Assembly (NCBI GenBank): GCA_048882045.1
Contig: JBHLRZ010000001.1
Location: forward strand, 69,693 to 133,692
Direction of reading: 5' to 3'
Source of the DNA: Candidatus Thorarchaeota archaeon
GTDB taxonomy: Archaea; Asgardarchaeota; Thorarchaeia; Thorarchaeales; Thorarchaeaceae
DNA length: 64,000 bases
Shown here: positions 1 to 64,000 of the stretch, one piece after another
How positions within the stretch are numbered: the stretch's first letter is position 1
Layout: every line of letters begins with the position of its first letter
Made by a program: the position numbers and the translations under genes
Notes under the pieces: generated by a model
The model's database searches: none
What the model was told of the DNA's origin: nothing
What the model saw: only the letters and a program-made list of their open reading frames with translations

Positions 1-1416
1 GCTTTGATACTGATAATATTCCTAATCATGTCACACATGCCTCTCTACGGTGTTGACAAGAACGTAGGAACTGACTACCTTTGGGCAATGCGAGTCATAC
101 TTGCCAGTACTCGCGGAACACTAATGGAGCTAGGTATAGGACCAATAGTCACTGCAGGTCTGGTCATGCAGCTTCTATCAGGATCGAAGATTATCGATGT
201 AGACTTTGGAGACCCAGAAGACAGAGCCCTCTTTACTGGAGGTCAGAAGGTCATTGCAATGTTCATGACTGCCTTTCAGGCAATCGCATACATCCTTGGT
301 AATGCGTATGGAGAGCTTGATCCTACTAGTGCACTCATCGTTTTCTTACAGCTGTTCATGTCAGGGATTATTGTCATTCTGATGGACGAATTGGTGCAGA
401 AAGGCTGGGGTCTTGGATCAGGTGTGTCATTGTTCATCATGACAAATGTCGCAGGTCAAGTTCTGTACAACTCATTGAACTTCATCGACGTTGAGTCTGC
501 TTCACCCATTGGTTATATGGGTGGAACAGAAGCCAATCCAGTACCCACTAACCTGCCAAAAGGGATCATATCAGCTATGGTGAGCAACCTTCTCAGATTC
601 TTCGGAATTGGTATAAGTCAAGGACTTACTGTTGATGCGGGTTGGTTCGTCGTACGAAATGGGTATGACCCGAGTCTGCTCTCGTTGACAGTAACATTTG
701 CCATCTTCTTTGCAGTCATCTGGATGGAGTCTGTAAGAGTCGAGATTCCGTTACAGTATGCAAAATACCGAGGCATGAAAGCTAGATACCCAATCAAACT
801 CCTTTACACCTCGAACATTCCAGTCATTCTTGCTCAGGCACTCTATGCCAACATACTCTTCTTTGGACAGATCCTGTGGGGTTCTCTGAATCCTGAGGGG
901 ACTAACCCATTCCTGAGTTGGATAGGCACATTCGAACGGGCAGATGACGGAAGAATGGTAGCAATATCAGGACTGGCCAAATATATCACACCCCCACAAG
1001 GCGTCTTTCGACTCATAGACGAAGGTATGGAAGGCTGGCTCCATATTATCATCTACTCCGCACTCATGATACTACTGTGTTGGGGCTTCTCGAAGATCTG
1101 GGTGGACATTTCAGGCATCGCGCCGCGAGATGTTTCCCGACAACTTCTCAATTCAGGATATATTGTCCCTGGATTCAGAACCAGTGAGAAGGTCCTCGAG
1201 AGACTACTGGAAAGATACATTCCAATCGTTGCAGGTCTTGGTGGGCTCCTGATAGGCATACTAGCTGCAACTGCTGACGTCATGGGAGCCTTGGCAAGTG
1301 GAACAGGGATATTGCTCATGGTATCAATCATAAAGCAATATTATGAACAGATAGCCAAGGAGCAACTTGCTGGAATGGGCGGCGAAGGTGCAGCAGGGCT
1401 ACTCGGTATACTATGA
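1..1416 (+). CDS. secY: Preprotein translocase subunit SecY (5'-truncated by window edge)
   Basis: 470-aa ORF with ten-TM SecY signature (GTLMELGIGPIVTAGLVMQLL) and a C-terminal GGEGAAGLLGIL tail. Typical position upstream of adk. The reading frame continues to position 1. Confidence 0.9.
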   Translation, partial: ALILIIFLIMSHMPLYGVDKNVGTDYLWAMRVILASTRGTLMELGIGPIVTAGLVMQLLSGSKIIDVDFGDPEDRALFTGGQKVIAMFMTAFQAIAYILGNAYGELDPTSALIVFLQLFMSGIIVILMDELVQKGWGLGSGVSLFIMTNVAGQVLYNSLNFIDVESASPIGYMGGTEANPVPTNLPKGIISAMVSNLLRFFGIGISQGLTVDAGWFVVRNGYDPSLLSLTVTFAIFFAVIWMESVRVEIPLQYAKYRGMKARYPIKLLYTSNIPVILAQALYANILFFGQILWGSLNPEGTNPFLSWIGTFERADDGRMVAISGLAKYITPPQGVFRLIDEGMEGWLHIIIYSALMILLCWGFSKIWVDISGIAPRDVSRQLLNSGYIVPGFRTSEKVLERLLERYIPIVAGLGGLLIGILAATADVMGALASGTGILLMVSIIKQYYEQIAKEQLAGMGGEGAAGLLGIL

Positions 1417-1531
1417 CATTGAGATTGATCCAAGGGGAGAGTTGGTTCTTCCCTTGGTTTCTTTTGATTGCTAATGAGCAGACTTTATAACTGGTACATT
1501 TAACCAGCGCCTAATCTTCGAAGGTCGGTGT

Positions 1532-2131
1532 ATGGACCCTATGGCAGAATCCAGAAATGTTGTAATCGTGACTGGCATTCCAGGTGTTGGAAAAACTACC
1601 GTGATCAATACTGCCGTTGAACAGGTCAAAGAGAAGCATGGCGAGGATATCCTCATGCTCAATATTGGAACAGAAATGTTTGAGGTCGCAGTGAAGGAAG
1701 GCTATGTCAAAGACAGAGATGAACTACGCAAGCTACCAACAGCGATACAGAGAGAGGTTCAAAGACAAGCGGGAATTGTCATCGCAGAGAAAGCCAAATC
1801 AGCAAGGGCGATTGTTGACACCCACACCCTCATTCAGACCAACAATGGGTTCCTGATAGGACTACCTGAATGGGTGGTTACTGCGATCAAACCAAAGACT
1901 GTCGTTCTTGTTGAAGCGGACTCTGAGAAGATTGCTAGTCGCAGGAGTGGAGATGAAACCAGAACACGTGACGCACAAGCAATCACTGATATTCAGATTC
2001 ATCAAGAAATGTGCAGGGCTGCAGCAGTAGCAGTAGGGACTATTACTGGTGCGACCGTCAGAATAATCAAGAACCGTGAGGGACTTGTAGAGGAAGCAGC
2101 CTCTGAACTTGCGGAAACCCTAATGGAGTAG
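1532..2131 (+). CDS. adkA: Archaeal-type adenylate kinase
   Basis: P-loop VVIVTGIPGVGKTT, length ~199 aa, directly downstream of secY as in archaeal ribosomal clusters. Confidence 0.85.
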   Translation: MDPMAESRNVVIVTGIPGVGKTTVINTAVEQVKEKHGEDILMLNIGTEMFEVAVKEGYVKDRDELRKLPTAIQREVQRQAGIVIAEKAKSARAIVDTHTLIQTNNGFLIGLPEWVVTAIKPKTVVLVEADSEKIASRRSGDETRTRDAQAITDIQIHQEMCRAAAVAVGTITGATVRIIKNREGLVEEAASELAETLME

Positions 2132-2137
2132 AAAGAA

Positions 2138-2695
2138 ATGCAGGATATTTTTGGCGATATTTTAGGCTGGTTTACCTTGGTCTTTAAAGACCCACCAATG
2201 GCGGGTATCTTCATTCTTTTCATATCCATGAGTATATCCACGATAAGCAATCTCGCAATGAGGCGCTTCACTGATATGAGACGGCTTAACAAGCAACAGG
2301 CTGAAATCAAGAGATATCGAGAATTGGAACAAGAGGCAAAGAAGACACAGAACGAGAAACTCCTAAAGAAGCTCAAGAAACGCAAAGCCTACATCGATCG
2401 CATTCAGCGGGAACAAATGACAGCACGGTGTAAACCATCACTGATATTCTTCATTCCGTTCATTTTCATATTCTCATTTCTTAGAGGATTCTATAACACA
2501 GGTGGTGTAGATGATTTGGTTGTTGTTCTTCCTTTCAACATCCAGAAAGTCCTCCCATTCCTAGTAGGGATGCTCGGTGCTCCTACTGGCGCTGGATTTG
2601 GACTGAGTTTCTATGGATTCTACTTCCTTGTGGGACTCGGAATGTCAAGTATACTTCAGCGTATCATGGGAACTCAGGTTCTTACAAACCCATAG
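2138..2695 (+). CDS. DUF106 / archaeal YidC-Oxa1-EMC3-like membrane insertase
   Basis: TM helix, Lys/Arg/Glu-rich coiled coil, then two further TM helices. Conserved position after adk in archaea. Confidence 0.65.
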   Translation: MQDIFGDILGWFTLVFKDPPMAGIFILFISMSISTISNLAMRRFTDMRRLNKQQAEIKRYRELEQEAKKTQNEKLLKKLKKRKAYIDRIQREQMTARCKPSLIFFIPFIFIFSFLRGFYNTGGVDDLVVVLPFNIQKVLPFLVGMLGAPTGAGFGLSFYGFYFLVGLGMSSILQRIMGTQVLTNP

Positions 2696-2808
2696 CGCCA
2701 ATCTGATATCAGGTCTGACTAGTTTTTTGCAAAACTAGTAGGTTCTATCAGCAATAAGAAGAAACAGCCAGACATATTCAAGGAATCTGAAATGTTTCTG
2801 AGCAATAA

Positions 2809-3063
2809 ATGATATTGAAAGTACTGAGTCCTCTGGAAGAATTTGCACGCCTGATTGGAGGACACTTGGAAGAAATTTGGGGATTTCTTATATTCATTGG
2901 AGGAGCCTCGGCTTTCATTGTGATTCTAGTAGGAGCAATCCTCATGTTTGTAGGTGTGAAAGTAGGAAAGATCACTGGACAAGGTCTCATCCTAGGTGGA
3001 ATCATACTCGCAATCATCATTGCATACTTCACGATGTATCCACCAGATTTCACTTCAGGATGA
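2809..3063 (+). CDS. Small hydrophobic membrane protein, hypothetical
   Basis: 84-aa ORF with two predicted TM helices between the DUF106 gene and L34e. No recognisable motif. Confidence 0.3.
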   Translation: MILKVLSPLEEFARLIGGHLEEIWGFLIFIGGASAFIVILVGAILMFVGVKVGKITGQGLILGGIILAIIIAYFTMYPPDFTSG

Positions 3064-3137
3064 GAAATTCCAAGCGACACCGCTTTGCTTAAAAGGAAAG
3101 TCTAGACGGTCCCCAGAGAGAAGACAGGTGTCATAAA

Positions 3138-3401
3138 ATGCGACCAGGTAGGCTTACTCGAGGACGAGCAAACCGCACTGTGAGGACTCCAGGTGGCAGG
3201 AGAGTCATTCACAGGCAAAAGTTCTACAAGTCAGGAGGAGCCTGTGCGATCACAGGTTCAAAGTTGCATCTATCCCGAGATACCAAGCATGGTCGTAGGC
3301 GAAGTGCAAGTCGTTCAGCAAAGAGACCAAACCGACCATATGGGGGAATGGTTTCAGCCAAGGCTCTGCGTCGAGGTATCATAAAAGCTGCACGAGAGTA
3401 A
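3138..3401 (+). CDS. rpl34e: 50S ribosomal protein L34e
   Basis: MRPGRLTRGRANRTVRTPGGRRV..., highly basic 87 aa. Canonical position before cmk. Confidence 0.85.
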   Translation: MRPGRLTRGRANRTVRTPGGRRVIHRQKFYKSGGACAITGSKLHLSRDTKHGRRRSASRSAKRPNRPYGGMVSAKALRRGIIKAARE

Positions 3402-3405
3402 TAAT

Positions 3406-3942
3406 ATGAAACGCGTCGTCACCGTTGGTGGTCTTCACGGTACTGGCAAGAGTTCAGTGGCAGACGCGATTTCCAAAAAATTTGACTTGAGGCGAATGTC
3501 CGCAGGTGTGGTCTTCCGTCAACTTGCGAAGGACAGAAACCTCACCCTCGAGGAATTCAGTAGAGTTGCCGAAGGTAACGAAGACATCGACAGACTAATC
3601 GATGACAAGCTTCGTGAAGAAGCAGAGAAAGGAAATGCTGTTATTGACGGTCAACTAGCAGCATGGATGGCTGGGGACAATGCAGACCTGAAGATCCTAT
3701 TGATCGCATCAACAGAAAACAGAATTCGAAGGATTTCAGAGAGGGATGAGACTGATTTTGAATATGCTCGACGGGAAACCATTACTCGGGAGGGAAGCGA
3801 GAAGGCAAGATACCTGGAGTATTATGGTGTAGATATTTCGGACCATTCAATCTATGACCTAATCATTAACACTGACAAATATGATCTTGAAGATGTCATA
3901 GCCATTGTTTTTACAGCTATTGAACATTGCTTTGGAAAATGA
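3406..3942 (+). CDS. cmk: Cytidylate kinase (archaeal Cmk)
   Basis: P-loop VTVGGLHGTGKSS, ~178 aa. Conserved position L34e-cmk-L14e. Confidence 0.85.
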   Translation: MKRVVTVGGLHGTGKSSVADAISKKFDLRRMSAGVVFRQLAKDRNLTLEEFSRVAEGNEDIDRLIDDKLREEAEKGNAVIDGQLAAWMAGDNADLKILLIASTENRIRRISERDETDFEYARRETITREGSEKARYLEYYGVDISDHSIYDLIINTDKYDLEDVIAIVFTAIEHCFGK

Positions 3943-4065
3943 CCAGTAAATAGTAACAAGCGTAAGGCTCTTATTGCCATCACGAATCCGCTCGACTATT
4001 CTCCCAGTCTAAGGGATGATGCTGCGAGGTGACTCGGATGCAGACCAACGACAAGGCGAGGTGTA

Positions 4066-4353
4066 TTGAAGATGAGTCTCTACGAAACTGGAAGAGTATG
4101 TGTAAAGACTATGGGGCGAGAGGCCGGTAGTCTTTGTGTAGTTATAGAAAAGAAAGACGAGTCCTATGTAGTGGTGACTGGACCTAAGCATCTGAGCGGA
4201 ATAAGGAGGCGAAACTGCAATATCAGACATTTGGAGCCGCTTGAAACCATACTCACAATTACTGCTGATGCAGACGATAATGCAGTCGAAAAGGCTATTG
4301 AAGAGGCTGGATTGACTGATAAATTCAAAACCAAGATTCGTCTTCAGATATAG
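4066..4353 (+). CDS. rpl14e: 50S ribosomal protein L14e (KOW domain)
   Basis: 95 aa, GRVCVKTMGREAGSLCVV KOW-like motif, conserved position. Confidence 0.8.
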   Translation: MKMSLYETGRVCVKTMGREAGSLCVVIEKKDESYVVVTGPKHLSGIRRRNCNIRHLEPLETILTITADADDNAVEKAIEEAGLTDKFKTKIRLQI

Positions 4354-4382
4354 AATGATTTGTCATCAGGAGGGTAGATTCG

Positions 4383-5399
4383 TTGACGGGCATATTGCCT
4401 GCAGATAGGCCCCGTGAACTGATTCTGAAATCATCTGAAACCACCAATCCAGAGTATGGATTTTCATCATTAGAAAACTTACCAATAGAGTATTTACTTG
4501 AGAATGGAGTCATTGCTCTAGACAAACCATCTGGTCCTACAAGCCATGAGGTCGCTACATGGGTGAGAAAAATCCTAGAGGTTGACCGTGTGGGTCATGG
4601 TGGAACTCTCGATCCTGGTGTCACTGGTATACTGCCAACTGGAGTAGGAAATGCAACCAAGGCTATGCAGGCTTTGCTTCCTGCTGGAAAAGAGTATGTT
4701 TGTGTGTTGGAACTCCATCACAATACTCCAGAGGATGAAATTCGAAGAGTAATCGGAGAATTTGTAGGTAGGCTCTACCAGAAACCACCCTTGCGGTCTT
4801 CTGTGAAGAGAGTGCTCAGGGTTCGTGAAATATACTACAATGAAATTCTCGAAATCAAGGGTCGTCTGGCACTATTTCGTGTAGGATGTCAGGCTGGTAC
4901 CTACATTCGAAAGCTATGTTTTGACATTGGGGAGGCTCTAGGAGTGGGAGGACACATGCGAGAACTGCGAAGGACTCGGGTGGGATCTTTTAGAGAAGAT
5001 GAGCACATGTGCTCACTCTATGACCTGAAAGATGCTTTCATGTTCTGGAAGGAAAACGGAGATGAAACTGAACTCAGGAAGTACTTGCTCCCAATCGAAT
5101 TTGGACTTGGGCATCTTCCTGTGATAAATATCCGTGATTCTGCAGTGGATGCAATTTGTCATGGAGCTGACCTAGCGGCTAGTGGCGTTGTCAGTTTGAG
5201 TAGTAATATGAGGAAGGGAGACATAGTCGTTCTAAAGACCTTGAAGGGGGAGGCTGTTGCTGTTGCTAAATGCAGTGATACTAGTGACAGAATAGCCAAG
5301 GCAAAGAGCGGGATTGTTGCCAAGAGTGAACGAGTCCTAATGGAGCGAGGTCGCTATCCTTCACTCTGGAAGAAGAAGACCCAGGACGAATCGTCTTAG
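4383..5399 (+). CDS. cbf5: tRNA/rRNA pseudouridine synthase Cbf5 (H/ACA RNP catalytic subunit, TruB family)
   Basis: GHGGTLDPGVTGILP catalytic Asp motif, C-terminal PUA domain, 338 aa. Confidence 0.9.
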   Translation: MTGILPADRPRELILKSSETTNPEYGFSSLENLPIEYLLENGVIALDKPSGPTSHEVATWVRKILEVDRVGHGGTLDPGVTGILPTGVGNATKAMQALLPAGKEYVCVLELHHNTPEDEIRRVIGEFVGRLYQKPPLRSSVKRVLRVREIYYNEILEIKGRLALFRVGCQAGTYIRKLCFDIGEALGVGGHMRELRRTRVGSFREDEHMCSLYDLKDAFMFWKENGDETELRKYLLPIEFGLGHLPVINIRDSAVDAICHGADLAASGVVSLSSNMRKGDIVVLKTLKGEAVAVAKCSDTSDRIAKAKSGIVAKSERVLMERGRYPSLWKKKTQDESS

Positions 5400-5442
5400 A
5401 GTATCATTCAACCATCTTTTTATTCAGAAATGTGTAGAAGTG

Positions 5443-5800
5443 AATGGCTCTGGAGCAGAAGCGCGACTGACGGTACTCGCTCTTCGGAGCGAGAGCTGAG
5501 GAAACTCCCGACTGCGTGTCGACACCAGTCCTACTGAAGTAGGGAGGCGAGAGCCTCGCTCTGGGAACAGAAACGACACCCCCAAGCTGGATATGACAAT
5601 GATACAGAGATTCAATCTGTTGAGGATCAGTTTGGAACGGTTGAAACGGCCTATCACTGGGCAGCAATCTCAAGAGTAGGCTTGCGATGAGTCGACCTGA
5701 AGCCTAGGGTAGAGAGCATAGTTTGATGTTGCAAGACTCCAGATAGGTAACATTCTGGAGTGGAACAGAATTGGGGTTACTCTCTGGACCAGAGCCACCC
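5443..5800 (+). ncRNA. rnpB: RNase P RNA (type A-like) candidate
   Basis: ~360 nt GC-rich non-coding stretch between cbf5 and tsr3. The 5' P4 strand GAGGAAACUCCCGAC (5497-5511) can pair with the 3' strand ACAGAAUUGGGGUUAC (5766-5781), matching the consensus AGGAAAGUCCGGGC / ACAGAAcCCGGCUUA with the bulged U. P1 is GGCUCUGG (5446-5453) pairing with CCAGAGCC (5789-5796). P3 is a UUCG-tetraloop hairpin, CUCGCUC-UUCG-GAGCGAG. The ORF-track entries 5404..5673 and 5424..5657 (minus) fall inside it and are probably spurious. Confidence 0.65.
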
Positions 5801-5807
5801 CACCCTT

Positions 5808-6350
5808 TCATTCTCGCGTATGCTCTTGCATTATCTCCCCTTGAACCGCGACTACTTCACCGCTGGTCTTGCACTCTGCATACGCATCAAGCCACTCTCG
5901 ATTGAGAGTGATGAATGAATCCCCCCATTTGAAGACAGACAAGATATCAAATGCTTCTTCGGTCAGTCCGAGAATGTAGAAACCTGCAGCAAGCGCTTCT
6001 GCAGTGGAGAGCTTTATTGGAATGTAAGTGTTGATTGGATTTGCGGCAAGAAGGTATGGGAGAGACCTCTGAGCACCTGCTCTTGAGGCAATGAATATCT
6101 TTTCAGCCTGTTTCCATGAACAGTCAAGTGCGACGAGACCAGACTTCAAGACAGAGTCCTTGTCAGCTGGTGAAAATGCGATTTCGGAAACAGGATTGAG
6201 AACCACTGCTCCTCGAGGGATGTGACGCATATTTTGAACTATCTGGGCTTTTCTCATCTTACCCAGTCGCGTACCTGTGCATTTCTTTGGATCACACTGA
6301 TTTGCGTGATAGACAATGACTTGAGGTTTCTGGGTCAAGATATAATCCAC
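5808..6350 (-). CDS. tsr3: Tsr3 (DUF367) 16S/18S rRNA aminocarboxypropyltransferase
   Basis: N-terminal VIVYHANQCDPKKCTG motif and 180 aa length typical of Tsr3. Confidence 0.75.
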   Translation of the reverse strand: MDYILTQKPQVIVYHANQCDPKKCTGTRLGKMRKAQIVQNMRHIPRGAVVLNPVSEIAFSPADKDSVLKSGLVALDCSWKQAEKIFIASRAGAQRSLPYLLAANPINTYIPIKLSTAEALAAGFYILGLTEEAFDILSVFKWGDSFITLNREWLDAYAECKTSGEVVAVQGEIMQEHTRE

Positions 6351-6418
6351 CGATATGTGAAGTCGAAGAGCAAAGGATTTCTGTGTTGTCCTACGCCCTC
6401 AAGTAGAGGAACTTCATC

Positions 6419-6688
6419 ATGCTCTATAAACCTGGTAACTCTTGTGAGATCTGCAACCAAGACGGACCATTCAGCTCATGTCAGATGTGTGGAGCAATTG
6501 TCTGTGATTCTTGCAAGGTTGAAGGAGATAACATCTGCATCAGCTGCGAAGAAGCAAGATGTCAGGTCTGTAATGAGTATCTGGCTTCAAGGGCATGCAA
6601 CAGCTGCGGTATGCTAGTGTGCGAAGACCACGGAACAAAGGTCAACGAAGCAACGTTTTGCGAGAAATGTCGGAAGAGTGACGAATGA
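6419..6688 (+). CDS. Cys-rich multi-zinc-ribbon small protein (hypothetical)
   Basis: 89 aa with ~18 Cys in repeated CxxC pairs (CEICN..CQMCG..CDSC..CISC..CQVCN..CNSCG..CEDHG..CEKC). Its stop overlaps the tiaS start (ATGA), suggesting translational coupling. Confidence 0.55.
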   Translation: MLYKPGNSCEICNQDGPFSSCQMCGAIVCDSCKVEGDNICISCEEARCQVCNEYLASRACNSCGMLVCEDHGTKVNEATFCEKCRKSDE

Positions 6689-8016
6689 ATAGGAAACTTG
6701 TGCAAATTGGGATGGATGACATCGATAGTCCAGAGGGACGATGTACAACACACTTTGCTACTATCCTAGTTGAGAAAATTGATAGTCTAGATGTAGAGTG
6801 GATTGACTACCCAAACCTCATTCGTCTGAACCCAGGAATTCCCTACAGAACCAGAGGAAATGGAGCAGTTGCCCTGAGATTTCTATCTCAAGAAACAGAC
6901 TCAATTCTACCAATGGTTCAAAACCTTGTTGAAGAGTATGTAGAAGTCGGATATCCAAATACGAATCCTGGTGTTGTTATCCTAGAAGGCGATATCCCGA
7001 AAGGTGTAGATGACCTCTCCAGCCAGGCACTTTGGAGAGTTGTGCCAATCAGACTTGCTCAGAGAGTCATTGAGGATTATAATATCCCTCATTTCTCATT
7101 CGGAAATGGGAGGGGACTCATTGGTTCTCTTGCCGCTGTAGCGAACACACTGGAGAACGATCACACCTACGAATTCATTGCCTATCGTTCACTCGAAGAC
7201 TGCAAAGGCAAACGTGGAGTTGACGCCAATTCAGTACGTTCAATGGACAAAGAAATGGGAGATTGTGTCTTCTCAAACATCGATGAGTCGGCAAATAGGA
7301 CAATGATCGAACCACATGGTCCCGACCCAGTTCTTTTTGGCGTACGTGGAGAAACTGCTGATTGTGTCATCCGAGGAGGCAAGCAGATAAAGAGCGAACA
7401 AAGTGTTGACAGATGGATGGTGTTCAGATCAAATCAAGGAACAGCTGAACACCTGAAGTATAGTGTTGAAATCAAAAACCTTAGGCCGTACATGGCTGTT
7501 GTCGTGGATGGATTTGTGAAAAACAAGCCAAAAATGGTTGAGGGAGGACACTCACTGTTCATTATTGCAGATGACAGCGGCCAGGTTGATTGTGCGACTT
7601 ATGAACCGACAGGTGAGTTTCGAGAGGTTATTATGAGGCTGATTCCCGGTGACAAGATTCGTGTACATGCGGGAGTTAGACCACCTTCAAGAACTCACGG
7701 TCTCACATTGAATGTTGAGGGGCTAGATGTTGTCGAACTCGCTCCAGTAATCGAGTTTTCCAATCCATTGTGTCCAAAGTGTGGTAAGAGAATGAAGAGT
7801 GCAGGACGTGGAAAGGGACACAAATGTGCAAAATGTGGGCACAAAGACTCAGAAAGTATGAAGACAGAAACTAGAGTTACAAGGGACCTGCACGAAGGAC
7901 TCTTCTTACCGCCAACTAGAGCTCAACGACATCTAACAAGGCCGTATTCACGATTTAATAAAAGGAACAGGAATCGACCAAAGCAATTGATACCTGACTG
8001 GCATTCCAACTCATAG
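6685..8016 (+). CDS. tiaS: tRNA(Ile2) 2-agmatinylcytidine synthetase TiaS
   Basis: N-terminal GMDDIDS motif of the TiaS kinase-like domain. C-terminal CPKCG...CAKCG zinc ribbon. 443 aa. Confidence 0.8.
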   Translation: MNRKLVQIGMDDIDSPEGRCTTHFATILVEKIDSLDVEWIDYPNLIRLNPGIPYRTRGNGAVALRFLSQETDSILPMVQNLVEEYVEVGYPNTNPGVVILEGDIPKGVDDLSSQALWRVVPIRLAQRVIEDYNIPHFSFGNGRGLIGSLAAVANTLENDHTYEFIAYRSLEDCKGKRGVDANSVRSMDKEMGDCVFSNIDESANRTMIEPHGPDPVLFGVRGETADCVIRGGKQIKSEQSVDRWMVFRSNQGTAEHLKYSVEIKNLRPYMAVVVDGFVKNKPKMVEGGHSLFIIADDSGQVDCATYEPTGEFREVIMRLIPGDKIRVHAGVRPPSRTHGLTLNVEGLDVVELAPVIEFSNPLCPKCGKRMKSAGRGKGHKCAKCGHKDSESMKTETRVTRDLHEGLFLPPTRAQRHLTRPYSRFNKRNRNRPKQLIPDWHSNS

Positions 8017-8044
8017 AGAAAGGTTTGCACAAAATCGGATATCT

Positions 8045-8443
8045 CTAGACTCTTCGGCCTCTTCTACCACCAGGCTTTCTTGTTCCATCGTGTGGCATCG
8101 GAGTTACTTCATCGATAATACCGATTCTAAGACCAGCTCTGCTGAGTGCACGGATTGCAGCTTGCGCACCTGGACCAGGTGTCTTAGGTCCATGACCACC
8201 AGGAGCTCGTACTCTGATATGAATTCCATAAATGCCCTTATCCTTAGCTTCACGAGCTGCTTGAAAAGCGGCCTGCATAGCAGCATGTGGAGATGACTCA
8301 TTTCTGTCAGCCTTCACCATCATTCCACCAGAATATCGTGCAAGGGTCTCTGCCCCAGTGATATCAGTAATCATTATGATGGTGTCATTGTAAGAAGCAA
8401 ATATGTGGGCTATTCCCCATTTGTCGCGATCGTCTTTACTCAT
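8045..8443 (-). CDS. rps11: 30S ribosomal protein S11 (uS11)
   Basis: [25 protein letters not shown]...GGHG. The likely start is the internal Met of [10 protein letters not shown]; the ORF track extends it to 8476. Confidence 0.9.
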
Positions 8444-9080
8444 GTTCGTCATCTCCTTCCGAATCAAGATCGTCATTAGTTACAGGTTCAGCCTCTGAAG
8501 GTCTTCCACGCTCAACCGCATCAACCTCTTCAAAAGCTGCAGCTGATGCTCGAGTTGCTGCGTCGGATGCAGCAATCCTTGCTGGATGTGACTTGTCATT
8601 CAACGGAGACTTTGCAGTGTATCGAAGACGTTCCTCCTCAGACACTGTTATGAGTCGTTGGGGTGTGTTTACCCTAGCGGCATCAAGCGCAATGTGTCCA
8701 TGGGTGACTAACTGGCGAGCATGATGCATGGAACTTGCTAGTCCCTTTCTGAACACAATCGTCTGTAGACGTCTTTCAAGTAAGTTTTCAAGTGTAAGGT
8801 CCAGAACGTGGTCAAGTGTTGGTTCCGTTGTCAGGATTCCAATGCGGGTCAACTTTGTGACAAGCTCACGTTCCTGTAGTTCTCTCTCGGATGGAGGAAG
8901 TGCAAGCATATGACGCGCATTCCGGCGATAGTTGGAGAGGTCAGTCTTGTGTTTCCAGAGTTCTTTCTTGTTTCTTAAACCATAAGCACCGATGAGTTGA
9001 AGCTCCTGCTCAAATCTATCACTGTCGAAGGGTTTCTTCGGAGCTACGTACTTTTTCTTTTGCTTGCGTGGATCACCCAT
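8436..9080 (-). CDS. rps4: 30S ribosomal protein S4 (uS4) with acidic C-terminal tail
   Basis: [19 protein letters not shown]... S4 N-terminus and S4 RNA-binding domain. ~35-aa Asp/Glu-rich C-terminal extension. Confidence 0.9.
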
Positions 9081-9095
9081 CATTCATTCCCTCGA

Positions 9096-9545
9096 CTATA
9101 CTTTCTTCCTCGACACACCAACAGCCATTCCGCCACGACCGGTTGTTCGGGTATGCTGACCTCTGACTCGAAGGCCTAATGAATGCCTGACACCTCTCCA
9201 AGACTTGATTCTTCGAAGTCTGTCAATATCATTCCTATGAGCGAAATCTAAGTCGGACGCAATCAGATGCAACATCCTTCCGCTCATTCTATCTCGAGGA
9301 CGATTTACATACCAGTCAGGAAAGTTAGCTGCTACAGGATCTTTAATGACCTTCTCAATCTTCTTTATCTCTGCATCAGTCAAGTAACCGAGCCTCTTTG
9401 AAGAATCAATCTCTGTTTGTGTGATAATGGCTCGTGACAATCTTAAGCCTACACCCTTGATGCGTGTGAGCCCTTGGAGCAAGTTCTCTTGTCCATCTAT
9501 GTCACTTCCACCTATACGGACGATATGTTTGTAATCTTCGGACAT
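9096..9545 (-). CDS. rps13: 30S ribosomal protein S13 (uS13)
   Basis: MSEDYKHIVRIGGSDIDG... The ORF track starts 24 codons upstream, but the S13 consensus begins at this Met. Confidence 0.9.
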   Translation of the reverse strand: MSEDYKHIVRIGGSDIDGQENLLQGLTRIKGVGLRLSRAIITQTEIDSSKRLGYLTDAEIKKIEKVIKDPVAANFPDWYVNRPRDRMSGRMLHLIASDLDFAHRNDIDRLRRIKSWRGVRHSLGLRVRGQHTRTTGRGGMAVGVSRKKV

Positions 9546-9715
9546 GGTATATGACCTCATCTGACTGGTCTGAGGCTTGTTCGCGTCTTGGAATTGGCTT
9601 ATAATAGTTGCCATCAAGCCGCGTAATCTACAGCCCTAGACACGGTCAGGGGGAGTTCTTATGCAAAGAGTAGGCATACGATAGCAGAAAGTGGACCTTA
9701 CGTGGGGCAGATGCT

Positions 9716-10111
9716 ATGGGAAACAAGCTACAATTAGAGCCAGAAGCTACACCTTCAGTACTTTCCAATATCCCAAACACATTACAATCATTCCTCATGA
9801 ATTCAATCAGGAAAAAGACTCGTGAAAGAAAGACGGTTCTGGTGGCAAGTAATAGTCTGGCAAATCGGTTCATCTTGGAGCAGTGGGGAATAAGAGCATC
9901 TCAGAGGAGGAGATACAAGAACCTCTTTGCATCAGTGCGTCAACGATGCAGAGCAATGTTCCATAACTATCTCGCCCGTGGGAAAACAGAATGGGTTTCT
10001 GAAAGCAATAGGATAATCTTTGGTGTGTACAAGTTCGATGAGATAAGAGGGAATCTCATCTTGGCATTCGTGAAAGTTACATCTGAAACTGAGTGGTCAT
10101 TGCCAAGATGA
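9716..10111 (+). CDS. Hypothetical Arg-rich protein, doubtful
   Basis: 131-aa ORF convergent on the GTPase gene. No motif recognised; it may be non-coding. Confidence 0.25.
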   Translation: MGNKLQLEPEATPSVLSNIPNTLQSFLMNSIRKKTRERKTVLVASNSLANRFILEQWGIRASQRRRYKNLFASVRQRCRAMFHNYLARGKTEWVSESNRIIFGVYKFDEIRGNLILAFVKVTSETEWSLPR

Positions 10112-11002
10112 CTAAGCTTCACTCTCGATGCAAAGCAACTGTTCAACTGGCATATCAGGAACATCTATCTCAAAGAATTCAGATAATACTTGGACAAGTA
10201 TTTTGAGCAGATCCTCTCTGTAAGCCAAATCAATCGCCACCATTGCATGAGAAGATGACCCCATGACCTTGCTGATCGCTGTTGGATCTAGGGAATTGGG
10301 AGTGTCCTGTTTGTTAGCGAATATGACTATGGGCATCTCAGGATGCTCTTCCAGAATTTCGGAGAAGATTGTCTTTGAAGAGATGATATTCTTCAGGGTG
10401 GAGTCAGTTATTAGGAATATCATGTCTGTCAAAGAAAAGTCCCAGAGTTTACCAGCAGCCTCACGTCCCGCAAAGTCGAAAATCACTATATCGTAGTTTG
10501 CGAACTTCATGTCCCTAATGACTTCACAATTTACTGCGATTGTTGGAATATGAGTGTCTGGAGGTTCTATTCCCATCAGAAGATGAAGAAGTGAAGTCTT
10601 TCCGACTCCCAGATTTCCTACTAGAGCAATCACGAATTGAGATTGGACAAAACGCGCAATGATTTGTTCATAGTTCTCCTTTACATATTTCATTGTTTGT
10701 TTTTCCATGATTGAGCGAAGTGAAGTTGCGGCTCGATTTATCTTGCTGATTGTATCATCATCATTGGTGTCGTCATCAACTACAAAGATGATTATTCCTT
10801 TGCCACATTCTCGACTCACGAATTTGTATTCTCCGATAGTGACTGGCTTGTATTTTAAACGCTCAGATTTCTTGATTAACTTCTCAAGTTGTGACAGATA
10901 CTGCTTGATAATCTTCATCGGAATTGAATCCGCCCAATATTCTGATGATGCAATCTTGCGCCTGTTCTTTGCATTCAGCAAGATTGTGCTATATATCATC
11001 AC
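10112..11002 (-). CDS. Ras-superfamily small GTPase with N-terminal ~120-aa longin/roadblock-like extension
   Basis: G1 GNLGVGKTS, switch-I Thr (HIPTIAV), G3 DFAGRE (Ras-like DTAGQE with Gln to Arg), G4 NKQD. The N-terminal region is rich in beta-strands and helices (IIIFVVDDD...). Confidence 0.8.
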   Translation of the reverse strand: MMIYSTILLNAKNRRKIASSEYWADSIPMKIIKQYLSQLEKLIKKSERLKYKPVTIGEYKFVSRECGKGIIIFVVDDDTNDDDTISKINRAATSLRSIMEKQTMKYVKENYEQIIARFVQSQFVIALVGNLGVGKTSLLHLLMGIEPPDTHIPTIAVNCEVIRDMKFANYDIVIFDFAGREAAGKLWDFSLTDMIFLITDSTLKNIISSKTIFSEILEEHPEMPIVIFANKQDTPNSLDPTAISKVMGSSSHAMVAIDLAYREDLLKILVQVLSEFFEIDVPDMPVEQLLCIESEA

Positions 11003-11137
11003 GCGGAACCTCCTCTAGGCAGGTATTCTATGAATTTTCTATTCTTAAGCTGTTGTCTTATAGACTGGAATTAAGGGCCACGGAAAACTAGTGATAATGG
11101 AAAAGATGAAAAGGCATGTCAAAGTCAGAGGCATTAA

Positions 11138-11258
11138 GCCGAGGTAGCCAAGCCCGGTTCACGGCGACAGCCTGGAACCAACAGTCGTACGAGCGATTGT
11201 CGCTCAGACAGCTGTTCTCCAATAGGAGGCATGAGTTCAAATCTCATCCTCGGCGCCA
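11138..11258 (+). tRNA. tRNA-Ser(GGA) with 32-nt intron at canonical 37/38 position, CCA encoded
   Basis: Manual fold: acceptor GCCGAGG/CCTCGGC, 3-bp D stem GCC/GGC, anticodon stem ACAGC/GCTGT, loop CUGGAA|intron|A giving anticodon GGA, long variable arm CTCC-AATA-GGAG, T arm ATGAG-TTCAAAT-CTCAT, discriminator G, CCA. Confidence 0.75.
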
Positions 11259-11260
11259 AC

Positions 11261-12361
11261 TTACTCCTTGTGTTCTATAAATGACATTTCACCAACATAG
11301 CTGATGCCCATCATCTCTTTTACTCGTTCAGGTTCTTTCGTATGACCAAGAACCCATGCAAGCTTCACGAGTGCCGCTTCAGAAGTCATGTCATAGGCAC
11401 TCATAGCTCCAACCTCCAATGCAGCTCGTCCAACCTCATAGATGGACAGGTCTGCTTGACCAAATGCACACTGTGAACTGATCATGACGAAACACCCTTG
11501 ATCAATGGCTTGGAGGATTCCGCCTGTCAGGGCGTTCTCATCAGTAGGGACATTGCCAGATCCGAATCCCTCAATGATTATCCCATGGTAACCCAAGTCT
11601 ACAATCCGCGAAAGAATCTGGGGTGGCATACCCGGGAACACCTTGAGAAGAAACACGCGGTCATCAATACGTGTGTCAAACCGAGGTATTAGACCGTGGT
11701 CACGTTTCTTTCGACCTTCATAGAGGACAATATCACGTGCAAGCAGACCTAGAGGAGAAGGGTCCATTGAATCAAAGGCGTCGTACGAATTTACACGTAC
11801 CTTCTTGGCTCGAGTCGATCGATGAATCTCACCATTGAACACTATGCAGGTCTCGCCTAAGTCCCCGAAAGCAGCAACTCGAATAGCGTCTAGTAGATTC
11901 CTCGGACCATCACTCCATGGTACTGATGCGGGTATCTGAGACCCTGTGAACACAATTGGCCGGCCAAATTCTTGAACCATGAAACTGACTGCTGCTGCTG
12001 CGTACGTCATTGTGTCGGTCCCATGGGTGATAACGATACCAGTGAGGTCTTGGATCTCTTCATTCACCTCTTTAATGGTGCTCGCTAAATCTTGCCAGTG
12101 ATGTGGTTGTGCGTTTGCAGAATCCAGTTGGTAGAGCTCTTTCCAGACGACCTCGATATTGTCCATACCTTTAGGAAGGCGTTCGATGAGCTCCTCGATA
12201 GACAGTCCAGGGCGAAGTGCCCTTGTACCAGAGTCATAGACACTGGAGATTGTTCCTCCTGTAGTGATGATACAGACTTTGACATTATTTTCAGAGCTCA
12301 GTTTCACACACCTGTGTCCACGAGCTCTTGCTGATTTATCCGTGTTTTGCTTGAGTTTCAA
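11261..12361 (-). CDS. L-asparaginase, type I (archaeal)
   Basis: IITTGGTISS catalytic Thr motif, HGTDTM, and a C-terminal KLAWVLGHTKEPERVKEMMG motif like Pyrococcus asparaginase. Confidence 0.8.
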   Translation of the reverse strand: MKLKQNTDKSARARGHRCVKLSSENNVKVCIITTGGTISSVYDSGTRALRPGLSIEELIERLPKGMDNIEVVWKELYQLDSANAQPHHWQDLASTIKEVNEEIQDLTGIVITHGTDTMTYAAAAVSFMVQEFGRPIVFTGSQIPASVPWSDGPRNLLDAIRVAAFGDLGETCIVFNGEIHRSTRAKKVRVNSYDAFDSMDPSPLGLLARDIVLYEGRKKRDHGLIPRFDTRIDDRVFLLKVFPGMPPQILSRIVDLGYHGIIIEGFGSGNVPTDENALTGGILQAIDQGCFVMISSQCAFGQADLSIYEVGRAALEVGAMSAYDMTSEAALVKLAWVLGHTKEPERVKEMMGISYVGEMSFIEHKE

Positions 12362-13305
12362 TCGTTCTCTGTAGGTTTGATGACCACAGCAGAACCATCC
12401 CGACCAAGTTGGATTTTCATACCATCGCGAGCAAGTACGGAGTTAGGAAAAACCTTCCTTGCCTCCTCGATGATTTCATTCCCCTCAAAATATCGAGGAC
12501 TGTAATGAGTAAGTACGAGAAGATTGGTTCCAGCGTCACGAGCCAACTCTGCAGCATCTGTTGCTGTAGAATGACCTCTCTCGTCTGCAAGATTACTATG
12601 TTCGGTGGTGTACATTGCTTCACTGATCAGGATATCAGCATCAGTGGACGACTCTCGAAGTGCCTCGCAAGGGCGAGTGTCACCAGAGTATACAATCTTA
12701 ATTGACTTGGGACCAAGTTCTGTGACCATCTCTGGGGTGACAATGAAACCATTGTCTAGGACAATTGTTTTGCCTGATGCTAGTGATTTCCAAAGTGGAC
12801 CCTCTGGGACACCAAGCTCTTCAGCTTTAAGCGGAAGGAATTTTCCAGTCGGGCGGGACCATATGATTTCGTAGCCAAGTGCATACCCTCGATGCTCTAC
12901 CTCAAACGCACGCACTGTCAGGTGTTGTTCTTGGAAGATAACTCCTGGTCCAATCGAGCGGACTTCCGCCTCAAATGTTGTTCCCAGATTGATCGTAGAC
13001 TGATTGACCTTGACGTATTCAATGAGCTCCTCTGGACCAAAGATGAGCAAAGGTTTGATTCTACCAAGCAATGAGAAACGAAAGAGTAAGCCAGGCAGGC
13101 CAAGAACATGATCTGCATGAACATGACTGATGAAAATGGCCATCTTCTTGTTCAATCCTAGGCTAAGCTTTTCATACTGTCTTTGAACATCCTCGCCAGC
13201 ATCGAAAAGTAACACCCACCCTTCATATCGGATTGCAATGGATGGATGATTTCGACCTTTTGTGGGAATCGATCCACCTGTGCCAAGAAAGACAATTTCA
13301 ATCAT
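12358..13305 (-). CDS. rnz: Ribonuclease Z (tRNA 3'-processing endonuclease, metallo-beta-lactamase)
   Basis: IVFLGTGGSIP, HVHADHVLG (HxHxDH). Probable start at the internal Met of MIEIVFLG; the ORF track runs to 13362. Confidence 0.85.
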   Translation of the reverse strand: MIEIVFLGTGGSIPTKGRNHPSIAIRYEGWVLLFDAGEDVQRQYEKLSLGLNKKMAIFISHVHADHVLGLPGLLFRFSLLGRIKPLLIFGPEELIEYVKVNQSTINLGTTFEAEVRSIGPGVIFQEQHLTVRAFEVEHRGYALGYEIIWSRPTGKFLPLKAEELGVPEGPLWKSLASGKTIVLDNGFIVTPEMVTELGPKSIKIVYSGDTRPCEALRESSTDADILISEAMYTTEHSNLADERGHSTATDAAELARDAGTNLLVLTHYSPRYFEGNEIIEEARKVFPNSVLARDGMKIQLGRDGSAVVIKPTEND

Positions 13306-13362
13306 CAGACAGTCTTGTGAGGTTAGAAACTTGGACAAGATATGACTTGCGACTAATGGCAT

Positions 13363-14775
13363 TCAAGCTAAATCGAGAGGGATGTTCTTCGGAGAAGCCT
13401 CCCTTCGAACGACACTGTATGTATAAGCATCAAAGAACTTGGAAACATCCCACTTCCATTGGTCCTTTCTCCGATCATACAATGCAGCAACTTTTGATGT
13501 ACCACCTACTCCAGCAGCAACAACATGAGCTGAGTAGTCATGTATCTTTGATGTTTCATCGTTCAGGACATCAATCAGATTCTGTCCTGATCCAGCAGGT
13601 AGTGCAGAAACTAGCAACACTTTCTTTTCGGATGGATCTTCTAAGTTTTGAATCCGAGAGTGATACGTGAGAGGAAGATAATCCCATGCGGGAATAATGT
13701 CACCTGAACATTCTGGACTGAGCAGACAGATGACGCGGTCACTCAGAGCAGGGATGTTCACTCGAGCGCGAGGCAAAACAATTCCCTTCCTCAAGAGTTG
13801 AGTTCGTTTCCGAAACGCTGTTGAAGATGACAGTTTGGTAGCCTTAACAATGTCCGCAGCTGTCCCCCCATAATTGTCGACCAATGCGTCTATTATCTTC
13901 ACATCAGCGTATGTAAATCCATGAGGCTTTGGAGGAATAGCAGGGGCAACATCCGCCAAGACAAGGGGATTGCCTCCTTTCCTCAACATTAGCCGGAAAT
14001 GGAGAAGGTCAAGATTCCATCCTCTGTTTGGACTAAAGTAACGACCATTCAACTGCGGTCTTCCTGCGGAGAGCCCCCACACAGACACACTTCCTGTGCT
14101 GTTACGGAAACTCTTGATTGTGTCCAAGAATTCCTGTCGCTTGTCGTGGGGGATTGTTGCCACTACAAGTACTAATGGAGAATATCCATCAATCATCAAG
14201 GTCTTCTGAACATAGGGTCCAGACAGAACTAAAGTTGGGTTTTCGAACATGATTAGAACCCTTTCTAGTCCCAGTTTGTGTGTATTGAGCATCCCGCCAG
14301 TTTTCAAGACCTCTGAATCATTCAACCGCTTGTACGCACGACGTGTCTGACCATAGGATAGTCTTGCACGTTCAGCAATGACATTCAAGGACTCTCCAGG
14401 GTTCTTGATTGCAGCCTCAAGATATGGGAGCTCTGTTCTTGAAAGGACAGAGATGTTTTCCTCCCACAGGTCTACAATCAGACTCATGACATCGCGTTGA
14501 CTGATTATCGTTACATCACCAAGCTTGACAACTTCCTCTAGACGACGAGTAAGAAGAAGATAAAGACTGCCTCGATATGAGAGGACTATCTTCCTCAAAA
14601 GCTTGAAGTCTGCATCCTCTGTAAAGACCTCAAGTTGACCTCCCTCTTCAAAAGTCCTGACAAAACGTAAGACAGCCATTGCACTCGGGGATAGTTTCTC
14701 CCAGAATTTTGGAGTGTCGCTATCAGACATTATCGTTTCATCCTGACCATCCTGTACCAAATCTGGCTCAGTCAT
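13363..14775 (-). CDS. Multi-wHTH transcriptional regulator (Lrp/AsnC-like HTH repeats), hypothetical
   Basis: At least two HTH segments (NVIAERARLSYGQTRRAYKRL; AADIVKATKLSSSTAFRKRTQLLRKGIV), 470 aa. Confidence 0.5.
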   Translation of the reverse strand: MTEPDLVQDGQDETIMSDSDTPKFWEKLSPSAMAVLRFVRTFEEGGQLEVFTEDADFKLLRKIVLSYRGSLYLLLTRRLEEVVKLGDVTIISQRDVMSLIVDLWEENISVLSRTELPYLEAAIKNPGESLNVIAERARLSYGQTRRAYKRLNDSEVLKTGGMLNTHKLGLERVLIMFENPTLVLSGPYVQKTLMIDGYSPLVLVVATIPHDKRQEFLDTIKSFRNSTGSVSVWGLSAGRPQLNGRYFSPNRGWNLDLLHFRLMLRKGGNPLVLADVAPAIPPKPHGFTYADVKIIDALVDNYGGTAADIVKATKLSSSTAFRKRTQLLRKGIVLPRARVNIPALSDRVICLLSPECSGDIIPAWDYLPLTYHSRIQNLEDPSEKKVLLVSALPAGSGQNLIDVLNDETSKIHDYSAHVVAAGVGGTSKVAALYDRRKDQWKWDVSKFFDAYTYSVVRREASPKNIPLDLA

Positions 14776-14860
14776 AATAGTCCCCCACGGACATCGTTCT
14801 AAACTTGAGTAATATTATACTACAGTGTCATCTGGGGAGAATATAAGACCGTAAAGTCTG

Positions 14861-15613
14861 TCAGAGCGGCTTACTGTCAGTCCATAGAGACTCAAAATAC
14901 GCACGAGCCATGGATGCAAAGAGGCTGGCACTCGAATAGATGCCAACGAATTCTGTATCGGACTCGCCTCCTGCAAGCATGATCAGAGTCTGCTGTTCAT
15001 CTACAACCAAGCCCACACCAAAGACTCTCTCTCTTGTTTTTACTTCAAAGTTCGAAGGTATCAATGGAATTATCGTATCAGGGACATTGGATGTGAGGAT
15101 GCGTGTGTGTGATTTGACAGATAGAACATTCTCAGCCACAGTTGTTAGATCCTCCATTTCCAGATCAAGACCAGGAATCGAGAGGAGAACTTCATCTTTC
15201 GCTGACTCAAGCATCTCTACAGCCTTTGAAAGGATCGCTGCACGTCCATGCATCACATAGACATCTCTGGTCGTGACCTTTGTTTCCTGTTCGTATAAGG
15301 GTTGGAGCTCATCGATAACAAGCTGACTTGACTGCTCAAGCTTATGTTCCCAGTCGAGTCGAATAACTCGGACTACCTCAGTCGGAGACTTAGCAACATA
15401 GATTGTGGGGCGACCTCGTTTTACAATTATGAACTGCTTCTCCTCAAGTCGGCCTAAGACATCGTATATCCGGGAATAGGGGACCTTTGACTTGGCTGAT
15501 ATGTCGGATGCACCCATCTGTCCCCCTTCCACCAAGGCGAGATACGCCTGGGTTTCATATTCTGTGAGACCTAGCTGTCGGAGAGCCTTTAGGGTAGCAT
15601 CACTCACTGACAT
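14861..15613 (-). CDS. TrmB-family transcriptional regulator
   Basis: N-terminal LGLTEYETQAYLALVEGGQMGASDISAKSKVPYSRIYDVLGRLEEKQFI matches the TrmB wHTH, and the C-terminal region matches a TrmB effector domain. Confidence 0.75.
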   Translation of the reverse strand: MSVSDATLKALRQLGLTEYETQAYLALVEGGQMGASDISAKSKVPYSRIYDVLGRLEEKQFIIVKRGRPTIYVAKSPTEVVRVIRLDWEHKLEQSSQLVIDELQPLYEQETKVTTRDVYVMHGRAAILSKAVEMLESAKDEVLLSIPGLDLEMEDLTTVAENVLSVKSHTRILTSNVPDTIIPLIPSNFEVKTRERVFGVGLVVDEQQTLIMLAGGESDTEFVGIYSSASLFASMARAYFESLWTDSKPL

Positions 15614-15643
15614 TGTATTTCCCTGTTTCAGATGTCAGCTTCT

Positions 15644-15668
15644 GTCTTAAGGCTTATCAGCTTAAGAC
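15644..15668. promoter_or_regulatory. Inverted repeat GTCTTAAG-N9-CTTAAGAC in divergent promoter region
   Basis: Perfect 8-bp arms seen directly, between the TrmB-like gene (minus) and the 15767 gene (plus). Candidate operator. Confidence 0.35.
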
Positions 15669-15766
15669 TGAAATGAGAGTGTTTTTATCTCGCCAAGGAA
15701 TTTGGAAAATCAGGAGGGGCCAGAACAAGTCCTCTATTTTATGAATCAAGGAGAAGGCGTCATCTC

Positions 15767-16786
15767 ATGACTCGAGATAAGAAACTTGCCAAAGACACGC
15801 CAGCATCAAAACTGCTTGAAGATTTTGTTGATTCGGATCTCATTCCAGATGATAGTGCCCACAGAAAAATGAGTGATGATGAATACATTGAGATGATGTT
15901 AAGAAAAGAAGCTGAACGCAAAACTCTGAGAAGTAGGCGTGATAAATCATTATCAGAAGAAACACATATGGAATCAGAGAACGAGGTGATACCAGAAATA
16001 CCAGAGGGATCATGTCCCTCGTGCTATTACTGCACAATAATCAGAAGAATCGGATCAAGTGTATACTGCGTATGTGCAAATCCAAAGCGAACCATTGATG
16101 GCATGTACTATGACTATCGTATTTGGGTCAAAAGTGAGTTGGACTTGGCTTGTCACCGTGAGCCTCCTTTAAGAGGAGTTCAGAAACTCATCATACAGAA
16201 GGTCGAAGAACAGCATATTCTACTAGAACCAAACATACCTGGTGAAACCAATCCGGAGGAGAAATATACTATTAGTGATGAGTCAGAATCGGTAAACCTC
16301 TTTGACGACAGATTCGAGCTTGTCGAACGAGTTGATGACACCCCTGATATTGAAGACCCAGACGTCCCAAATCTGAATATACGTCCACCAGAGCGGCCAA
16401 AGATGGATCTTGAGTCAGAGCTCAGAAATATCGAAACATTATCTCCTGAAGAGATTGCTGAATCTCCTGATGAGAGAGTTGATACTCTGTTTAGAGAAGA
16501 AACAATTGCAGTATACAAACATAGAGCACTTGAAACACTTGAGAAGTATAGAAAAGAAAGACCACTAGACCAGAAGCAGTCTGAGGTCCAACCAATCGTT
16601 TCTGAGAAGATGGCACCGATGAGAAACTGTGAATCTTGCTACTTCTGTGTTAATAACAAACGAATCGGTGGTTCCAGCTGGGTTCATTGCACCAACATTG
16701 TAAGATCAGCTGATTCTGTGACTGCAGCATCATGGGTTAAAAGCAAGCTCAATGCGGCCTGCTGGAAACGACCAGAGTCACTCTGA
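15767..16786 (+). CDS. Hypothetical protein with duplicated Cys-rich (C-x2-C-x2-C ... C-x-C ... WVKS-x-L-x2-AC) domain and acidic linker
   Basis: Two copies of the motif (CPSCYYCTII...YCVCANPKR...WVKSELDLACHREP and CESCYFCVNN...VHCTNIV...WVKSKLNAACWKRP) separated by an Asp/Glu-rich region. Confidence 0.55.
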   Translation: MTRDKKLAKDTPASKLLEDFVDSDLIPDDSAHRKMSDDEYIEMMLRKEAERKTLRSRRDKSLSEETHMESENEVIPEIPEGSCPSCYYCTIIRRIGSSVYCVCANPKRTIDGMYYDYRIWVKSELDLACHREPPLRGVQKLIIQKVEEQHILLEPNIPGETNPEEKYTISDESESVNLFDDRFELVERVDDTPDIEDPDVPNLNIRPPERPKMDLESELRNIETLSPEEIAESPDERVDTLFREETIAVYKHRALETLEKYRKERPLDQKQSEVQPIVSEKMAPMRNCESCYFCVNNKRIGGSSWVHCTNIVRSADSVTAASWVKSKLNAACWKRPESL

Positions 16787-17341
16787 ATACCATTTCAAGA
16801 ATGCCTCAAATGCTTTTGTCCTATGTGATATTCTAACCTTCTCTTCAAAGGTGAGTTCAGCATATGTCTTTGAGTGCCCCTCTGGTACAAAGATTGGGTC
16901 ATATCCGAATCCACCAATTCCAGCTGCTTCATCAGCAACAGAACCAGACATAATCCCAACAAATGTTTCTAGACACTCACCATCAAAAAATCCCACTGCA
17001 GTTTTAAAAACTGATGCTCGTTTTGTCTTGTCCTTCATCAGCTGCAAAATCCCTGCATATCCTATGTATCTGAGAACCATACCGGCGTATGAACCAGGAA
17101 ATCCATTGAGTGCCTCAACGAAGAACCCAGTGTCATCTACAACAACAGGCTTTTTGAGAGATTCAAATGCAGTCTTAGCGGCTGCACGTGCTATCTCCTC
17201 AATGTTGTCCGATCGAATCTCATGCTTCTCAATTGAAGTGGTTTCGAAATCCACATTGTATTTCTTGAAGAGAGGAGTAAGCTCCTTGAGTTTGTGTTTG
17301 TTTTGAGTGACCAGGACTATCTTATCCCTTGACATATTCAA
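16778..17341 (-). CDS. Non-canonical purine NTP pyrophosphatase (Ham1/ITPase/RdgB)
   Basis: DTGFFVEALNGFPGSY and GFGYDPIF motifs. Confidence 0.9.
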   Translation of the reverse strand: MNMSRDKIVLVTQNKHKLKELTPLFKKYNVDFETTSIEKHEIRSDNIEEIARAAAKTAFESLKKPVVVDDTGFFVEALNGFPGSYAGMVLRYIGYAGILQLMKDKTKRASVFKTAVGFFDGECLETFVGIMSGSVADEAAGIGGFGYDPIFVPEGHSKTYAELTFEEKVRISHRTKAFEAFLKWYSE

Positions 17342-18455
17342 GGATCTCCTTGATTACACTGTAAGATGGTTTGGTCTTCTCAAGATCAAACATGCCTGTC
17401 GCGTTCCAGAGAATGACATGTTCAAGCCCTTCTTTCACCAAGTCTTCAAGGATTCCAATGAGGGTTTCTTTGTCGCCGGACATATAGAACTCATGTAAAA
17501 CTTCCAGTGGCACCTTTTCAATAGCGTCTAGTGTGGTCTTTCGATCATATCGCATTGGAACATAGGTAGTTAGACCATGAAAATTATCACCAAAAGGATG
17601 TGAGTATCCTAAACGTACCCAGTCTTTTGCTGAATGCATTAGAGCAAATGCTTTGGCAAGGGGAGTTTTCATCATCCTCTCACATTCCATTGGATCATCA
17701 TCAATAATGCACCATTTCCACAGGGCTGCAGTGAAAGGTCCAGTGCGATTTAGTTTCTTTCTGTAATCCTGAATGATTCTTAGACCCTCTCCGTATTGCT
17801 TTGCGCTTGCGACAGATGGGATCCATCCATCGCCAAATTCAGCGGCAATCTTCAGCATTTTGGGGCCCATGGCGGCTATCCAGATTGGCGGTGGTTTTCC
17901 GTCCACGGCAGGCGTTAGAGACAAGACTGCGTCTTTGAGTTTCCAGTAGCGACCGTCATAGTTGAATGGTTCATGGGTGTTCCAAGCTACTTTGATGATT
18001 TCAAGAGCCTCTCTTAGCTTCCCAACCTGACCAGAGTAGTTAAGGCCATAGGGTTCAATATTCTCAATCTCGCCAGCTCCAATACCAAGTACTGTTCTTC
18101 CTCTACTGATATGGTCGAGTGTAAGAAAGGTCTGGGCGATAAGGATTGGATGTCGTCTGATTGGTTCAGTAACTGAAGAGATCAGCTGAACATTCTCAGT
18201 AACTGCTGCGCAGGCGCTCATTATGCTAGATAGCTCGTAGTATGTGTGAGGCGATTGTTGAAAGACAGCCAGTGGTGTAATATCAGGGGTCCAGATGCTC
18301 TGAGGTACAAACCCTGCAAAGTGGTCTGGAAATGCCATACTGTCATACCCTAGAGAGTCTATCGTCTTTGCATTCTTCAGAGCATTGTCCCAGGGTGGGA
18401 GGAAGGGACCAGGTGCTCCAATCTTCAAGTCATGTATATCAATCATTATTTGCAC
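17322..18455 (-). CDS. Luciferase-like (LLM) flavin/F420-dependent oxidoreductase
   Basis: TIM-barrel LLM family features (AFPDHFAGF, LGIGAGE), ~377 aa. Confidence 0.6.
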   Translation of the reverse strand: MQIMIDIHDLKIGAPGPFLPPWDNALKNAKTIDSLGYDSMAFPDHFAGFVPQSIWTPDITPLAVFQQSPHTYYELSSIMSACAAVTENVQLISSVTEPIRRHPILIAQTFLTLDHISRGRTVLGIGAGEIENIEPYGLNYSGQVGKLREALEIIKVAWNTHEPFNYDGRYWKLKDAVLSLTPAVDGKPPPIWIAAMGPKMLKIAAEFGDGWIPSVASAKQYGEGLRIIQDYRKKLNRTGPFTAALWKWCIIDDDPMECERMMKTPLAKAFALMHSAKDWVRLGYSHPFGDNFHGLTTYVPMRYDRKTTLDAIEKVPLEVLHEFYMSGDKETLIGILEDLVKEGLEHVILWNATGMFDLEKTKPSYSVIKEILEYVKG

Positions 18456-19675
18456 GTCTCCGCGAAGTGTATGAGGACCTTCTTGACCCTCTCAAAGTCC
18501 TCTAAATGCATGAACTCATCAAGTCCATGATAGTTGTTGTCATCTCGTAGTGTGCCATAGCAGACTGTTGGAATCCCGTGGGATGTGAAATAGTGACCAT
18601 CATTCCCTCCGAGGTCCGCTGCGATGGTTATGTTTGGGTCATCAACCTCCTTGACCGCTTCGTGGAATGCAACGACATACTTATTCTTAGGATCAGAACC
18701 CCAGCCGGCATGTTTCGTTTTGAAATCAAGTGTGGCATCAACCCAAGTTTCTTCCTTTGCTTTCTCGAAGAATGCCTCTATGTCATTGGCAACTTCTTCG
18801 ACATCTTCCTCTGGGATGGTCCTGCAGTCAAAAGATATCTCAGCTTTTCCAGGGATTGTGTTAGTCTTACTTCCTGCATTATAGACGGTCATTGAGAATC
18901 GGCCCCAAAGGGTCTGGTGCGGGCTGCCAGGTGGTGCTGGTAGTTTGGACTCTACCTTTCTACGTACATCAATATAATCTAGCATGACCTGCATCAGAGG
19001 AATAGAGAGATGGATTGCGTTTGCAAACTTGAACGGATACCCAGCATGCCCCTGTGTGCCTCTAACGGTTATTGTACCTGCAATGACTCCACTTGCACCA
19101 TTACTAACATATTCGGGTCCAGAGTCAACAACTATTCCAAAATCACCACGGATCTTTGGAGGACCATTCATGAGATAATCAATTCCATTGACCCCTCCAA
19201 TCTCCTCATTTGGGCTAATTAGGATCTTCCAGTTGACCTTTGAGCTACCCTTTTTGATGAGTTCCTTTGCAGAACTGACAGCAGCAACAATGTTCCCTTT
19301 ATTGTCGCTGACACCTCGACCGTATGCTTTGTCTTTCTCTAGTGTAAGCTCGAAGGGGGGGTTCTTCCACTCATCCACTTCGCCTGCTGGAACGACATCG
19401 TAATGCGTGCAGAGAAGGACTGTTGTCTTTGCACCTACATCCATGTTAGCAACAATGTTCGGTTGTGGGATTCCATCATGTAATGAATCAAAGACCTCGA
19501 CTCTGAGACCAGCCTCCTCACAGTACTTCTTAATGATTTCAGCGCAGACTGCATAGTTCTTCTTTTCATCACTGTTTGTGTCAAGCTCGACTATTTCTGT
19601 GAGAAATTCAGTTTCCCATTTGTCCATCTCAATACATCTCCAACGGGGCATGTGTGTAGAGCTTACCTCACTCAT
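18446..19675 (-). CDS. M20 family metallopeptidase (ArgE/DapE-like deacylase)
   Basis: LLCTHYDVVPAG, GRGVSDNKGN metal-binding motifs. Confidence 0.8.
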   Translation of the reverse strand: MSEVSSTHMPRWRCIEMDKWETEFLTEIVELDTNSDEKKNYAVCAEIIKKYCEEAGLRVEVFDSLHDGIPQPNIVANMDVGAKTTVLLCTHYDVVPAGEVDEWKNPPFELTLEKDKAYGRGVSDNKGNIVAAVSSAKELIKKGSSKVNWKILISPNEEIGGVNGIDYLMNGPPKIRGDFGIVVDSGPEYVSNGASGVIAGTITVRGTQGHAGYPFKFANAIHLSIPLMQVMLDYIDVRRKVESKLPAPPGSPHQTLWGRFSMTVYNAGSKTNTIPGKAEISFDCRTIPEEDVEEVANDIEAFFEKAKEETWVDATLDFKTKHAGWGSDPKNKYVVAFHEAVKEVDDPNITIAADLGGNDGHYFTSHGIPTVCYGTLRDDNNYHGLDEFMHLEDFERVKKVLIHFAETCK

Positions 19676-19676
19676 A

Positions 19677-20480
19677 TTATTTCTGGCAGGTCTGGCAGTA
19701 GTTCGTTACGATGCGGTTTGACTTGACTTCAGAAACCCTACCACCGCAGAGAGGACACTGACTCCCTCCGCGATTATGGACCATCAGGAAGTCCCTCTTC
19801 TCTATAGCAATCTCGTCGAGCGACCTCTCCGATATGATATCACGAATTCGAGTGAGTACCTTTCGCATAGAGTGATAGAGCCTTTCTACTTCATCCTCAC
19901 TCAGTGACGAACGACTACGAAACGGGAGAATTCCAGCATAGAGTAGAATCTCGTCAGCGTACGCATTACCAATTCCTTTCACAAATCGTTGGTTTCGAAG
20001 GACATTCTTGATTTGACCATTATGGCGTTTGATTCGCGTCTTGAACGCTTCGACAGTCAGCTCTGGATCCAGTGCTGAGGGGCCGCGGTTTCTGAATCCT
20101 GCAACTTGAGAATATTCCCCCCTCGGAACAAGATAGATTCGTCCCATCTTCTTTCTATCAGAATACCACAGTGTTCCTTCACCAGTGTGGATTGAAACCA
20201 TGTCATAGCTTGTTGGATTCTTGTAACGAGGAATGACCCTGAATCTGCCTGTGAGCATGGGATTCACAACGAACTCATGATCATCCAGGGACAGAATCAG
20301 AAACTTGCCATCAGCTCTTGTTGAGCGAAACACCTGCCCTACAGCAAGTAATTCAAATTCGTCAATAGGTTGCCCATGGACAACTATGTGATTGTGGACT
20401 TTTGTCTTTTTCACAGTCTTTCCATTGAGTTCCTCGGTTAGCAACTCTGCAATAATCTCAAGTTCAGGAAGTTCAGGCAA
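19677..20480 (-). CDS. Formamidopyrimidine-DNA glycosylase / endonuclease VIII (Fpg/Nei family), probable TTG start
   Basis: PELPELE directly follows a TTG codon (Fpg needs an N-terminal Pro). C-terminal CPLCGG...CQTCQ zinc finger. The ORF track starts at an upstream ATG (20513). Confidence 0.75.
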   Translation of the reverse strand: MPELPELEIIAELLTEELNGKTVKKTKVHNHIVVHGQPIDEFELLAVGQVFRSTRADGKFLILSLDDHEFVVNPMLTGRFRVIPRYKNPTSYDMVSIHTGEGTLWYSDRKKMGRIYLVPRGEYSQVAGFRNRGPSALDPELTVEAFKTRIKRHNGQIKNVLRNQRFVKGIGNAYADEILLYAGILPFRSRSSLSEDEVERLYHSMRKVLTRIRDIISERSLDEIAIEKRDFLMVHNRGGSQCPLCGGRVSEVKSNRIVTNYCQTCQK

Positions 20481-20600
20481 ACTCTCACCAGTCCAATGAT
20501 ACCAATGCTTCAAATAGAATAAGACAGTTTTCCTCTTCTAAAACACAACGACCAAAAGGCACCGACGTGTCCAGAGTAATATCGATAGAGGTGTTGAAGA

Positions 20601-21263
20601 GTGAACCATCGCCTGAAAAATCTCGTTGTTGTGGTTCTGACATTCGTCATCACATTATCAGGCGGACTTCTTACAGAGTATGCAAGACAGTCAATGGTCT
20701 TTTCTTGGGCTATTAATGTCGGAAACGAGTTTGTCTATGATGTCACAGTCATTGGCAACCGAACAACAACGTCACAAGTTCTTCCACCCCCTTTTGAACC
20801 AATGAACAACACACGGATTATTGTTGAAATCACTTCACTTCCGAATCTGACTTTGATGTACTATTCCTTTATCTTTGTTCAAGAGGTCGTGAATTTTCTG
20901 AAGACATCCTCTCAGTTCGAGAATAGATCTCCCATTCCTCCTGAGCTGTACAACACAATAAACTCGCATGTGTCTATGAGCATGCTTCCCATCGGAGCAT
21001 GGGGTCATCTGGACTCACTATTTCCAGACCAGACTAATATCGAACTCTCCGACCACGAGTCATTCATCTCTCGATATGACAATGGCGTCTTCTTCTTTGG
21101 ACATTGGGAGAACCAAACAGGACCAAGACCAGAAGTGAATGAATGGCATGGAATCTATGATATTGAAACTGGAGTTCCTAGTCTTATTACCATCTCTGTA
21201 ATTTCAAGAGGAGCTCTTGTTTCTGATATCTATACTATTACGATGACCTTGGTCAGCCAATAA
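20601..21263 (+). CDS. Hypothetical secreted/membrane-anchored protein
   Basis: N-terminal TM/signal (LVVVVLTFVITLSGGLL), several N-x-T/S sequons, no recognised motif. Confidence 0.4.
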   Translation: MNHRLKNLVVVVLTFVITLSGGLLTEYARQSMVFSWAINVGNEFVYDVTVIGNRTTTSQVLPPPFEPMNNTRIIVEITSLPNLTLMYYSFIFVQEVVNFLKTSSQFENRSPIPPELYNTINSHVSMSMLPIGAWGHLDSLFPDQTNIELSDHESFISRYDNGVFFFGHWENQTGPRPEVNEWHGIYDIETGVPSLITISVISRGALVSDIYTITMTLVSQ

Positions 21264-21315
21264 TACCAATGACATTCGAGTATGACTTAAACAGGAAAAT
21301 GTACCAATACTGGAT

Positions 21316-21909
21316 ATGGAGCCGACAGTTTATCACATACAAAAAGGCCGCCTCGTGAAGATGAAAGATCCAGGTGCTTTCGGTCGTGGCGACTGCTATC
21401 TCGTAGATGCAGGCATGAAGATCTATCTATGGATTGGTCCAAACTCTAGTGTTGACGAGAAGTTCCTCACTGCTGCTTCTGCAGTCATGAGAGACACCGC
21501 GCGAGAAGGCAAAGCTGACATCGATAGAATCGAGGGAGGAAATGAGCCAGAAGAGTTCAAGGCACTCTTTGATGACTTCAGTCTTACTGATGAAGACACA
21601 GAGGGCATTCTCAAGAAGGTTCAGTTAGAAACACGTGAACACAAACTTTGGCGCGTGCATCGTGAGGCGGATGAAACATTCTTCAAAGAGGTTGATCTTG
21701 ACAGAGCTTCACTGAAGAGTGACGACGTCTTCATACTCGACACGTTTGACGACATCTATGTTTGGCGAGGTAAGGATGCCACTGCACGAGAGAAGTTTGA
21801 TGCAACCATCCTTGCAAGGAGATATGATGCAGAACGTGTGGGGGTTCAGGAAATCGAACTGATTGAGGAAGGAAGCGAACCAGACGAGTTCTTCAAATCT
21901 TTCCCATGA
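21316..21909 (+). CDS. Two-domain gelsolin (2DGel-type actin-regulating protein)
   Basis: Two gelsolin-like repeats (DCYLVDAG-KIYLWIGPNSS...EF and DVFILDTFDDIYVWRGKDA...EF), 197 aa. Matches the Asgard gelsolin architecture. Confidence 0.8.
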   Translation: MEPTVYHIQKGRLVKMKDPGAFGRGDCYLVDAGMKIYLWIGPNSSVDEKFLTAASAVMRDTAREGKADIDRIEGGNEPEEFKALFDDFSLTDEDTEGILKKVQLETREHKLWRVHREADETFFKEVDLDRASLKSDDVFILDTFDDIYVWRGKDATAREKFDATILARRYDAERVGVQEIELIEEGSEPDEFFKSFP

Positions 21910-21910
21910 A

Positions 21911-23353
21911 TTATACTAACCTGTAGTGACCCGGACGAGGTTCATAGAGGACTCCACTGTCCTTCATCCGAGTCAGGGTCTCTGCAGCAACATGACGTTC
22001 GACTCCAGCCTCCTGAGTAATCTCATCTAGAGTGGGACCTAGAGATCCCTTCTTTCCGGTGTCGAGGGTTCTTATTGCTTTCAATACCTTTGTATTGAAC
22101 CTATCAAACCTGCTGCCCTTGCCCCAGTCCGTCTCTACTCCTTCTTTTAGTTCTGTGAGTTCGATGAACTCCTTTAATGCAGGTTCTAGGATTCGATTCC
22201 ATGAGGTCTTGAGGTCCTTGGCAGTGACCTTGTCTTTCCAAAATGCTCTTGCGGTTGATCGAGCCAATCTGAGTGCACTCAAGGGTCGCCCCAGTGCGTC
22301 TGCATCAAGGAGGCTGCCCCGTGCCATTACACCCTCCTCAAGACCAAAGCTCTCCCTTAGTGTATCCAAGCGTGAGAGGACATATTCAGTCCCTGAATCG
22401 ATTGTACGCTTCGAAACCTCTGGTGTGAGTAGTTGGAATGTTATGGCCGATTTCAAGATAGGTAGTCGTAGTTCCGATGGATTTCCAGTTTCAACCCAGA
22501 AGTCTTCTGATGCAAGTGCGATTGGTACATCAGGAAGTGAAGCTGTCTGTGACCCTGTGAGTGTTCCCATAGAAACCTCTCTGAATCCTGATGGGTCTAT
22601 TCGATAGACACACAACTGTTCCATCCTCTTCTTCGAGTAGGATCCGATGTCAAAACGTAAGAGCTTGGGAGCCTTGACTCTAACACTCCGAATGCTTCTG
22701 AATGCTGAAGGTCGTCCCTTCATAGAGGGAGGGAGGACATTTCTAATAAAGGACAAAAAACGTCGCACCTTTGTTTGAGATGCAATAGCCTGGATTCCTG
22801 TTGTAAGTCCCCCAATGCTATCCTCATATGGAGGACTTGAAACGAAGAGACGTGCGAACACCCTTTTGCTTGCTTCAGCCATACCTACATGCTCAAAGAG
22901 AAGATTGGAGATATCCTTCAGGGAGGAGGGAGGCTGAATGTTTGTAAGAAAGTCGATGGAGAGAGGCTCGTAGGAATCTGCAGCGATTGCACGTGTGATT
23001 GTTTGAGAACTCATGAGAGGTTCAGGTGCAACAACTCTCTTCCCAGTCACTTCAATGAAAGCACCATCAGGTGGAAGTGGTTTATCTTCTGGGAATAGAA
23101 TGAACTCACCCTCAAGAAGCCACTGACTGGGGGTGAGCAGTATCATCGACTTGTCCCTTGTGTGATGGACAAATCCACTGTATCGATATAGCTGTCTTGA
23201 AACTCGCTCGCTGAAGTCCTGTAGCAAGCGTGACTCCCATTGTGTGAGTTCGGTTCCAAACTGCCTGCTGTAGAGGTCACTCACACTGACTGCGTCTGCG
23301 AGTCTATCGTGCTTAGAGCCTAATCTTTCAAACAGGTCCTCATACACATCCAT
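21911..23353 (-). CDS. Hypothetical 480-aa protein with C-terminal wHTH; candidate partner of adjacent DNA methyltransferase
   Basis: No recognisable catalytic motif. C-terminal TLDEITQEAGVERHVAAETLTRMKDSGVLY resembles a wHTH. Its stop abuts the methyltransferase start (23353/23354). Confidence 0.45.
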   Translation of the reverse strand: MDVYEDLFERLGSKHDRLADAVSVSDLYSRQFGTELTQWESRLLQDFSERVSRQLYRYSGFVHHTRDKSMILLTPSQWLLEGEFILFPEDKPLPPDGAFIEVTGKRVVAPEPLMSSQTITRAIAADSYEPLSIDFLTNIQPPSSLKDISNLLFEHVGMAEASKRVFARLFVSSPPYEDSIGGLTTGIQAIASQTKVRRFLSFIRNVLPPSMKGRPSAFRSIRSVRVKAPKLLRFDIGSYSKKRMEQLCVYRIDPSGFREVSMGTLTGSQTASLPDVPIALASEDFWVETGNPSELRLPILKSAITFQLLTPEVSKRTIDSGTEYVLSRLDTLRESFGLEEGVMARGSLLDADALGRPLSALRLARSTARAFWKDKVTAKDLKTSWNRILEPALKEFIELTELKEGVETDWGKGSRFDRFNTKVLKAIRTLDTGKKGSLGPTLDEITQEAGVERHVAAETLTRMKDSGVLYEPRPGHYRLV

Positions 23354-24325
23354 CTAACTTTCACCCTCCCTTCGTAGATATTCACGATATGCTTTTGGAT
23401 AAAGTTCGGAGAGTTCCTCAATAGTTGGCAACCGTTCACTATATGGAATGTATGACTGACCAAGCTCAACCTTCGATATTTCGTCTTCAAGTAGAGGTCT
23501 GAGCTGTTCATTAGTTTCAAATCCAATGAAGTGTCTGAAGTTGGCTTTTGCAGCAACCGCAGTAGTACCATTTCCCATGAATGGATCTAGAATGATTTCA
23601 CCTGGTTTTGACGAGAAGTCCACGCATCTTGAAACTACCGCGAGAGGAAGTGTCGTTGCGTTCTTGGTCTGACCAGTACGGTACTTTCGCTTGAACAACC
23701 AAACGTCTTCTGGATAGTTCTCAATCTTATTGAAGAAGTACTTTTTCGGGTTCTTGACGAAAACTAGGATATGGTAGTGGCTGGAAACGAATCGTTTCTT
23801 CGTATATACTCCGAAGGGATAGTGCCAAATCAGATGGTTGAGTGTGACTAATCCAGCTTTACGAGCACCACTCAAAACAGATTCGAGATTGGTCCAACCA
23901 CTGAATACGTAGGCTGTTGATGTTGGTTTCATTATACGAGGAAGTTCTGCAAGCCATGCATCAGTGAATGCATGATACTCTTTCACTTCTTCATATCCTG
24001 TAACAACTAGGTTCTCATCCCGGTTATACACACTGCTCTTCCCATCAAAGTCAATTCCAAAGGGTGGATCCGCAATGACAAGATCGATAGAACGGGGAGG
24101 CAGTTTTTTCATTCCTTGAACACAGTCTTCGTATAGGATTGTGTCTAGATCCATACCCTCAAGGAACTCAGTCTTTGCAAACAGCTTCGATGCCTGATTA
24201 TGACTCCAGTCATAGGTAGGTCTGAAATAGAACTCTGCAAGATTTGGTATATACCGTTTGCTTTGTTCCTTATCTGATTGGACTTTTTTAGACGGAGTCA
24301 TGTGTGAGTTCACAGTCAGATGCAT
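23354..24325 (-). CDS. DNA methyltransferase, beta class (N4-cytosine or N6-adenine)
   Basis: Motif IV DLVIADPPFG precedes motif I FMGNGTTAVAA, the beta-group order. 323 aa. Confidence 0.8.
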   Translation of the reverse strand: MHLTVNSHMTPSKKVQSDKEQSKRYIPNLAEFYFRPTYDWSHNQASKLFAKTEFLEGMDLDTILYEDCVQGMKKLPPRSIDLVIADPPFGIDFDGKSSVYNRDENLVVTGYEEVKEYHAFTDAWLAELPRIMKPTSTAYVFSGWTNLESVLSGARKAGLVTLNHLIWHYPFGVYTKKRFVSSHYHILVFVKNPKKYFFNKIENYPEDVWLFKRKYRTGQTKNATTLPLAVVSRCVDFSSKPGEIILDPFMGNGTTAVAAKANFRHFIGFETNEQLRPLLEDEISKVELGQSYIPYSERLPTIEELSELYPKAYREYLRREGES

Positions 24326-24371
24326 GATGGTTATTCTTAAGCCTAGTCATACTTTGAAGGACTAGCTTATT

Positions 24372-25469
24372 CTACATGAGGTCTGAGGGATCGACACCAC
24401 GAGACATTGCACGTTGTGTCATCCAGGCTAGCTGATTCGTAGGTTGCTCTGGTTTGTTTGGAGTTTCAACCCGCTTAATCTTGAGTGCGTCTTCAGGACA
24501 TACGACTGCACAGACCCCACATCCAATGCATCGCTTAGGATCTACAACACAGATATCTTCAGGCACACTGAGTGCTCCAAACTGACAGCGATCAATACAG
24601 TTCTCGCATCCTGTGCAGAGGTCAGCATTTACAGTCATCAAGAAATCGGTTTTGATATATTCACGGGGCTCAGCGACCTTATCTACTCCTCTGAGTACAC
24701 CGCAGCAACACGTGCAGCAGTTGCAGATGAATGTATGACCAGACTGTACGTTGTATGTGCAATGAATTAATCCTGCGTCTTCAGCTTCTTTGAGAAGTCT
24801 GAGTGATTCCTCTTTCGTGATGGGTTTTGTGAGAGGGTCGTTATCAAATGCATTCTCCTTGTTTGGAGCAAATGGGAGACAGACCGATAGCGGATAATCA
24901 CAACCTTCGTCAATGAGTGTTTTCTGTTTTCTACAGATACACTCACGAACTCCCCAAGAAGCGGCAGACTCGATTAATTGTTCGGCCTGTTGAAAACTGT
25001 GAATCTCGAGCTCTGTACTCACAGCCTGATTGACTGGTATCACCTGAAAGATGACTGGCTCACTCGTTGTGATCTTCTTGAATCCAGTGACATTTTGAAA
25101 ATACTGTTCTAGGATTTGAGCGAACTCTGCGTCCATCCGGCCCAGTTGTTCCTCATAGATGCCAACTGCAAAAGGCAACAGACCATATTTCCTAGCTCCC
25201 GCACTCTTTGACATCCAAGAGCTGATCTGACCCTTCTCGTGCATTGTTTCTAGAAGTGATTCTAGCTCTTCCTTTGAGCGATTCAATCGCATACTTACTT
25301 CATCTATAGTTTCACCAGTAAGCTTCAGTTGACTAGCAAGCTCAGCCTCTTCTGGTTCGAATATCCACTCGAGTAACTTAAGATGTGAACCATCATCAAC
25401 TGGTGGAAATCCATTCGGAATAGTATCGAGAACTTGAGCAAGTCTTTCGTATGGATTCATAGCAATCAC
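24372..25469 (-). CDS. 4Fe-4S dicluster-domain protein with additional Cys-rich region, hypothetical
   Basis: C-terminal CTGCENCIDRC...CIGCGVCAVVCP ferredoxin motifs, plus an upstream ECICRKQ...CNCCTCCCG cluster. Confidence 0.5.
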   Translation of the reverse strand: MIAMNPYERLAQVLDTIPNGFPPVDDGSHLKLLEWIFEPEEAELASQLKLTGETIDEVSMRLNRSKEELESLLETMHEKGQISSWMSKSAGARKYGLLPFAVGIYEEQLGRMDAEFAQILEQYFQNVTGFKKITTSEPVIFQVIPVNQAVSTELEIHSFQQAEQLIESAASWGVRECICRKQKTLIDEGCDYPLSVCLPFAPNKENAFDNDPLTKPITKEESLRLLKEAEDAGLIHCTYNVQSGHTFICNCCTCCCGVLRGVDKVAEPREYIKTDFLMTVNADLCTGCENCIDRCQFGALSVPEDICVVDPKRCIGCGVCAVVCPEDALKIKRVETPNKPEQPTNQLAWMTQRAMSRGVDPSDLM

Positions 25470-25510
25470 AACTAAGTTTTCCTATGCAGAGCTATACATA
25501 ACACTTCTGT

Positions 25511-26854
25511 TTATTCAGGACAATTCAGTGTGATGCCCAATGGGCTAAGCTCCTCATTCACTTTCGACGTTATGACCTCACAATCTTGTCCTTTTCCAAT
25601 CAGGATATGAGTAAGTGACTGTTGAAATGGAGGAAGGAATGGCAGATTACTTGCTTCTAGGATTGAGTTATAGGCTTCTTTGACCTTGGGTACTTTGAGA
25701 TAATTCTCTAGCTCAGTAAGACTCGTCTTTGTGTCAAGGAGCATCTGACTAATCTTCTTTAGAAATGCAGGTTTTGGCACATTGACTGATGGACCAAAAA
25801 GTCCTTCAACATTCTCTTCAAACCAATTTTGCATCCGATCTATATCATAGACTGGTAAGACAATAGGAGATTCGCCCTCTGTTTCGGGAGCGATAATTCT
25901 AATCATCCCGCGTTTTTCTGCTGACAGTACGAAGTCTGAGAATCTTCTATACCCTAGTTTTTCAGTTTCAAGACCAAGTTCACGGATAGTAATACCGATA
26001 TCCCTCAGTGTATATGGCCTGCCCTCGTTGAGTCCGTCTTCTGCTACTTTAGCGAGAAATGCAAAAGCTTCATTGACCTCCTCTGATATCTTAACTGATT
26101 GCGGTGGAAGTTTCAATGGGAGCACCAGAATGGTTGCAGGGAGGTCTCCTTCAAGTTTGACATATCCTTGTGCTTCCGACCATTCGAGGAAGTCATGCCA
26201 ATGGTCAAAGCCCATCTCCTTCTCACTAAATTCTGGGTTTAGTGATGTCATAACATGTTTTGCATGTCCCACACCAGGTTTACTCCCAGTCTTTGCAATC
26301 AGTCTGATGACTTCTTGTAGTTGAACTGCAGCAAGATGTCGCAACTGAACAATGCTTTGGACAGACTCTTCGCAGTCCTCTGGGTGAACACAATCCAATG
26401 CTGGTCGGAATGAAAAGATATCACTGTAAATTGTGGCCAAATCAGGTAGTTCTGATGCAGTGATGATAGGATTACTGATGAGCCACAGTTCGACTCCATG
26501 CTCTTTGAGAGCTCCTGCAATAAGCTTGAAGTCACCATCGCCTGTAATCATCACGTATCTAGTGGTTTCTGGATAGTGCTTCAGATGATCCAGAATATAT
26601 GCAGCCATCTTGTAATCGCTTGCATTGTCTTTGACATCAGGTACATGAATCAGGTCATATCCGATAGAGTATAGTTCCTCAGCCATCTGCCTTCGCAAGT
26701 CCCAATCAGCAAATGCATACATCTTGACGATAGTCCCAGCCTGTCGAATGTGATTGGTCATAGAAAGATGTGTTGCTGACTCATCAGAAACATTCTCGAC
26801 ATCCCAAAAGACAGCCATGTGTTGAGGGGTCTCCGTGGAGGTCATGTTACTCAC
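25511..26854 (-). CDS. NYN-domain ribonuclease with OST-HTH/LOTUS domains (MARF1-like architecture)
   Basis: N-terminal VFWDVENV and ITGDGDF (NYN/LabA signature), followed by two or three ~70-aa helical modules with LOTUS-like GYRRFSDFV motifs. Confidence 0.6.
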   Translation of the reverse strand: MSNMTSTETPQHMAVFWDVENVSDESATHLSMTNHIRQAGTIVKMYAFADWDLRRQMAEELYSIGYDLIHVPDVKDNASDYKMAAYILDHLKHYPETTRYVMITGDGDFKLIAGALKEHGVELWLISNPIITASELPDLATIYSDIFSFRPALDCVHPEDCEESVQSIVQLRHLAAVQLQEVIRLIAKTGSKPGVGHAKHVMTSLNPEFSEKEMGFDHWHDFLEWSEAQGYVKLEGDLPATILVLPLKLPPQSVKISEEVNEAFAFLAKVAEDGLNEGRPYTLRDIGITIRELGLETEKLGYRRFSDFVLSAEKRGMIRIIAPETEGESPIVLPVYDIDRMQNWFEENVEGLFGPSVNVPKPAFLKKISQMLLDTKTSLTELENYLKVPKVKEAYNSILEASNLPFLPPFQQSLTHILIGKGQDCEVITSKVNEELSPLGITLNCPE

Positions 26855-26989
26855 ATTCCATTCAGTTATGGTGGTGGAAGCGCCTATATATGAGCCTGCT
26901 GCACCTCATAGGATTTCCAAAAGGCACATCGGAAATGCTATTTAGAGGATTAAAAGTGAGCGGACCAATCTATGACCAGGTGATATTTT

Positions 26990-28396
26990 TTGACTTCTAA
27001 AAAGAGGGATTCAAGCCACCCAGACATTCTTAGGATGACGAAGAGAGCATACCGTGAGTTACTCGCGCTCCTCCCAGAGGGAATAGGTATCACTGACCTT
27101 GATGAGAACCTTGTTTTTGTGAACGATGCATTTGCCAAGATGTTGGAATATGACTTAGAGGAACTCCAGGGGAAGAATGTGGCAGATTTAATCCCAGACG
27201 AGTATCAGGACACTCTTCGTAATGCCACAGCCAGTAGATTGGAAGGCATTTCGTCAGCCTACGAGATAGGAATGATACGAAAGGGCAATGAACAGATTAT
27301 GGTTCGTGTTTCAGCGGTTCCAAGACGTGATGAGGAAAACAATGTCATAGGAGCTATTGCAGTGGTCATTGATATTACAAAAGAACATTTTGTTGAAGAT
27401 GAACTTCGTAAGCTTTCACGCGCTGTTGAGCAGAGTCCAACCTCAGTAGTCATAACAGATGCTGAGGCCAATATAGAATATGTCAATCCAACTTTTACTA
27501 TTCTTACAGGTTATTCCCTTGATGAAACTCTGGGTGTGAATTCGAGGATTCTGAAATCAGGTCTAACACCTGAGGAAACCTATACAGAGTTATGGAAAAC
27601 ATTGAAAGAAGGTCTTGCGTGGAGGGGGCATTTTGTCAATAAAAAGAAGAATGGTGAACTCTATTGGGAAGATGCTTGGATATCACCCATATTCAGTCCT
27701 GATGGACACATATCTCACTATGTGGCTGTCAAAGAAGATATCACTCAACGGATAATCACCGAGCAGAGGATTGCACAATCACACAGAGATCTGGAACTTT
27801 ATGCATCCTTTTTGCAACATGATATTAGAAATGACCTTCAAATCATAATGAACCATATTGAAGCAGCGAAGCTCCTAGTGAACGGACAAAGTCCAACAAA
27901 TCAGTACCTCGATATAGCTGAGGCTGCATCAGAGAGAATGGTCCATCTTCTCGATATCTTTGGAAGACCAGGTGCAGCAGATGATAGAAACCTCTTGAAG
28001 ATACTTGAGAAGACGAAGGAACAAGCAGAAAAGACTCACTCAAACCTGAGTGTCAACATAACCTCAACAACGGAGGAAACCGAACTTAGGAGTGCTCGTT
28101 TGCTTCCGATTGTTTTTGACAACTTACTACGTAACTCTGCGGAATATTCCAAAGGACACGTAAAGGTTTCAATCGAAATTTCACGGGAAAATGAGAGTAT
28201 TCACATAATTCTTAGTGATGACGGACCAGGCATAGACCACGACATTCGGAAAATCCTTTTCCAGAAAGGGACATCTACGACTGGGGGAGGATATGGGCTA
28301 TACCTGTGTAGGAAAGTGATTGAGGGGTATGGAGGATCGATTGAACTCATCCCACAAGACATTGGAACAGCATATCAAATCATTCTACCTACTTGA
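26990..28396 (+). CDS. PAS-domain sensor histidine kinase
   Basis: Two PAS modules, H-box HDIRNDLQI, HATPase G-boxes (DDGPGI, GGYGLYLCRKV). Confidence 0.85.
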   Translation: MTSKKRDSSHPDILRMTKRAYRELLALLPEGIGITDLDENLVFVNDAFAKMLEYDLEELQGKNVADLIPDEYQDTLRNATASRLEGISSAYEIGMIRKGNEQIMVRVSAVPRRDEENNVIGAIAVVIDITKEHFVEDELRKLSRAVEQSPTSVVITDAEANIEYVNPTFTILTGYSLDETLGVNSRILKSGLTPEETYTELWKTLKEGLAWRGHFVNKKKNGELYWEDAWISPIFSPDGHISHYVAVKEDITQRIITEQRIAQSHRDLELYASFLQHDIRNDLQIIMNHIEAAKLLVNGQSPTNQYLDIAEAASERMVHLLDIFGRPGAADDRNLLKILEKTKEQAEKTHSNLSVNITSTTEETELRSARLLPIVFDNLLRNSAEYSKGHVKVSIEISRENESIHIILSDDGPGIDHDIRKILFQKGTSTTGGGYGLYLCRKVIEGYGGSIELIPQDIGTAYQIILPT

Positions 28397-28398
28397 AA

Positions 28399-29442
28399 TC
28401 AAGCAAACTCGCTTGGAAGATGAATAGCGAACTCACAGGTATCATCCCCTTTAGTTAGCGATTTAACAATCTCTATATCAAGACGTCTTTCAAGAATTCC
28501 TTCCCAAAGCTGTTTTGGCCATCCAGCAGAACAGTTGCAGAAGATCTCAGGAGTTTTGTCGATGCAGTTTCTGATTAATGGGCAGAAACAATACGCTCTA
28601 CGTCTTTCCTCGTCTTTTTCAGCCTTTTCATATGCATCCGGATTGGCAGGACCCTTTTCCGAGTAAATGATGTGGCCTTCTCTTCTTAGAAGCTTGGGAT
28701 AGTATCCACCCTTCTTCTTCATAGCGCTGATTACAGCATCCACGTTCCCTGTCAATTTGAATAGGTCCCGCATAGGTGGAATCAGATCTTCAGGAAAGAC
28801 ATGCGCACAGTAAGATAGTATTTCGAATTGCTGCTGTTGGTCGGAATGACTTTCTAGGAGTTTCAATGATTTACATAAAGCATCTTGACGGTCAGATGCT
28901 GATGAGTCAACATCGAGTTCTTTCATCGGCTCAAATACTTTATCTTTGATTTCAGGACCTAAAACAGATTCCAGCTGAGATGTGAACCTCAATGTCCAAT
29001 CATGAAGTATTGATTGAATTTCAATGATTGTTTCTTCTGGGGTGGACATGTCCAGATTGTGGAAGACTTCTCTTGTTGACTCAGCTATAGGATGTCCTCT
29101 CTCGTAGGTGTATAGAGCAACCCTTCTATACGCATCATCAATCTCACTGTATGGTCCCTTATGAGTGGTTGTCATGGCTTCTCTTGGAGGAAGTTTAGCA
29201 ATTACAATCCCGTCTCTTTCGATTGGTTCATCTATCGGGATACACACATCCATATCACGACCGTCTTCATCACTGACACCCCAATGATTGACTACGATTG
29301 GGCTACCAATCTCATGAGTTCCCACGATTTTTCTGATTCTGTCAAACTCATCTGGAAGATCCTTGACAGTTCCATGAATTCTGTTTATTGCTACCAAAAT
29401 CTCGTTTAGTACTTTGTATTTGACGCCTGACTCGTAATCCAT
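28399..29442 (-). CDS. GyrI-like effector-binding domain protein with C-terminal Cys-rich domain, hypothetical
   Basis: N-terminal GyrI/AraC-effector-like fold features. C-terminal CFCPLIRNC...FCNCSAGW motif. Confidence 0.4.
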   Translation of the reverse strand: MDYESGVKYKVLNEILVAINRIHGTVKDLPDEFDRIRKIVGTHEIGSPIVVNHWGVSDEDGRDMDVCIPIDEPIERDGIVIAKLPPREAMTTTHKGPYSEIDDAYRRVALYTYERGHPIAESTREVFHNLDMSTPEETIIEIQSILHDWTLRFTSQLESVLGPEIKDKVFEPMKELDVDSSASDRQDALCKSLKLLESHSDQQQQFEILSYCAHVFPEDLIPPMRDLFKLTGNVDAVISAMKKKGGYYPKLLRREGHIIYSEKGPANPDAYEKAEKDEERRRAYCFCPLIRNCIDKTPEIFCNCSAGWPKQLWEGILERRLDIEIVKSLTKGDDTCEFAIHLPSEFA

Positions 29443-29447
29443 AATCC

Positions 29448-31001
29448 ATGATGATGCAGGAACTCTATATCAATCGCCAGTTCGTAGCAAGAAATCAGAT
29501 ATTACTTGACTGGCCAACTTTAAGAGAGAGTAGCAGGTTTTATCGTTGGGTCATTTCCATGAAGATAGAAGTGTGGAATTGGATATCAAAAAATGAGAAG
29601 AGAATCATTGAAGCAAGTGATAAAATATGGCACCTTGCTGAGCTAGGGCTTGTTGAGGAGAAATCAGCAAAATATCTTGCAAAGTTACTTGAGGACGAGG
29701 GATTCTCAATAGAGATGGGCGTCGCAGAAATGCCAACTGCTTTTGTTGGGACCTATGGAAAGGGAGCGCCTATTATCGGTTTCATGGGGGAGTATGATGC
29801 TTTACCCGGTCTTTCGCAAAAACCAGTTCCGTATCAGGAACCCATTGAAGAGGGGGCACCAGGACATGGTTGTGGTCACAATATTCATGGTGTGACTGGT
29901 GTGATGAGTGCGATAGCAACTAAAGTGCTATTGGAGAAACATGGACTCCAAGGAACTGTCAAGTTCTTCGGTACTCCTGCAGAAGAAACCTACAGTGGAA
30001 AAGTGTTCATGGTCAGAGCTGGGTGTTTTGATGGAGTGGATGCTGTCCTCAGTCATCATCCAGGTAGTTTCAATGTGGCAGGTTTGGGAAGTACTCTGGC
30101 AATGAATTCAGCTAAGTTTCATTTCTATGGAAAGACTTCACATGCAGCTGCAACTCCATATGTCGGAAGGAGCGCACTCGATGCAGTGGAGCTGATGAAT
30201 GTCGGTGTGAATTTTATGCGTGAGCACGTTGTCCAAGAGGCACGGGTGCACTATGTTATCGAAGAGGGAGGAATGCAGCCTAACGTTGTACCAGACTACG
30301 CTCGTACTTGGTACTATATCAGAGCTCCCGAAAGAGAACAGGTCGACCCGATCTATGAGTGGGTGCTAAAAATCGCTGAGGGTGCAGCTCTAATGACGCA
30401 GACAAAACTGAAGGTGGAGTTCATCGAGGGCCTCAGTAATGAGCTACCGAGTAGGGGACTGAGTAGTCTCGTCATATCGAATATGAGAGAGATTGGGGCT
30501 CCAGAATATACCGCAGAAGAGATGAAGTTTGCATCGGAAATGGCAAAGACGGTAACAAAGGAGGCAAAGATTGAACAACTGAGAGCTTCCAAACGTCCCG
30601 GATGGGAAAAATTGGTCGAAGATAATGTCCACATTGACCGCGAGATACACGACCCATGGGATGAGGATATTGTATGGCCAGGTTCAACAGACACTGGAGA
30701 TGTCACGTGGATTGCGCCAACGATGGAGTTCAGTACAGCCGCAACCACTCTAGAAGCAGCAGGTCATGATTGGCAGTTCACTGCATGTTGTGGTATGAGC
30801 ATCGGACACAAGGCTCTGATCTTTGCCACAAAAGTCATGGCGGGTTCAGCAGTTGAACTGATGACAAAACCGGACTTGTTGAAGAAGATAAAGGATGAGC
30901 ATGCTGAACGAATGACTGGTAAGAAATACATCTGTCCAATTCCACCCGAGGTCAAACCACCCTTGGAAATCGCAAGGAAAGCAGCAGGTCTTGAAGATTA
31001 A
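29448..31001 (+). CDS. M20D amidohydrolase (AbgB/hippurate hydrolase-like)
   Basis: GHGCGHNIHG metal site, ~517 aa, M20 dimerisation insert. Confidence 0.75.
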   Translation: MMMQELYINRQFVARNQILLDWPTLRESSRFYRWVISMKIEVWNWISKNEKRIIEASDKIWHLAELGLVEEKSAKYLAKLLEDEGFSIEMGVAEMPTAFVGTYGKGAPIIGFMGEYDALPGLSQKPVPYQEPIEEGAPGHGCGHNIHGVTGVMSAIATKVLLEKHGLQGTVKFFGTPAEETYSGKVFMVRAGCFDGVDAVLSHHPGSFNVAGLGSTLAMNSAKFHFYGKTSHAAATPYVGRSALDAVELMNVGVNFMREHVVQEARVHYVIEEGGMQPNVVPDYARTWYYIRAPEREQVDPIYEWVLKIAEGAALMTQTKLKVEFIEGLSNELPSRGLSSLVISNMREIGAPEYTAEEMKFASEMAKTVTKEAKIEQLRASKRPGWEKLVEDNVHIDREIHDPWDEDIVWPGSTDTGDVTWIAPTMEFSTAATTLEAAGHDWQFTACCGMSIGHKALIFATKVMAGSAVELMTKPDLLKKIKDEHAERMTGKKYICPIPPEVKPPLEIARKAAGLED

Positions 31002-31113
31002 GCGTCATTTAAGTCGAAATCATAGTGTTCACAATAGTGGAGTTGACCTGCAACAAATCTATATCCTTCAAATTGTAATGTTTTAGCAACCGCTTCGTGA
31101 GGTCGATAGTACT

Positions 31114-32241
31114 TTGAGAGAATGTCCTAAATGCCATCGACAGAATCAGCCTACACGAAAGTATTGCACTCGTTGCGGCGCGATTCTGATAGCAACAGAT
31201 GACGCGCAACCCCAAAAACCCGAACCAGTTGTTAAAGAAGCTCCAAAAGTGAGAGAAGCTCCATACAGTGAACCAACTCCTGCAATGGATGAACCTCTGG
31301 TCAGACCAAGCAGAGTTGAAACCGGTCGTATGAGACCTGCTGAACGACATGTTGAGAAGACAGAGCTTGAGAAAGCAAAGGAGGCGTTTGCCAAGGCTGA
31401 AGACGTTGGTATTGAAGAAGCGACAGGAGAGGGAATAGTTGAAACTAGAATGCTCAGAGCTAGTGAAGTTCGTGAGCTGATGGACAATGCAGCAAGTTGG
31501 GCTGAGACTCAACCTCTTCAACCCAGTGGAGGAATGGATGGAACAGAAACACCAGCTCCTCCACCGATGCCAACATCAACGGATATCGAGAGAGGCATTC
31601 TAGGAGAGAAATCTGAATTTGTCGAGAAGCCTAAACCTGTCCCAGAACCGACGCTACCTCAGGCAGAAGTACCTGCTTCGCTTGCACCTGTAGGTCCACC
31701 TGGAGCACCAGCTGCAGCTCCCAAACCTGCCCCCTCAATCCCGCCTTCACCTGCACCTGCAGTTAAACCAGTAGCAACTAAAACAGTTGACTCTCCTCCA
31801 GATGTCAAAGCTGAGATATGGGAGTACGAATCAAAGATTCCTGAGAGAGAGTTTCTTGATGATTTCAACATCAAGGGAATTCTTTCAGACCTGAAACATT
31901 CTCTTATGGAACTGAAACAGGCTGAAGCGGATCTTAGCTCTTGTTCTTCTCGTCATGATGAAACAGTAACACAGTACAAGAACGCTGCTGAGGTCAAGAG
32001 AATGAATTTTGAATCTCTTGAAGAACAGACCAAGCATGCAAAGGAAGAATGGAACGACGCGGAGAAGGAATTCCGTCTGGCTGATGATAGAAGAAAGAAA
32101 GAGCTCAGTAGCAGGGAAAAACGTGTCGAGAAGATACAGAAGCAGATCAGTAAATCGGAATCCATGATGGATAAACGTATCAAAGAGCTCAATAAGGAGA
32201 AGGAAAGGCGAGCTCAGGAAGAGGCAAAAAGATCATCATAG
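31114..32241 (+). CDS. Zinc-ribbon / Pro-Ala-rich linker / coiled-coil protein, hypothetical
   Basis: N-terminal CPKCHRQN...CTRCG, low-complexity PAPAVKP region, C-terminal Lys/Glu/Arg heptad-rich segment. Confidence 0.5.
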   Translation: MRECPKCHRQNQPTRKYCTRCGAILIATDDAQPQKPEPVVKEAPKVREAPYSEPTPAMDEPLVRPSRVETGRMRPAERHVEKTELEKAKEAFAKAEDVGIEEATGEGIVETRMLRASEVRELMDNAASWAETQPLQPSGGMDGTETPAPPPMPTSTDIERGILGEKSEFVEKPKPVPEPTLPQAEVPASLAPVGPPGAPAAAPKPAPSIPPSPAPAVKPVATKTVDSPPDVKAEIWEYESKIPEREFLDDFNIKGILSDLKHSLMELKQAEADLSSCSSRHDETVTQYKNAAEVKRMNFESLEEQTKHAKEEWNDAEKEFRLADDRRKKELSSREKRVEKIQKQISKSESMMDKRIKELNKEKERRAQEEAKRSS

Positions 32242-32403
32242 CATTCTAAGTTTTCCCAAAGGATTGTTTCCTGAACACCCTGGGGAGCATCTTGAGTTCA
32301 TAGATAATATTGCATCAGGGGCTGATGGAGTATTCCTTGATTTGGATTACAACAAGAGTGCTATGTGTAAATCCACGTTGTCTTGTAACTTCACATTGCG
32401 TAA

Positions 32404-34032
32404 ATGAAGCATGGACATTCTGAATTAGAGCTGTATCACTTATCCAACGTCTTAATAACCGGTTTTGAGATAAGACATGAAGTGATTCAATTGCAAAGAC
32501 ACAAATTCGGAATTCTACTCTTACTTGTCCTTTTAAGTCCGATTCCAACAGTTTTCGTTGGCAATACAACACCTGATGTTTCTACATTTCAAATCAATAC
32601 ACCAGCTAATGGAGTTAATCCGTTCGATAGAGGTCCTATGGTCGGAATGGTGACCAATGAATCAGCGGTTATATTCTGGCGAACAAATGTAACTACTAAT
32701 GCAACACTCAGGTATGGACTAAACGCTTCAGTGTTATCAAGTATGGATAACACGACACTTGACACAGATCATTATTTCCACCTGACTGGACTCGACATTG
32801 ATACTAAGTATTACTACCAAGCAGTGTCAAATGGTACAGAGAGCCCTGTCTATCATTTCCTTACAGCTCCGCCTGATGGAGAGGAATTTAAGATGATCGT
32901 CGTGGGAGATAACAGGCCACGTACAGAAATCACCCAACCACCTGAGTGGGAACAGATTGCTCAAATGATAGCAGATGAACAGCCGCATATTGTCATTGCA
33001 ACCGGTGACTATGTCAGGGACGTAGAAGAAAACGTTGAAGACAATCTTGTTGCCTGGAACTATTTCACTGAGATAAATGACCTGATTGGTCATTATGCTC
33101 CAATATACGCTGCAATTGGGAACCATGACAAAGCAAGAGGCGGTGGTCCGCTGCATTTGGAATACTTCTTTGACGCATTTGTCCAATATGGTGAACCTTC
33201 ACCATACTACTCATTTGATTATGCAGGTGTGCACTTCACTTTCTTGATGACCTATGAGCTTGGATTGGAATTGAAAATAGTTGGAGATCAACTCGCATGG
33301 CTTGAGAATGATCTAGCAACCACGAATAAAACGATGAAGTTTGTAGTTGCACATGCTCCTTTATACCCAGTAGTGCATATTGATGATTCTCTCAATATTT
33401 ATCCAGAGGAGAGAAATGCGCTACAGGCACTATTCGAAGAGTACAATGTTTCACTATATCTATGTGGACATGACCATCTGTACGATAGACTTACAGTTAA
33501 TGGATTAACTCAGGTCATTTCTGGAGGAGGAGGAGCTCCTCTGTATGACCATCCATTCTGGGGTGGAGGGTACCATCACTATACGAGGTCATTTGTGAGT
33601 GCAAGCCACATAAACATCTCATCAATCAAATTAGATGGTTCAGTAGGTAATTATTACGAATTGCCCTATGATGGCCCAATCGAGATCAGACATCGTATTT
33701 ATCCAAGTGGAAGCACACATCCTGTTGGAACTTTGCCAGTTATCTACTTCAGTGAAGTTCCTGTTGAGAAGTACTTCTCATGGGATTCAGGGGAGAACCA
33801 GACCGAGTTGACAGGAATTCCAAACGCTGATGGGAACCATACGTTGGATGTCTATGCTGTAAACGATGAAGGAGTATGGACGCATGAGGCATTCTTCTGG
33901 GTAGCAACAGGTGCAACGACACCAACACCCACAGTTACAGGAGGCGCAATTGATCCGCTCCTCATCATTGGTGGCGTGGCAGTTGCAGGCGTAGTAGTTG
34001 TTGTTGCAGTATTTTGGTTCAGAAAAAAGTAG
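32404..34032 (+). CDS. Secreted calcineurin-like metallophosphatase (purple acid phosphatase-like) with C-terminal TM anchor
   Basis: GDNRP, GDYV, GNHD, GHDH motifs. Signal peptide KFGILLLLVLLSPIPTVFVG (likely GTG start at 32482). Thr/Pro linker and C-terminal TM plus RKK. Confidence 0.75.
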   Translation: MKHGHSELELYHLSNVLITGFEIRHEVIQLQRHKFGILLLLVLLSPIPTVFVGNTTPDVSTFQINTPANGVNPFDRGPMVGMVTNESAVIFWRTNVTTNATLRYGLNASVLSSMDNTTLDTDHYFHLTGLDIDTKYYYQAVSNGTESPVYHFLTAPPDGEEFKMIVVGDNRPRTEITQPPEWEQIAQMIADEQPHIVIATGDYVRDVEENVEDNLVAWNYFTEINDLIGHYAPIYAAIGNHDKARGGGPLHLEYFFDAFVQYGEPSPYYSFDYAGVHFTFLMTYELGLELKIVGDQLAWLENDLATTNKTMKFVVAHAPLYPVVHIDDSLNIYPEERNALQALFEEYNVSLYLCGHDHLYDRLTVNGLTQVISGGGGAPLYDHPFWGGGYHHYTRSFVSASHINISSIKLDGSVGNYYELPYDGPIEIRHRIYPSGSTHPVGTLPVIYFSEVPVEKYFSWDSGENQTELTGIPNADGNHTLDVYAVNDEGVWTHEAFFWVATGATTPTPTVTGGAIDPLLIIGGVAVAGVVVVVAVFWFRKK

Positions 34033-34049
34033 CTATGAATCAGTAAGTT

Positions 34050-34094
34050 TCGATAGTAGGTGTTTCTACCTACTATCGAATTCGTTTATTTTTC
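34050..34094 (+). terminator. Hairpin plus oligo-T terminator candidate
   Basis: Perfect 12-bp stem TCGATAGTAGGT/ACCTACTATCGA with a 6-nt loop, followed by a T-rich run (TTCGTTTATTTTTC), just after the 34032 stop. Confidence 0.5.
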
Positions 34095-34228
34095 AAAATC
34101 TTGCGCCAATAATAAGCGAGTTTGTGGTACAGACCACGTTATAGGTCAAAGATTGTCCTGTTCTTATATTCATTCAGAGAGTGGTCAAACTACGTCATAC
34201 GTACAATATCAAAATGAGATGATGAAAC

Positions 34229-34840
34229 GTGAAGTTAGAAAAACGTGAATTTGGAGGATACCTACTCTTTATCGGAGGATTACAATGGTTCATTGGATTG
34301 CTTGCCGCCGAAGCATGGTATCCCGGATATAGTAGTCGCATAGACTATGTCAGTGAATTAGGCATTGGACCAACAGCGCTGTTGTATAATGCATCAATCT
34401 TTGTCCTGGGAGTGTGTGTAACCACAGCAGCATACTTCTTGCACAGAAGTGGAGTTGGGAAAACCATTCCGTTTCTCATTGGAATGGCAGGGATTGGAGC
34501 AATGGGATTAGGAATCTTTCCAGGGTATCTCCAACCAATGCATAGCATCGCCACATTGATAGCAATATTTTTTGGTTCAATTTCAGCCATTGCATCGTAC
34601 AAAATTCAGATGAAACCAATGGCGTACATCTCGGTGGTTCTAGGACTTGTTTCGTTGGGTTCTGCTATCCTCTTCTTTCCATACTTGGGCTTTCCAACGG
34701 GTTCGACTGTAACATTTCTTGGAATGGCCAAGGGATCACTGGAACGTTGGGCTATCTATCCACTAATCGCATGGCTCTTGGGTACAGGGAGTCATCTGAC
34801 TGGAGTGTCAGGAGATCTGAATAAGTCTTCAGACCACTGA
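34229..34840 (+). CDS. Polytopic membrane protein (DUF998-like), hypothetical
   Basis: Five to six TM helices, no catalytic motif. Confidence 0.4.
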   Translation: MKLEKREFGGYLLFIGGLQWFIGLLAAEAWYPGYSSRIDYVSELGIGPTALLYNASIFVLGVCVTTAAYFLHRSGVGKTIPFLIGMAGIGAMGLGIFPGYLQPMHSIATLIAIFFGSISAIASYKIQMKPMAYISVVLGLVSLGSAILFFPYLGFPTGSTVTFLGMAKGSLERWAIYPLIAWLLGTGSHLTGVSGDLNKSSDH

Positions 34841-35030
34841 GAATAGGTAGTTTAGGATGATTGGTCCTTTCGATATTGAGTTGTTACGTAGTGCGTAACG
34901 GACATAAAGAAGGATTAATCATCTACAAATCTGAGTGGAGTGAAATCCAATGTCAGTTAGTTATAGAAGTCTTCTCTCTAAGACTCAAAAAACTTTCAAT
35001 GAAAAAATCTGGACTAGATTCTAAGGATTT

Positions 35031-35987
35031 GTGATGCCTGTGGTCGAGATACGATTCAATGGACTTAGCCAAGACGATTGTAAGAAACTTGCAATACTCA
35101 ACATGGAAACCAGAAAAGGAACACCTGTCGAATCCAATATGAGATTGGAGGAAGTAACCAAGAGTATCAAAAACCTATCAATAAGTGATGGGTATCGGAC
35201 AGTGACTGCACATAAGGATGGGAGAATTGTAGGGTGGCTCTACTACTATATTCAATTCCCACTGATGACCTTCATCAATGGTTTCTATCCAGTAGTTGAA
35301 TCAGGTTCTGAAGATGTCGCTCGAGCAATGATTGAGGCTTCCAAGAAAGAAACTGTAGAGAGGGGACATAACAGATTGGAGATAGAGCTGGTTTTCCCAT
35401 CAGATGTTCACAGAGAGTACTCAAAGAGTCTTGTTGATCTCTATATTAAATGTGGATTCCAGTTCGCTGCTGAAGAAATACACATGAGATGTAATCTGAA
35501 CGAATCTATTATACCCGAGAGAAACCCACCTGAAGGATATACTCTGAGAATGTTCTTGGACACTCCATATGAAACACTAGAACAAGTGGGATATAGAACC
35601 CTGAAAGACAGCAAGGAGGGTTTGTTTCTCTCCATGACCCACGATGAGCAGATGGTGACTCTGCAATATTTCTTTGATAAGGAAAAGTCCTACATAGACG
35701 ATGCATCATTGATTCTAGAGAGCAATGGTGAAATTATGGGATTCGTGATTACACGAATTGGAGATGATGATGAACCAGAGATTGGACCTATCGGACTTGT
35801 CCCTGAAGCTAGAGGTAAAGGACTTGGGAGTTTTCTGCTTGTACGTGCACTGAAGAGTTTGAAAGACTCAGGTTATACCTCAGTATCTCTTGACACAACT
35901 GTAACAAATCATCCAGCTCAAAGACTCTACAGGAAATATGGGTTCGAAGATGTATACTATAAGCAGTTTTACTTTTGGTCACCGTAA
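35031..35987 (+). CDS. GNAT family N-acetyltransferase (tandem GNAT)
   Basis: Acetyl-CoA motif A (GLVPEARGKGLGSFLLVRAL), 318 aa suggests two GNAT folds. Confidence 0.65.
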   Translation: MMPVVEIRFNGLSQDDCKKLAILNMETRKGTPVESNMRLEEVTKSIKNLSISDGYRTVTAHKDGRIVGWLYYYIQFPLMTFINGFYPVVESGSEDVARAMIEASKKETVERGHNRLEIELVFPSDVHREYSKSLVDLYIKCGFQFAAEEIHMRCNLNESIIPERNPPEGYTLRMFLDTPYETLEQVGYRTLKDSKEGLFLSMTHDEQMVTLQYFFDKEKSYIDDASLILESNGEIMGFVITRIGDDDEPEIGPIGLVPEARGKGLGSFLLVRALKSLKDSGYTSVSLDTTVTNHPAQRLYRKYGFEDVYYKQFYFWSP

Positions 35988-36045
35988 TCGTAAATTCGAA
36001 CACGAAAAGTGCATACCATCATATAGCCGAAGCTCTATATCCTTG

Positions 36046-36588
36046 ATGAGGCATGAACAAATGTCCGAAGCCAAGAAGACAATCACTTTAGAAAGAAATG
36101 AACACCTCTCACCTCGAATAGGACAGCTCTATTCTATGATGGAGAGAACGCGTGAGAATCTACTAAGGCGTATAGAATCACTCTCAAAGGAAACGATTGA
36201 CTTCACTCCAAAACCAAGGCTGATTGAATCTATTGGTACTCTGCTTATCCACATCGCGGCAATAGAATTTAGTTGGATCTTTGAGGATATTGTTGGGAAA
36301 GAGATGGAGTATGAGAAGTGGAAATATGGATTCTCTCTTAGAGAGAATATTGACCAAATAGAGGGAGAAGATGTCGAGTTCTATCTTTCTCGACTCAATG
36401 AAGTTCGACGAGAGGTGTTCGACTTCCTGAAGACTCTTTCTGACAAAGATCTCGATTCACTAGTTGATGTGGAATCTGAAAAAGTGAGTGTGGAGTGGAT
36501 CCTCTTTCATCTTATTGAGCATGAAGCCATGCATATTGGGCAGGTTTCAGTTCTAATGAGATTGTGGAAAGCTCAAGATACAGCTTGA
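36046..36588 (+). CDS. DinB/YfiT-like (DinB_2) metal-dependent four-helix bundle protein
   Basis: HxxxE...H (LIHIAAIEF ... HLIEHEAMHIGQ). Start chosen at an internal Met to avoid overlap with the GNAT gene. Confidence 0.5.
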   Translation: MRHEQMSEAKKTITLERNEHLSPRIGQLYSMMERTRENLLRRIESLSKETIDFTPKPRLIESIGTLLIHIAAIEFSWIFEDIVGKEMEYEKWKYGFSLRENIDQIEGEDVEFYLSRLNEVRREVFDFLKTLSDKDLDSLVDVESEKVSVEWILFHLIEHEAMHIGQVSVLMRLWKAQDTA

Positions 36589-36778
36589 GATTCAAGAAAA
36601 ACATTCGAAAGAGCCTTTGGAAATATAAGCGATCTAGAACAACACTTCTTTCATTATGGAAAATGATGTACAAACATTTGTCGGAATACAATCATGATGC
36701 ACGTTTTGGATGAACATTTTCGGAAACCTCATATCAATCTGAATACATACGTTTAGGAGATAATCGCGAGGTGATTAT

Positions 36779-37066
36779 ATGAAATATATCGTATTCTGGG
36801 AGTATGAACCAAAGGAGATTGACCAAGCTGTCAAGAAACTTGTAGCGTTTAGAGATATGATTAAGAAAGACCCTGACAAATATGCAAAACCCGTTACACC
36901 CAATTACACTATGAGTGTCGGATTCAAGGGATTTCAACTGTTTGAAGCCACAGACCCTGAACAGCTTGCACGAATGGTGCTTCATTACAGACCAGAAGTG
37001 AAGTTTGAGATTGTGCACATCACTGAAACAAAGAAGACAATGAAAATCTACGATGAGTCAAAATAG
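36779..37066 (+). CDS. Small conserved protein (DUF3303-like), hypothetical
   Basis: 95 aa, GAGGTGA RBS-like element 7 nt upstream, no recognised motif. Confidence 0.4.
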   Translation: MKYIVFWEYEPKEIDQAVKKLVAFRDMIKKDPDKYAKPVTPNYTMSVGFKGFQLFEATDPEQLARMVLHYRPEVKFEIVHITETKKTMKIYDESK

Positions 37067-37294
37067 TGATTTCTTCTAGATTAGAGTTAATCCAACCGAC
37101 TGGGCATTAGAGCCCTTCCTCAGAAACCAGTAGTAACTCAAACAATTAGTTTCTTTTTAACGAGAGCAAGAAAGAATCCTCAAAATCCATCTTCGAATAT
37201 GATTCCGAACCTCTTCAGACTTTGAAATTTAACGGAAATAAAAACAAGAGAGCGAAGGGGGCACTAAGCCCACCTTCGTTGAACTATGTATATA

Positions 37295-38434
37295 CTAGAT
37301 ACAGCGGTGTATCACTTCGGGTCCTACTTCCTCGAACTCCTTCTTGGACACCCACATCTTCTGGAATGTCTTGAGTGAGCCGAGAATGCTTCCACCAATC
37401 CAGACAGAGTACTGCCTCTCGGGTGGAGCGATGATTCGGACCTCGATGTTCTCTGGGACTAGCTCGGTGATCTCCTTGTGGAGTCTCTCCTTGAGTCCTG
37501 GGAACATGGTTGAACCGCCTGAGAGCACAATGTTGGCGTATAGGTCACGTCTCAGGTCAACGTCACAAGCCTTGATTGACTCGACAATGTGGTCATCGAG
37601 TGGCATGGTGTCTAGACCAATGCCGCTTGGGTTGAAGAACAGCTCGGGTGCCTGGAACCTCTCTGCACCAATTGTGATTACCTCACCATCTGGTAACATG
37701 TAGGGCTTGTCAACACCTGCCTTGTCGGCAACTGTCCTTTCCCTCTCGGGATCAAGAGCAACGTAACATAGCTTCTCTTTGATATCTCTGACAATCTCTT
37801 TTTCTGCACCGCTTACAAATGAGTAGCCAGCCTGCCTGAGCAGTCTGCGCAGATACTCGGTGATGTCCCTACCAGCAAGGTCAATTCTTCGAATGGCGTG
37901 GTTGATTGAAAAGCCCTCATAGATTGGTACTATGTGGGTAACACCGTCGCCTGAGTCAATGACCAGACCAGTGGTCCTTCCGGATGCGTACAATGAGAGT
38001 ACGGCCTGCGTGGCAACGTACACTGCTGGTACACCAAAGTTGTCGAACATGACAGATGCCATGCGCTCTCTGTTTTCTCTAGGGTTGAATGGGGCTTCCG
38101 TAAGAAGAACTGGATTCTCGCTAGGATCTACCTTCAAGTCGTTGTAGAATGTGTAGCTCCAAATCTTCTCGATAGCGTCCCAGTCTTCCACCTTACCATG
38201 AGCGATTGGGTAGACCAGACGGAGTACACCACGAAGGTTGATTGCCTCTTCACCAATGTAGTAGTCACGTGTATAGTGATCCACGTCGGTCATGATTGAC
38301 TCGTAACGTGGGTAACCAATCAGTGTGGGCCAAACGCTGCGTGGCTGATCTTCGCCGGCGTAACCGTTCTTGCTCAAACCTGTACCATTGTCGATGACAA
38401 TGGGTTTTGCGCCAAGAAACTCGTCTTCAGCCAT
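37295..38434 (-). CDS. Actin (Asgard/eukaryote-like actin)
   Basis: [72 protein letters not shown]. Near-identity to eukaryotic actin signature blocks across 379 aa. Confidence 0.9.
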
Positions 38435-38680
38435 TTTCTATCGGTCCTCGTTTGTGATTAGTTCAAAGTCCTTGAGACCTTGTTCTAACATTTTGTTGAT
38501 GCTTATTCTATTTAAGGATACGTCCGTCAAACTCGGATTTTTTCGAAAAGTATTTGAATTATATATATAATGCCGTGTTTTTGGTCCATTTTTTGAGGTT
38601 CTCACGGCAATACCTTCGATAAGTATAAAAGGTTAATACTCGTAATTACTAGCTAATACATCCGCGGGTCGTGTCAAAGG
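38435..38680. promoter_or_regulatory. AT-rich divergent intergenic region with TATA-like boxes
   Basis: TATTTGAATTATATATATAATG and GATAAGTATAAAAGG lie between the divergent actin gene and the 38681 gene. Confidence 0.35.
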
Positions 38681-48092: not shown

Positions 48093-49376
48093 GTGTCATC
48101 TATCAATCACATGAAACCTGACATTCTCCTCACCAATATTGGACAGATTGCTACTCTGGAAGGCTATAGTGAGAAACCGAAAACAGGAGAAGAAATGAAT
48201 GAGGTTTCAATCATTGAAAATGGCGCCATAGCCATAAAGGATGGGAAGATAGTTGCGGTTGGAACCACGAAAGAAGTCCTCTCTGAGGTTTCAGAGGACC
48301 CCGATCTGCCAAGTATCGAGTTTCCCGAGATGCTTGCAGTTCCTGGATTCATTGACAGTCACACGCATTTGGTCTTTGGTGGTTCAAGAGAGAACGACTT
48401 TGCAATGAAACTGGCTGGGAAGACCTATCTGGAGATACTGGAGGCAGGCGGAGGAATCCTGAATACATTAAGATCGACTCGAGCAGCAAGTCTTGAGGAC
48501 TTGGTGAGTAATGGCTTTTCATATGCTGAGGGCATGCTGAGTATTGGAACTACTACACTAGAGGCAAAGAGTGGATATGGTTTAGATACAGAGAATGAGC
48601 TGAAGATGCTCAAGTCGGTTGAGAATCTTCGTGAGATGCTTCCAACCAATTTTGTATCAACATTCATGGGGGCACATGCAGTTCCTCCAGAGTACACAGG
48701 CAAGACCGAAGACTATGTAGATATCGTCATTAACGAAATGATTCCAGCAGTAGGAGAACAAGGATTTGCAGAGTACTGTGATGTGTTTTGTGAGAAGGGT
48801 GTCTTTGATATTGAACAGTCTCGTAGAGTCCTTCTTGCAGCAAAGAAGCACGGAATGAAACTCAAGGTCCATGCAGATGAGATTGTTCAACTGGGAGGAG
48901 CAAGTCTAGCAGCAGAGGTTGGTGCAGTGTCGGCGGATCATCTGCTTATGGCTTCTAATGAGGGTTTGGAGGACTTGCTCAAAGCAGGAACCATTGCAAC
49001 ATTGTTACCAGCAACAGCATTTAGTCTGGATACTGCATATGCAGACGCACGAATGATGATTGACTTGGGACTTCCATTGGCTTTGGCTACAGATTTCAAT
49101 CCAAACTGTGCAAATGAATCTCTATTCTTCACGATAGCACTGGCCTGTTACAAGATGAAGATGAAACCCAAAGAAGCACTGTCAGCAGTTACAATCAACG
49201 CTGCCCACGCACTTGACCGAGGACATACGCATGGCAGCATAGAGGTTGGTAAGAACGCCAACATCTTGGTCTTGGACTGTCCTAATCCAGAGTATCTAAC
49301 TTGGAGGTTTGGAGTTAATCTAGTACATACCGTGATTGTTAATGGCCAGGTTGTTCACACAAAGCTTGGACCCTGA
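48093..49376 (+). CDS. hutI: Imidazolonepropionase
   Basis: GFIDSHTHLVFGGSR amidohydrolase motif, 427 aa, hut gene neighbourhood. Confidence 0.85.
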   Translation: MSSINHMKPDILLTNIGQIATLEGYSEKPKTGEEMNEVSIIENGAIAIKDGKIVAVGTTKEVLSEVSEDPDLPSIEFPEMLAVPGFIDSHTHLVFGGSRENDFAMKLAGKTYLEILEAGGGILNTLRSTRAASLEDLVSNGFSYAEGMLSIGTTTLEAKSGYGLDTENELKMLKSVENLREMLPTNFVSTFMGAHAVPPEYTGKTEDYVDIVINEMIPAVGEQGFAEYCDVFCEKGVFDIEQSRRVLLAAKKHGMKLKVHADEIVQLGGASLAAEVGAVSADHLLMASNEGLEDLLKAGTIATLLPATAFSLDTAYADARMMIDLGLPLALATDFNPNCANESLFFTIALACYKMKMKPKEALSAVTINAAHALDRGHTHGSIEVGKNANILVLDCPNPEYLTWRFGVNLVHTVIVNGQVVHTKLGP

Positions 49377-49378
49377 TT

Positions 49379-50923
49379 CTAGACATCCAACAATGGACCA
49401 GTTATTTTCTCAGCAGAAGCTATCAACTTTCCTTGATTAATGAGAGCTCGAATCTTGTTGATATCAGGAGCCAGTGCTCGATCATCCTCAAGCATACTTA
49501 CTTCCTTTCGGAGGGCTGTTTTTGCTGCTTCAATTGGTTCTGATGCCTTCAGTGGGGCGAGAAGGTCAATCCCTTGGGCTGCACACATGTATTCAATGGC
49601 AATCACATTCCTGATATTTCCAAGAATGTTTGATGCTTTGCGTGCAGCGATTGTTCCCATGCTCACGTGGTCCTCTTGGTCTGCGCTAGTAGGGATAGAG
49701 TCAACACTTGCAGGATGAGCGAGTCCCTTGTTCTCTGAAACCAGTGCGGCTGCTGTGTACTGAGCAATCATCATTCCTGACTCAAGACCGCCCTCAGTGG
49801 TTAGAAATGCAGGAAGTCCGCTCAGGTGAGGATTCACGAGACGGTTTATTCTTCTCTCGGAGATGTTTGCAAGCTCAGCCAGAGCAATGCTCAAGAAATC
49901 CATTGCTAGTGCGATGGGTTGGCCATGAAAATTGCCACCTGAAACAACAGTGTTGTCATCAGAGAATACGAGTGGGTTGTCTGTTGCTGAATTGAGCTCG
50001 GTTTCGATGACACTCTGCACATATCTGATGGTGTCAAGTGTTGCTCCAATCACCTGGGGAATACAGCGTAGTGAATAAGCATCTTGAACTACACCACAGT
50101 CTGCATGGGACTTATTGATCTCACTGTCGGGAAGAAGAACCCTCATTGCCACTGCTACATCAGTCTGACCTTCGTGTGGACGAATTGTATGGATTCTCTC
50201 ATCAAAAGCAACACGAGTCCCACGTAACGCCTCCAGACTCATAGCTGCAGCGATCATTGCATCCTTCACAGTGTCGAACGCATCATAGACAGTGATAGCG
50301 CCAACTGAAGCCATGGGCTGGGTGCCATTGATGAGTGCCACACCTTCTTTGGCTTGAAGTTCTAGAGATCTGATTCCTGCTTTCTTCAGAGCTTTAGCCC
50401 CATCCATACGGTCTCCTTTGTAGACTGCTTCGCCCTCTCCAATCATAACGAGGGCCATATGAGCCAGAGGCGCCAGGTCACCACTAGATCCCACAGATCC
50501 CTGTTGTGGTACTACAGGTGTCACGTCCTTATTCAGCAGCTCAATCAGAGTAGAGATTACCTCTAGCCTGACACCAGAGTATCCTTTCGCAAGAGCATTT
50601 GCACGAAGGAGCATCATACCCCGGACTACTTCAACTGGAAAGGGATCTCCAACGCCAACACTGTGACTGCGTATCAGATTCACCTGAAGCTTTGCAAGGT
50701 CTACTGAACTGATACACACATCTGAGAGGTCTCCAAACCCAGTGTTGATTCCATAGACTACTTTTCCCTCTTTTATTGCGGCCTCAACTACCGCTCGACT
50801 GCTCTTGATTCGAGGGATTGTTGATTCATGCAAAAGAACTGGCTCATTGTATCGGGCAACCTGCACAACATCTTCTAGAGTGAGACTCTCACCATCAACC
50901 ATGACGGGCATTTTATCCACCAA
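49379..50923 (-). CDS. hutH: Histidine ammonia-lyase
   Basis: MIO-forming GSVGSSGDLAPLAHM motif, 514 aa. Confidence 0.9.
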   Translation of the reverse strand: MVDKMPVMVDGESLTLEDVVQVARYNEPVLLHESTIPRIKSSRAVVEAAIKEGKVVYGINTGFGDLSDVCISSVDLAKLQVNLIRSHSVGVGDPFPVEVVRGMMLLRANALAKGYSGVRLEVISTLIELLNKDVTPVVPQQGSVGSSGDLAPLAHMALVMIGEGEAVYKGDRMDGAKALKKAGIRSLELQAKEGVALINGTQPMASVGAITVYDAFDTVKDAMIAAAMSLEALRGTRVAFDERIHTIRPHEGQTDVAVAMRVLLPDSEINKSHADCGVVQDAYSLRCIPQVIGATLDTIRYVQSVIETELNSATDNPLVFSDDNTVVSGGNFHGQPIALAMDFLSIALAELANISERRINRLVNPHLSGLPAFLTTEGGLESGMMIAQYTAAALVSENKGLAHPASVDSIPTSADQEDHVSMGTIAARKASNILGNIRNVIAIEYMCAAQGIDLLAPLKASEPIEAAKTALRKEVSMLEDDRALAPDINKIRALINQGKLIASAEKITGPLLDV

Positions 50924-51021
50924 GGTCTAACATATACAGCAACTAGTGTGTACTAGTTACCGTCGAGAGTGATTCATAGAAGCTCGCTTTAGTAGTTATC
51001 GTTGAATTTTGTAAAAATACT

Positions 51022-51528
51022 CTATACTATTCGCTCTTCCCGAGGTCCTAGTTTTAATCCCGTATCAAGCATAAAGCTCTTGTTGCAATTCTGACAGACC
51101 ACTGATCCATCATCTTGAATGTTCTTCTCTGAATAAAGATAGTAAGCGTTACAGAATGGACACCCCGACCCCTTACGACCTGGGTATTTTCGACTAAGTT
51201 CCCAACCATGAAGTCTAGCAAGTTGCTCGATTTTCCTCAGAAATGTCGACTCTGCAGCAGCTTGTGAGCCAAAATCAATTCGAAGGAGACCCTCTCCACC
51301 ACCGCTAGAGAGTACAGTTATTTCACATTCGTTGATTTCTACGTAGTGCTGGACAATGATAGTAATAGTTTGCTCACTCATTGTTCGGAGTGCTAGCTCA
51401 GAACGGATGAAGACAGCATTAATCATTCCTCCGCATTCCCAGACCTTCTCAAGTTTGTCAGAGTAATCTTCACGTAATAATGATAGAAGAGAGTCTATCT
51501 CGATATTTCGAACTACGAGAGTGACCAC
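51022..51528 (-). CDS. Hypothetical protein with C-terminal zinc ribbon, embedded in hut cluster
   Basis: CPFCN...CQNCN, 168 aa. Confidence 0.4.
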   Translation of the reverse strand: MVTLVVRNIEIDSLLSLLREDYSDKLEKVWECGGMINAVFIRSELALRTMSEQTITIIVQHYVEINECEITVLSSGGGEGLLRIDFGSQAAAESTFLRKIEQLARLHGWELSRKYPGRKGSGCPFCNAYYLYSEKNIQDDGSVVCQNCNKSFMLDTGLKLGPREERIV

Positions 51529-51585
51529 TTTATTGTAATCCTCAAATTGAAATTGGATTGAATCAACTTAATCTTTAGCAAAGTA

Positions 51586-53607
51586 TTATGCCTCTTCGAA
51601 TGTCTTCTCAACCAACTGTTCTACTAGGCCTTTCTTTGGAATATGTGGAAGCGAAATTTGGCCTTTGTTTCCAAGTCTTTGATTCCATTCTATGACGGTT
51701 TCAATTGCGTTTTCGTTGCGCGCCCAGGCCCGACGGGCAACTCCTCCCATGACATCCCAGTCCAATGCAGATTGTATGATTGAATCAACTCGATCACTGC
51801 CATCAAGAATCAACCCAAAACCACCATTGATTGCTTTACCAGTGCCAACTCCACCGCCATTTGAGAGGACACAGAGAGTCATGCCCCTTGCAATGTCACC
51901 AGCCCAGGCTTGATGTGCCATATCACTCATCACATTGCTTCCATCACGGATGTTAGCGGTTTCTCTGAAAGGGCTGTCAGTCCCTCCTGTATCATGGTGG
52001 TCTCGACCAAGCATAATCGGACCAACCTTTCCGGTACGCACCATTTCATTGAATTTCAGAGCAATATTCACGCGACCCTTGGCATCAGCGTACAGGATTC
52101 GTGCCTGTGACCCTACAACAAGAGCGTTCTTTTCAGCATCTCGAATCCAGATGTAGTTGTCCCTGTCCTGACCACGTTGATCAGGGTCAATCTGTGACAT
52201 TGCCATCTTGTCCGTTTCAATTAGGTCATCATGCTCTCCACTCAAACAAACCCATCTGAAGGGACCATATCCATAGTCAAAACAGAGAGGGCCCATTATG
52301 TCTTCAACATAGGACGGGAAGATGAAGCCATCAGATGTGTTCTCTCCGTTCTTTGCTATCCTCTTGACACCGGCATCAAAGACAGCCTTCATGAAGCTGT
52401 TTCCGTAGTCCCAGAAGAATGTCCCCTGTTTTGTCATTTTTTCAATGAGTTCAAACTGTTTCCTTAGGGATTTGTCGACTAGGTCATTGAACTGGTCACG
52501 ATCACTCTTCAGGAGTTCTCGGCCTTCCTCGTATGTAATACCCTGAGGTGTGTATCCTCCTCCATAGACATCATGACAGGATGTCTGATCTGAAGCCAGT
52601 TCTATCATGATATCCTTGTCAACAACATACTGCCAGAGGTCTACTACATTGCCGAAGTAACCTATGGAAACAGGTTCTTCTTTCTGACGATAATCCTTGA
52701 CCCATTCGAATATCTCATCAAGGTCAGACGAGTGTTTGCTCAACCAACCCTGCTCAAATCTGGTTTCAATCCGACTCTTGTCGACCTCAGCAATTATACC
52801 AATACCTCCAGCAATCTCAACTGCCTTTGCCTGCGCACCGCTCATCCCACCTAGACCGGAAGTGAGGAACACCTTGCCTCTTAGGTCCTTGTCATCTGGA
52901 GTGCCGAGGTACAACCTTCCTGCATTCAGAAGAGTGATGTATGTCCCATGTACAATTCCTTGAGGACCGATATACATCCAGCCTCCAGCTGTCATCTGAC
53001 CATAGTTTGCGACTCCCATGGCGGCTGCATGATGGAATCCCTCCAATGTGTCAAACATACCAACCATGAGACCGTTTGTTGTGATGGCACGAGGGGCATT
53101 AGGATGAGATGGGAAGAGACCAACAGGATGTCCTGAGCTTACAACAAGGGTCTGTTCATTCGTCATCTGTTCCAGATACTTCTTGATCAACTGATATTGG
53201 AGCCAGGACTGACAGACCTGACCGCTCTCTCCATATGTGACAAGTTCGTAAGGATAGAGGGCTACATCAAAGTCCAGGTTATTGTCAATCATTAGCTGGA
53301 GGGCTCGAGCTTCAAGAATCCCCTTGTATTGGTCCACATGCTTTGCTTTGATTGGCCCCTCCGGACGGTATCGATAGGCGTAGATGCGTCCCCGCGTCAT
53401 GAGTTCGTTCAGGAATTCTGGAGCCAAGGTTTCATGGAGATTCTCTGGCACATATCGCAGGGCATTCTTTACGGCAACTACTGTGTCAGATGGACTCAGG
53501 TTGAATCCTCTATCGGGAGCTCGTCTGTACTGAGGGTCAAAAACAGGCTCGGGAGGTAATTCAGAAGCGAGCTTGATAGTCATAGCCTTAGTAGTATCGA
53601 ATTTCAT
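51586..53607 (-). CDS. hutU: Urocanate hydratase (long form)
   Basis: NAD-binding LTSGLGGMSGAQ, 673 aa (long form comparable to eukaryotic UROC1). Confidence 0.9.
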   Translation of the reverse strand: MKFDTTKAMTIKLASELPPEPVFDPQYRRAPDRGFNLSPSDTVVAVKNALRYVPENLHETLAPEFLNELMTRGRIYAYRYRPEGPIKAKHVDQYKGILEARALQLMIDNNLDFDVALYPYELVTYGESGQVCQSWLQYQLIKKYLEQMTNEQTLVVSSGHPVGLFPSHPNAPRAITTNGLMVGMFDTLEGFHHAAAMGVANYGQMTAGGWMYIGPQGIVHGTYITLLNAGRLYLGTPDDKDLRGKVFLTSGLGGMSGAQAKAVEIAGGIGIIAEVDKSRIETRFEQGWLSKHSSDLDEIFEWVKDYRQKEEPVSIGYFGNVVDLWQYVVDKDIMIELASDQTSCHDVYGGGYTPQGITYEEGRELLKSDRDQFNDLVDKSLRKQFELIEKMTKQGTFFWDYGNSFMKAVFDAGVKRIAKNGENTSDGFIFPSYVEDIMGPLCFDYGYGPFRWVCLSGEHDDLIETDKMAMSQIDPDQRGQDRDNYIWIRDAEKNALVVGSQARILYADAKGRVNIALKFNEMVRTGKVGPIMLGRDHHDTGGTDSPFRETANIRDGSNVMSDMAHQAWAGDIARGMTLCVLSNGGGVGTGKAINGGFGLILDGSDRVDSIIQSALDWDVMGGVARRAWARNENAIETVIEWNQRLGNKGQISLPHIPKKGLVEQLVEKTFEEA

Positions 53608-53683
53608 GGAAACACATCCATTCTTAGTCCATACTCACACACATGCCCTTCATAAAATACTCGCTGAAGAAGACATGCTGCAA

Positions 53684-54055
53684 TCATGATGGAGGAATGA
53701 GTGCATTGAACAAGCTGTCTTGAGGCAACTTCTCTGTCTCGAGAAAAGCCGTCCAGAGGCCATCCCTAGTCATCACACTCAAGGTCATACCTTCTTTGTA
53801 TAATCGTAGGAGATACTCTAGATGCTTGATTAGATCCTGAATGAACTTTGACACATCCTCACCAGACTGTGGATCCTGTCGAGAGGGGAGAGAAACCTCG
53901 ACTTCGATTCTTCGTGGTGCCTCTGGATCCACTATAGCAAGAATTCGAACCCAGTCATTCTCACATAGGATTGACATGCACTCTTCGTCCTCAGATTCTA
54001 GGCCTGAAGCCAATGCTTCTTGCCATCTGGACTTCAATTCAAGAAGAGAAACCAT
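53684..54055 (-). CDS. Hypothetical acidic 123-aa protein
   Basis: ORF only. Confidence 0.3.
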   Translation of the reverse strand: MVSLLELKSRWQEALASGLESEDEECMSILCENDWVRILAIVDPEAPRRIEVEVSLPSRQDPQSGEDVSKFIQDLIKHLEYLLRLYKEGMTLSVMTRDGLWTAFLETEKLPQDSLFNALIPPS

Positions 54056-54357
54056 CAGACCACCATACCATAACGATGAAACACCGCCTTCGCATTCTCA
54101 TGATTGACAGCATAGAGTGTTCTCCGCATGTCATCCAGGTTTGGTATCCTTGCACAAAGATTAGTTTCGACAAGCCGATCTAAGGCAAACGTGACAGTTC
54201 TTAATGGAACATCTGCTTCTTTGCTGATTACACGAGGAGGATGCGGACCCCTTTTTGTCAAAAAAGCAAGGATCTGGAGGGCACTTTTTGGAAGTCTAAT
54301 GGCTGATTGCACATTTTCCACCATGAGGAATTGTACATGATTTGGATATGTATGCAC
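54055..54357 (-). CDS. wHTH transcriptional regulator (paralog A)
   Basis: KSALQILAFL...RTVTFALDRLVETNLCARIPNLDDMRRTLY. Paralogous to the 55636..55980 gene. Confidence 0.6.
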   Translation of the reverse strand: MHTYPNHVQFLMVENVQSAIRLPKSALQILAFLTKRGPHPPRVISKEADVPLRTVTFALDRLVETNLCARIPNLDDMRRTLYAVNHENAKAVFHRYGMVV

Positions 54358-54512
54358 GTTACGTCTCAGATTCGGAAACCTACTTCATCATTTGGTGAAT
54401 CTTGTTGTTTCTGGAATCTCGAGCTTCGGAAAATTACATTAAGAAAAAGCCGAAGACATTGCGTTTTTAACCGTGAGTCATCTCTCTAACCTCAATCGCA
54501 GGTTGAGGACCT

Positions 54513-55634
54513 ATGAGTAGTATTTGGACCAAAGCACGTAAGAACACACCCAAGATAGATTGTGGTCTCTGTGGATTTCCAACCTGCGCAACCTTTGCTC
54601 GTTCCCTTGTAACAAATGAAACAGATCTGTCAAGATGCCCAATCCTCTCACTAGATGCTTTTGGAAACAATCAGAATGAACTGGCTGAACTGCTAGCTGA
54701 CGTTCCAATAACAGCAAAACCGGCCCCTGAGAGACCGGAAGATGGAGTTCTGATGTCAAAACCGTGCATGGATGCACCGGAGCTTCAGATGGCTGAGATG
54801 CGAATCTTCAATGGAGTAGATCCTGGATCCCCCCAGAGATTTGGCGTTTTGGATCCAGTCATCCTTTGTTGGCTTTTAGATTGTGTATCATCTAAATATC
54901 AGGATATGAAATGCAGTGTGGACCTTGCGTATGCATGGGGAGACATGGAAGAAACTAAGATTCACATTCTCAGAGATGGAAAGGTGAGAATGAGACGTGC
55001 AAGGGGAAAAGAGCATGCTTTAGAATCCTTCAGGATAATTGAACGGACAGTTATTGGAGCAACTATATGCAATTGCTGTGGGCATGATCTTTTCTCGGTG
55101 CTTGCAGGACTGGCACCAGCGAAGAAGGCCCATACTATCCTCAAGGCTGGAAGCTCACTAGTGATTGATCCCGGACAGATTAATTGGACCTTGAGTAGTA
55201 ATGCGATTGAAACCGCATTAGAAAAGAAGATGTTTAATCTAATCGAACCAATACATACTAGTCTAACAAATCAACTCGATCTTATGATAACCGGAGATTT
55301 CGATACAGAGAGTAAGTTCGATGCACGACCAGAGATATGCAAATACATCAGCATGATGCTTGAACCAGAGTCTCAAACCTATGTTACCATGTTCTTGAAG
55401 GGGTTAGCGAATGAGTTCTTCATGGATGGAGGACTGCGAGGACTCCGTGAGATTCGATTGCTAGTCCAAGAACAGCCTAAGTACAGTGATTTTGTAGTAG
55501 ATCTATTGAGTAATGTGAGAACGAAGAATATGTCAGGATATGACATTGATTCGCTTGATCAACCTTCGACACTCTTGCTAGCACATGCCTTGAGAGTTTC
55601 CAGAGCACTAGATCTCTACGATAGGTGGAAGTAG
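54513..55634 (+). CDS. Protein with N-terminal putative Fe-S motif (CGxCGxxxC, RnfB/CdhE-type), remainder unknown
   Basis: IDCGLCGFPTCATFARSL in the first 30 aa, 373 aa, no other motif recognised. Confidence 0.5.
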   Translation: MSSIWTKARKNTPKIDCGLCGFPTCATFARSLVTNETDLSRCPILSLDAFGNNQNELAELLADVPITAKPAPERPEDGVLMSKPCMDAPELQMAEMRIFNGVDPGSPQRFGVLDPVILCWLLDCVSSKYQDMKCSVDLAYAWGDMEETKIHILRDGKVRMRRARGKEHALESFRIIERTVIGATICNCCGHDLFSVLAGLAPAKKAHTILKAGSSLVIDPGQINWTLSSNAIETALEKKMFNLIEPIHTSLTNQLDLMITGDFDTESKFDARPEICKYISMMLEPESQTYVTMFLKGLANEFFMDGGLRGLREIRLLVQEQPKYSDFVVDLLSNVRTKNMSGYDIDSLDQPSTLLLAHALRVSRALDLYDRWK

Positions 55635-55635
55635 T

Positions 55636-55980
55636 CTAGGCTAGCTTACGCCAGGTCAATGGAGAAACATGTGATGTGAGTGGAGTGTTCTTGTATTTCT
55701 CCATTAGAAGTTTAGCTTGATCCATATTTACATGATATTTGGGCCGTCTCATATCAAGTAGGTTTGGAATCCGTTTCAGAATCTGGTCCCTCATTAGACT
55801 TCTAAGTGCGAAACTGACGGTACGTGGTGCCATATCCAATTTGTCACTGATCTCTTTAGGACACATGGGACCATCGAGTATCAACGCACTTAGGATTGCG
55901 AAGGTGCTCTTGGGAGTTCTTCCAGGTCGTACAGACACCATATTTACACTCCTTCTTTCTTGATTCTGAGAAGGTTGCAA
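55636..55980 (-). CDS. wHTH transcriptional regulator (paralog B)
   Basis: PKEISDKLDMAPRTVSFALRSLMRDQILKRIPNLLDMRRPKYHV aligns with paralog A. Confidence 0.6.
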   Translation of the reverse strand: MQPSQNQERRSVNMVSVRPGRTPKSTFAILSALILDGPMCPKEISDKLDMAPRTVSFALRSLMRDQILKRIPNLLDMRRPKYHVNMDQAKLLMEKYKNTPLTSHVSPLTWRKLA

Positions 55981-56068
55981 AGGATATCTATTTGCGTGAA
56001 GCTTTTGGGTGTGGTTTTAGCTTGAACAAGAAAGTTCAGAGCTCAAACACGAAACGGCAAGTGCGGTT

Positions 56069-56488
56069 TTGAGACGAACTATCTCTCAAGATATATCAAG
56101 AACTTCATCCATTGAGATTATGGTGTCAGAACTGGCAGGAATTGTCTTCTATAGAACAACAATGCTTGAAACAATCGTTGACTTCTATGTGAACGATGTT
56201 GGGATGCACATCTGGTTGGAACAGGATGATTGTACAATTCTAAGTCATGGAAATCTCCTGCTTGGATTCTGTAATCGTGATACAGTAGAGGTGGACTCTG
56301 TGATCTGTTTCTTTTATCCTACTGAGGATGATGTGGATGCCATGTATGAATTACTCAAAAACATCGCATCAACCGAACCAGCTATCAGTGAGAAATATCA
56401 GATCTACCAGTTCTTCGCAGAAGATCCAGAGGGTCGAGCTTTGGAATTCCAATCTTTCCTTCATCCAGTAGAACCAATCGGCTTTTAG
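56069..56488 (+). CDS. VOC/glyoxalase-bleomycin-resistance family protein
   Basis: Paired beta-alpha-beta-beta-beta modules (IVFYRTTMLETIVDFYVNDVGM ... FFAEDPEGRALEF). The true start may be the internal Met near 56120. Confidence 0.55.
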   Translation: MRRTISQDISRTSSIEIMVSELAGIVFYRTTMLETIVDFYVNDVGMHIWLEQDDCTILSHGNLLLGFCNRDTVEVDSVICFFYPTEDDVDAMYELLKNIASTEPAISEKYQIYQFFAEDPEGRALEFQSFLHPVEPIGF

Positions 56489-56489
56489 C

Positions 56490-57077
56490 TTAGAGTGCAA
56501 CCAGAGTGCTAGTTTCGACAGTCCAACCCAGTTCTTTTGCTGTCTTGAAGGCTTCACATGCCTCATTGTATTTACCAATAATCCAGAGGACTAAACGGAG
56601 TTTGTTCCATAAATTGGGATCTTTCTTGTCCTCTTTGATCTCTTTTCGTATATTCTTGACCAACTTCTTATATTCCTTGATCTCGAGCTTTCTAGATTCT
56701 TGAGCCTTCTTCAAGATTTCATGTATCTGATCACTCAGGATTCCGACAGGATATTTCAAAAACTCATCTGGCCTTTCTTTCATGAATGAATTGATTGCAG
56801 ATTTTGGAGTGTCCTTCGCCCTCCAAAGCTCTCCATTGACCAATTTTTCTTCATATCCGCTCTGCATGAACTCCATCAATTCTTGAAGATTCGATGTGAT
56901 TTCATGATCAGCACCTAGTGTCTTCTGACACCAGTCTAATTCACGATAAACAAGCTCTGAACCAACAACGTATGTAACTCGAGGGGTGGCCTCTATCCGC
57001 TTCAAATCGTTTAGAAGGTCCTTGACAGTGTATTGCTTTCTCTTAGTCAGTTTCGTGGCCACCGTAGCTTCACCCAC
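56490..57077 (-). CDS. Hypothetical helical protein (TPR-like C-terminus)
   Basis: ORF only, Lys/Glu-rich. Confidence 0.35.
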   Translation of the reverse strand: MGEATVATKLTKRKQYTVKDLLNDLKRIEATPRVTYVVGSELVYRELDWCQKTLGADHEITSNLQELMEFMQSGYEEKLVNGELWRAKDTPKSAINSFMKERPDEFLKYPVGILSDQIHEILKKAQESRKLEIKEYKKLVKNIRKEIKEDKKDPNLWNKLRLVLWIIGKYNEACEAFKTAKELGWTVETSTLVAL

Positions 57078-57134
57078 CTGATGTTATGCTACTACTCTTT
57101 TGCCTGATAAATAATATCAGCGTGTAGTTCCAAG

Positions 57135-58490
57135 TTAGTATGAAACGTGCAATTGGACTCTCTGCACGTATTTCTTAATGTCAAACTTTCTCTTGAGCCC
57201 GTTGGCATTCATGTAACGTACCTTTCCGAAAATCTCACGTTCCTTCCAGGCTCTGTCATGCTTTCCAAAACACCATGCTACGCCGGTATAGCCATTCGGG
57301 TCACGACCATCAAGTTCGTACCTGTTGTTTAGAGTTATACATGTGTTATAGGCATCCTCAGGTGACTCACTCCATTCGAGAATCTTCTTGCCCCAATACA
57401 TCCTCATGTATCCGTGCATCTTTCCATAATTCCTCATTTCGTGTTGTGCAGCATTCCAGTATGGATCGTGCGTCTTGGCCTGTTCAAACTCACGAAAAGA
57501 GTAGTTGTATTCTCGAGGGTCTAGAGCATGGATATCGAGGGTTTCTTTTGCCCAATTAGGTAGACAATCGATATTGTCATAGTCATCATTGAAGTAAACA
57601 AAGTTCATACTTAGCTCTCTTCGTACAACAAGCTCTTCGATATAGGATTCTGAACCAAGACTCTGGCTCTTCATAATCTCAAGGGCGATATCCAAGGGAG
57701 AAACTTGGCCAAAGTGCAAGTAAGGACTCATTTTCGAGAGTCTATCATGAGCAGGATCGTTTCGTCGGGTGTCGAAAACGTCCAAATCATTTGCTATGAA
57801 TCTTCTAAGCATACGTCTAGCAGAGCTGGTACCGCCTTGGAGCTGAATCTGTTGGTGCGTTCGATTCTTAAAACGGAGGTCTTTCAAGACTGCTTCTATG
57901 TCAATGAGATCAACATCTCCTTGTTCGAACTCTCCAAATCGGTTCTTCAGGCGTCGCTTTTGTACAGGTATTAGATAGTCGTCGAGGAGTCTGTTAAGTT
58001 TTGGTCTAATAGTACCAGCAGAGTATTGTTCTTTCTGCGAAACTGTTTCAATTGGTACAATAACATTCGATTCAACCTGGTGCAAAGAACATTCAAGAGA
58101 CCCCGCCAATTTCAACCTCCACTTTCTCTGTGGTCTTAGATAATCTCGGTCAACGACTACAATGGAAGCATCTTCACCAAGATCAGAAACAATCTTTGTT
58201 GGAACATCACGATAGATTACAAAGGGGATTCCTCGTTTCTTAAGAGATTCCTTCACTTCCGACAGGCCTTGGAGCATGAATCGATAGTGTGACACATTAG
58301 CTTCTGGATAATTATCAAGAAGGCAAAATACTACAGCAAGTGGTTGATTGAGTTTGTTGGATTGGTCTATTGCATATTCCAGAGCATGATTACATTCTGC
58401 CCTTTGGGAAGCTTGCATCCAATAGAGAACATACTTTCCATTCTGAACTGAATTTGTGTTCAGTTTACTTATTCGATTGTTGTGAATCAA
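57135..58490 (-). CDS. phr: Class II CPD photolyase
   Basis: N-terminal YVLYWMQASQRAECNHAL matches the class II photolyase signature, 451 aa, FAD-binding C-terminal region. Confidence 0.8.
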   Translation of the reverse strand: MIHNNRISKLNTNSVQNGKYVLYWMQASQRAECNHALEYAIDQSNKLNQPLAVVFCLLDNYPEANVSHYRFMLQGLSEVKESLKKRGIPFVIYRDVPTKIVSDLGEDASIVVVDRDYLRPQRKWRLKLAGSLECSLHQVESNVIVPIETVSQKEQYSAGTIRPKLNRLLDDYLIPVQKRRLKNRFGEFEQGDVDLIDIEAVLKDLRFKNRTHQQIQLQGGTSSARRMLRRFIANDLDVFDTRRNDPAHDRLSKMSPYLHFGQVSPLDIALEIMKSQSLGSESYIEELVVRRELSMNFVYFNDDYDNIDCLPNWAKETLDIHALDPREYNYSFREFEQAKTHDPYWNAAQHEMRNYGKMHGYMRMYWGKKILEWSESPEDAYNTCITLNNRYELDGRDPNGYTGVAWCFGKHDRAWKEREIFGKVRYMNANGLKRKFDIKKYVQRVQLHVSY

Positions 58491-58529
58491 CTCATTCTTT
58501 CAGTTGAGTGGTGACTAATGAAGAGTTTG

Positions 58530-59345
58530 TTAGAAGGGTAGTTGCCAAAGCATCCACTCGGGGAGGAGAAGGTATAGTCGCACATAGATGGCGAATATCA
58601 ACACTATGAGTGAAAGGCATACCACACCCCAGTCCCTCTTTCTGAATGAGAGAGTATACATGTATGTGCGGTTCTCACTGGCTCCGAAACCTCTAGATTC
58701 CATGCTCTCTGCAATGGAGAGAGCGCGTCTTATTGACACTATAATTAAAGGAACAATAATTGGAACGATGTTCCGAATTCTCTTCAACAAGTTCCCCTTG
58801 TCAAGCTCAACGCCTCGAGCTTTTTGTGCATCCATGATAGCATAGGCTTCTTGTCCAAGAGTAGGAACATATCTCATCGCCATACTCATTGCAAAGGCAA
58901 ACTCGAAAGGGACTCGCATCTGGATTAGTGCCTGAGAAAGCTCCTCAGGATGTACCGTGAGAAAGAAAATGGAGAAGGAGGTCATCAAGGCTACCAGTCT
59001 GATAGTAAGAGCCAATGAGTGGGAGAAAGGATTAGGTCCTGTAGAGAGCAGTGTATTGAAGACGATGATGAAAATGAGTAGAACTGATAGCCCCTTCATG
59101 CTTCGAACCCAACGCCTTAGAGACTTTGCTGCAAACAGGATTGGAACTAGGCAGAAGAAGATAATTAATAGAGGGAGTATCTCCAAAAAGAGAAGTGATA
59201 CCACAGCAAGAACTATGGCCATGAACATCTTTGCTCTTGGGTCGAGCTTGTGTATTACAGAGTTTTGTCGAGTGTACTGGAAGACATCGAGGAATGACAT
59301 CTTAGGCACCTCCAAGAATCTTTGCGACAACTTCTTCCAGATCAT
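58530..59345 (-). CDS. ecfT: ECF transporter transmembrane (T) component (CbiQ family)
   Basis: 271 aa, 5-6 TM helices, conserved Arg-containing coupling helices. Directly downstream of two EcfA genes. Confidence 0.7.
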   Translation of the reverse strand: MIWKKLSQRFLEVPKMSFLDVFQYTRQNSVIHKLDPRAKMFMAIVLAVVSLLFLEILPLLIIFFCLVPILFAAKSLRRWVRSMKGLSVLLIFIIVFNTLLSTGPNPFSHSLALTIRLVALMTSFSIFFLTVHPEELSQALIQMRVPFEFAFAMSMAMRYVPTLGQEAYAIMDAQKARGVELDKGNLLKRIRNIVPIIVPLIIVSIRRALSIAESMESRGFGASENRTYMYTLSFRKRDWGVVCLSLIVLIFAIYVRLYLLLPEWMLWQLPF

Positions 59346-60126
59346 CCATCAATGTGATTCTTTCATGAACCTCAGGGAACATTTCATGAAGATGCTGTGC
59401 AGCTTCGGTGAGTTGAGGTTTCGTGAGTGAACATTCCTCTATTACAGTGTCATTACTGAGGACTGAGTTAGTAGGACCATCAGCTACAATAAGTCCATTT
59501 GCCATTGCAATCGTTCGTGGAAAGTTCTCAATTACAAATTCGATATCATGGGTAACCACAATCACTGTCTTGCCTTGTTCATTCAATTCACTGAGCATCT
59601 TTGCGAGATTTTCCTTCTGCTTGGCATCCTGACCTATTGTTGGTTCATCTAGAGACAGTATTCTTGGCGCAGTGGCAAGAACTGAAGCAAGTGCGACCCG
59701 TTTCCTTTCACCCCCAGAGAGTGTGAATGGGGATCTTTCAGAGAGCTCTTCGAGTCCTAGGTTAGATAGTGTTTCCTCACACCTGTCCTCAGCATCATCC
59801 TTAGAGTATCCAAGGTTCTCCAGACTAAACATCAGCTCTCGCCTGACACTATCAAGGAAGAGCTGATGGTCGGGATTCTGCATGACTAGTCCTATCTCGC
59901 GGGAAAGTTCAGCAACCGAATAGTGCTTTGTGTCAACACCGTCAAGAATTACACGACCACTGTCTGGTCGGAGTAGTCCATTGAGGTGTTTCACAAGTGT
60001 CGTCTTACCTGCTCCATTACTACCCACTATTGCTATTCTCTCACCGTCATCAATCTGAAGAGATACTCCTCTTAACGCAGTATACAGACCATCATATGCA
60101 AAGTGTACATCCTCTAGGAGTATCAT
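59302..60126 (-). CDS. ECF transporter ATPase EcfA
   Basis: Walker A GSNGAGKTTL, signature LSGGERKRVALA, Walker B LSLDEPT. Confidence 0.85.
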   Translation of the reverse strand: MILLEDVHFAYDGLYTALRGVSLQIDDGERIAIVGSNGAGKTTLVKHLNGLLRPDSGRVILDGVDTKHYSVAELSREIGLVMQNPDHQLFLDSVRRELMFSLENLGYSKDDAEDRCEETLSNLGLEELSERSPFTLSGGERKRVALASVLATAPRILSLDEPTIGQDAKQKENLAKMLSELNEQGKTVIVVTHDIEFVIENFPRTIAMANGLIVADGPTNSVLSNDTVIEECSLTKPQLTEAAQHLHEMFPEVHERITLMDDLEEVVAKILGGA

Positions 60127-60977
60127 CGTTGTTTGACCTCCCGGACAAACTTTGCTAGTTCAGCTCCAGTGAGAGGGACTGATTCGAGTTTGATTCCTTT
60201 TTCCTTGAGTCGTTTGTACAAATTGGTGGCCTTGGGAATTCCGACACCAATGTCCTGACATATGTCCATTGTGAGGACATCTCTTGGTTCACCATCAGCG
60301 ACGATGCAACCATTATCCATCAACACCACACGAGATGCATCCTTTGAAACCAAATCTAAACGATGTTCGACTAGAACTACAGTGAGGTCGCGTCTATTCA
60401 AGTTAGCAATGATTTCGAGAATATTTTCTGCACTCTTAGGGTCAAGATTCGATGTAGGTTCGTCTGCTACAAGAATCTTGGGTTTGAGAGCAAGTGTAGC
60501 GGCTATGGCGACCCGTTGTTGTTCTCCCCCAGACATCTCATGGGGATGTTTTTCCCTCAAGTGTTCGAGGTCGAGCATATCAATGAGTTCCTCTACTCTG
60601 CGACGGACCTCATCTGCATCAACACCAAGGTTTTCGGGTCCAAAAGCAATCTCACGTTCTACGTTCAGGGTAACGAGTTGGTTCTCAGGTTGTTGAAAGA
60701 CAAGACCTGCAGTCGGTGCGAGCTCTGCAACACTGTGATCTCGAGTGTTTTTTCCATCGACGATGACATTACCTGCGATATACCCACGATGAAACTGAGG
60801 CACTAGTCCATTTATAGCGCGACAGAGGGTTGTCTTCCCACAGCCGGAAGGCCCAGTTATTACAAGAAACTCTCCCTGTTCGATTTTGAGATTTATATGC
60901 CGAAGTGCTAGAGTATCTGCTCCTAGATATTTGAAACTGAAGTCATCAAACTCTACAAGGGGCATTCTACTCATCAC
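60123..60977 (-). CDS. ECF transporter ATPase EcfA'
   Basis: Walker A GPSGCGKTTL, signature MSGGEQQRVAIA, Walker B LVADEPT. Confidence 0.85.
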   Translation of the reverse strand: MMSRMPLVEFDDFSFKYLGADTLALRHINLKIEQGEFLVITGPSGCGKTTLCRAINGLVPQFHRGYIAGNVIVDGKNTRDHSVAELAPTAGLVFQQPENQLVTLNVEREIAFGPENLGVDADEVRRRVEELIDMLDLEHLREKHPHEMSGGEQQRVAIAATLALKPKILVADEPTSNLDPKSAENILEIIANLNRRDLTVVLVEHRLDLVSKDASRVVLMDNGCIVADGEPRDVLTMDICQDIGVGIPKATNLYKRLKEKGIKLESVPLTGAELAKFVREVKQR

Positions 60978-61965
60978 TCTCTATTGATGTGTCCTCAATG
61001 GCGCTCCTAATAATTTCTAGTGATTTCTCGAGAGCTTCATCAAGATGCTTCTTTCCATTTGCACCAGCTGCATTCGCATGTCCACCACCCTCGCCATCTA
61101 TCAAGACACCTATAGTGTCCATCACATCAGTCCCCAGATTGATTCCAGTGCTTTCATAGAATGCGCGAGTGCTTCGTGAGCTGAGCCGAACAGTCCCCTT
61201 TCTCGGCGAGCCTCCTACGATTGCGACGTCTGCGCCAAGCTCGATTAGTCCACGACAAGCGCTAGCTTCAAAAGCATTGATTTTTGAAACTGCGAGAATC
61301 CAGTTTCCTACGAGATGAACCTTTACTCGCCTCGCGGCCTTGAGTCTAGCTATACGTTCGGATCGATCAGGCTGGATGAGTAATGATTTGACACATTCAT
61401 CATAAACGGCTCCAGCTCGAACGAGTTTTATTGCAGCTGACAAGGTGTTGGTGTCAGCATAGAAAAATCGACGTGTGTCAAACAACATACCTGTAAGAAG
61501 GAGATTTGCTGTGTCGGAGTCAATAGAAATCCCAAGTTCTTCGAATACATCTACTAATATCTCACATGTTGATGATTTCTCGCTGTGGACAATCTGATAT
61601 TTTGCCAAAGAGTCGATTTCCAGATTCGCTTCATGATGGTCAACGACTAACGTAATCGTAGAATCAATAATGATGTCCTGGAGGGCAGGTCCTAGCTGGA
61701 ACCGGCTGTTTGTATCAATAAGTACATAGAAATCATGAGATTCATCAGACGTCTTCTTTATGGATACGTCAGGAGCAAACTTCCTGAGAACTTGATTTGA
61801 TAGTTTGCTACTATCATCTGCTACGAGGGTAGCGAAACCTGATGGATTAATTAATCCGTAAAGACGCGCAAATGCAATCATTGCACAAACTGCATCTGGA
61901 TCAGCATTCTGATGACCAATAATTAGAGGTTTCTCGACATCTTTGAGTATCTCGTTGAGGTTCAC
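60967..61965 (-). CDS. DHH/DHHA1 phosphoesterase (NrnA/RecJ-like nanoRNase)
   Basis: IIGHQNADPDA, VVDHH, C-terminal GGGHANAAG (DHHA1 GGGH). Confidence 0.75.
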   Translation of the reverse strand: MNLNEILKDVEKPLIIGHQNADPDAVCAMIAFARLYGLINPSGFATLVADDSSKLSNQVLRKFAPDVSIKKTSDESHDFYVLIDTNSRFQLGPALQDIIIDSTITLVVDHHEANLEIDSLAKYQIVHSEKSSTCEILVDVFEELGISIDSDTANLLLTGMLFDTRRFFYADTNTLSAAIKLVRAGAVYDECVKSLLIQPDRSERIARLKAARRVKVHLVGNWILAVSKINAFEASACRGLIELGADVAIVGGSPRKGTVRLSSRSTRAFYESTGINLGTDVMDTIGVLIDGEGGGHANAAGANGKKHLDEALEKSLEIIRSAIEDTSIESDE

Positions 61966-62273
61966 TGACCCTTCATCTCCGTCAACTGTTTCTCAAGCCA
62001 CTCAATCCCGAAGTCTGTTGCCTCCCGTAATAGGTCATCAAGTGAGTGCCCTGTATCAAAGACCTGGCTTAGCTCAATTTGGACATCGAGGTCAAGCTGG
62101 CCATTCTCTAAATCGAGGGTACAGCTGACGAACATACTCTCTATGCTTTTCTCTGGAATCTTTTCTACAATATAGCCACTAATCTGAGCCTCGCAGTCCT
62201 CTGTAAGCTTCTCTAGGGCTTCCTCCGACAGTTCCGGTAGCCCGATGCTCAGTACTGGACTCATCTCTCTCAC
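61962..62273 (-). CDS. Small acidic conserved archaeal protein (DUF3194-like), hypothetical
   Basis: 103 aa, found upstream of prefoldin beta as in many archaea. Confidence 0.4.
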   Translation of the reverse strand: MREMSPVLSIGLPELSEEALEKLTEDCEAQISGYIVEKIPEKSIESMFVSCTLDLENGQLDLDVQIELSQVFDTGHSLDDLLREATDFGIEWLEKQLTEMKGQ

Positions 62274-62653
62274 TGAAGACGCAGATTGCGTTTTGAAAGC
62301 TCTATTTCAATCTTAGACTGAAGCTCCTTCAATTGCTCAGCTAGTTTCTCGGTCTGTTTTGAGGTGGAGGCAAGTCGCATCTCAATGGTCTTTTGTCGGT
62401 CCTCAAGCTCTTCCTGAACGGCGGGTTTTTCAACCTTGAACATGACCTGTCCTACAGCCTTGTAGGTAACAACGTCATCAGATTGCTTCTTCAGTTCCTC
62501 AAGTGTCCCTTTGATTTCAGTGAGTTCTGCTTGAAGTGTCTGGGACATAGCTACCAGTGTTTCATGATTACGACGCATGGTATCAAATTTCTGAAGTTCC
62601 TGCTCGAGTGCGGGAGGTATTGTCTGGGCCATTATTGATTCACTCCTTATCAC
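62270..62653 (-). CDS. pfdB: Prefoldin beta subunit
   Basis: Two heptad coiled coils flanking a beta-hairpin (TYKAVGQVMFKV). Likely start at MAQTIPP. Confidence 0.75.
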   Translation of the reverse strand: MIRSESIMAQTIPPALEQELQKFDTMRRNHETLVAMSQTLQAELTEIKGTLEELKKQSDDVVTYKAVGQVMFKVEKPAVQEELEDRQKTIEMRLASTSKQTEKLAEQLKELQSKIEIELSKRNLRLQ

Positions 62654-62713
62654 AAAACGGCACGTTTCAGACTGCGCCTTCTGAGATGGGACTTAAAGTT
62701 TTGCTAAGGAACA

Positions 62714-62980
62714 TCAAGTGAGTTCAACTGTTCGGAGACATGCAGACACCCACGCAATGTAGGAATTCATTGCAGCTCTAAGGGCAGTGATGTCGTTCGC
62801 CTCTACTTTGATTACAAGGACATTGTCACGAATTGATACGTTGGTCGTGGCTCTATCAGAAGGACCCGATTTGGTTTCAGGACTCAAAGCAGCCAACAGT
62901 AGTTCTGCGGTTTCCTTGGATTCCAAAGGGATTTCAATAGTAGATTTTCCCTTCATAAGGCCATTATTCATTTTCCTCAC
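62714..62980 (-). CDS. pcc1: KEOPS subunit Pcc1
   Basis: 88 aa. VLVIKVEANDITALRAAMNSYIAWV matches the Pcc1 family. Confidence 0.6.
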   Translation of the reverse strand: MRKMNNGLMKGKSTIEIPLESKETAELLLAALSPETKSGPSDRATTNVSIRDNVLVIKVEANDITALRAAMNSYIAWVSACLRTVELT

Positions 62981-63527
62981 TTCTTCTGATAGAGGTCACC
63001 CTGATTCTTGGACCTATCTCTATGCCATCAGTAGTGTGATAATGCGTCCAAAGAATCTTTCCAGGAGTGTCGTCCTGTAACCAGATCAGTGTCTGTCCAG
63101 GATCCATATTGGTAGTTTCTATATGGGAAACTTCTTTCAAGTCTAGATTCATGAGTGTCGACAACAATCTTCCCAAGGCATGAGTCTTGTAACTGCTCTC
63201 TGATTCAACAAAGACTCCATATACTGCGTTAGTTCTTAGCTTTTCTGTATTTACTTCGCGACGGAGCATTGCCATCTCAATCTTGATGGAGGCTAGTTCT
63301 TCTTTACTAGACGAGGTGAAACTGAGAATACTTGGATTACCTTTCCACATAGAAATAATGAGAGCTGCATTTGCTCCAGTCTGTCTAACCCGCGAAGCTA
63401 TTTCTGAAAGCCCCATACCACCACGATTGAATCGTTCAGTCCCTGGAAGTACAGTCCAAAGGTCACGTGCAAAAGCACGTACTCGATTGGATGTCTTCCT
63501 TGAAGTGGTAATTAAAAGACTAGGCAA
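62964..63527 (-). CDS. Brix-domain ribosome biogenesis protein
   Basis: LLITTSRKTSNRVRAFARDLWTVLPG...RFNRG matches the Brix/Imp4 family N-terminus. Confidence 0.7.
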   Translation of the reverse strand: MPSLLITTSRKTSNRVRAFARDLWTVLPGTERFNRGGMGLSEIASRVRQTGANAALIISMWKGNPSILSFTSSSKEELASIKIEMAMLRREVNTEKLRTNAVYGVFVESESSYKTHALGRLLSTLMNLDLKEVSHIETTNMDPGQTLIWLQDDTPGKILWTHYHTTDGIEIGPRIRVTSIRRSEENE

Positions 63528-63544
63528 GACAGTCAGGCCTTTGA

Positions 63545-63952
63545 TTATTCTTCTGATTCAGCTGTAGGTACAGGTTCTTCTCCAGATTCAGCAATATCAG
63601 ATTCTTCAACGACATCTTCCTTCTCGACATTAGGAAGAAAATCTAGTGCATCTTCGATGTCTTCATCATCACGTAGGGCCAGAAAATCACCAGAAACCCT
63701 CTGGGCAATAGCTCGTTTTGCAGCTTTTCCAGCATCTGTGTAGGGCACGTAAGCTCCTCCAGCAAAAAGTAAATCACATTTGCTGCATCGCCATAGTCCA
63801 ACAGCCTTTCTCTTCAATGCTTTTGTAGCACATGCTGGACAGCGATTCGGCTCATTTCGTTTCTTCTCGATATCAAGGACTCTTCGTCGAAGTTTCGCAC
63901 CATACCTTGATCCGAATCTACCAGTGCTACCAACCTTCTTGGTTCGTGCCAT
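63545..63952 (-). CDS. rpl37ae: 50S ribosomal protein L37ae with acidic C-terminal extension
   Basis: MARTKKVGSTGRFGSRYGAKLRRR...CPACATKALKRKAVGLWRCSKCDLLFAGGAY zinc ribbon, then ~45 extra Asp/Glu-rich residues. Confidence 0.85.
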   Translation of the reverse strand: MARTKKVGSTGRFGSRYGAKLRRRVLDIEKKRNEPNRCPACATKALKRKAVGLWRCSKCDLLFAGGAYVPYTDAGKAAKRAIAQRVSGDFLALRDDEDIEDALDFLPNVEKEDVVEESDIAESGEEPVPTAESEE

Positions 63953-64000
63953 TTTCAGGGTCTCCTTACAATTCTGAGGCTGCTGGAACCTATCAGTCGC

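Follow-up and report, generated by a model that had tools for sequence, protein, structure and literature searches.

The longin-GTPase gene described here, which lies in a 64-kb stretch of Candidatus Thorarchaeota DNA (the window, meaning the whole of the stretch that was analyzed), encodes a small GTPase with an N-terminal longin domain in which the catalytic glutamine of the G3 motif is replaced by arginine. At a probability of about 0.6, we read the product as a member of an Asgard-specific longin-GTPase family, and within it of a clade of diverged "A" copies that would still bind GTP, in which canonical hydrolysis would be abolished or slowed and the arginine would lie at the γ-phosphate. 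The original prediction (a Ras-like GTPase with a longin/roadblock-like N-terminus and a Gln-to-Arg change in G3) was confirmed as a real observation that had been read correctly overall, and the Arg-type active site falls within the known Asgard longin-GTPase fusions. Asgard small GTPases and their longin or roadblock partners are studied as precursors of the eukaryotic switches of membrane traffic and nutrient signaling. Neither the fusion nor the missing Gln would surprise a specialist; the testable detail lies in the conserved Arg, the substitutions that accompany it, and the parallel with LRRK2.

The gene and its start codon

The minus-strand ORF 10112..11002 that had been predicted is present in the window. 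As predicted, it opens with a GTG (11000..11002) located one codon 5' of an ATG, and would encode 296 aa. The 116 homologues found in the database begin MIYST and are typically 295 aa long, and a GGAGGT is located 8 nt upstream of the ATG at 10999. Because the homologues all begin in this way, the ATG is favored over the GTG and is almost certainly the true start, one codon inward of the predicted one. The product is 100% identical to a 295-aa NCBI protein titled [quoted passage not shown]. With 116 database homologues, one of them identical, and a match to Pfam Arf, the ORF is a genuine gene. As listed in Table 1, the product comprises two domains; the C-terminal tail beyond the second is about 18-20 residues long, with no COR or other C-terminal domain.

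Table 1. Coordinates in the window of the longin-GTPase gene, its motifs and its neighbors
Feature	Position	Strand	Residues	Remarks
Longin-GTPase gene	10112..10999	(-)	295 aa	Stop codon 10112..10114; from the ORF list and the identical NCBI protein
N-terminal longin domain (predicted)	10646..10999	(-)	1-118	
Small GTPase (G) domain	10169..10645	(-)	119-277	
G1/P-loop GNLGVGKT	10595..10618	(-)	128-135	
Leu130	10610..10612	(-)	130	Ras Gly12 / Rab Ser position of the P-loop
G2 Thr153	10541..10543	(-)	153	Invariant P152-T153 in the family alignment; switch I
G3/switch II DFAGRE	10460..10477	(-)	175-180	
Arg179, codon CGT	10463..10465	(-)	179	Catalytic Gln position
G4 NKQD	10304..10315	(-)	229-232	Guanine specificity; invariant in the family alignment
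tRNA with intron and long variable arm	11138..11255	(+)		Divergent neighbor; Rfam RF00005, 43.4 bits, E 3e-7
orf131	9716..10111	(+)	131 aa	Convergent neighbor; its stop abuts the GTPase stop

A longin domain precedes the GTPase domain

The N-terminal region was examined by structure prediction. A two-domain AlphaFold2 (AF2) model was built from a 60-sequence family alignment (pLDDT 86, pTM 0.82), and residues 1-118 were also modeled in isolation, where they gave a confident longin fold (pLDDT 92.9) and were neither disordered nor of an unrelated fold. In this model of the N-domain, DSSP assigned strands to residues 2-9, 15-20, 53-55, 58-64, and 68-75 and helices to residues 28-50, 80-100, and 103-118, that is, the longin order β-β-α-β-β-β-α-α with a five-stranded sheet and no N-terminal helix. 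The model also matched bona fide longin domains in structure, with comparison figures of 13.7 for δ-COP, 12.7 for AP-3 μ, 11.7 for AP σ, 11.6 for AP-2 μ, 11.5 for TRAPPC4, 11.2-10.7 for SYBL1/VAMP7, 10.7 for both Sec22b and sedlin, 10.2 for Ccz1, and 10.1 for SRX. Sequence identity to the longin domains of the AP-complex σ/μ and COPI δ/ζ subunits is only 5-14%. Of the two folds that had been proposed for this region, longin stood and roadblock did not: a roadblock/LC7 domain needs the order α-β-β-α-β-β-β with an N-terminal helix, and a roadblock identity was rejected because the N-domain opens with a strand at residue 2. Residues 1-118 are clearly predicted to fold as a longin domain.

When 31 N-domains of the family were searched with Pfam Longin, Clat_adaptor_s, Sedlin_N, Sybindin, and SRP-alpha_N, no match was found even at E values up to 10, and Pfam scans of the window protein and the same 31 N-domains returned no longin, roadblock, or SRX family. 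The longin fold is visible in the predicted structure alone and not to sequence HMMs. A profile of the N-domain, run against 1.84 billion proteins, matched just 26 cluster representatives, at the N-terminus in all of them; judged by this search, the N-domain is a small, private sequence family.

In the AF2 model, about one linker residue separates the last longin helix (103-118) from β1 of the G domain. The N-terminal amphipathic helix of Arf proteins is not present, the 118-residue longin domain preceding β1; since the last longin helix runs into β1, it would occupy the place of that helix. The longin domain also contains an arginine, Arg63 (in SRECG), which was considered as an arginine finger acting in cis in the style of FLCN/NPRL2. 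Arg63 is invariant in Thorarchaeota groups A and B but is not conserved in group C or in non-Thorarchaeota homologues, and for this reason it was rejected as a general, family-wide mechanism.

Arginine occupies the catalytic glutamine position of the G domain

The top Pfam match of the protein was Arf (E 1e-15, 58.1 bits, residues 121-250; gathering cut-off 22.3). The G domain was also matched by Roc (8e-10, 39.4 bits) and Ras (6e-8, 32.8 bits), and by SRPRB under its cut-off of 25 (4.2e-4, 20.2 bits); the Pfam scan gave no match of Gtr1_RagA to the window protein. The domain has the Ras-like α/β fold, and G1 (GxxxxGK[ST]), the G2 Thr, G3 (DxxG), and G4 ([NT]KxD) follow one another in this order over about 170 aa. 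Judged by its motifs and profile matches, the protein is a Ras-superfamily small GTPase, more exactly an Arf/Rab-like one, so that the earlier Ras-like call holds and is refined by the best match to Pfam Arf. GK[T] of the G1 GNLGVGKT, PT of G2, DxxG, and NKQD were invariant across 60 homologues with identities down to 45%. Of the four motifs that had been called intact, G2 and G4 are so; G1 has Leu130 at the position of Ras Gly12, and G5 is reduced to an invariant A255 inside VAID.

The best sequence matches in the PDB were Asgard ArfR (8oun) and Arf1. In these phmmer alignments, Arg179 falls without a gap on the catalytic Gln of both Arf1 (DVGGQ, where Gln71 corresponds to Ras Gln61) and ArfR (DLGGQ). 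The Gln that follows DxxG in Ras (Q61) and Arf1 (Q71) is absent and its column holds Arg179; the Gln-to-Arg change in DFAGRE is therefore borne out by the alignments, and the arginine is located at the catalytic position itself. A search of the PDB sequences with a 35-aa switch II peptide gave no matches. The switch II signature of Arf (WDxGGQ) is not found in the window protein, which reads FDFAGRE. The ancestral switch II of the family, WDFAGQERF, is Rab/Ras-like (DTAGQE) and continues into an Arf-like LW.

Family distribution and tandem duplication

Homologues were scanned with one genome per GTDB species. Single polypeptides in which a small GTPase immediately follows a longin domain were found in many Thorarchaeota, with more distant copies in Hermod-, Prometh/Loki-, Hod-, Jord-, Frey-, and Helarchaeota. 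In most homologues, which span seven Asgard lineages, G1 starts at residue 128-135, so that the domain ahead of it has about 125 aa; a few are truncated or extended at the N-terminus. Full-length matches in the species scan were overwhelmingly Asgard MAG records (the exceptions, by title, are two from Crenarchaeota/Thermoproteota and a few labeled "uncultured archaeon"). Matches in bacterial records covered the G domain only, and the distribution of the fusion is Asgard-restricted.

The ancestral motifs in a wide alignment were GxGGVGKTT, PT, WDFAGQERFRxLW, TDS, ANKQDLPNA, and VAID, and the states behind the Thorarchaeota sequences with Arg (the Arg clade) were GE[SG]GVGKT and DFAGQE. As the loci read, tandem duplication of the gene in Thorarchaeota gave two copies: "B", with canonical motifs (GEGGVGKT / DFAGQE), and "A", which is diverging (GESGVGKT / DFAGQE). 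Deep-branching Thorarchaeota genomes have the B type at this locus; four genomes (loci L007, L008, L012, and L014) have a tandem B+A pair in which B is canonical; and the six loci nearest the window (L001-L006) have the A type only, with Arg in four, Gln in one, and His in one. When A-, B-, and C-type queries were searched against the 64-kb window, only the longin-GTPase gene itself was recovered, and no paralogue. The DFAGRE sequences formed one monophyletic crown clade of group A in an NJ tree without support values.

G3 could be read in 114 family members, and their Gln position is occupied by Gln in 58, Arg in 37, Glu in 6, His in 4, Ile in 3, Asp in 3, Lys in 2, and Leu in 1. By these counts and the tree, Gln was lost several times in group A, and Arg alone became fixed in a large clade. 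As a counterpoint, the occurrence of His, Lys, Glu, Asp, Ile, and Leu at this position in group A could mean a relaxed site and not a new role.

Substitutions coupled to the arginine

When the columns of the Arg clade (36 sequences) were compared with those of Gln-type relatives (51 sequences), only six had non-overlapping residue sets, and none of these was located in residues 1-119. Five of the six belong to the P-loop or to one of the two switches: position 130, the Gly12-equivalent of the P-loop, is Ser in the Gln type and Ile, Met, or Leu in the Arg clade; position 149 in switch I changes from Glu to Thr, Ile, or Ser; position 179, the catalytic position, from Gln to Arg; position 181 in switch II from Ser or Thr to Ala; and position 183, also in switch II, from Arg to Gly. 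The last of these is four residues after the Gln and is by position the equivalent of Arf1 Arg75 and of the Rab Arg. The sixth, position 216 in the helix after β4, is variable in the Gln type and Leu in the Arg clade. At positions 130/179/183, 45 sequences carry the triplet S/Q/R and 35 carry [ILM]/R/G.

Arg was found at position 179 in 34 of the 36 Arg-clade sequences. In five orthologous loci, the codons for this Arg were CGT (in the window), AGG, AGA, AGA, and CGA, thus four different codons. This variety of codons across orthologues (synonymous turnover) shows that Arg179 is under purifying selection at the level of the amino acid. The comparison indicates that the Arg is kept by such selection and that the nucleotide pocket is remodeled locally and concertedly, not decaying.

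Relation to known longin and GTPase systems

The fusion of longin domains to lokiarchaeal Arf-like GTPases ("ArfL", Klinger et al. 2016) was reported in 2016 (PMC4917890, Dey et al. 2016). Liu et al. 2020 described "Rag family GTPases with longin fused", Tran et al. 2024 (PMC10933270) used AF2 predictions to describe Rag/Arf-like GTPases fused to longin or roadblock, and a 2025 Nat Commun paper (PMC11914678) described longin N-termini among Asgard Arfs (AArfs); Vargová et al. showed that true Arf does not include the older ArfL group. Because Asgard longin-GTPase fusions have been published since 2016, the architecture is already known, and the protein is already in NCBI; the novelty of the fusion implied by the original prediction was overstated. 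The window protein has the same order of an N-terminal longin and a small GTPase as these Asgard proteins, is likewise Asgard-restricted and Arf-like by HMM, and likewise has NKQD in G4 and LW after switch II. It differs in the Arg at the Gln position and the coupled changes in the P-loop and switches, which the published descriptions consulted do not mention. A full-text literature search for "DFAGRE" returned nothing relevant. On a limited literature check, the variant made up of the Arg subclade and the substitutions that go with it seems not to have been described before.

Small GTPases that do not have the Gln also include Rap, Rnd, RGK, and Sar1/SRβ, and in SRβ the residue is His. SRβ and the SRX domain of SRα pair an Arf/Sar-related GTPase with a longin-like domain, as in the window protein. 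However, SRX and SRβ are separate chains, with SRβ anchored in the membrane by a transmembrane segment, whereas the window protein is a single chain; moreover, SRX was not the best structural match of the N-domain, and SRPRB stayed under its Pfam cut-off. Rag/Gtr proteins have a C-terminal roadblock in place of an N-terminal longin, and MglB, the partner of MglA, is a separate roadblock protein, unlike the fused longin domain of the window protein. Both Rag/Gtr and MglA keep the catalytic Gln.

To our knowledge, no well-studied GTPase other than LRRK2 has Arg in place of the catalytic Gln. The ROC domain of LRRK2, the human Parkinson's protein, has the same G3 hexapeptide, DFAGRE (PDB chains read VWDFAGREEF), in which Arg1398 is at the position of Ras Gln61, and its P-loop, GNTGSGKT, resembles GNLGVGKT of the window protein, which Pfam Roc also matches. 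Among 20 Roco proteins, Arg at this position was given as unique to LRRK2 in a 2026 preprint, which proposes that R1398 senses the γ-phosphate and, with GTP bound, orders switch II (PMC13345514). The window protein differs from LRRK2 in having no COR, kinase, or repeats, with a longin domain in front in place of the LRR, and it does not have the ROC-then-COR arrangement of Roco proteins. Since the ancestral state of the archaeal family is Gln, it came to share DFAGRE with LRRK2 by convergence and not by inheritance.

Proposed function of the arginine form

In Ras-like proteins, a bulky residue at position 12 and the loss of Gln61 are two classic routes to crippled intrinsic and GAP-assisted hydrolysis, and the Arg clade has both. 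Because the nucleotide-binding elements (G1, G2, G4, and DxxG) are intact, binding of GTP and GDP is expected, with GTP/Mg binding retained. The bulky residue at the Gly12 position, together with the loss of Gln, would abolish or strongly slow the canonical hydrolysis assisted by an arginine finger, and for these two reasons the Arg-clade proteins are predicted to be slow, GAP-insensitive, or of another chemistry. Arg179 most likely touches the γ-phosphate and, with GTP bound, orders switch II, by analogy with what was proposed for LRRK2 R1398, and the outcome would be a slow, largely GAP-insensitive switch. Longin and roadblock domains dimerize or dock partners for Rag, SRβ, Rab, and MglA GTPases; by analogy with these and with the longin complexes that act as GEFs or GAPs, the longin domain here most likely mediates output or assembly by dimerization or partner docking coupled to the nucleotide state. 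We infer the effect of the Arg form on hydrolysis from the Ras and LRRK2 precedents.

A more specific version of this proposal can be put forward tentatively, namely that the Arg clade may have converged on the DFAGRE of LRRK2 by rebuilding five sites of the P-loop and the two switches in a coordinated way, so that catalysis by Gln gave way to an Arg sensing or handling the γ-phosphate, in a GTPase firmly coupled to a longin domain. If this were true, the archaeal proteins would offer a simple, soluble, prokaryotic model for the mechanism of LRRK2 R1398. They would also exemplify, in the lineage closest to eukaryotes, a switch that needs no GAP and is coupled to a longin domain. The role of LRRK2 R1398 is still debated, and small archaeal Arg proteins could be tractable comparators. 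If the Arg form is merely slow or locked, it would be one more Gln-less small GTPase and an ordinary finding. The well-sampled series of syntenic orthologues, from the canonical form (GEGGVGKT / DFAGQE) through intermediates to the Arg form, is a natural experiment on the rewiring of an active site.

In another chemistry, to which the original prediction had pointed by its comparison with arginine-in-cis GTPases, Arg179 would be a built-in catalytic arginine that neutralizes charge on the γ-phosphate in cis, giving efficient GAP-free hydrolysis and a self-timing switch. The strict retention of the Arg in its clade across four codons would fit this idea, as would the seeming movement of a positive charge within switch II, where R183 is lost as R179 is gained. 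However, in Gα and MglA, the Gln is retained and the cis Arg is supplied from switch I or from a helical insert, whereas in the Arg clade the Gln itself is replaced, with no water-orienting residue. Moreover, the concurrent Leu, Ile, or Met at the Gly12 position is a classic block to hydrolysis in Ras, and the ROC domain of LRRK2 is a slow GTPase. The LRRK2 preprint does term R1398 a "catalytic arginine", and states slow intrinsic hydrolysis for the bacterial C. tepidum Roco only (PMC13345514). On balance, an efficient catalytic Arg seems doubtful.

It is unlikely, and slightly more so, that the A copy is a non-canonical Rag-like dimer partner, pairing as A+B or A+A through the longin domain, with the Arg subunit locked in one state as in RagA/C. 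Longin and roadblock domains are dimerization modules in Rag, Mon1-Ccz1, and FLCN-FNIP, solved Loki Rag-like GTPases use such modules (for example, the homotetrameric 8yl2), such fusions are filed as "Rag-like" in the literature, and the B and A genes stand in tandem in four genomes. However, a B copy was found neither at the six crown-group loci nor within the window, and the window protein was not matched by Gtr1_RagA. That the A copies without Gln are pseudo-GTPases, decaying or independent of nucleotide and kept as scaffolds, with a neutral Arg, is very improbable: although Gln was repeatedly replaced by diverse residues (H, K, E, D, I, L) in group A, the G1, G2, DxxG, and G4 positions are invariant over the 60 sequences, the Arg is conserved across synonymous codon turnover, and all genomes examined carry an intact, syntenic gene.

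Genomic neighborhood

The gene occupies a locus of conserved order in Thorarchaeota. This order begins with a gene for an HTH protein of 470 aa, followed by those for an MBL-fold protein and asparaginase; then come the tRNA, the GTPase, orf131 (on the other strand), the S13-S4-S11 block, and TiaS. The intron-containing tRNA was indeed found 135 nt from the GTPase gene, on the start side (measured from 11002) and not at the stop as had been described. It has an insertion (intron) of about 34 nt in the anticodon loop, was not detected by ARAGORN over the whole window, and is probably a tRNA-Ser, with the anticodon GGA read by eye. The S13-S4-S11 block, which had been placed right next to the GTPase gene, is located downstream of it, with orf131 intervening before S13. 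No Pfam family was found for orf131, and its PDB matches were only weak and Myb-like (E about 0.02); by tblastn it is 41-60% identical in 19 related loci, and it holds the same position in most Thorarchaeota loci.

An operon link between the GTPase and the ribosomal-protein genes was considered and rejected, as the synteny is Thorarchaeota-wide but absent elsewhere. Because it is missing from the non-Thorarchaeota loci (L034 onward), the association with ribosomal-protein genes is probably lineage colinearity. In one Njordarchaeota locus, S11 is about 3 kb away.

Tandem and dispersed paralogues of the longin-GTPase

At the syntenic site, some Thorarchaeota genomes were found to carry two tandem longin-GTPase genes (loci L007, L008, L012, and L014; see table). 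Each pair comprised one canonical copy (motifs GEGGVGKT and DFAGQE), which shared about 43% identity with the window protein, and one copy of the diverging A type, to which the window protein belongs. These pairs suggest that the gene was duplicated and that the canonical copy was then lost in the lineage of the window.

A third group of Thorarchaeota paralogues (about 35% identity; motifs GEGG[VT]GKT and DFAGQE), encoded elsewhere in the genome, had the same longin-GTPase front end, followed by a C-terminal extension of 100-300 residues. These proteins were 541-606 aa long at loci L024, L026-L030, and L033, and 395-398 aa long at L025 and L031. The catalytic Gln was absent from another longin-GTPase subgroup, represented by loci L034, L035, and L036 from Hermodarchaeota, Promethearchaeota, and one Thorarchaeota MAG; here, G3 read DLGGDD and the P-loop GTRGVGKT. 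Moreover, a separate clade with DFAG[DE][DN] was found inside Thorarchaeota group A (proteins P0077, P0083, P0084, and P0092).

Genomic context and the acidic loop

Around the GTPase gene, positions 6685..14775 of the window encoded mostly translation and tRNA functions, in the order TiaS (tRNA-Ile2 agmatidine synthetase), S11, S4, S13, a tRNA, an asparaginase-family protein that is possibly GatD-like, an MBL-fold protein of the size expected for RNase Z, and a 470-aa protein that contains a winged-helix domain. This gene order was kept across Thorarchaeota. The tRNA is probably a tRNA-Ser, given that its anticodon, read by eye from the sequence, was GGA. ARAGORN reported zero tRNAs across the whole 64-kb window, this one included; because it was silent on a tRNA detected by Rfam, further intron-containing tRNAs in the window may have been overlooked.

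A 131-aa ORF convergent with the GTPase gene was conserved (41-60% identity) at the corresponding site of 19 Thorarchaeota loci and was missing from two, L015 and L017. No Pfam family was found for its product, and residues 68-106 gave only weak matches to Myb-like DNA-binding proteins in PDB (E about 0.02).

Within the longin domain, the loop between β5 and α2 was strongly acidic; its acidic character was shared family-wide, and D80 was nearly invariant. The loop may pair with a basic surface of the G domain or with another protein.

Coordinates of the features described (window positions, or positions within the named locus)
Feature	Location	Strand	Remarks
131-aa ORF	9716..10111	+	stop codon abuts that of the GTPase gene
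Acidic loop DDDTNDDD	10755..10778		residues 75-82
tRNA	11138..11255	+	Rfam, 43.4 bits; ~34-nt intron in anticodon loop; long variable arm
Tandem pair, L007	1754-2644 and 2808-3695		
Tandem pair, L008	4944-5819 and 6001-6891		
Tandem pair, L012	5012-5887 and 6001-6861		
Tandem pair, L014	48-923 and 1057-1935

Follow-up and report, generated by a model that had tools for sequence, protein, structure and literature searches.

Introduction

The closest described relatives of the protein studied here are the two-domain gelsolins (2DGels) of Asgard archaea. Three of them come from Thorarchaeota, namely 2DGel, 2DGel2 and 2DGel3, and are 76-89% identical to one another (Akil et al. 2020, PNAS, PMC7444086). 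With calcium at 0.3-1 mM, the Thor 2DGels sever filaments of rabbit actin, and in EGTA they show no activity; their expression in human cells leads to a calcium-triggered loss of F-actin (PMC7444086). For instance, 2DGel3 severs filaments and then bundles and anneals the fragments; it also nucleates, and its Kd for rabbit G-actin is 135 uM, which is weak (PMC7444086). It should be noted that all of the published biochemistry of Thor 2DGels was carried out on rabbit actin. In cultured Lokiarchaeum, native actin co-precipitates gelsolin-homology proteins.

The crystal structures showed that the first domain (D1) lies in the cleft formed by subdomains 1 and 3 of actin with its calcium sites conserved, that the WH2-like linker takes the path of its human counterpart, and that the second domain (D2) is placed differently (PMC7444086). 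Three calcium sites are common to the Thor 2DGel and human G1-G2 (PMC7444086), and the Type I ion of D1 is completed by actin Glu167 (PMC9433394). The class features of the Thor 2DGels are two gelsolin domains without extension, a WG motif, Type I and Type II calcium residues in each domain, and a Leu-basic-basic-Thr/Val motif between the domains (PMC7444086, PMC9433394). Both Thor and Gerd 2DGels consist solely of two domains (PMC9433394). The Asgard two-domain gelsolins mean that calcium-regulated actin disassembly predates eukaryotes, and this point was settled in 2020-2022 by structures and assays of proteins that are 80-86% identical to the one described below.

In this study, we analysed a stretch of 64,000 nucleotides from a Candidatus Thorarchaeota archaeon (contig JBHLRZ010000001.1; hereafter the window). 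Judged by sequence comparison, one of its genes encodes a Thorarchaeota 2DGel, which is a plain ortholog of 2DGel3 and 2DGel. The gene is already known and is not new, because papers of 2020 and 2022 had described the family with its structures, its calcium control and its evolutionary meaning, and the protein shares a 90%-identity cluster with a crystallised member. What the locus adds is modest: another ortholog, an annotation gap, and a loose linkage of gelsolin and actin genes across Thorarchaeota.

The two-domain gelsolin gene and its product

The complete CDS of the gelsolin occupies positions 21316..21909 on the forward strand, exactly as the sequence-only reading had placed it, and encodes 197 aa from an ATG start to a TGA stop. 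Between this ATG and the preceding stop, there is no in-frame ATG, GTG or TTG further 5'. The exact 197-aa sequence is already public in assemblies. In one NCBI record, the gene is annotated 13 residues too short, apparently from a GTG start. The 90%-identity cluster holding the protein has 112 members, including the SMTZ1-45 protein, and all of its named members are annotated as 'hypothetical protein'. These names are explained by NCBIfam, in which no model matched the gelsolin.

The sequence CTTAAAC at 21286..21292 (forward strand), which lies 24-30 nt 5' of the ATG, is a candidate archaeal TATA-like box. Many gelsolin orthologs have CTTAA[A/G] or TTTAAG at an equal upstream distance, and a second ortholog group has TTTATACA and GGAG in place of the CTTAAAC-type element. 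On this basis, the gelsolin gene may be transcribed from a promoter of its own, possibly into a leaderless or short-leader mRNA.

An HMM search with the Pfam gelsolin family (PF00626), which had been proposed as a check on the gene, was highly significant (E = 5e-30, 103.6 bits against a cutoff of 21 bits) and matched two stretches, the better of which covers residues 124-192. In addition, a local alignment of one half of the protein against the other scored 100, while 500 shuffles gave 27.6 +/- 5.4 with a maximum of 63. The two tandem gelsolin repeats claimed by the sequence-only reading are borne out by these results. The claim that there are no additional domains also holds: the only other Pfam matches in the 197-aa protein are PF25480 and PF25466, which are overlapping gelsolin-like families, and no non-gelsolin domain was found by Pfam. 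The protein ends 3 residues past its last helix and is too short to leave room for a further domain.

The limits of D1 (about residues 4-84, 21325..21567, forward strand) were taken from the secondary structure of a structure model, and those of D2 (about residues 110-194, 21643..21897, forward strand) from the Pfam stretch together with the same secondary structure. By analogy with the crystal structures (PMC7444086), we infer that D1 is the domain that binds the actin cleft. D1 carries the Type II calcium residues G25-D26 and E48, the Type I residue D60 (with G65 and A67), the WxG motif W39-x-G41 and the terminal motif EPEEF (residues 77-81). Correspondingly, D2 carries the Type II residues D137 and E159, the Type I signature D171 (with G176), the WxG motif W150-x-G152 and the terminal motif EPDEF (residues 188-192). 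The inter-domain linker (residues 85-109, 21568..21642, forward strand) contains a WH2-like actin-binding motif, LKKV, at residues 99-102 (21610..21621, forward strand).

The spacing from Glu to Asp is 12 and that from Glu to Gly is 17 in both D1 and D2. Furthermore, gapless alignments to gelsolin G1 and G2 placed D26, E48 and D60 on known ligand positions. This mapping used human gelsolin residue numbers. The ligand identities in gelsolin came partly from PMC9433394.

The core motif LxDxG-x-IYxW[I/R]G had been described for both repeats. Its literal form occurs in neither domain, but IYxW[IR]G and EPxEF are present in both. In D1 the core is LVDAGMKIYLWIG (residues 29-41), where G and IY are separated by two residues instead of one; in D2 it is ILDTFDDIYVWRG (residues 140-152), where I replaces L and F replaces G. 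Finally, we searched the six-frame translation of the window with a profile of 41 gelsolin sequences and detected no gelsolin domain elsewhere (E = 0.62 for the next best hit).

Predicted fold

An AlphaFold2 single-sequence model was built, with a pLDDT of 61.8 and a pTM of 0.43; it served for topology and fold retrieval and not for domain orientation. The order of the elements in the model follows the gelsolin pattern, twice. When the model was used as a query in Foldseek, 7c2g_G and 7c2h_G came first (E = 2.7e-24), followed by the Heim and Loki 2DGels, gelsolin G1-G3, CapG, adseverin, villin and fragmin, and all of the 50 top matches were gelsolin-family chains. According to the Foldseek descriptions, 7C2G is the complex of Thorarchaeota 2DGel with rabbit actin and 7C2H is that of 2DGel3 with rabbit actin. 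The TM score between the model and the crystal structures was 0.43, and this value is low because the domain orientation in the model is unreliable.

The structure prediction that had been suggested as a further check thus gave a gelsolin-type topology, and neither the lack of a gelsolin match nor a non-gelsolin fold was observed. We conclude from homology, namely 86% identity to a crystal structure, which outweighs a model of moderate confidence, that the protein adopts the gelsolin alpha/beta fold, in which a central sheet is packed on one long and one short helix.

A sequence search of the PDB agreed with this picture. The best match was 7c2h_G (2DGel3) with E = 5.5e-115 over residues 2-197, and the second was 7c2g_G with E = 2.7e-106. 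The eukaryotic gelsolins came next at about 1e-36, and then the Heimdall and Loki 2DGels. The assignment to the Asgard 2DGel class therefore stands, with 86% identity to 2DGel3, two domains and every testable class feature present.

Conservation and selection among orthologs

We scanned for orthologs with one genome per species and compared 45 loci. Gelsolin orthologs with 77-90% identity were found in about 40 genomes, nearly all of them labelled Thorarchaeota. The loci include those of SMTZ1-45 (L020), the source of 2DGel3, and of AB_25 (L025), the source of 2DGel2.

The conservation alignment was built from the window protein and 40 orthologs taken from these loci. Among the 41 sequences, 80 of the 197 positions are invariant. 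The class-defining residues (calcium, WxG, LKKV) are invariant or conservatively substituted in these Thorarchaeota sequences; D26, E48, D60, D137, E159 and D171 do not vary at all. In the LKKV motif, L99 and V102 are invariant, and positions 100 and 101 are K or R in nearly all sequences. The window protein departs from a strong family consensus only at A118, K124 and F144. In addition, pN/pS was 0.07-0.19 against 39 orthologs, with the synonymous differences near saturation. These values indicate that the gelsolin gene is functional and strongly constrained.

One further candidate was a bacterial gelsolin with 44% identity on a contig assigned to a 'Deferrimicrobium' MAG (L042). It was not accepted as a bacterial gelsolin, since archaeal-type genes were recognised by eye on that contig, including a Roadblock/LC7-like gene, a type-2 methionine aminopeptidase and an archaeal-looking Asn/Asp-tRNA synthetase. 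Most likely, this contig was mis-binned.

Genomic neighbourhood of the gelsolin gene

The gelsolin gene stands alone. A gap of 52 bp separates it from the upstream gene, and 1 nt lies between its stop and the stop of the convergent downstream gene. The upstream neighbour (20601..21263, forward strand) encodes 220 aa with an N-terminal hydrophobic segment and five NxS/T sequons, and it had no match in NCBIfam. Its 19-residue windows starting from residues 5-10 exceed a Kyte-Doolittle mean of 1.6, with a maximum of 2.1. On these sequence features, it is plausible that this protein is secreted or membrane-anchored; the secreted protein proposed by the sequence-only reading is consistent with the single hydrophobic segment, and membrane anchoring fits too. 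Of the 45 loci, only 9 have the upstream gene. Its product is identical to a protein in the Thorarchaeota MAG GCA_048882745.1, which, together with the ortholog scan, marks the window as Thorarchaeota chromosome.

The downstream side had been read as a defense-like cluster. The convergent gene next to the gelsolin encodes a 480-aa protein without a Pfam or PADLOC match. Its N-terminal 350 residues or so are unassigned and its C-terminus resembles the lid and winged helix of MCM; the NCBIfam match to the MCM C-terminus is marginal (E = 0.0082) and far below the cutoff. A beta-class N6/N4 DNA methyltransferase follows at 23354..24325 (PADLOC Type II or orphan MTase, E = 7.7e-50), and a 4Fe-4S (Fer4) protein and an NYN-domain protein also belong to the downstream block (21911..26854). 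When seven neighbours were searched with PADLOC for defence systems, only the methyltransferase matched, together with a marginal match of the NYN protein (E = 0.003), and no partner restriction enzyme or nuclease was detectable. Furthermore, the stretch M20 peptidase - Fpg - 2DGel - 480aa - MTase - Fer4 - NYN keeps a collinear gene order in 23-41 of the 45 Thorarchaeota loci, unlike the position of a mobile defence island, and the 480-aa gene is kept without the methyltransferase in six loci. Because no nuclease partner was found and the block is collinear, the idea of a defense-like cluster is unsupported beyond a lone methyltransferase.

Pfam matches of about 50 larger ORFs depict the window as an ordinary Asgard chromosome. 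For example, its genes encode SecY, ribosomal proteins, Cbf5, KEOPS subunits, an Arf-family GTPase, a histidine-utilisation cluster and prefoldin.

The actin gene and its linkage to the gelsolin gene

A eukaryote-like actin gene of 379 aa lies at 37295..38434 on the reverse strand (Pfam Actin, E = 7.8e-132), and its product is presumed to be the physiological target of the gelsolin. The best PDB match of this actin is 9wc4, 'HC1 actin' (E = 6.7e-186), and eukaryotic actins follow at about 1e-158. The actin keeps PIYEGF, which holds the equivalent of Glu167 that completes the Type I calcium site, and it also keeps LYASGRTTG and a second cleft segment of 13 letters. Since the Glu and the cleft segments are kept, the binding site is available on the cognate actin.

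The distance between the two genes is 15,979 bp from start to start and 15,385 bp from end to end, which agrees with the sequence-only estimate of about 16 kb. In four other loci (L006, L013, L018 and L040), the gelsolin is followed at 3.6-10 kb by an actin ortholog (93-94% identity) whose side and strand match those in the window. These distances were read within 10-kb flanks; in other genomes, among them the complete chromosome CP070761.1, the distance is larger than the flank. The proximity of gelsolin and actin is inherited and not incidental, with linkage in at least four other Thorarchaeota lineages, and it is not an operon. The wider gap in the window reflects extra intervening genes. 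The linkage may be mere conserved gene order, because the region is collinear and Thor genomes have several actin-related genes.

The regulation of actin dynamics had been described as apparently dispersed in this genome. This is right insofar as there is no cytoskeletal operon, but it overlooks the inherited linkage, which is as close as 3.6-10 kb in four lineages. Among about 50 larger ORFs of the window, Pfam showed the actin and the gelsolin as the only cytoskeletal genes and no further actin regulator, in a scan that covered ORFs outside 11261..14775, chiefly those of at least 120 aa. Two profilin-sized ORFs (9716..10111 and 43405..43824) had no Pfam match and no match to solved profilins, in searches (Pfam and phmmer) that can miss divergent Asgard profilins. 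The 257-aa ORF adjoining the actin gene had no match in NCBIfam.

We regard it as very doubtful that the conserved neighbourhood of 2DGel, the 480-aa gene, the methyltransferase and further genes up to actin reflects a functional coupling beyond inherited order. If it did, the 480-aa protein could be, for example, a partner or regulator of the Asgard actin system; alternatively, the block could be the remnant of an ancestral cytoskeletal cluster.

Proposed function and alternative explanations

We propose, with a probability of about 0.93, that the protein works in the cytosol as a calcium-switched regulator of the actin of its own organism. The proposal is made by analogy with the crystallised and assayed orthologs, and its basis in this analysis is homology, architecture, conservation of the signature residues, purifying selection and a compatible actin. 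In such a mechanism, the Type I calcium ion, held by D60 and the backbone of G65 and A67, would be shared with actin Glu167. Further calcium ions would occupy the Type II sites formed by G25-D26 and E48 in D1 and by D137 and E159 in D2, and the WH2-like linker would run with its LKKV motif along actin. Binding would then lead to severing of filaments and to capping or sequestering of actin, because the binding site overlaps the actin-actin contacts. At some ratios, the protein may also nucleate filaments, or anneal and bundle the fragments. Without calcium, it would be inactive.

The activity of the window protein, its calcium range, the balance of severing and bundling, the affinity for its own actin and its cellular role are those that we infer from the orthologs. 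The balance of activities cannot be read from the sequence, because the three orthologs behave differently despite 76-89% identity. This bears on the alternative that survives best, in which the protein has an equal fold and actin site but in the cell chiefly sequesters monomers, nucleates or bundles instead of severing, and would be a functional sub-variant of 2DGel. At 32 uM and 0.3 mM calcium, bundling was seen for 2DGel and severing for 2DGel2, while 2DGel3 first severed and then annealed and bundled; 2DGel2 and 2DGel3 nucleate as well, and the authors ascribed the differences among orthologs to substitutions in actin contacts (PMC7444086). The window protein differs from 2DGel3 by 27 substitutions. 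However, 2DGel3 is its nearest relative and is a potent severer, the calcium and WH2-like residues are all kept, and the sequence bears no sign that severing was lost. Thus, we consider this alternative unlikely, though it carries clearly more weight than the two below.

A second alternative is that the gelsolin fold has no action on actin, as in Sec23/24, and serves as a structural or adaptor module. The fold does occur in proteins without known actin binding, Sec23a having been aligned with the gelsolins, and the affinities of the Thor 2DGels for rabbit actin are weak (PMC7444086). However, all significant PDB matches by sequence or structure belong to the actin-binding gelsolin family and none to Sec23/24, and Pfam detected neither the trunk nor the zinc-finger domain of Sec23. 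In addition, the orthologs co-crystallise with actin at the canonical site (PMC7444086), and there is no variation in the L and V of LKKV or in the Type I residue that pairs with actin Glu167. The actin-free module is therefore highly improbable.

Lastly, a eukaryotic contaminant, a recent horizontal acquisition or a decaying pseudogene could be imagined from the typically eukaryotic occurrence of gelsolin and from the one partial 44% match on the contig assigned to a bacterial MAG, but these explanations are effectively refuted by synteny and selection, as the block is collinear in about 40 Thorarchaeota genomes among archaeal housekeeping genes, the upstream neighbour has its identical counterpart in a Thorarchaeota MAG, the GC content of the gene (47%) is close to that of the window (45%), and the ORF is intact with a pN/pS of about 0.1.

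Comparison with known gelsolins

The single-domain Asgard proteins ProGel and 1DGelX share the core fold and the actin surface with the window protein (PMC7444086). However, they have one domain without calcium sites, and their activity is calcium-independent. By the gelsolin profile search, the window encodes neither of them.

The eukaryotic gelsolins (gelsolin G1-G3, CapG, adseverin, villin, fragmin and severin) bind the cleft formed by subdomains 1 and 3 of actin. They are like the window protein in the fold, in the positions of the Type I and Type II ligands, and in the WH2-like linker after the first domain. In contrast, they have 3 or 6 domains, with an additional headpiece in villin, whereas the window protein has two repeats, and the identity in the Foldseek alignments is 22-27%. 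By sequence, the two domains align best with gelsolin G2-G3 (horse, residues 156-334); structurally, D1 of 2DGel behaves like G1 (PMC7444086).

The 2DGels of Heimdallarchaeota and Lokiarchaeota (7WHF, 7WHG) show calcium-dependent severing, capping and sequestering. They have in common with the window protein a two-domain core, Type I and Type II calcium sites in each domain and a WH2-like linker, but the identity is only 27-32%. In addition, they carry extra calcium sites and a C-terminal Tail, or a Link and a Zn domain. Neither a Tail nor a Link and Zn domain follows D2 in the window protein, which is thus not an extended 2DGel. The WH2-like motif is LKHV in Heim, LVDV in Loki and FKHV in human gelsolin.

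Within Thorarchaeota, the window protein is about 80% identical to 2DGel (SMTZ1-83; 7C2G), and the architecture, calcium sites and synteny are alike, but the linker motif of 2DGel is LRRV instead of LKKV. The identity to the AB_25 gene, which corresponds to 2DGel2, is 85%, and the flanking genes are alike. Of these two relatives, 2DGel is reported to bundle and 2DGel2 purely to sever. The closest known protein is 2DGel3 (SMTZ1-45, KXH70758.1; PDB 7C2H), with 169 of 196 residues identical (86%) in a gapless alignment. The differences include F144 for W, K124 for A and A118 for G, and W at the position of F144 is found in most orthologs as well as in 2DGel3. Nevertheless, the two proteins have nearly the same length (197 and 198 aa), two domains without extension, the LKKV motif and all Type I and Type II residues, and their genes share an equal genomic neighbourhood.

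Start codon and upstream region of gelsolin

The gelsolin gene of the window (21316..21909, + strand) encodes a protein of 197 aa, and its ATG is the correct start. In the NCBI record, the counterpart of this gene (L046, positions 3755..4309 of contig JBHLRH010000002.1, GCA_048882745.1) is a protein of 184 aa, which starts 13 codons downstream of that ATG, apparently at the GTG of V14. We favor the longer form because the segment left out of the NCBI call, EPTVYHIQKGRL, is conserved in all gelsolin orthologs, and because residues 2-198 are ordered in the crystal of 2DGel3, the Thorarchaeota ortholog that is 86% identical to the window gelsolin. In addition, every named member of the gelsolin cluster carries the label "hypothetical protein".

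The 60 nt before the start codon were compared between the window (21256..21315) and 40 loci, and the orthologs were found to split into two upstream architectures. In the first, to which the window belongs, a box reading CTTAA[A/G] or TTTAAG lies at about -30 to -24. The second has TTTATACA at about -45, together with GGAG at about -12. Judged from these sequences, the two architectures suggest that gelsolin transcripts may be leaderless versus leadered in different Thorarchaeota lineages.

Neighboring genes and distance to actin

A gene for a 480-aa protein (21911..23353, - strand) is convergent with gelsolin, with 1 nt between the stop codons, and is kept in 41 of the 45 Thorarchaeota loci with identities of 51-81%. 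No match was found to this protein in Pfam or PADLOC. The sole match of the family profile, built from 24 orthologs, was to the MCM C-terminal lid and winged-helix (8x7t_D, E = 1.2e-4); it spans profile positions 358-479, and the N-terminal ~350 residues have no assignment. Next to this gene lies a CcrM-like beta-class N6/N4 DNA methyltransferase (23354..24325, - strand), which occupies the same position in 29 loci. In at least six loci (L021, L027, L029, L031, L036, and L043), it is missing and its flanking genes are adjacent. This gene behaves like a solitary methyltransferase that is now and then lost. The 480-aa gene is still present in loci where the neighboring methyltransferase is missing, and thus the 480-aa protein is unlikely to be its restriction partner.

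Four other Thorarchaeota lineages have actin 3.6-10 kb beyond gelsolin (L006 at 262..5572, L013, L018, and L040), on the same side and strand relative to gelsolin as in the window. In L006, actin and gelsolin are separated by no more than the 480-aa gene, the methyltransferase, and a pair of small ORFs. The 15.4-kb gap of the window holds additional genes, including a histidine kinase, an M20 peptidase, a phosphatase, GNAT, and DinB. On the other side of actin, a 257-aa ORF (38681..39454, + strand) is divergent from the actin gene at a distance of 246 bp, and it had no match in Pfam or NCBIfam.

Other loci and genes

A partial gelsolin domain (44% identity) was found at the contig edge of L042 (1..4783, DATKTP010000022.1), which is assigned to a 'Candidatus Deferrimicrobium sp.' MAG. 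Judged by eye, the remaining ORFs of this contig resemble genes for a Roadblock/LC7-like protein, a methionine aminopeptidase of type 2, and an Asn/Asp-tRNA synthetase of archaeal type. L042 is probably an Asgard contig mis-binned into a bacterial genome, and the domain is probably not a bacterial gelsolin.

Elsewhere in the window, a histidine-utilisation cluster (48093..53607) includes an imidazolonepropionase-like amidohydrolase, histidine ammonia-lyase (Lyase_aromatic, E = 1e-203), and urocanase. A predicted beta-propeller of 337 aa (42395..43408, + strand) has short, weak matches (E about 4e-8 to 4e-6) to FG-GAP and to the propeller families of BBSome BBS7/BBS2. Furthermore, the window encodes an Arf-family small GTPase (10112..11002, - strand). 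Its residues 121-250 match Pfam Arf (E = 1e-15), and no match was found for its N-terminal extension, which is about 120 residues long. This GTPase is an Asgard eukaryotic-signature protein, and a 2025 preprint reported that Lokiactin co-precipitated an Arf GTPase.

Follow-up and report, generated by a model that had tools for sequence, protein, structure and literature searches.

Locus and Gene Content

The 64,000-nucleotide stretch of Candidatus Thorarchaeota DNA analyzed here (the window) contains, on the minus strand at positions 37295..38434, a coding sequence for an actin of the Lokiactin type (Pfam Actin, 440 bits; PDB 9wc4; GenBank MFW9810940.1). The open reading frame specifies 379 amino acids and begins at an ATG that is the first start codon downstream of an in-frame stop. 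The original prediction, which was made from the letters of the sequence, held that the 379-aa product carries all of the diagnostic actin blocks, and every block that it quoted was located: DNGTG at residue 15, a 13-residue block at 111, a 16-residue block at 160, a 10-residue block at 219, and the motifs GGSTMFPGL and RLHKE at residues 306 and 317. The convergent neighbor of the actin gene is a DUF3303 gene (36779..37066, plus strand) and the divergent neighbor is a gene for a 257-aa protein (38681..39454, plus strand); because both flanking genes are on the opposite strand, the actin gene stands alone and is monocistronic by arrangement.

The actin gene is already known, in that it has been deposited, annotated, and correctly named: the exact protein is MFW9810940.1 in GenBank ("actin, cytoplasmic 2 [Candidatus Thorarchaeota archaeon]") and is encoded on JBHLRH010000002.1 (151,747 bp; GCA_048882745.1), of which the window makes up positions 18582..82581. 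Its surroundings within the window are archaeal housekeeping genes, which include those for SecY, eL14, the ribosomal proteins S13, S4, and S11, Cbf5, TiaS, KEOPS subunits, prefoldin, and exosome RNase PH, together with RNase P RNA. Both the GC3 (0.57) and the C3 (0.36; median 0.20) of the actin gene are the highest among the 67 genes of the window, which is consistent with high expression.

Two further components of the Asgard-type cytoskeletal inventory that had been predicted for the window, a gelsolin and a small GTPase, were confirmed. The gelsolin (21316..21909, plus strand; ~15 kb from the actin gene) has two domains, matched by two Pfam Gelsolin repeats at 104 bits, and is an orthologue of Thor 2DGel3 (PDB 7c2h, 385 bits), which has been crystallized on rabbit actin (PMC7444086). 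The GTPase (10112..10999, minus strand) is Arf/Ras/Roc-like, with Pfam matches to Arf (58 bits), Roc (39 bits), and Ras (33 bits) that span residues 120-249 and follow an N-terminal extension of ~110 aa. Sequence comparison detected no profilin in the window, where the 13 proteins that lack a Pfam match yielded only eL14 and a Brix protein.

Family Assignment of the Actin

The match of the protein to Pfam Actin (PF00022) is far beyond chance, at 440.2 bits (E 7.8e-132) against a cutoff of 27, and it extends over residues 10-377 of the protein and positions 5-407 of the 410 in the profile. Among all PDB sequences the best match is the Asgard "HC1 actin" (9wc4, 621-622 bits); the next 59 are eukaryotic actins (517-530 bits), so that the top 60 are all actins. 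Identity by BLASTP is 68.6% to HC1 actin (over 370 aa) and 61.3% to yeast actin, both rows taken from the output of the PDB search, and 59.4% to human β-actin (ACTB). A predicted structure reached a pLDDT of only 35 with a shallow alignment, so the assignment of the fold is drawn from the 60-69% identity to actins whose structures have been solved.

Alignment with ACTB, yeast actin, and HC1 actin places identical residues at most of the nucleotide-binding site (D11, G13, G15, K18, H73, Q137, D154, G156, D157, G158, V159, H161, K213, E214, G301, G302, and M305); the sole changes there, S14T, T303S, Y306F, and K336Q, are conservative. Loss of the nucleotide-binding residues had been named in the original prediction as grounds for abandoning the actin assignment, and in the alignment these residues are kept or conservatively changed. 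Of the 12 checked residues of the cleft to which profilin, gelsolin, and cofilin bind, 11 are identical (Y143, A144, G146, T148, G168, I341, I345, L346, L349, T351, and M355) and Y169 is replaced by F.

Compared with eukaryotic actin (yeast Act1, human ACTB), the window protein has kept the ATP-site residues along with His73, Gln137, and the subdomain 1/3 cleft, but its D-loop is 2 aa longer, its hydrophobic plug is divergent (13 residues vs. FQPSFLGMESCGI), it has no eukaryotic-type acidic N-terminal tag, and its gene structure is prokaryotic. The 2-residue D-loop insertion is shared with HC1 actin, as are DNGTGLSK and the 16-residue block; HC1 actin belongs to a different Asgard class, however, and differs at the N-terminus and at position 336, which is Q in the window protein, R in HC1, and K in eukaryotes. 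Either K336Q or the D-loop insertion could alter contacts with the nucleotide or within the filament. The 7 chains of PDB 9wc4, from Hodarchaeales strain HC1, suggest that HC1 actin forms F-actin-like filaments, and actin filaments have been observed in cultured Hodarchaeales strains (bioRxiv 10.1101/2025.02.26.640444).

Relationships and Distribution

In a collection of species-representative genomes, relatives of the window actin were found at 371 loci. The best 80 of these are dominated by Thorarchaeota metagenome-assembled genomes (MAGs), more than 60 of which carry orthologues that are 89-98% identical, with gene order conserved; SMTZ1-45 and AB_25, the founding genomes, are among them. 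Actins of other Asgard classes (Jord, Freya, Hel, Loki, Heimdall, Hod, Njord, and Atabey) are 72-80% identical, with those of the Loki/Hel type at 72-75%, and gene context differs between the Asgard classes; eukaryotic actins are 57-59% identical. A phylogeny with Asgard actins had been suggested as a check on the original prediction, and in a neighbor-joining tree 100% of bootstrap replicates join the window protein to the actins of Thorarchaeota. The Asgard actins form a group of their own apart from the eukaryotic ones, and crenactin and MreB fall far outside; the tree, made by a rough distance method from actins, crenactin, and MreB, carries no support for deep nodes.

Lokiactin is the most conserved of the Asgard actin homologues and is present in all classes; its sister group comprises eukaryotic actin and most ARPs, and it makes up the filaments that have been seen in Candidatus Lokiarchaeum ossiferum (PMC9834061). 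Two Lokiactin peptides that were used for antibodies in the same study match the window protein, by inspection, at 12 of 15 and 13 of 15 residues. Lokiactins of Ca. L. ossiferum and other Asgard archaea (Spang 2015; Rodrigues-Oliveira 2022) have ~379 aa, the same motifs, and membership of the same orthologous family, of which the window protein represents the Thorarchaeota branch. Descriptions of the family date back to 2015-2017. The gene in the window is almost certainly the Thorarchaeota orthologue of Lokiactin, that is, the conventional Asgard actin and the closest prokaryotic relative of eukaryotic actin.

Three other identities were weighed against that of a Lokiactin orthologue. Several genes of the actin family occur in Asgard genomes (in Ca. 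L. ossiferum there are four actin homologues, three of them ARP-like; PMC9834061), and a tree that contained no ARP sequences leaves room for the window protein to be an ARP paralogue; yet the window protein shows 72-80% identity to the one strongly conserved actin that each of the other Asgard classes possesses, its 60 best PDB matches all score at least 517 bits and are bona fide actins, it agrees with the Lokiactin-specific peptides at the residues counted above, and at 379 aa, compared with the 375 aa of actin, it lacks ARP-type insertions, all of which makes an ARP very improbable. The claim of the original prediction that the protein is far closer to eukaryotic actin than to crenactin or MreB holds: identity by BLASTP is 59-61% to the former, whereas it is 22.7% (52 bits) to crenactin of Pyrobaculum calidifontis (4cj7) and 22% over 171 aa (E 0.1) to MreB of T. 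maritima (1jce), both sequences having been verified against PDB beforehand. These two proteins belong to the same superfamily of actin-fold ATPases, and the shared fold is reflected in weak secondary matches, which are the one point in favor of a crenactin- or MreB-type protein. All of them fall below the curated cutoffs, with Pfam MreB_Mbl at 24.9 bits (cutoff 27), and the NCBIfam crenactin, MamK, and BeeR models at 37-44 bits (cutoffs 630, 400, and 530), the crenactin equivalog NF053560 among them scoring 44.2 bits. The BLASTP and HMM comparisons that accompanied the prediction as proposed checks therefore return actins as the best matches, and identity as a crenactin or MreB is refuted, its residual probability being negligible.

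For a prokaryotic gene, ~60% is an unusually high identity to share with eukaryotic actin, and the GC3 of the actin gene is atypical for the window; both would fit a gene of eukaryotic origin, whether by contamination, chimeric assembly, or recent transfer. Against such an origin, the same gene with the same upstream neighbors has been recovered from more than 60 Thorarchaeota MAGs that are independent of one another and from 31 metagenome contigs, the carrier contig consists of 151.7 kb of archaeal genes, and the gene has no introns and is preceded by a Shine-Dalgarno site and an archaeal TATA box. The protein is also alike in its identity to animals, fungi, and plants (58-61%), and the evenness of the values for fluke, chytrid, fish, and potato actins (58.3-58.9%) argues against recent transfer from any one eukaryotic lineage. 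Conserved synteny refutes the eukaryotic origin, which is left with an exceedingly small probability, and the protein is treated below as the Thorarchaeota Lokiactin.

Signals Flanking the Actin Gene

The region upstream of the actin gene contains a series of elements on the minus strand that are conserved among Thorarchaeota. A Shine-Dalgarno-like GAGGAC (38444..38449) lies 10-15 nt before the ATG, and GAGGACCGA is almost invariant at this distance from the start in 63 Thor upstream regions. Farther upstream, a hairpin with a 7-bp stem (38464..38482) was obtained as an RNAalifold consensus for the 5′ leader; compensatory changes occur in 5 of its 7 pairs and 94% of cells are paired, values that were reached in none of 500 shuffles, while slid controls were at most 52% paired, although the 26 Thor sequences of this test were hand-picked from those that align, which favors the result. 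A TATA box, TTAAATA (38509..38515), precedes the ATG by 81 nt. The element (C/G)CTTAAATA recurs 81-114 nt ahead of the start codon in the majority of Thor loci, as judged from 55 usable sequences. Transcription would start ~25 nt downstream of the TATA box and would thus produce a leader of ~50 nt. The original prediction had described the gene as monocistronic with its own AT-rich promoter; the monocistronic layout stands, but the stretch TTATATATATAA (38570..38559) did not prove to be the promoter element, the conserved element being the TATA box at 38515..38509.

Two copies of a further motif are present between the actin gene and its divergent neighbor. Box 2, AATACTTTTCGAAAAAA (38538..38554, minus strand), is ~32 nt upstream of the actin TATA box and is a candidate regulator site; box 1, TATACTTATCGAAGG (38613..38627, minus strand), is the second copy of the box 2 motif and is located on the regulator side of the intergenic region. 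The block ATACTTwTCGAA is conserved in 21 intergenic regions of Thor group 1, where each region has two copies. Nothing consistent in the way of repeated or palindromic operator-like motifs was found in the intergenic regions of lineages outside group 1, and since those lineages gave no comparable repeat, the idea of an operator applies to Thor group 1 only.

On the 3′ side, the original prediction had noted a hairpin just downstream of the gene near 37250, and an inverted repeat is indeed present at 37253..37278 (minus strand). It forms a stem-loop of 10 bp with one bulged T and a 5-nt loop that begins 17 nt past the stop codon, and it reads CGAAGG(T)GGGC-TTAGT-GCCCCCTTCG from 37278 to 37253 on the minus strand, followed by CTCTCTTG. 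The minimum free energy of a 76-nt fold over the hairpin is −19.2 kcal/mol (z −3.58 vs. dinucleotide shuffles), and the structure is the third most stable among the 3′ ends of 63 genes in the window. Beyond it lies a pyrimidine-rich tract (37236..37252, minus strand), read from the sequence, that includes a T5 run at 37244..37240 and is likely to function as the archaeal termination signal of the actin gene. Termination in archaea requires only a T-run. The stem is rich in G+C; a scan for σ70 promoters and terminators, whose consensus is not applicable to archaea, did not call the hairpin because the T5 run begins 8 nt beyond the stem.

A hairpin is found at the same place in all 61 Thorarchaeota loci, with stems of 6-15 bp whose sequences vary (for example, GAAGAGGGA/TCCCTCTTC, GAAGAGCG/CGCTCTTC, and GACAGGAG/CTCCTGTC), and in nearly all of the Thor loci it is followed by a C/T-rich tract with a T-run. 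The median z is −3.7 in Thor vs. −0.2 in 15 Asgard loci from outside Thor, where only T-runs are present. The genes downstream of actin vary while the hairpin stays, which indicates that the hairpin belongs to actin. Conservation was judged from folds of the individual sequences and their shuffles; MAFFT alignment of the hairpins of 60 loci followed by RNAalifold yielded no common structure, since the register is displaced by bulges, and a search of the actin flanks against Rfam gave no match.

A CARF Protein and an RNase III Encoded Next to Actin

The 257-aa protein encoded divergently from actin (38681..39454, plus strand) has no Pfam match; it consists of an N-terminal winged helix (approximately residues 1-106) and a C-terminal CARF domain that is matched by the PADLOC profile CARF_m5. 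This profile presumably originates from the CARF census. All 17 of the family members tested match it (best E 4e-71; window protein, 7e-20), and the family is catalogued as a CARF family for this reason; the window protein combines the profile match with the CARF Rossmann-like fold. A DxT/SxG motif follows strand 4, and the basic residue after its glycine is lost in the Thor members. The protein may bind a cyclic oligoadenylate or another nucleotide ligand.

Csa3 is a transcription factor of CRISPR loci that likewise joins a CARF domain to a winged helix, with CARF N-terminal and the winged helix C-terminal. The neighbor of actin has the reverse order of domains, matches a separate profile (CARF_m5), and adjoins actin rather than cas genes; none of the genes called over ~60 kb of the window belongs to a cas family. 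With its winged helix at the N-terminus and cas families absent nearby, the protein was rejected as a CRISPR transcription factor of the Csa3 type.

The CARF gene is followed after 13 nt by a gene for a 231-aa protein with an RNase III domain (39468..40163, plus strand; Pfam Ribonuclease_3, 51 bits), in which a dsRBD gave no Pfam match. The RNase III gene follows the CARF gene in 37 of 38 Thor metagenome loci, and the two are probably in the same operon.

Linkage of the CARF gene to actin was seen from both directions. A CARF homologue divergently adjoins actin in 70 of 80 actin-seeded loci (the best 80 of 371), most of the others being loci without upstream sequence; in a metagenome scan that was seeded with the neighbor, using a Thor-only alignment, actin is present in 31 of the 32 loci that have at least 700 nt of room upstream, and the exception has only 709 nt. 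The pairing extends to at least six Asgard actin lineages, across which identity of the neighbor falls to 22-26%. The divergent pair was found in Thorarchaeota, a sister lineage of Thor, Jord/Freya, L077/78, Atabey, Njord (L089), and L128, the actin of the last being 64.5% identical to that of the window; in genomes of the Loki/Hel type (L088, L132) the CARF gene is upstream of actin on the same strand, and in the Heimdallarchaeum and Hodarchaeota loci examined no CARF gene is present within 5 kb of actin. The family is small, with 60 representatives at E ≤ 0.001 among 1.84 billion proteins. None of the distant CARF_m5-like representatives (E 1e-10 to 1e-12) adjoins actin, and the linkage to actin is accordingly considered to end at an E of ~1e-20.

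Proposed Function and Significance

Attempts to express Thor actin failed (PMC7444086), and for this reason filament formation and control by gelsolin and profilin are proposed here by homology. Thor actin would bind and hydrolyze ATP in the cleft that the phosphate-1, phosphate-2, and adenosine motifs make up, and would polymerize into twisted, two-stranded filaments like those of F-actin that could act as a scaffold for the cell body and its protrusions. Profilins and gelsolins, of which the 2DGel3 orthologue encoded ~15 kb away would be one, are expected to regulate the protein by binding to the hydrophobic cleft that lies between subdomains 1 and 3. The gene would be transcribed alone from its conserved TATA-box promoter, and the resulting mRNA would have a structured leader of ~50 nt, a strong Shine-Dalgarno site, and an end at the conserved hairpin and T-run.

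When the gene for a transcription factor remains beside a single target in lineages that diverged deeply, it usually encodes a regulator dedicated to that target. The persistent pairing of CARF and actin genes across such divergence leads to the same reading here: the winged-helix and CARF protein may control transcription of actin in many Asgard archaea as a dedicated, ligand-sensing factor, a proposal that is made tentatively and given slightly less than an even chance. Under this proposal, a nucleotide second messenger would influence the expression of actin at the level of transcription, through the CARF protein, and perhaps also by RNA processing, through the RNase III. Binding sites for the CARF protein in the intergenic region and action of the RNase III on the actin hairpins are speculative extensions of the same idea. 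A search of the literature found no paper that mentions CARF_m5, that links CARF to actin, or that deals with this gene linkage; the regulatory surroundings of actin (the CARF and RNase III neighbors and the structures of the untranslated regions) appear to be undescribed, and some of them may be new.

Asgard actins are a cornerstone of the account of an archaeal origin of eukaryotes. The actin gene itself adds nothing new to that account, since the exact protein is already in GenBank under the right name, although it marks the window as Thorarchaeota, and the presence of actin and a characterized type of gelsolin in one genome is confirmed; the parts worth pursuing are only the conserved CARF and RNase III neighbors and the conserved structures of the untranslated regions. 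The conserved promoter, leader, and terminator are concrete sequences that are perhaps useful for the expression of Thor actin. Should the CARF neighbor indeed control actin, a regulatory input would for the first time have been described for the actin cytoskeleton of an archaeon, and the neighbor would represent a CARF sensor that acts outside of CRISPR defense.

Conservation of the Actin-CARF Gene Pair

The divergent neighbor of actin (38681..39454, + strand), which carries the label 'hypothetical protein' in GenBank, encodes a winged-helix plus CARF protein that PADLOC assigns to CARF_m5. A CARF_m5 gene adjoins actin in Thor, Jord/Freya, Atabey, Njord, and Loki/Hel-type genomes and in the L128 lineage (the window plus loci L006-L085, L088, L089, L090-L127, L128, and L132 of other Asgard genomes and metagenomes), and this pairing is kept while the sequence identity of the CARF gene drops to 22-26%.

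Several blocks are conserved in the intergenic region that separates the two genes (38435..38680), among them the TATA box (38515..38509), leader hairpin (38482..38464), and SD site (38449..38444) of actin and two ATACTTwTCGAA boxes (38554..38538 and 38627..38613). The conserved block CGCGGATrTATTAGCTAGTAAT lies immediately 5' of the ATG of the CARF gene, the candidate regulator; it may be the regulator's TATA box, in which case the transcript may be leaderless.

Actin Composition, Length Variants, and Gene Ends

Among 67 genes of the window, actin (37295..38434, − strand) ranks highest both in third-position GC (0.57) and in third-position C (0.36; median, 0.20), and its overall GC content is ~0.50, compared with 0.38–0.45 in the flanks. 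Some Thorarchaeota actins (L048, L053, L057, L066, L100, L107, L108, L110, and L122) align over 389 or 399 residues rather than 379, which implies an insertion of 10–20 residues, the rest of the protein being 91–93% identical. Hairpin-plus-T ends such as that of actin are rare in the window (3–4 of 63 gene ends examined); the metallophosphatase gene (32491..34032, + strand) likewise has a strong 3'-end hairpin (MFE −19.9, z −4.8) with a T-run after it, so actin is not the only gene of this genome to end in this way.

Gelsolin, GTPase, and RNA Genes

Five Thorarchaeota loci (L036, L043, L047, L049, and L063) have a gelsolin gene that is encoded on the strand opposite to actin and lies 1.5–2.6 kb downstream of it. 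The products are 71–84% identical to the window gelsolin (21316..21909, + strand), an orthologue of the characterized Thor gelsolin 2DGel3; the gelsolin-actin distance in the window is 15 kb. In the Arf/Ras/Roc-like GTPase (10112..10999, − strand), the GTPase domain is confined to residues 120–250, and no family matches the N-terminal stretch of ~110 residues. RNA genes include an archaeal RNase P RNA, which scores 167 bits (5451..5791, + strand). Rfam also matches a tRNA over 118 nt (11138..11255, + strand), at which ARAGORN makes no tRNA call; this tRNA probably contains an intron and has its CCA end encoded in the gene.

RNase III and the Upstream Gene Block

A gene block upstream of actin (40150..43824) is kept throughout Thorarchaeota; its members are an HD-domain protein (504 aa), a Cys-rich protein (181 aa), a beta-propeller (337 aa; BBS7/BBS2/FG-GAP-like matches), and a 139-aa protein with homologues, 30–35% identical, near actin in Atabeyarchaeia-type loci (L081, L082, and L084). 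RNase III is uncommon in archaea. Starting 13 nt past the CARF gene, an RNase III-domain gene (39468..40163, + strand) encodes 231 aa, of which a 120-aa N-terminal extension is followed by the catalytic domain only, with no dsRBD found by Pfam. This gene comes after the CARF gene in 37 of 38 Thorarchaeota metagenome loci, and the actin mRNA, encoded nearby, bears conserved hairpins.

Follow-up and report, generated by a model that had tools for sequence, protein, structure and literature searches.

A predicted three-domain Fe-S protein beside two paralogous winged-helix regulators in a Thorarchaeota genome

In a 64,000-nt stretch of Candidatus Thorarchaeota DNA (hereafter the window), a plus-strand gene for a 373-aa protein (the FeS gene) lies between two minus-strand genes for small winged-helix (wHTH) proteins, wHTH-A and wHTH-B. 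An earlier note on this DNA had read the arrangement as a symmetric regulator-cargo-regulator unit and had recognised in the central protein an Fe-S motif and no further fold. What does the central protein do, and is it the joint target of its two neighbours? The three open reading frames are real and lie at the positions and on the strands first given for them (Table 1).

Table 1. Features of the locus and its surroundings, in window positions
Feature	Position	Strand	Description
HutI	48093-49376		hut cluster
HutH	49379-50923		hut cluster
HutU	51586-53607		hut cluster
p123	53684..54055	-	acidic, 123 aa, pI 4.4
wHTH-A	54055..54324	-	89 aa, probable start ATG 54324; mechanical ORF 54055-54357, 100 aa, extends to GTG 54357
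IG1	54325..54512	.	188-bp divergent region, wHTH-A / FeS gene
TTCGGAA palindromes in IG1	54371-54377 and 54425-54431		54 bp apart
TTCTGGAA in IG1	54409-54416		imperfect
TTTTTAA in IG1	54464-54470		TATA-like, T/A-rich
FeS gene, whole, stop codon included	54513..55634	+	ORF, 373 aa, predicted three-domain Fe-S protein
PF04060 Fe-S module	54549..54641	+	residues 13-43; Cys17, Cys20, Cys25, Cys42
TBP-like alpha/beta domain and Cys 'knuckle'	54738..55208	+	predicted; residues ~76-185 and 186-232; single domain
PhoU-like helical bundle	55209..55631	+	predicted; C-terminal, residues ~233-373
wHTH-B	55636..55941	-	101 aa, probable start ATG 55941; conserved C-terminal tail; mechanical ORF 55636-55980, 114 aa
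IG2	55942..56068	.	divergent region, wHTH-B / p139
p139	56069..56488	+	acidic, VOC/glyoxalase-like, start uncertain

Domain architecture of the 373-aa protein

The 373-aa protein is 100% identical to a protein of a Candidatus Thorarchaeota MAG that is named '(Fe-S)-binding protein' at NCBI (P0001). Its CGxCGxxxC N-terminus had been put forward as an Fe-S motif, and a Pfam search bore this out: residues 13-43 match PF04060 (FeS) with E=4.5e-11 and 42.7 bits, above the cut-off of 23. The protein also aligns with 4djd_C, a large subunit of CFeSP, over the N-terminus of that subunit without a gap (E=6.8e-5), so that C17, C20, C25 and C42 coincide with cysteines of 4djd_C. In CFeSP, as is established from structures such as 2ycl, the cysteines of this C-x2-C-x4-C-x16-C pattern are the [4Fe-4S] ligands. 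All four are invariant across 39 homologs with identities down to about 30%, a conservation that the earlier note had singled out as a check on its Fe-S reading. These four residues very probably make the PF04060 module a [4Fe-4S]-binding site. The C-x2-C-x4-C-x16-C-P module at the extreme N-terminus is common to the CFeSP large subunit (AcsC/CdhE), RnfB and the window protein, but the latter lacks the TIM-barrel corrinoid domain of the former, and the model for that subunit (NF003195), with a cut-off of 306 bits, reaches 32.9, over residues 10-62 only. Similarly, the membrane anchor and ferredoxin domains of RnfB are both absent; TIGR01944 (RnfB/RsxB) stays at 22 bits, below its cut-off of 68.7, and no Fer4 match was found in Pfam.

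The remainder of the protein had been described as having no recognisable fold, and this description has to be corrected. The AlphaFold2 model, which the earlier note had proposed as a check, is confident (pLDDT 91.7, pTM 0.91) and contains, beyond the Fe-S module, a TBP-like domain followed by a PhoU-like bundle. The predicted alpha/beta domain has the elements of the TBP-repeat fold (S1-H1-S2-S3-S4-S5-H2), and TBP is the best structural match of the model by a clear margin over others. Foldseek found no significant whole-protein match in the PDB (best E=0.29), a sequence profile of residues 64-373 found no relatives in the PDB, and in Pfam the window protein matches neither TBP nor PhoU. Sequence matches appear among distant relatives: two of them match PF00352 (TBP) in Pfam with E=0.0023, a profile of the distant branch matches M. 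jannaschii TBP in the PDB with E=4.6e-4, and PhoU is matched via distant relatives at 1.2e-6 in Pfam and 0.0034 in the PDB. Helical bundles draw many generic matches, and the bundle of the 373-aa protein differs from PhoU in that it is 4-9% identical to it and has no pst or pho genes in its context.

A second set of residues, C85, C119, C134, C186, C188 and C189 (C186xCC189) together with H207, is invariant in the A1 homologs. Across the superfamily, at 17-24% identity, C85, C134 and C189 never vary and C119 and C186 almost never; C188 and H207 belong to the Thorarchaeota branch. This pattern of conservation suggests that C85, C119, C134, C186 and C189, joined by C188 and H207 in Thorarchaeota, probably hold a second metal or Fe-S centre.

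Single-TBP-domain proteins occur in Euryarchaeota, according to a survey of the TBP-domain superfamily, and TBP-fold domains double as protein-interaction platforms, as in the adaptin and COPG appendages; where the domain came from and how it is used outside TBP are under debate (Brindefalk et al., 2013, PMC3597702). The 373-aa protein differs from TBP, which has two repeats to its one, and from the euryarchaeal single-domain proteins in its fusion to an Fe-S module and a PhoU-like bundle, its invariant cysteines and its acidity (pI 5.5), and this combination of Fe-S, TBP-like and PhoU-like parts is absent from the list in the 2013 survey (PMC3597702).

Distant relatives and their gene neighbourhoods

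Profile searches retrieved about 100 distant archaeal relatives from Bathyarchaeia, Thermoplasmata and Hydrothermarchaeota, and the superfamily of the 373-aa protein comprises 147 representatives; the family is archaea-wide and uncharacterised. Gene contexts were looked up for 12 relatives, a sample rather than a census in which some lineages are related (L059 and L064 are syntenic), and in seven of the 12 a cysteine-desulfurase-family gene lies in a co-directional cluster with the relative. Four of these seven also hold an IscU-type (NifU_N) gene, the desulfurase-family and NifU_N genes being on the same strand and tightly spaced, and at L059, L062 and L064 the relative heads a gene-NifU-desulfurase order. 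Because the distant branches cluster with desulfurase-family and often with IscU-type genes, we assign the family, by inference, to Fe-S or sulfur homeostasis. The distant branch carries an additional Cys insert (C...DCxSGxCxxC...CP) that is missing from the Thorarchaeota subfamily, and tblastn searches for desulfurase, NifU and MoaE proteins found none across the 64 kb of the window, nor in a span of +/-8 kb at 50 Thorarchaeota loci. Since both the desulfurase/IscU/MoaE linkage and the extra insert are missing there, the function of the Thorarchaeota subfamily may have diverged from that of the distant branch.

The archaeal minimal ISC system (MIS: MisS/MisU) consists of a desulfurase and a scaffold and has been described without a carrier, a ferredoxin or other electron donor, or a regulator (PMC13066941). 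In Methanosarcina acetivorans, iscSU1 clusters with four genes of no assigned function (PMC7585200). We favour a role for the family as a cluster-occupancy or redox sensor, the state of which would be passed to partners via the PhoU-like or TBP-like surfaces and not by direct DNA binding. A possible, though less than probable, alternative is that the family does not sense but assists Fe-S assembly, supplying MisS/MisU (IscS/IscU-type) with electrons, carrying clusters or acting as a co-scaffold; the PF04060 cluster would then perform electron transfer, as it does in CFeSP and RnfB, while sulfur or a nascent cluster would be taken up by the second Cys set. Such an accessory would suit the close, same-strand placement of relatives beside desulfurase-family and NifU_N genes, the many conserved cysteines with the further insert of the distant branch, a MIS described as lacking ferredoxin and carrier, and the known contexts of PF04060, which are electron-transfer proteins. 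It sits less well with the Thorarchaeota subfamily, which is unlinked from desulfurase/IscU genes, with the five of 12 relatives that have no desulfurase gene nearby, and with the PhoU-like bundle, a fold that usually marks a protein as regulatory, not catalytic.

The head position of some relatives recalls IscR, which heads bacterial isc operons. As a functional analogy only, the relatives are, like IscR-type Fe-S sensors, Cys-rich probable Fe-S proteins whose genes open desulfurase-IscU-type clusters or lie within them. IscR, however, is a DNA-binding Rrf2 wHTH protein, whereas the 373-aa family has a different fold with neither Rrf2 nor another wHTH, and the window lacks the desulfurase linkage. 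It is unlikely, in our estimation, that the 373-aa protein acts as a transcription factor in its own right, an Fe-S-dependent IscR analogue that would bind DNA via its TBP-like domain. TBP as the best structural match, the weak TBP sequence matches, the IscR-like position at L059, L062 and L064 and a JGI label, 'metal-binding transcriptional regulator', would all accord with this idea. Nevertheless, the charge of the acidic protein gives no backing for DNA binding, its TBP-like core carrying a net charge of -2 in the window and of -1.5 on average in the Thorarchaeota branch; it has one TBP repeat, against two in the DNA-binding saddle with its basic surface; and the TBP fold, as mentioned, also serves as a protein-interaction platform. 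No HTH domain was detected at E<=1, PF04060 being the sole Pfam match, and neither the secondary structure nor the fold matches of the model contain an HTH-type element.

The JGI label, which JGI repeats, also reads 'ArsR family'. As no HTH domain was detected, this part of the label is unsupported, and membership in ArsR/SmtB was rejected for want of the winged helix (HTH_5 or HTH_20). The wording of a COG label had prompted the idea that the family is linked to 'methanogenesis marker protein 9 / predicted metal-binding transcription factor'; it was dropped when 31 members, scanned against NCBIfam, yielded no such match. Literature searches on the JGI label and on PF04060 in archaea returned nothing.

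The winged-helix proteins and their intergenic regions

The two wHTH proteins had been called paralogs, and their alignment confirms it, with 46% of residues identical over 76 aa (E=7e-20) and close similarity in the recognition-helix region. In Pfam, wHTH-B matches HTH_24 (29.7 bits, cut-off 21.9) and HTH_5 (22.9 bits, cut-off 22), and wHTH-A matches MarR with 23.2 bits (E=6.5e-5), slightly below the cut-off of 24.6; both proteins are basic, with pI values of 10.0 (A) and 10.4 (B). By domain match and charge they are predicted to be small wHTH regulators of the MarR/ArsR type, from a family of 611 clusters, and these basic proteins, rather than the acidic 373-aa protein, would be the DNA binders of the locus. 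Both mechanical ORFs are likely over-extended at the 5' end. The orthologs are shorter (about 86 aa for wHTH-A and about 100-103 aa for wHTH-B), L001 and L007 have a stop codon within the region matching the N-terminal extension of wHTH-A in the window, and NCBI calls a 101-aa protein, P0274, that is 100% identical to wHTH-B; for these reasons the starts given in Table 1 are likely. The stop codon of wHTH-A overlaps the start codon of p123 by 1 nt and the order of the two genes (family 6 next to family 11) is conserved at 13 loci, which suggests that they are probably co-transcribed. No match to p123 was found in Pfam or NCBIfam.

In the reading that we favour, the FeS gene would be expressed from IG1, the divergent region that it has in common with the wHTH-A-p123 operon. 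An alignment of 16 regions upstream of the FeS gene contains conserved blocks. Of the 13 loci with an adjacent wHTH-A, 11 have two to four copies of the palindrome TTCNGAA, for which the background is 0.125 per 200 nt; its spacing of 54 bp recurs at nine loci, and L014 and L015 have a single exact site each. This motif is enriched and position-conserved in IG1 only, and because the loci are phylogenetically related its conservation across them does not count as independent evidence. The palindromes of IG1 are most likely the operator of wHTH-A, which by binding them would regulate the FeS gene as well as its own operon.

Adjacency could also be a matter of synteny inherited within one clade and carry no functional meaning. 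The neighbourhood is syntenic in its entirety from hutU to the photolyase gene in the clade that has the layout, the arrangement is missing elsewhere, and the wHTH family is large. We nonetheless give this explanation hardly any weight, as IG1 is conserved at the nucleotide level, with palindromes fixed in position, while the adjoining non-coding sequence diverges. At L003, moreover, the IG1 block adjoins wHTH-A and is followed by an inserted M20 peptidase gene and then by the FeS gene, so that the region still heads the FeS-containing unit. The hut cluster is indeed adjacent, as had been described, and no link between it and the FeS locus was found beyond synteny.

The second regulator, wHTH-B, is convergent with the FeS gene, 1 nt separating the stop codons, and is divergent from p139. 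IG2, between wHTH-B and p139, has strongly conserved blocks in an alignment of 13 regions, GATATCTATTTGCGTGAA and TGCGG(A/T)TTTGAGAC. It contains no TTCNGAA, and no operator and no 7-9-mer is common to IG1 and IG2. A structured RNA in IG2 was considered and rejected, with no Rfam match, no consensus fold (-0.31 kcal/mol) and no covariation (0 compensatory pairs). The p139 protein has weak matches to Glyoxalase in Pfam (E=0.032) and to FosG in NCBIfam (E=0.0038). Among the close-clade loci, 13 have wHTH-B, and in 11 of these the p139 gene adjoins it; the adjacency is absent in L006 and obscured by an uncalled ORF in L014. This neighbourhood makes p139 the probable target of wHTH-B, which would be a tandem paralog facing, and probably controlling, p139.

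The wHTH-FeS-wHTH layout recurs in 12 of 15 close loci of a single Thorarchaeota clade, in addition to the window, and is absent from 35 more distant Thorarchaeota/Asgard loci, where the FeS gene is flanked by a signal peptidase gene and a gene for an unrelated 150-aa protein; the co-occurrence that the earlier note had suggested looking for thus stands within the clade and not beyond it. With the N-terminal cysteines conserved and the arrangement recurring in related genomes, neither of the outcomes that the note had named as fatal to its reading came about. In distant Thorarchaeota the order fam1(-) FeS(+) fam2(-) was considered as a pair of diverged wHTH genes and rejected, fam1 being signal peptidase S26 and fam2 having no wHTH match. 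Within the close loci, wHTH-B has been lost from L002, where the FeS gene still adjoins p139, and both wHTH-A and p123 from L004, which has kept the FeS gene, so that the regulators are dispensable in some genomes.

These observations bear directly on the question of joint control. That both paralogs together keep the FeS gene under tight, redox-dependent control might be supposed from their presence on either side of it at 12 related loci and in the window, and from the close likeness of their recognition-helix regions. We consider this very unlikely, since wHTH-B is placed beyond the 3' end of the FeS gene and oriented towards p139, no motif is common to IG1 and IG2, one or the other regulator is missing at L002 and L004, and the layout is missing from the 35 distant loci. 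Instead of the symmetric unit first proposed, the locus reads better as two adjacent regulator/target pairs, p123-wHTH-A with the FeS gene and wHTH-B with the VOC-like gene p139. It resembles known divergent MarR/ArsR regulator-target pairs in that a small basic wHTH stands head-to-head with its presumed target with palindromes between them, but differs in having two paralogous pairs in tandem and minimal wHTH proteins (about 89-101 aa) with no recognisable ligand-binding extension.

A proposed sensor for Fe-S homeostasis and its implications

Altogether, we place the probability at about one half that the 373-aa family is a three-module Fe-S-homeostasis sensor and that the locus consists of two adjacent regulator/target pairs, a reading in which we infer cluster binding, the sensor role and the assignment of regulators to sites. 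In this Thorarchaeota lineage the FeS gene is no longer linked to MIS genes. It is tempting to go further and to see in the superfamily a third component of the MisS/MisU system, a sensor/regulator or an electron/cluster-handling partner built on a single TBP domain with an Fe-S or metal centre; we offer this tentatively, as a speculation that is more doubtful than not.

The lesson at the level of the locus is modest, namely that these would be lineage-specific but ordinary divergent regulator/target units, with TTCNGAA as a testable candidate operator. For the family, the consequences would be broader. If the proposed role in Fe-S or sulfur homeostasis is true, a recurrent neighbouring Fe-S protein becomes a candidate for the part missing from MIS (PMC13066941), a role that could be tested in tractable archaea, and the fusion of an Fe-S module to one TBP-fold domain brings a further architecture into the debate on TBP domains (PMC3597702). 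If the superfamily is the third MIS component, the TBP fold would have a non-transcriptional, or an ancestral regulatory, function throughout the archaea, with the Thorarchaeota copy as a derived branch of the superfamily under separate regulation.

The 373-aa protein and its relatives

An earlier note on this DNA had reported an Fe-S motif at the N-terminus of the 373-aa protein (100% identical to NCBI P0001 from a Candidatus Thorarchaeota MAG), and this motif holds up: residues 13-43 match Pfam PF04060 (E=4.5e-11; 42.7 bits versus a cut-off of 23), C17, C20, C25 and C42 are invariant in 39 homologs, and the N-terminus of the large subunit of the corrinoid iron-sulfur protein (CFeSP) aligns free of gaps with its cysteines over the same four residues. 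The view that the remainder lacks a recognisable fold was incorrect, as AlphaFold2, run on the 39-sequence alignment, gave a confident model (pLDDT 91.7, pTM 0.91) with a TBP-like domain. A Foldseek search with the whole protein returned no significant match (best E=0.29), with TBP and CFeSP signals recurring, and outside the Fe-S module the protein is matched by none of the curated Pfam and NCBIfam models. Besides the module cysteines, C85, C119, C134, C186, C188, C189 and H207 are invariant in the 39 homologs (down to ~30% identity), and C124 and C276 nearly so; this second set, C85 to H207, lies in and just past the TBP-like domain and had gone unmentioned in the earlier note.

A search of 1.84 billion representative proteins with a family profile of residues 64-373, from which the common Fe-S module is left out, retrieved 147 at E<=0.001, ~28 from the Thorarchaeota family and ~100 more distant, mostly of 330-430 aa; the named sources of the distant relatives are Bathyarchaeia, Hydrothermarchaeota, Thermoplasmata and 'Euryarchaeota'. 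Aligned jointly, at 17-24% identity, the sequences share invariant C85, C134-S135, G156 and C189, with P84, C119, R161 and C186 nearly invariant. An additional C...DCxSGxCxxC...CP insert is present in the distant branch and missing from the Thorarchaeota branch. PF04060 is present in 20 of the 31 aligned sequences; two sequences match Pfam PhoU (E=1.2e-6) and two Pfam TBP (E=0.0023). With NCBIfam, three members match phoU_full (E=8.9e-5), and TBP is hit weakly. Against solved structures, the distant-branch profile recovered CFeSP (1.2e-8), the TBP of M. jannaschii (4.6e-4) and, at 0.0034, a PhoU homolog. The TBP fold raises the reading of a direct DNA-binding Fe-S transcription factor, which we consider unlikely: both the protein as a whole and its TBP-like core are acidic, and there is a single TBP repeat.

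Labels for the family are automated only: '(Fe-S)-binding protein', 'hypothetical protein', JGI's 'ArsR family metal-binding transcriptional regulator' and one 'phosphate uptake regulator'. We found no description of it in the literature searched, and it is missing from the TBP-domain architectures listed in a 2013 survey (PMC3597702).

Gene starts and the layout of the locus

The three ORF positions of the earlier note were reproduced exactly in our ORF list, as was the paralogy of the two small winged-helix proteins, wHTH-A and wHTH-B (46% identity over 76 residues, E=7e-20). Both match Pfam winged-helix models, wHTH-B above the cut-offs for HTH_24 and HTH_5 and wHTH-A slightly below that for MarR, and both are strongly basic (pI 10.0 and 10.4, respectively). 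Their ORFs run too far at the 5' end, and we move the starts to 54324 and 55941 because wHTH-A orthologs have ~86 aa, with a stop codon breaking the counterpart of the N-terminal extension in L001 and L007, and wHTH-B orthologs have 100-103 aa, with NCBI giving 101 aa for the window's own copy. The region between wHTH-A and the gene of the 373-aa protein (FeS gene) thereby grows to 188 bp.

Features of the locus and its surroundings (window positions)
Feature	Position	Strand	Remark
Sua5/YrdC	45547-46284		t6A tRNA-modification group
THUMP-domain protein	46281-46829		t6A tRNA-modification group
Cgi121	46826-47407		t6A tRNA-modification group
Phosphoribosyltransferase	47422-48003		after t6A group
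168-aa ORF	51022-51528	-	between HutH and HutU
p123	53684-54055	-	123 aa, acidic, pI 4.4
wHTH-A	54055-54324	-	revised start
TTCNGAA sites	54371, 54425		wHTH-A/FeS region; imperfect third site 54409
FeS gene	54513-55634	+	373 aa
wHTH-B	55636-55941	-	revised start
wHTH-B/p139 region	55942-56110		near-invariant blocks
p139	56069-56488	+	VOC/glyoxalase-like; start tentative

HutI, HutH and HutU adjoin the locus, in agreement with the earlier note. The ORF between HutH and HutU has a C-terminal zinc-ribbon-like CxxC...CxxC and weak Pfam matches only, and t6A tRNA-modification genes are grouped (45547-47407) just upstream of the hut genes.

wHTH-A and the FeS gene are divergent. The start codon of p123, a protein with no family match found, shares 1 nt with the wHTH-A stop codon; this order is retained in 13 loci, p123 always occurring with wHTH-A, so the two look like an operon, and p123 may act with the regulator as its partner or co-factor. 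The FeS gene and wHTH-B converge, with 1 nt between their stop codons, and wHTH-B is divergent from p139. The simplest reading is thus two tandem divergent pairs, [p123-wHTH-A <-> FeS] and [wHTH-B <-> p139].

The comparison covered 50 loci, all from Thorarchaeota, Hermodarchaeota or Promethearchaeota MAGs, with each species represented by a single genome. Each locus has a homolog of the 373-aa protein; the loci were searched with all window neighbours, and their neighbouring ORFs were then clustered. Both paralogs flank the FeS gene in 12 of the 15 close-clade loci (FeS protein at least 50% identical), the others being L015, which reaches a contig edge, L004, without wHTH-A and p123, and L002, without wHTH-B and with only 60 nt between the FeS gene and p139. 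In the 35 distant loci (30-45% identity) the gene has no flanking wHTH homolog, L046 having one ~2.6 kb off; the flanks are instead a signal peptidase S26 gene, divergent upstream (32/35), and a gene for an unrelated protein of ~150 aa that has several cysteines and matches no Pfam family, convergent directly downstream (24/35, e.g., L017:9137-9595(-)). The layout, seen in the close clade and missing from the 35 other loci, is therefore lineage-specific. Close-clade synteny spans the entire neighbourhood (hutU, p123, wHTH-A, FeS, wHTH-B, p139, p195, photolyase); that the gene adjacency is meaningless synteny nevertheless seems to us barely credible.

Candidate operators

Alignment revealed conserved blocks upstream of the FeS gene, TTCNGAA palindromes among them. 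Two to four copies occur in 11 of 13 loci with wHTH-A directly upstream (background, 0.125 per 200 nt), with a pair exactly 54 bp apart in nine. In L003 the control block sits in its entirety between wHTH-A and an inserted M20 peptidase gene, 17 nt past which the FeS gene begins, so the block still heads the unit containing it. Such a peptidase gene is directly upstream in three close-clade genomes (L002:1-882, L003:1561-2946, L004:3837-5201), apparently in one operon with the FeS gene. Across the whole window TTCNGAA is mildly enriched, with 48 matches versus 32 +/- 5.8 expected (0/100 shuffles reached 48), and it may be a broader feature of this genome, either regulatory or compositional.

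The wHTH-B/p139 region, compared between the window and its equivalents in L001, L003-L005 and L007-L014, contains the blocks GATATCTATTTGCGTGAA, GGGTTTGAAATCTAC, AGCTAAAAACCGAA, TGCGGATTTGAGAC and TCCCAAAACATATCAGG, near-invariant despite flanking proteins at only ~70% identity. The distance between the last two changes by non-multiples of 3, which makes the p139 start tentative. Neither a match in Rfam nor a sign of RNA structure was obtained for the region, which makes protein-binding DNA the likelier explanation of the blocks. Of the 13 aligned regions only that of L012 contains an exact TTCNGAA (one site), and no 7-9-mer common to the two intergenic regions was found. The symmetric regulator-cargo-regulator unit of the earlier note, with both regulators controlling the FeS gene, is accordingly very improbable: both do flank the gene, but only within one clade, and wHTH-B faces p139. 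The regulator layout itself is ordinary and clade-specific.

Gene context of distant relatives and possible function

Among 12 distant relatives sampled, seven have a cysteine-desulfurase-family gene (PF00266) in a co-directional cluster (L051, L055, L057, L059, L062, L063, L064; L059 and L064 are syntenic and thus not independent), four of them with an additional IscU-type scaffold gene (NifU_N). ThiI-like, MoaE, ThiS, SufBD, XdhC or PP-loop genes are often near these desulfurase-linked relatives; L058 neighbours MoaE, ThiS and HcyBio, and four contexts have no sulfur-related neighbour. The tie of the relatives to Fe-S assembly genes is reproducible. In L053, a PadR-type wHTH gene (4223-4726(-)) divergent from the relative P0144 echoes the wHTH-A arrangement, although the regulator family is unrelated.

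No desulfurase, NifU or MoaE homolog occurs in the 64-kb window or any of the 50 loci, so the Fe-S-biogenesis link belongs to the distant relatives and would transfer to the window's protein only by homology. In distant Thorarchaeota (L017:3277-3528 and neighbours; L027:3743-5536), ThiS/MoaD-like ubiquitin-fold genes, an MBL-rhodanese fusion and an aldehyde:ferredoxin-oxidoreductase-like gene lie within a few kb of the FeS homolog, a faint sulfur/molybdopterin flavour without a desulfurase.

All functional statements here are inferred from sequence, predicted structure and gene context. We favour, at a probability of about 0.5 for the combined reading, an Fe-S or sulfur-status sensor: the 373-aa protein would sense this status and pass its state on through protein partners, and its expression would, in the window lineage, be controlled by wHTH-A. 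The desulfurase and scaffold neighbours could also fit an assembly accessory that donates electrons to MisS/MisU or carries clusters for them, for example. According to a 2026 review, the archaeal MIS system (MisS, MisU) 'does not contain additional components' (PMC13066941). In Methanosarcina acetivorans four genes of unknown function cluster with iscSU1 (PMC7585200). We regard the accessory role as doubtful, ranking it below the sensor and above, in turn, the DNA-binding factor, the symmetric unit and meaningless synteny. By profile and alignment, the 373-aa protein belongs to an uncharacterised, archaea-wide family whose architecture is not described in the sources searched, and it is this protein, not the regulator layout, that makes the locus of interest.
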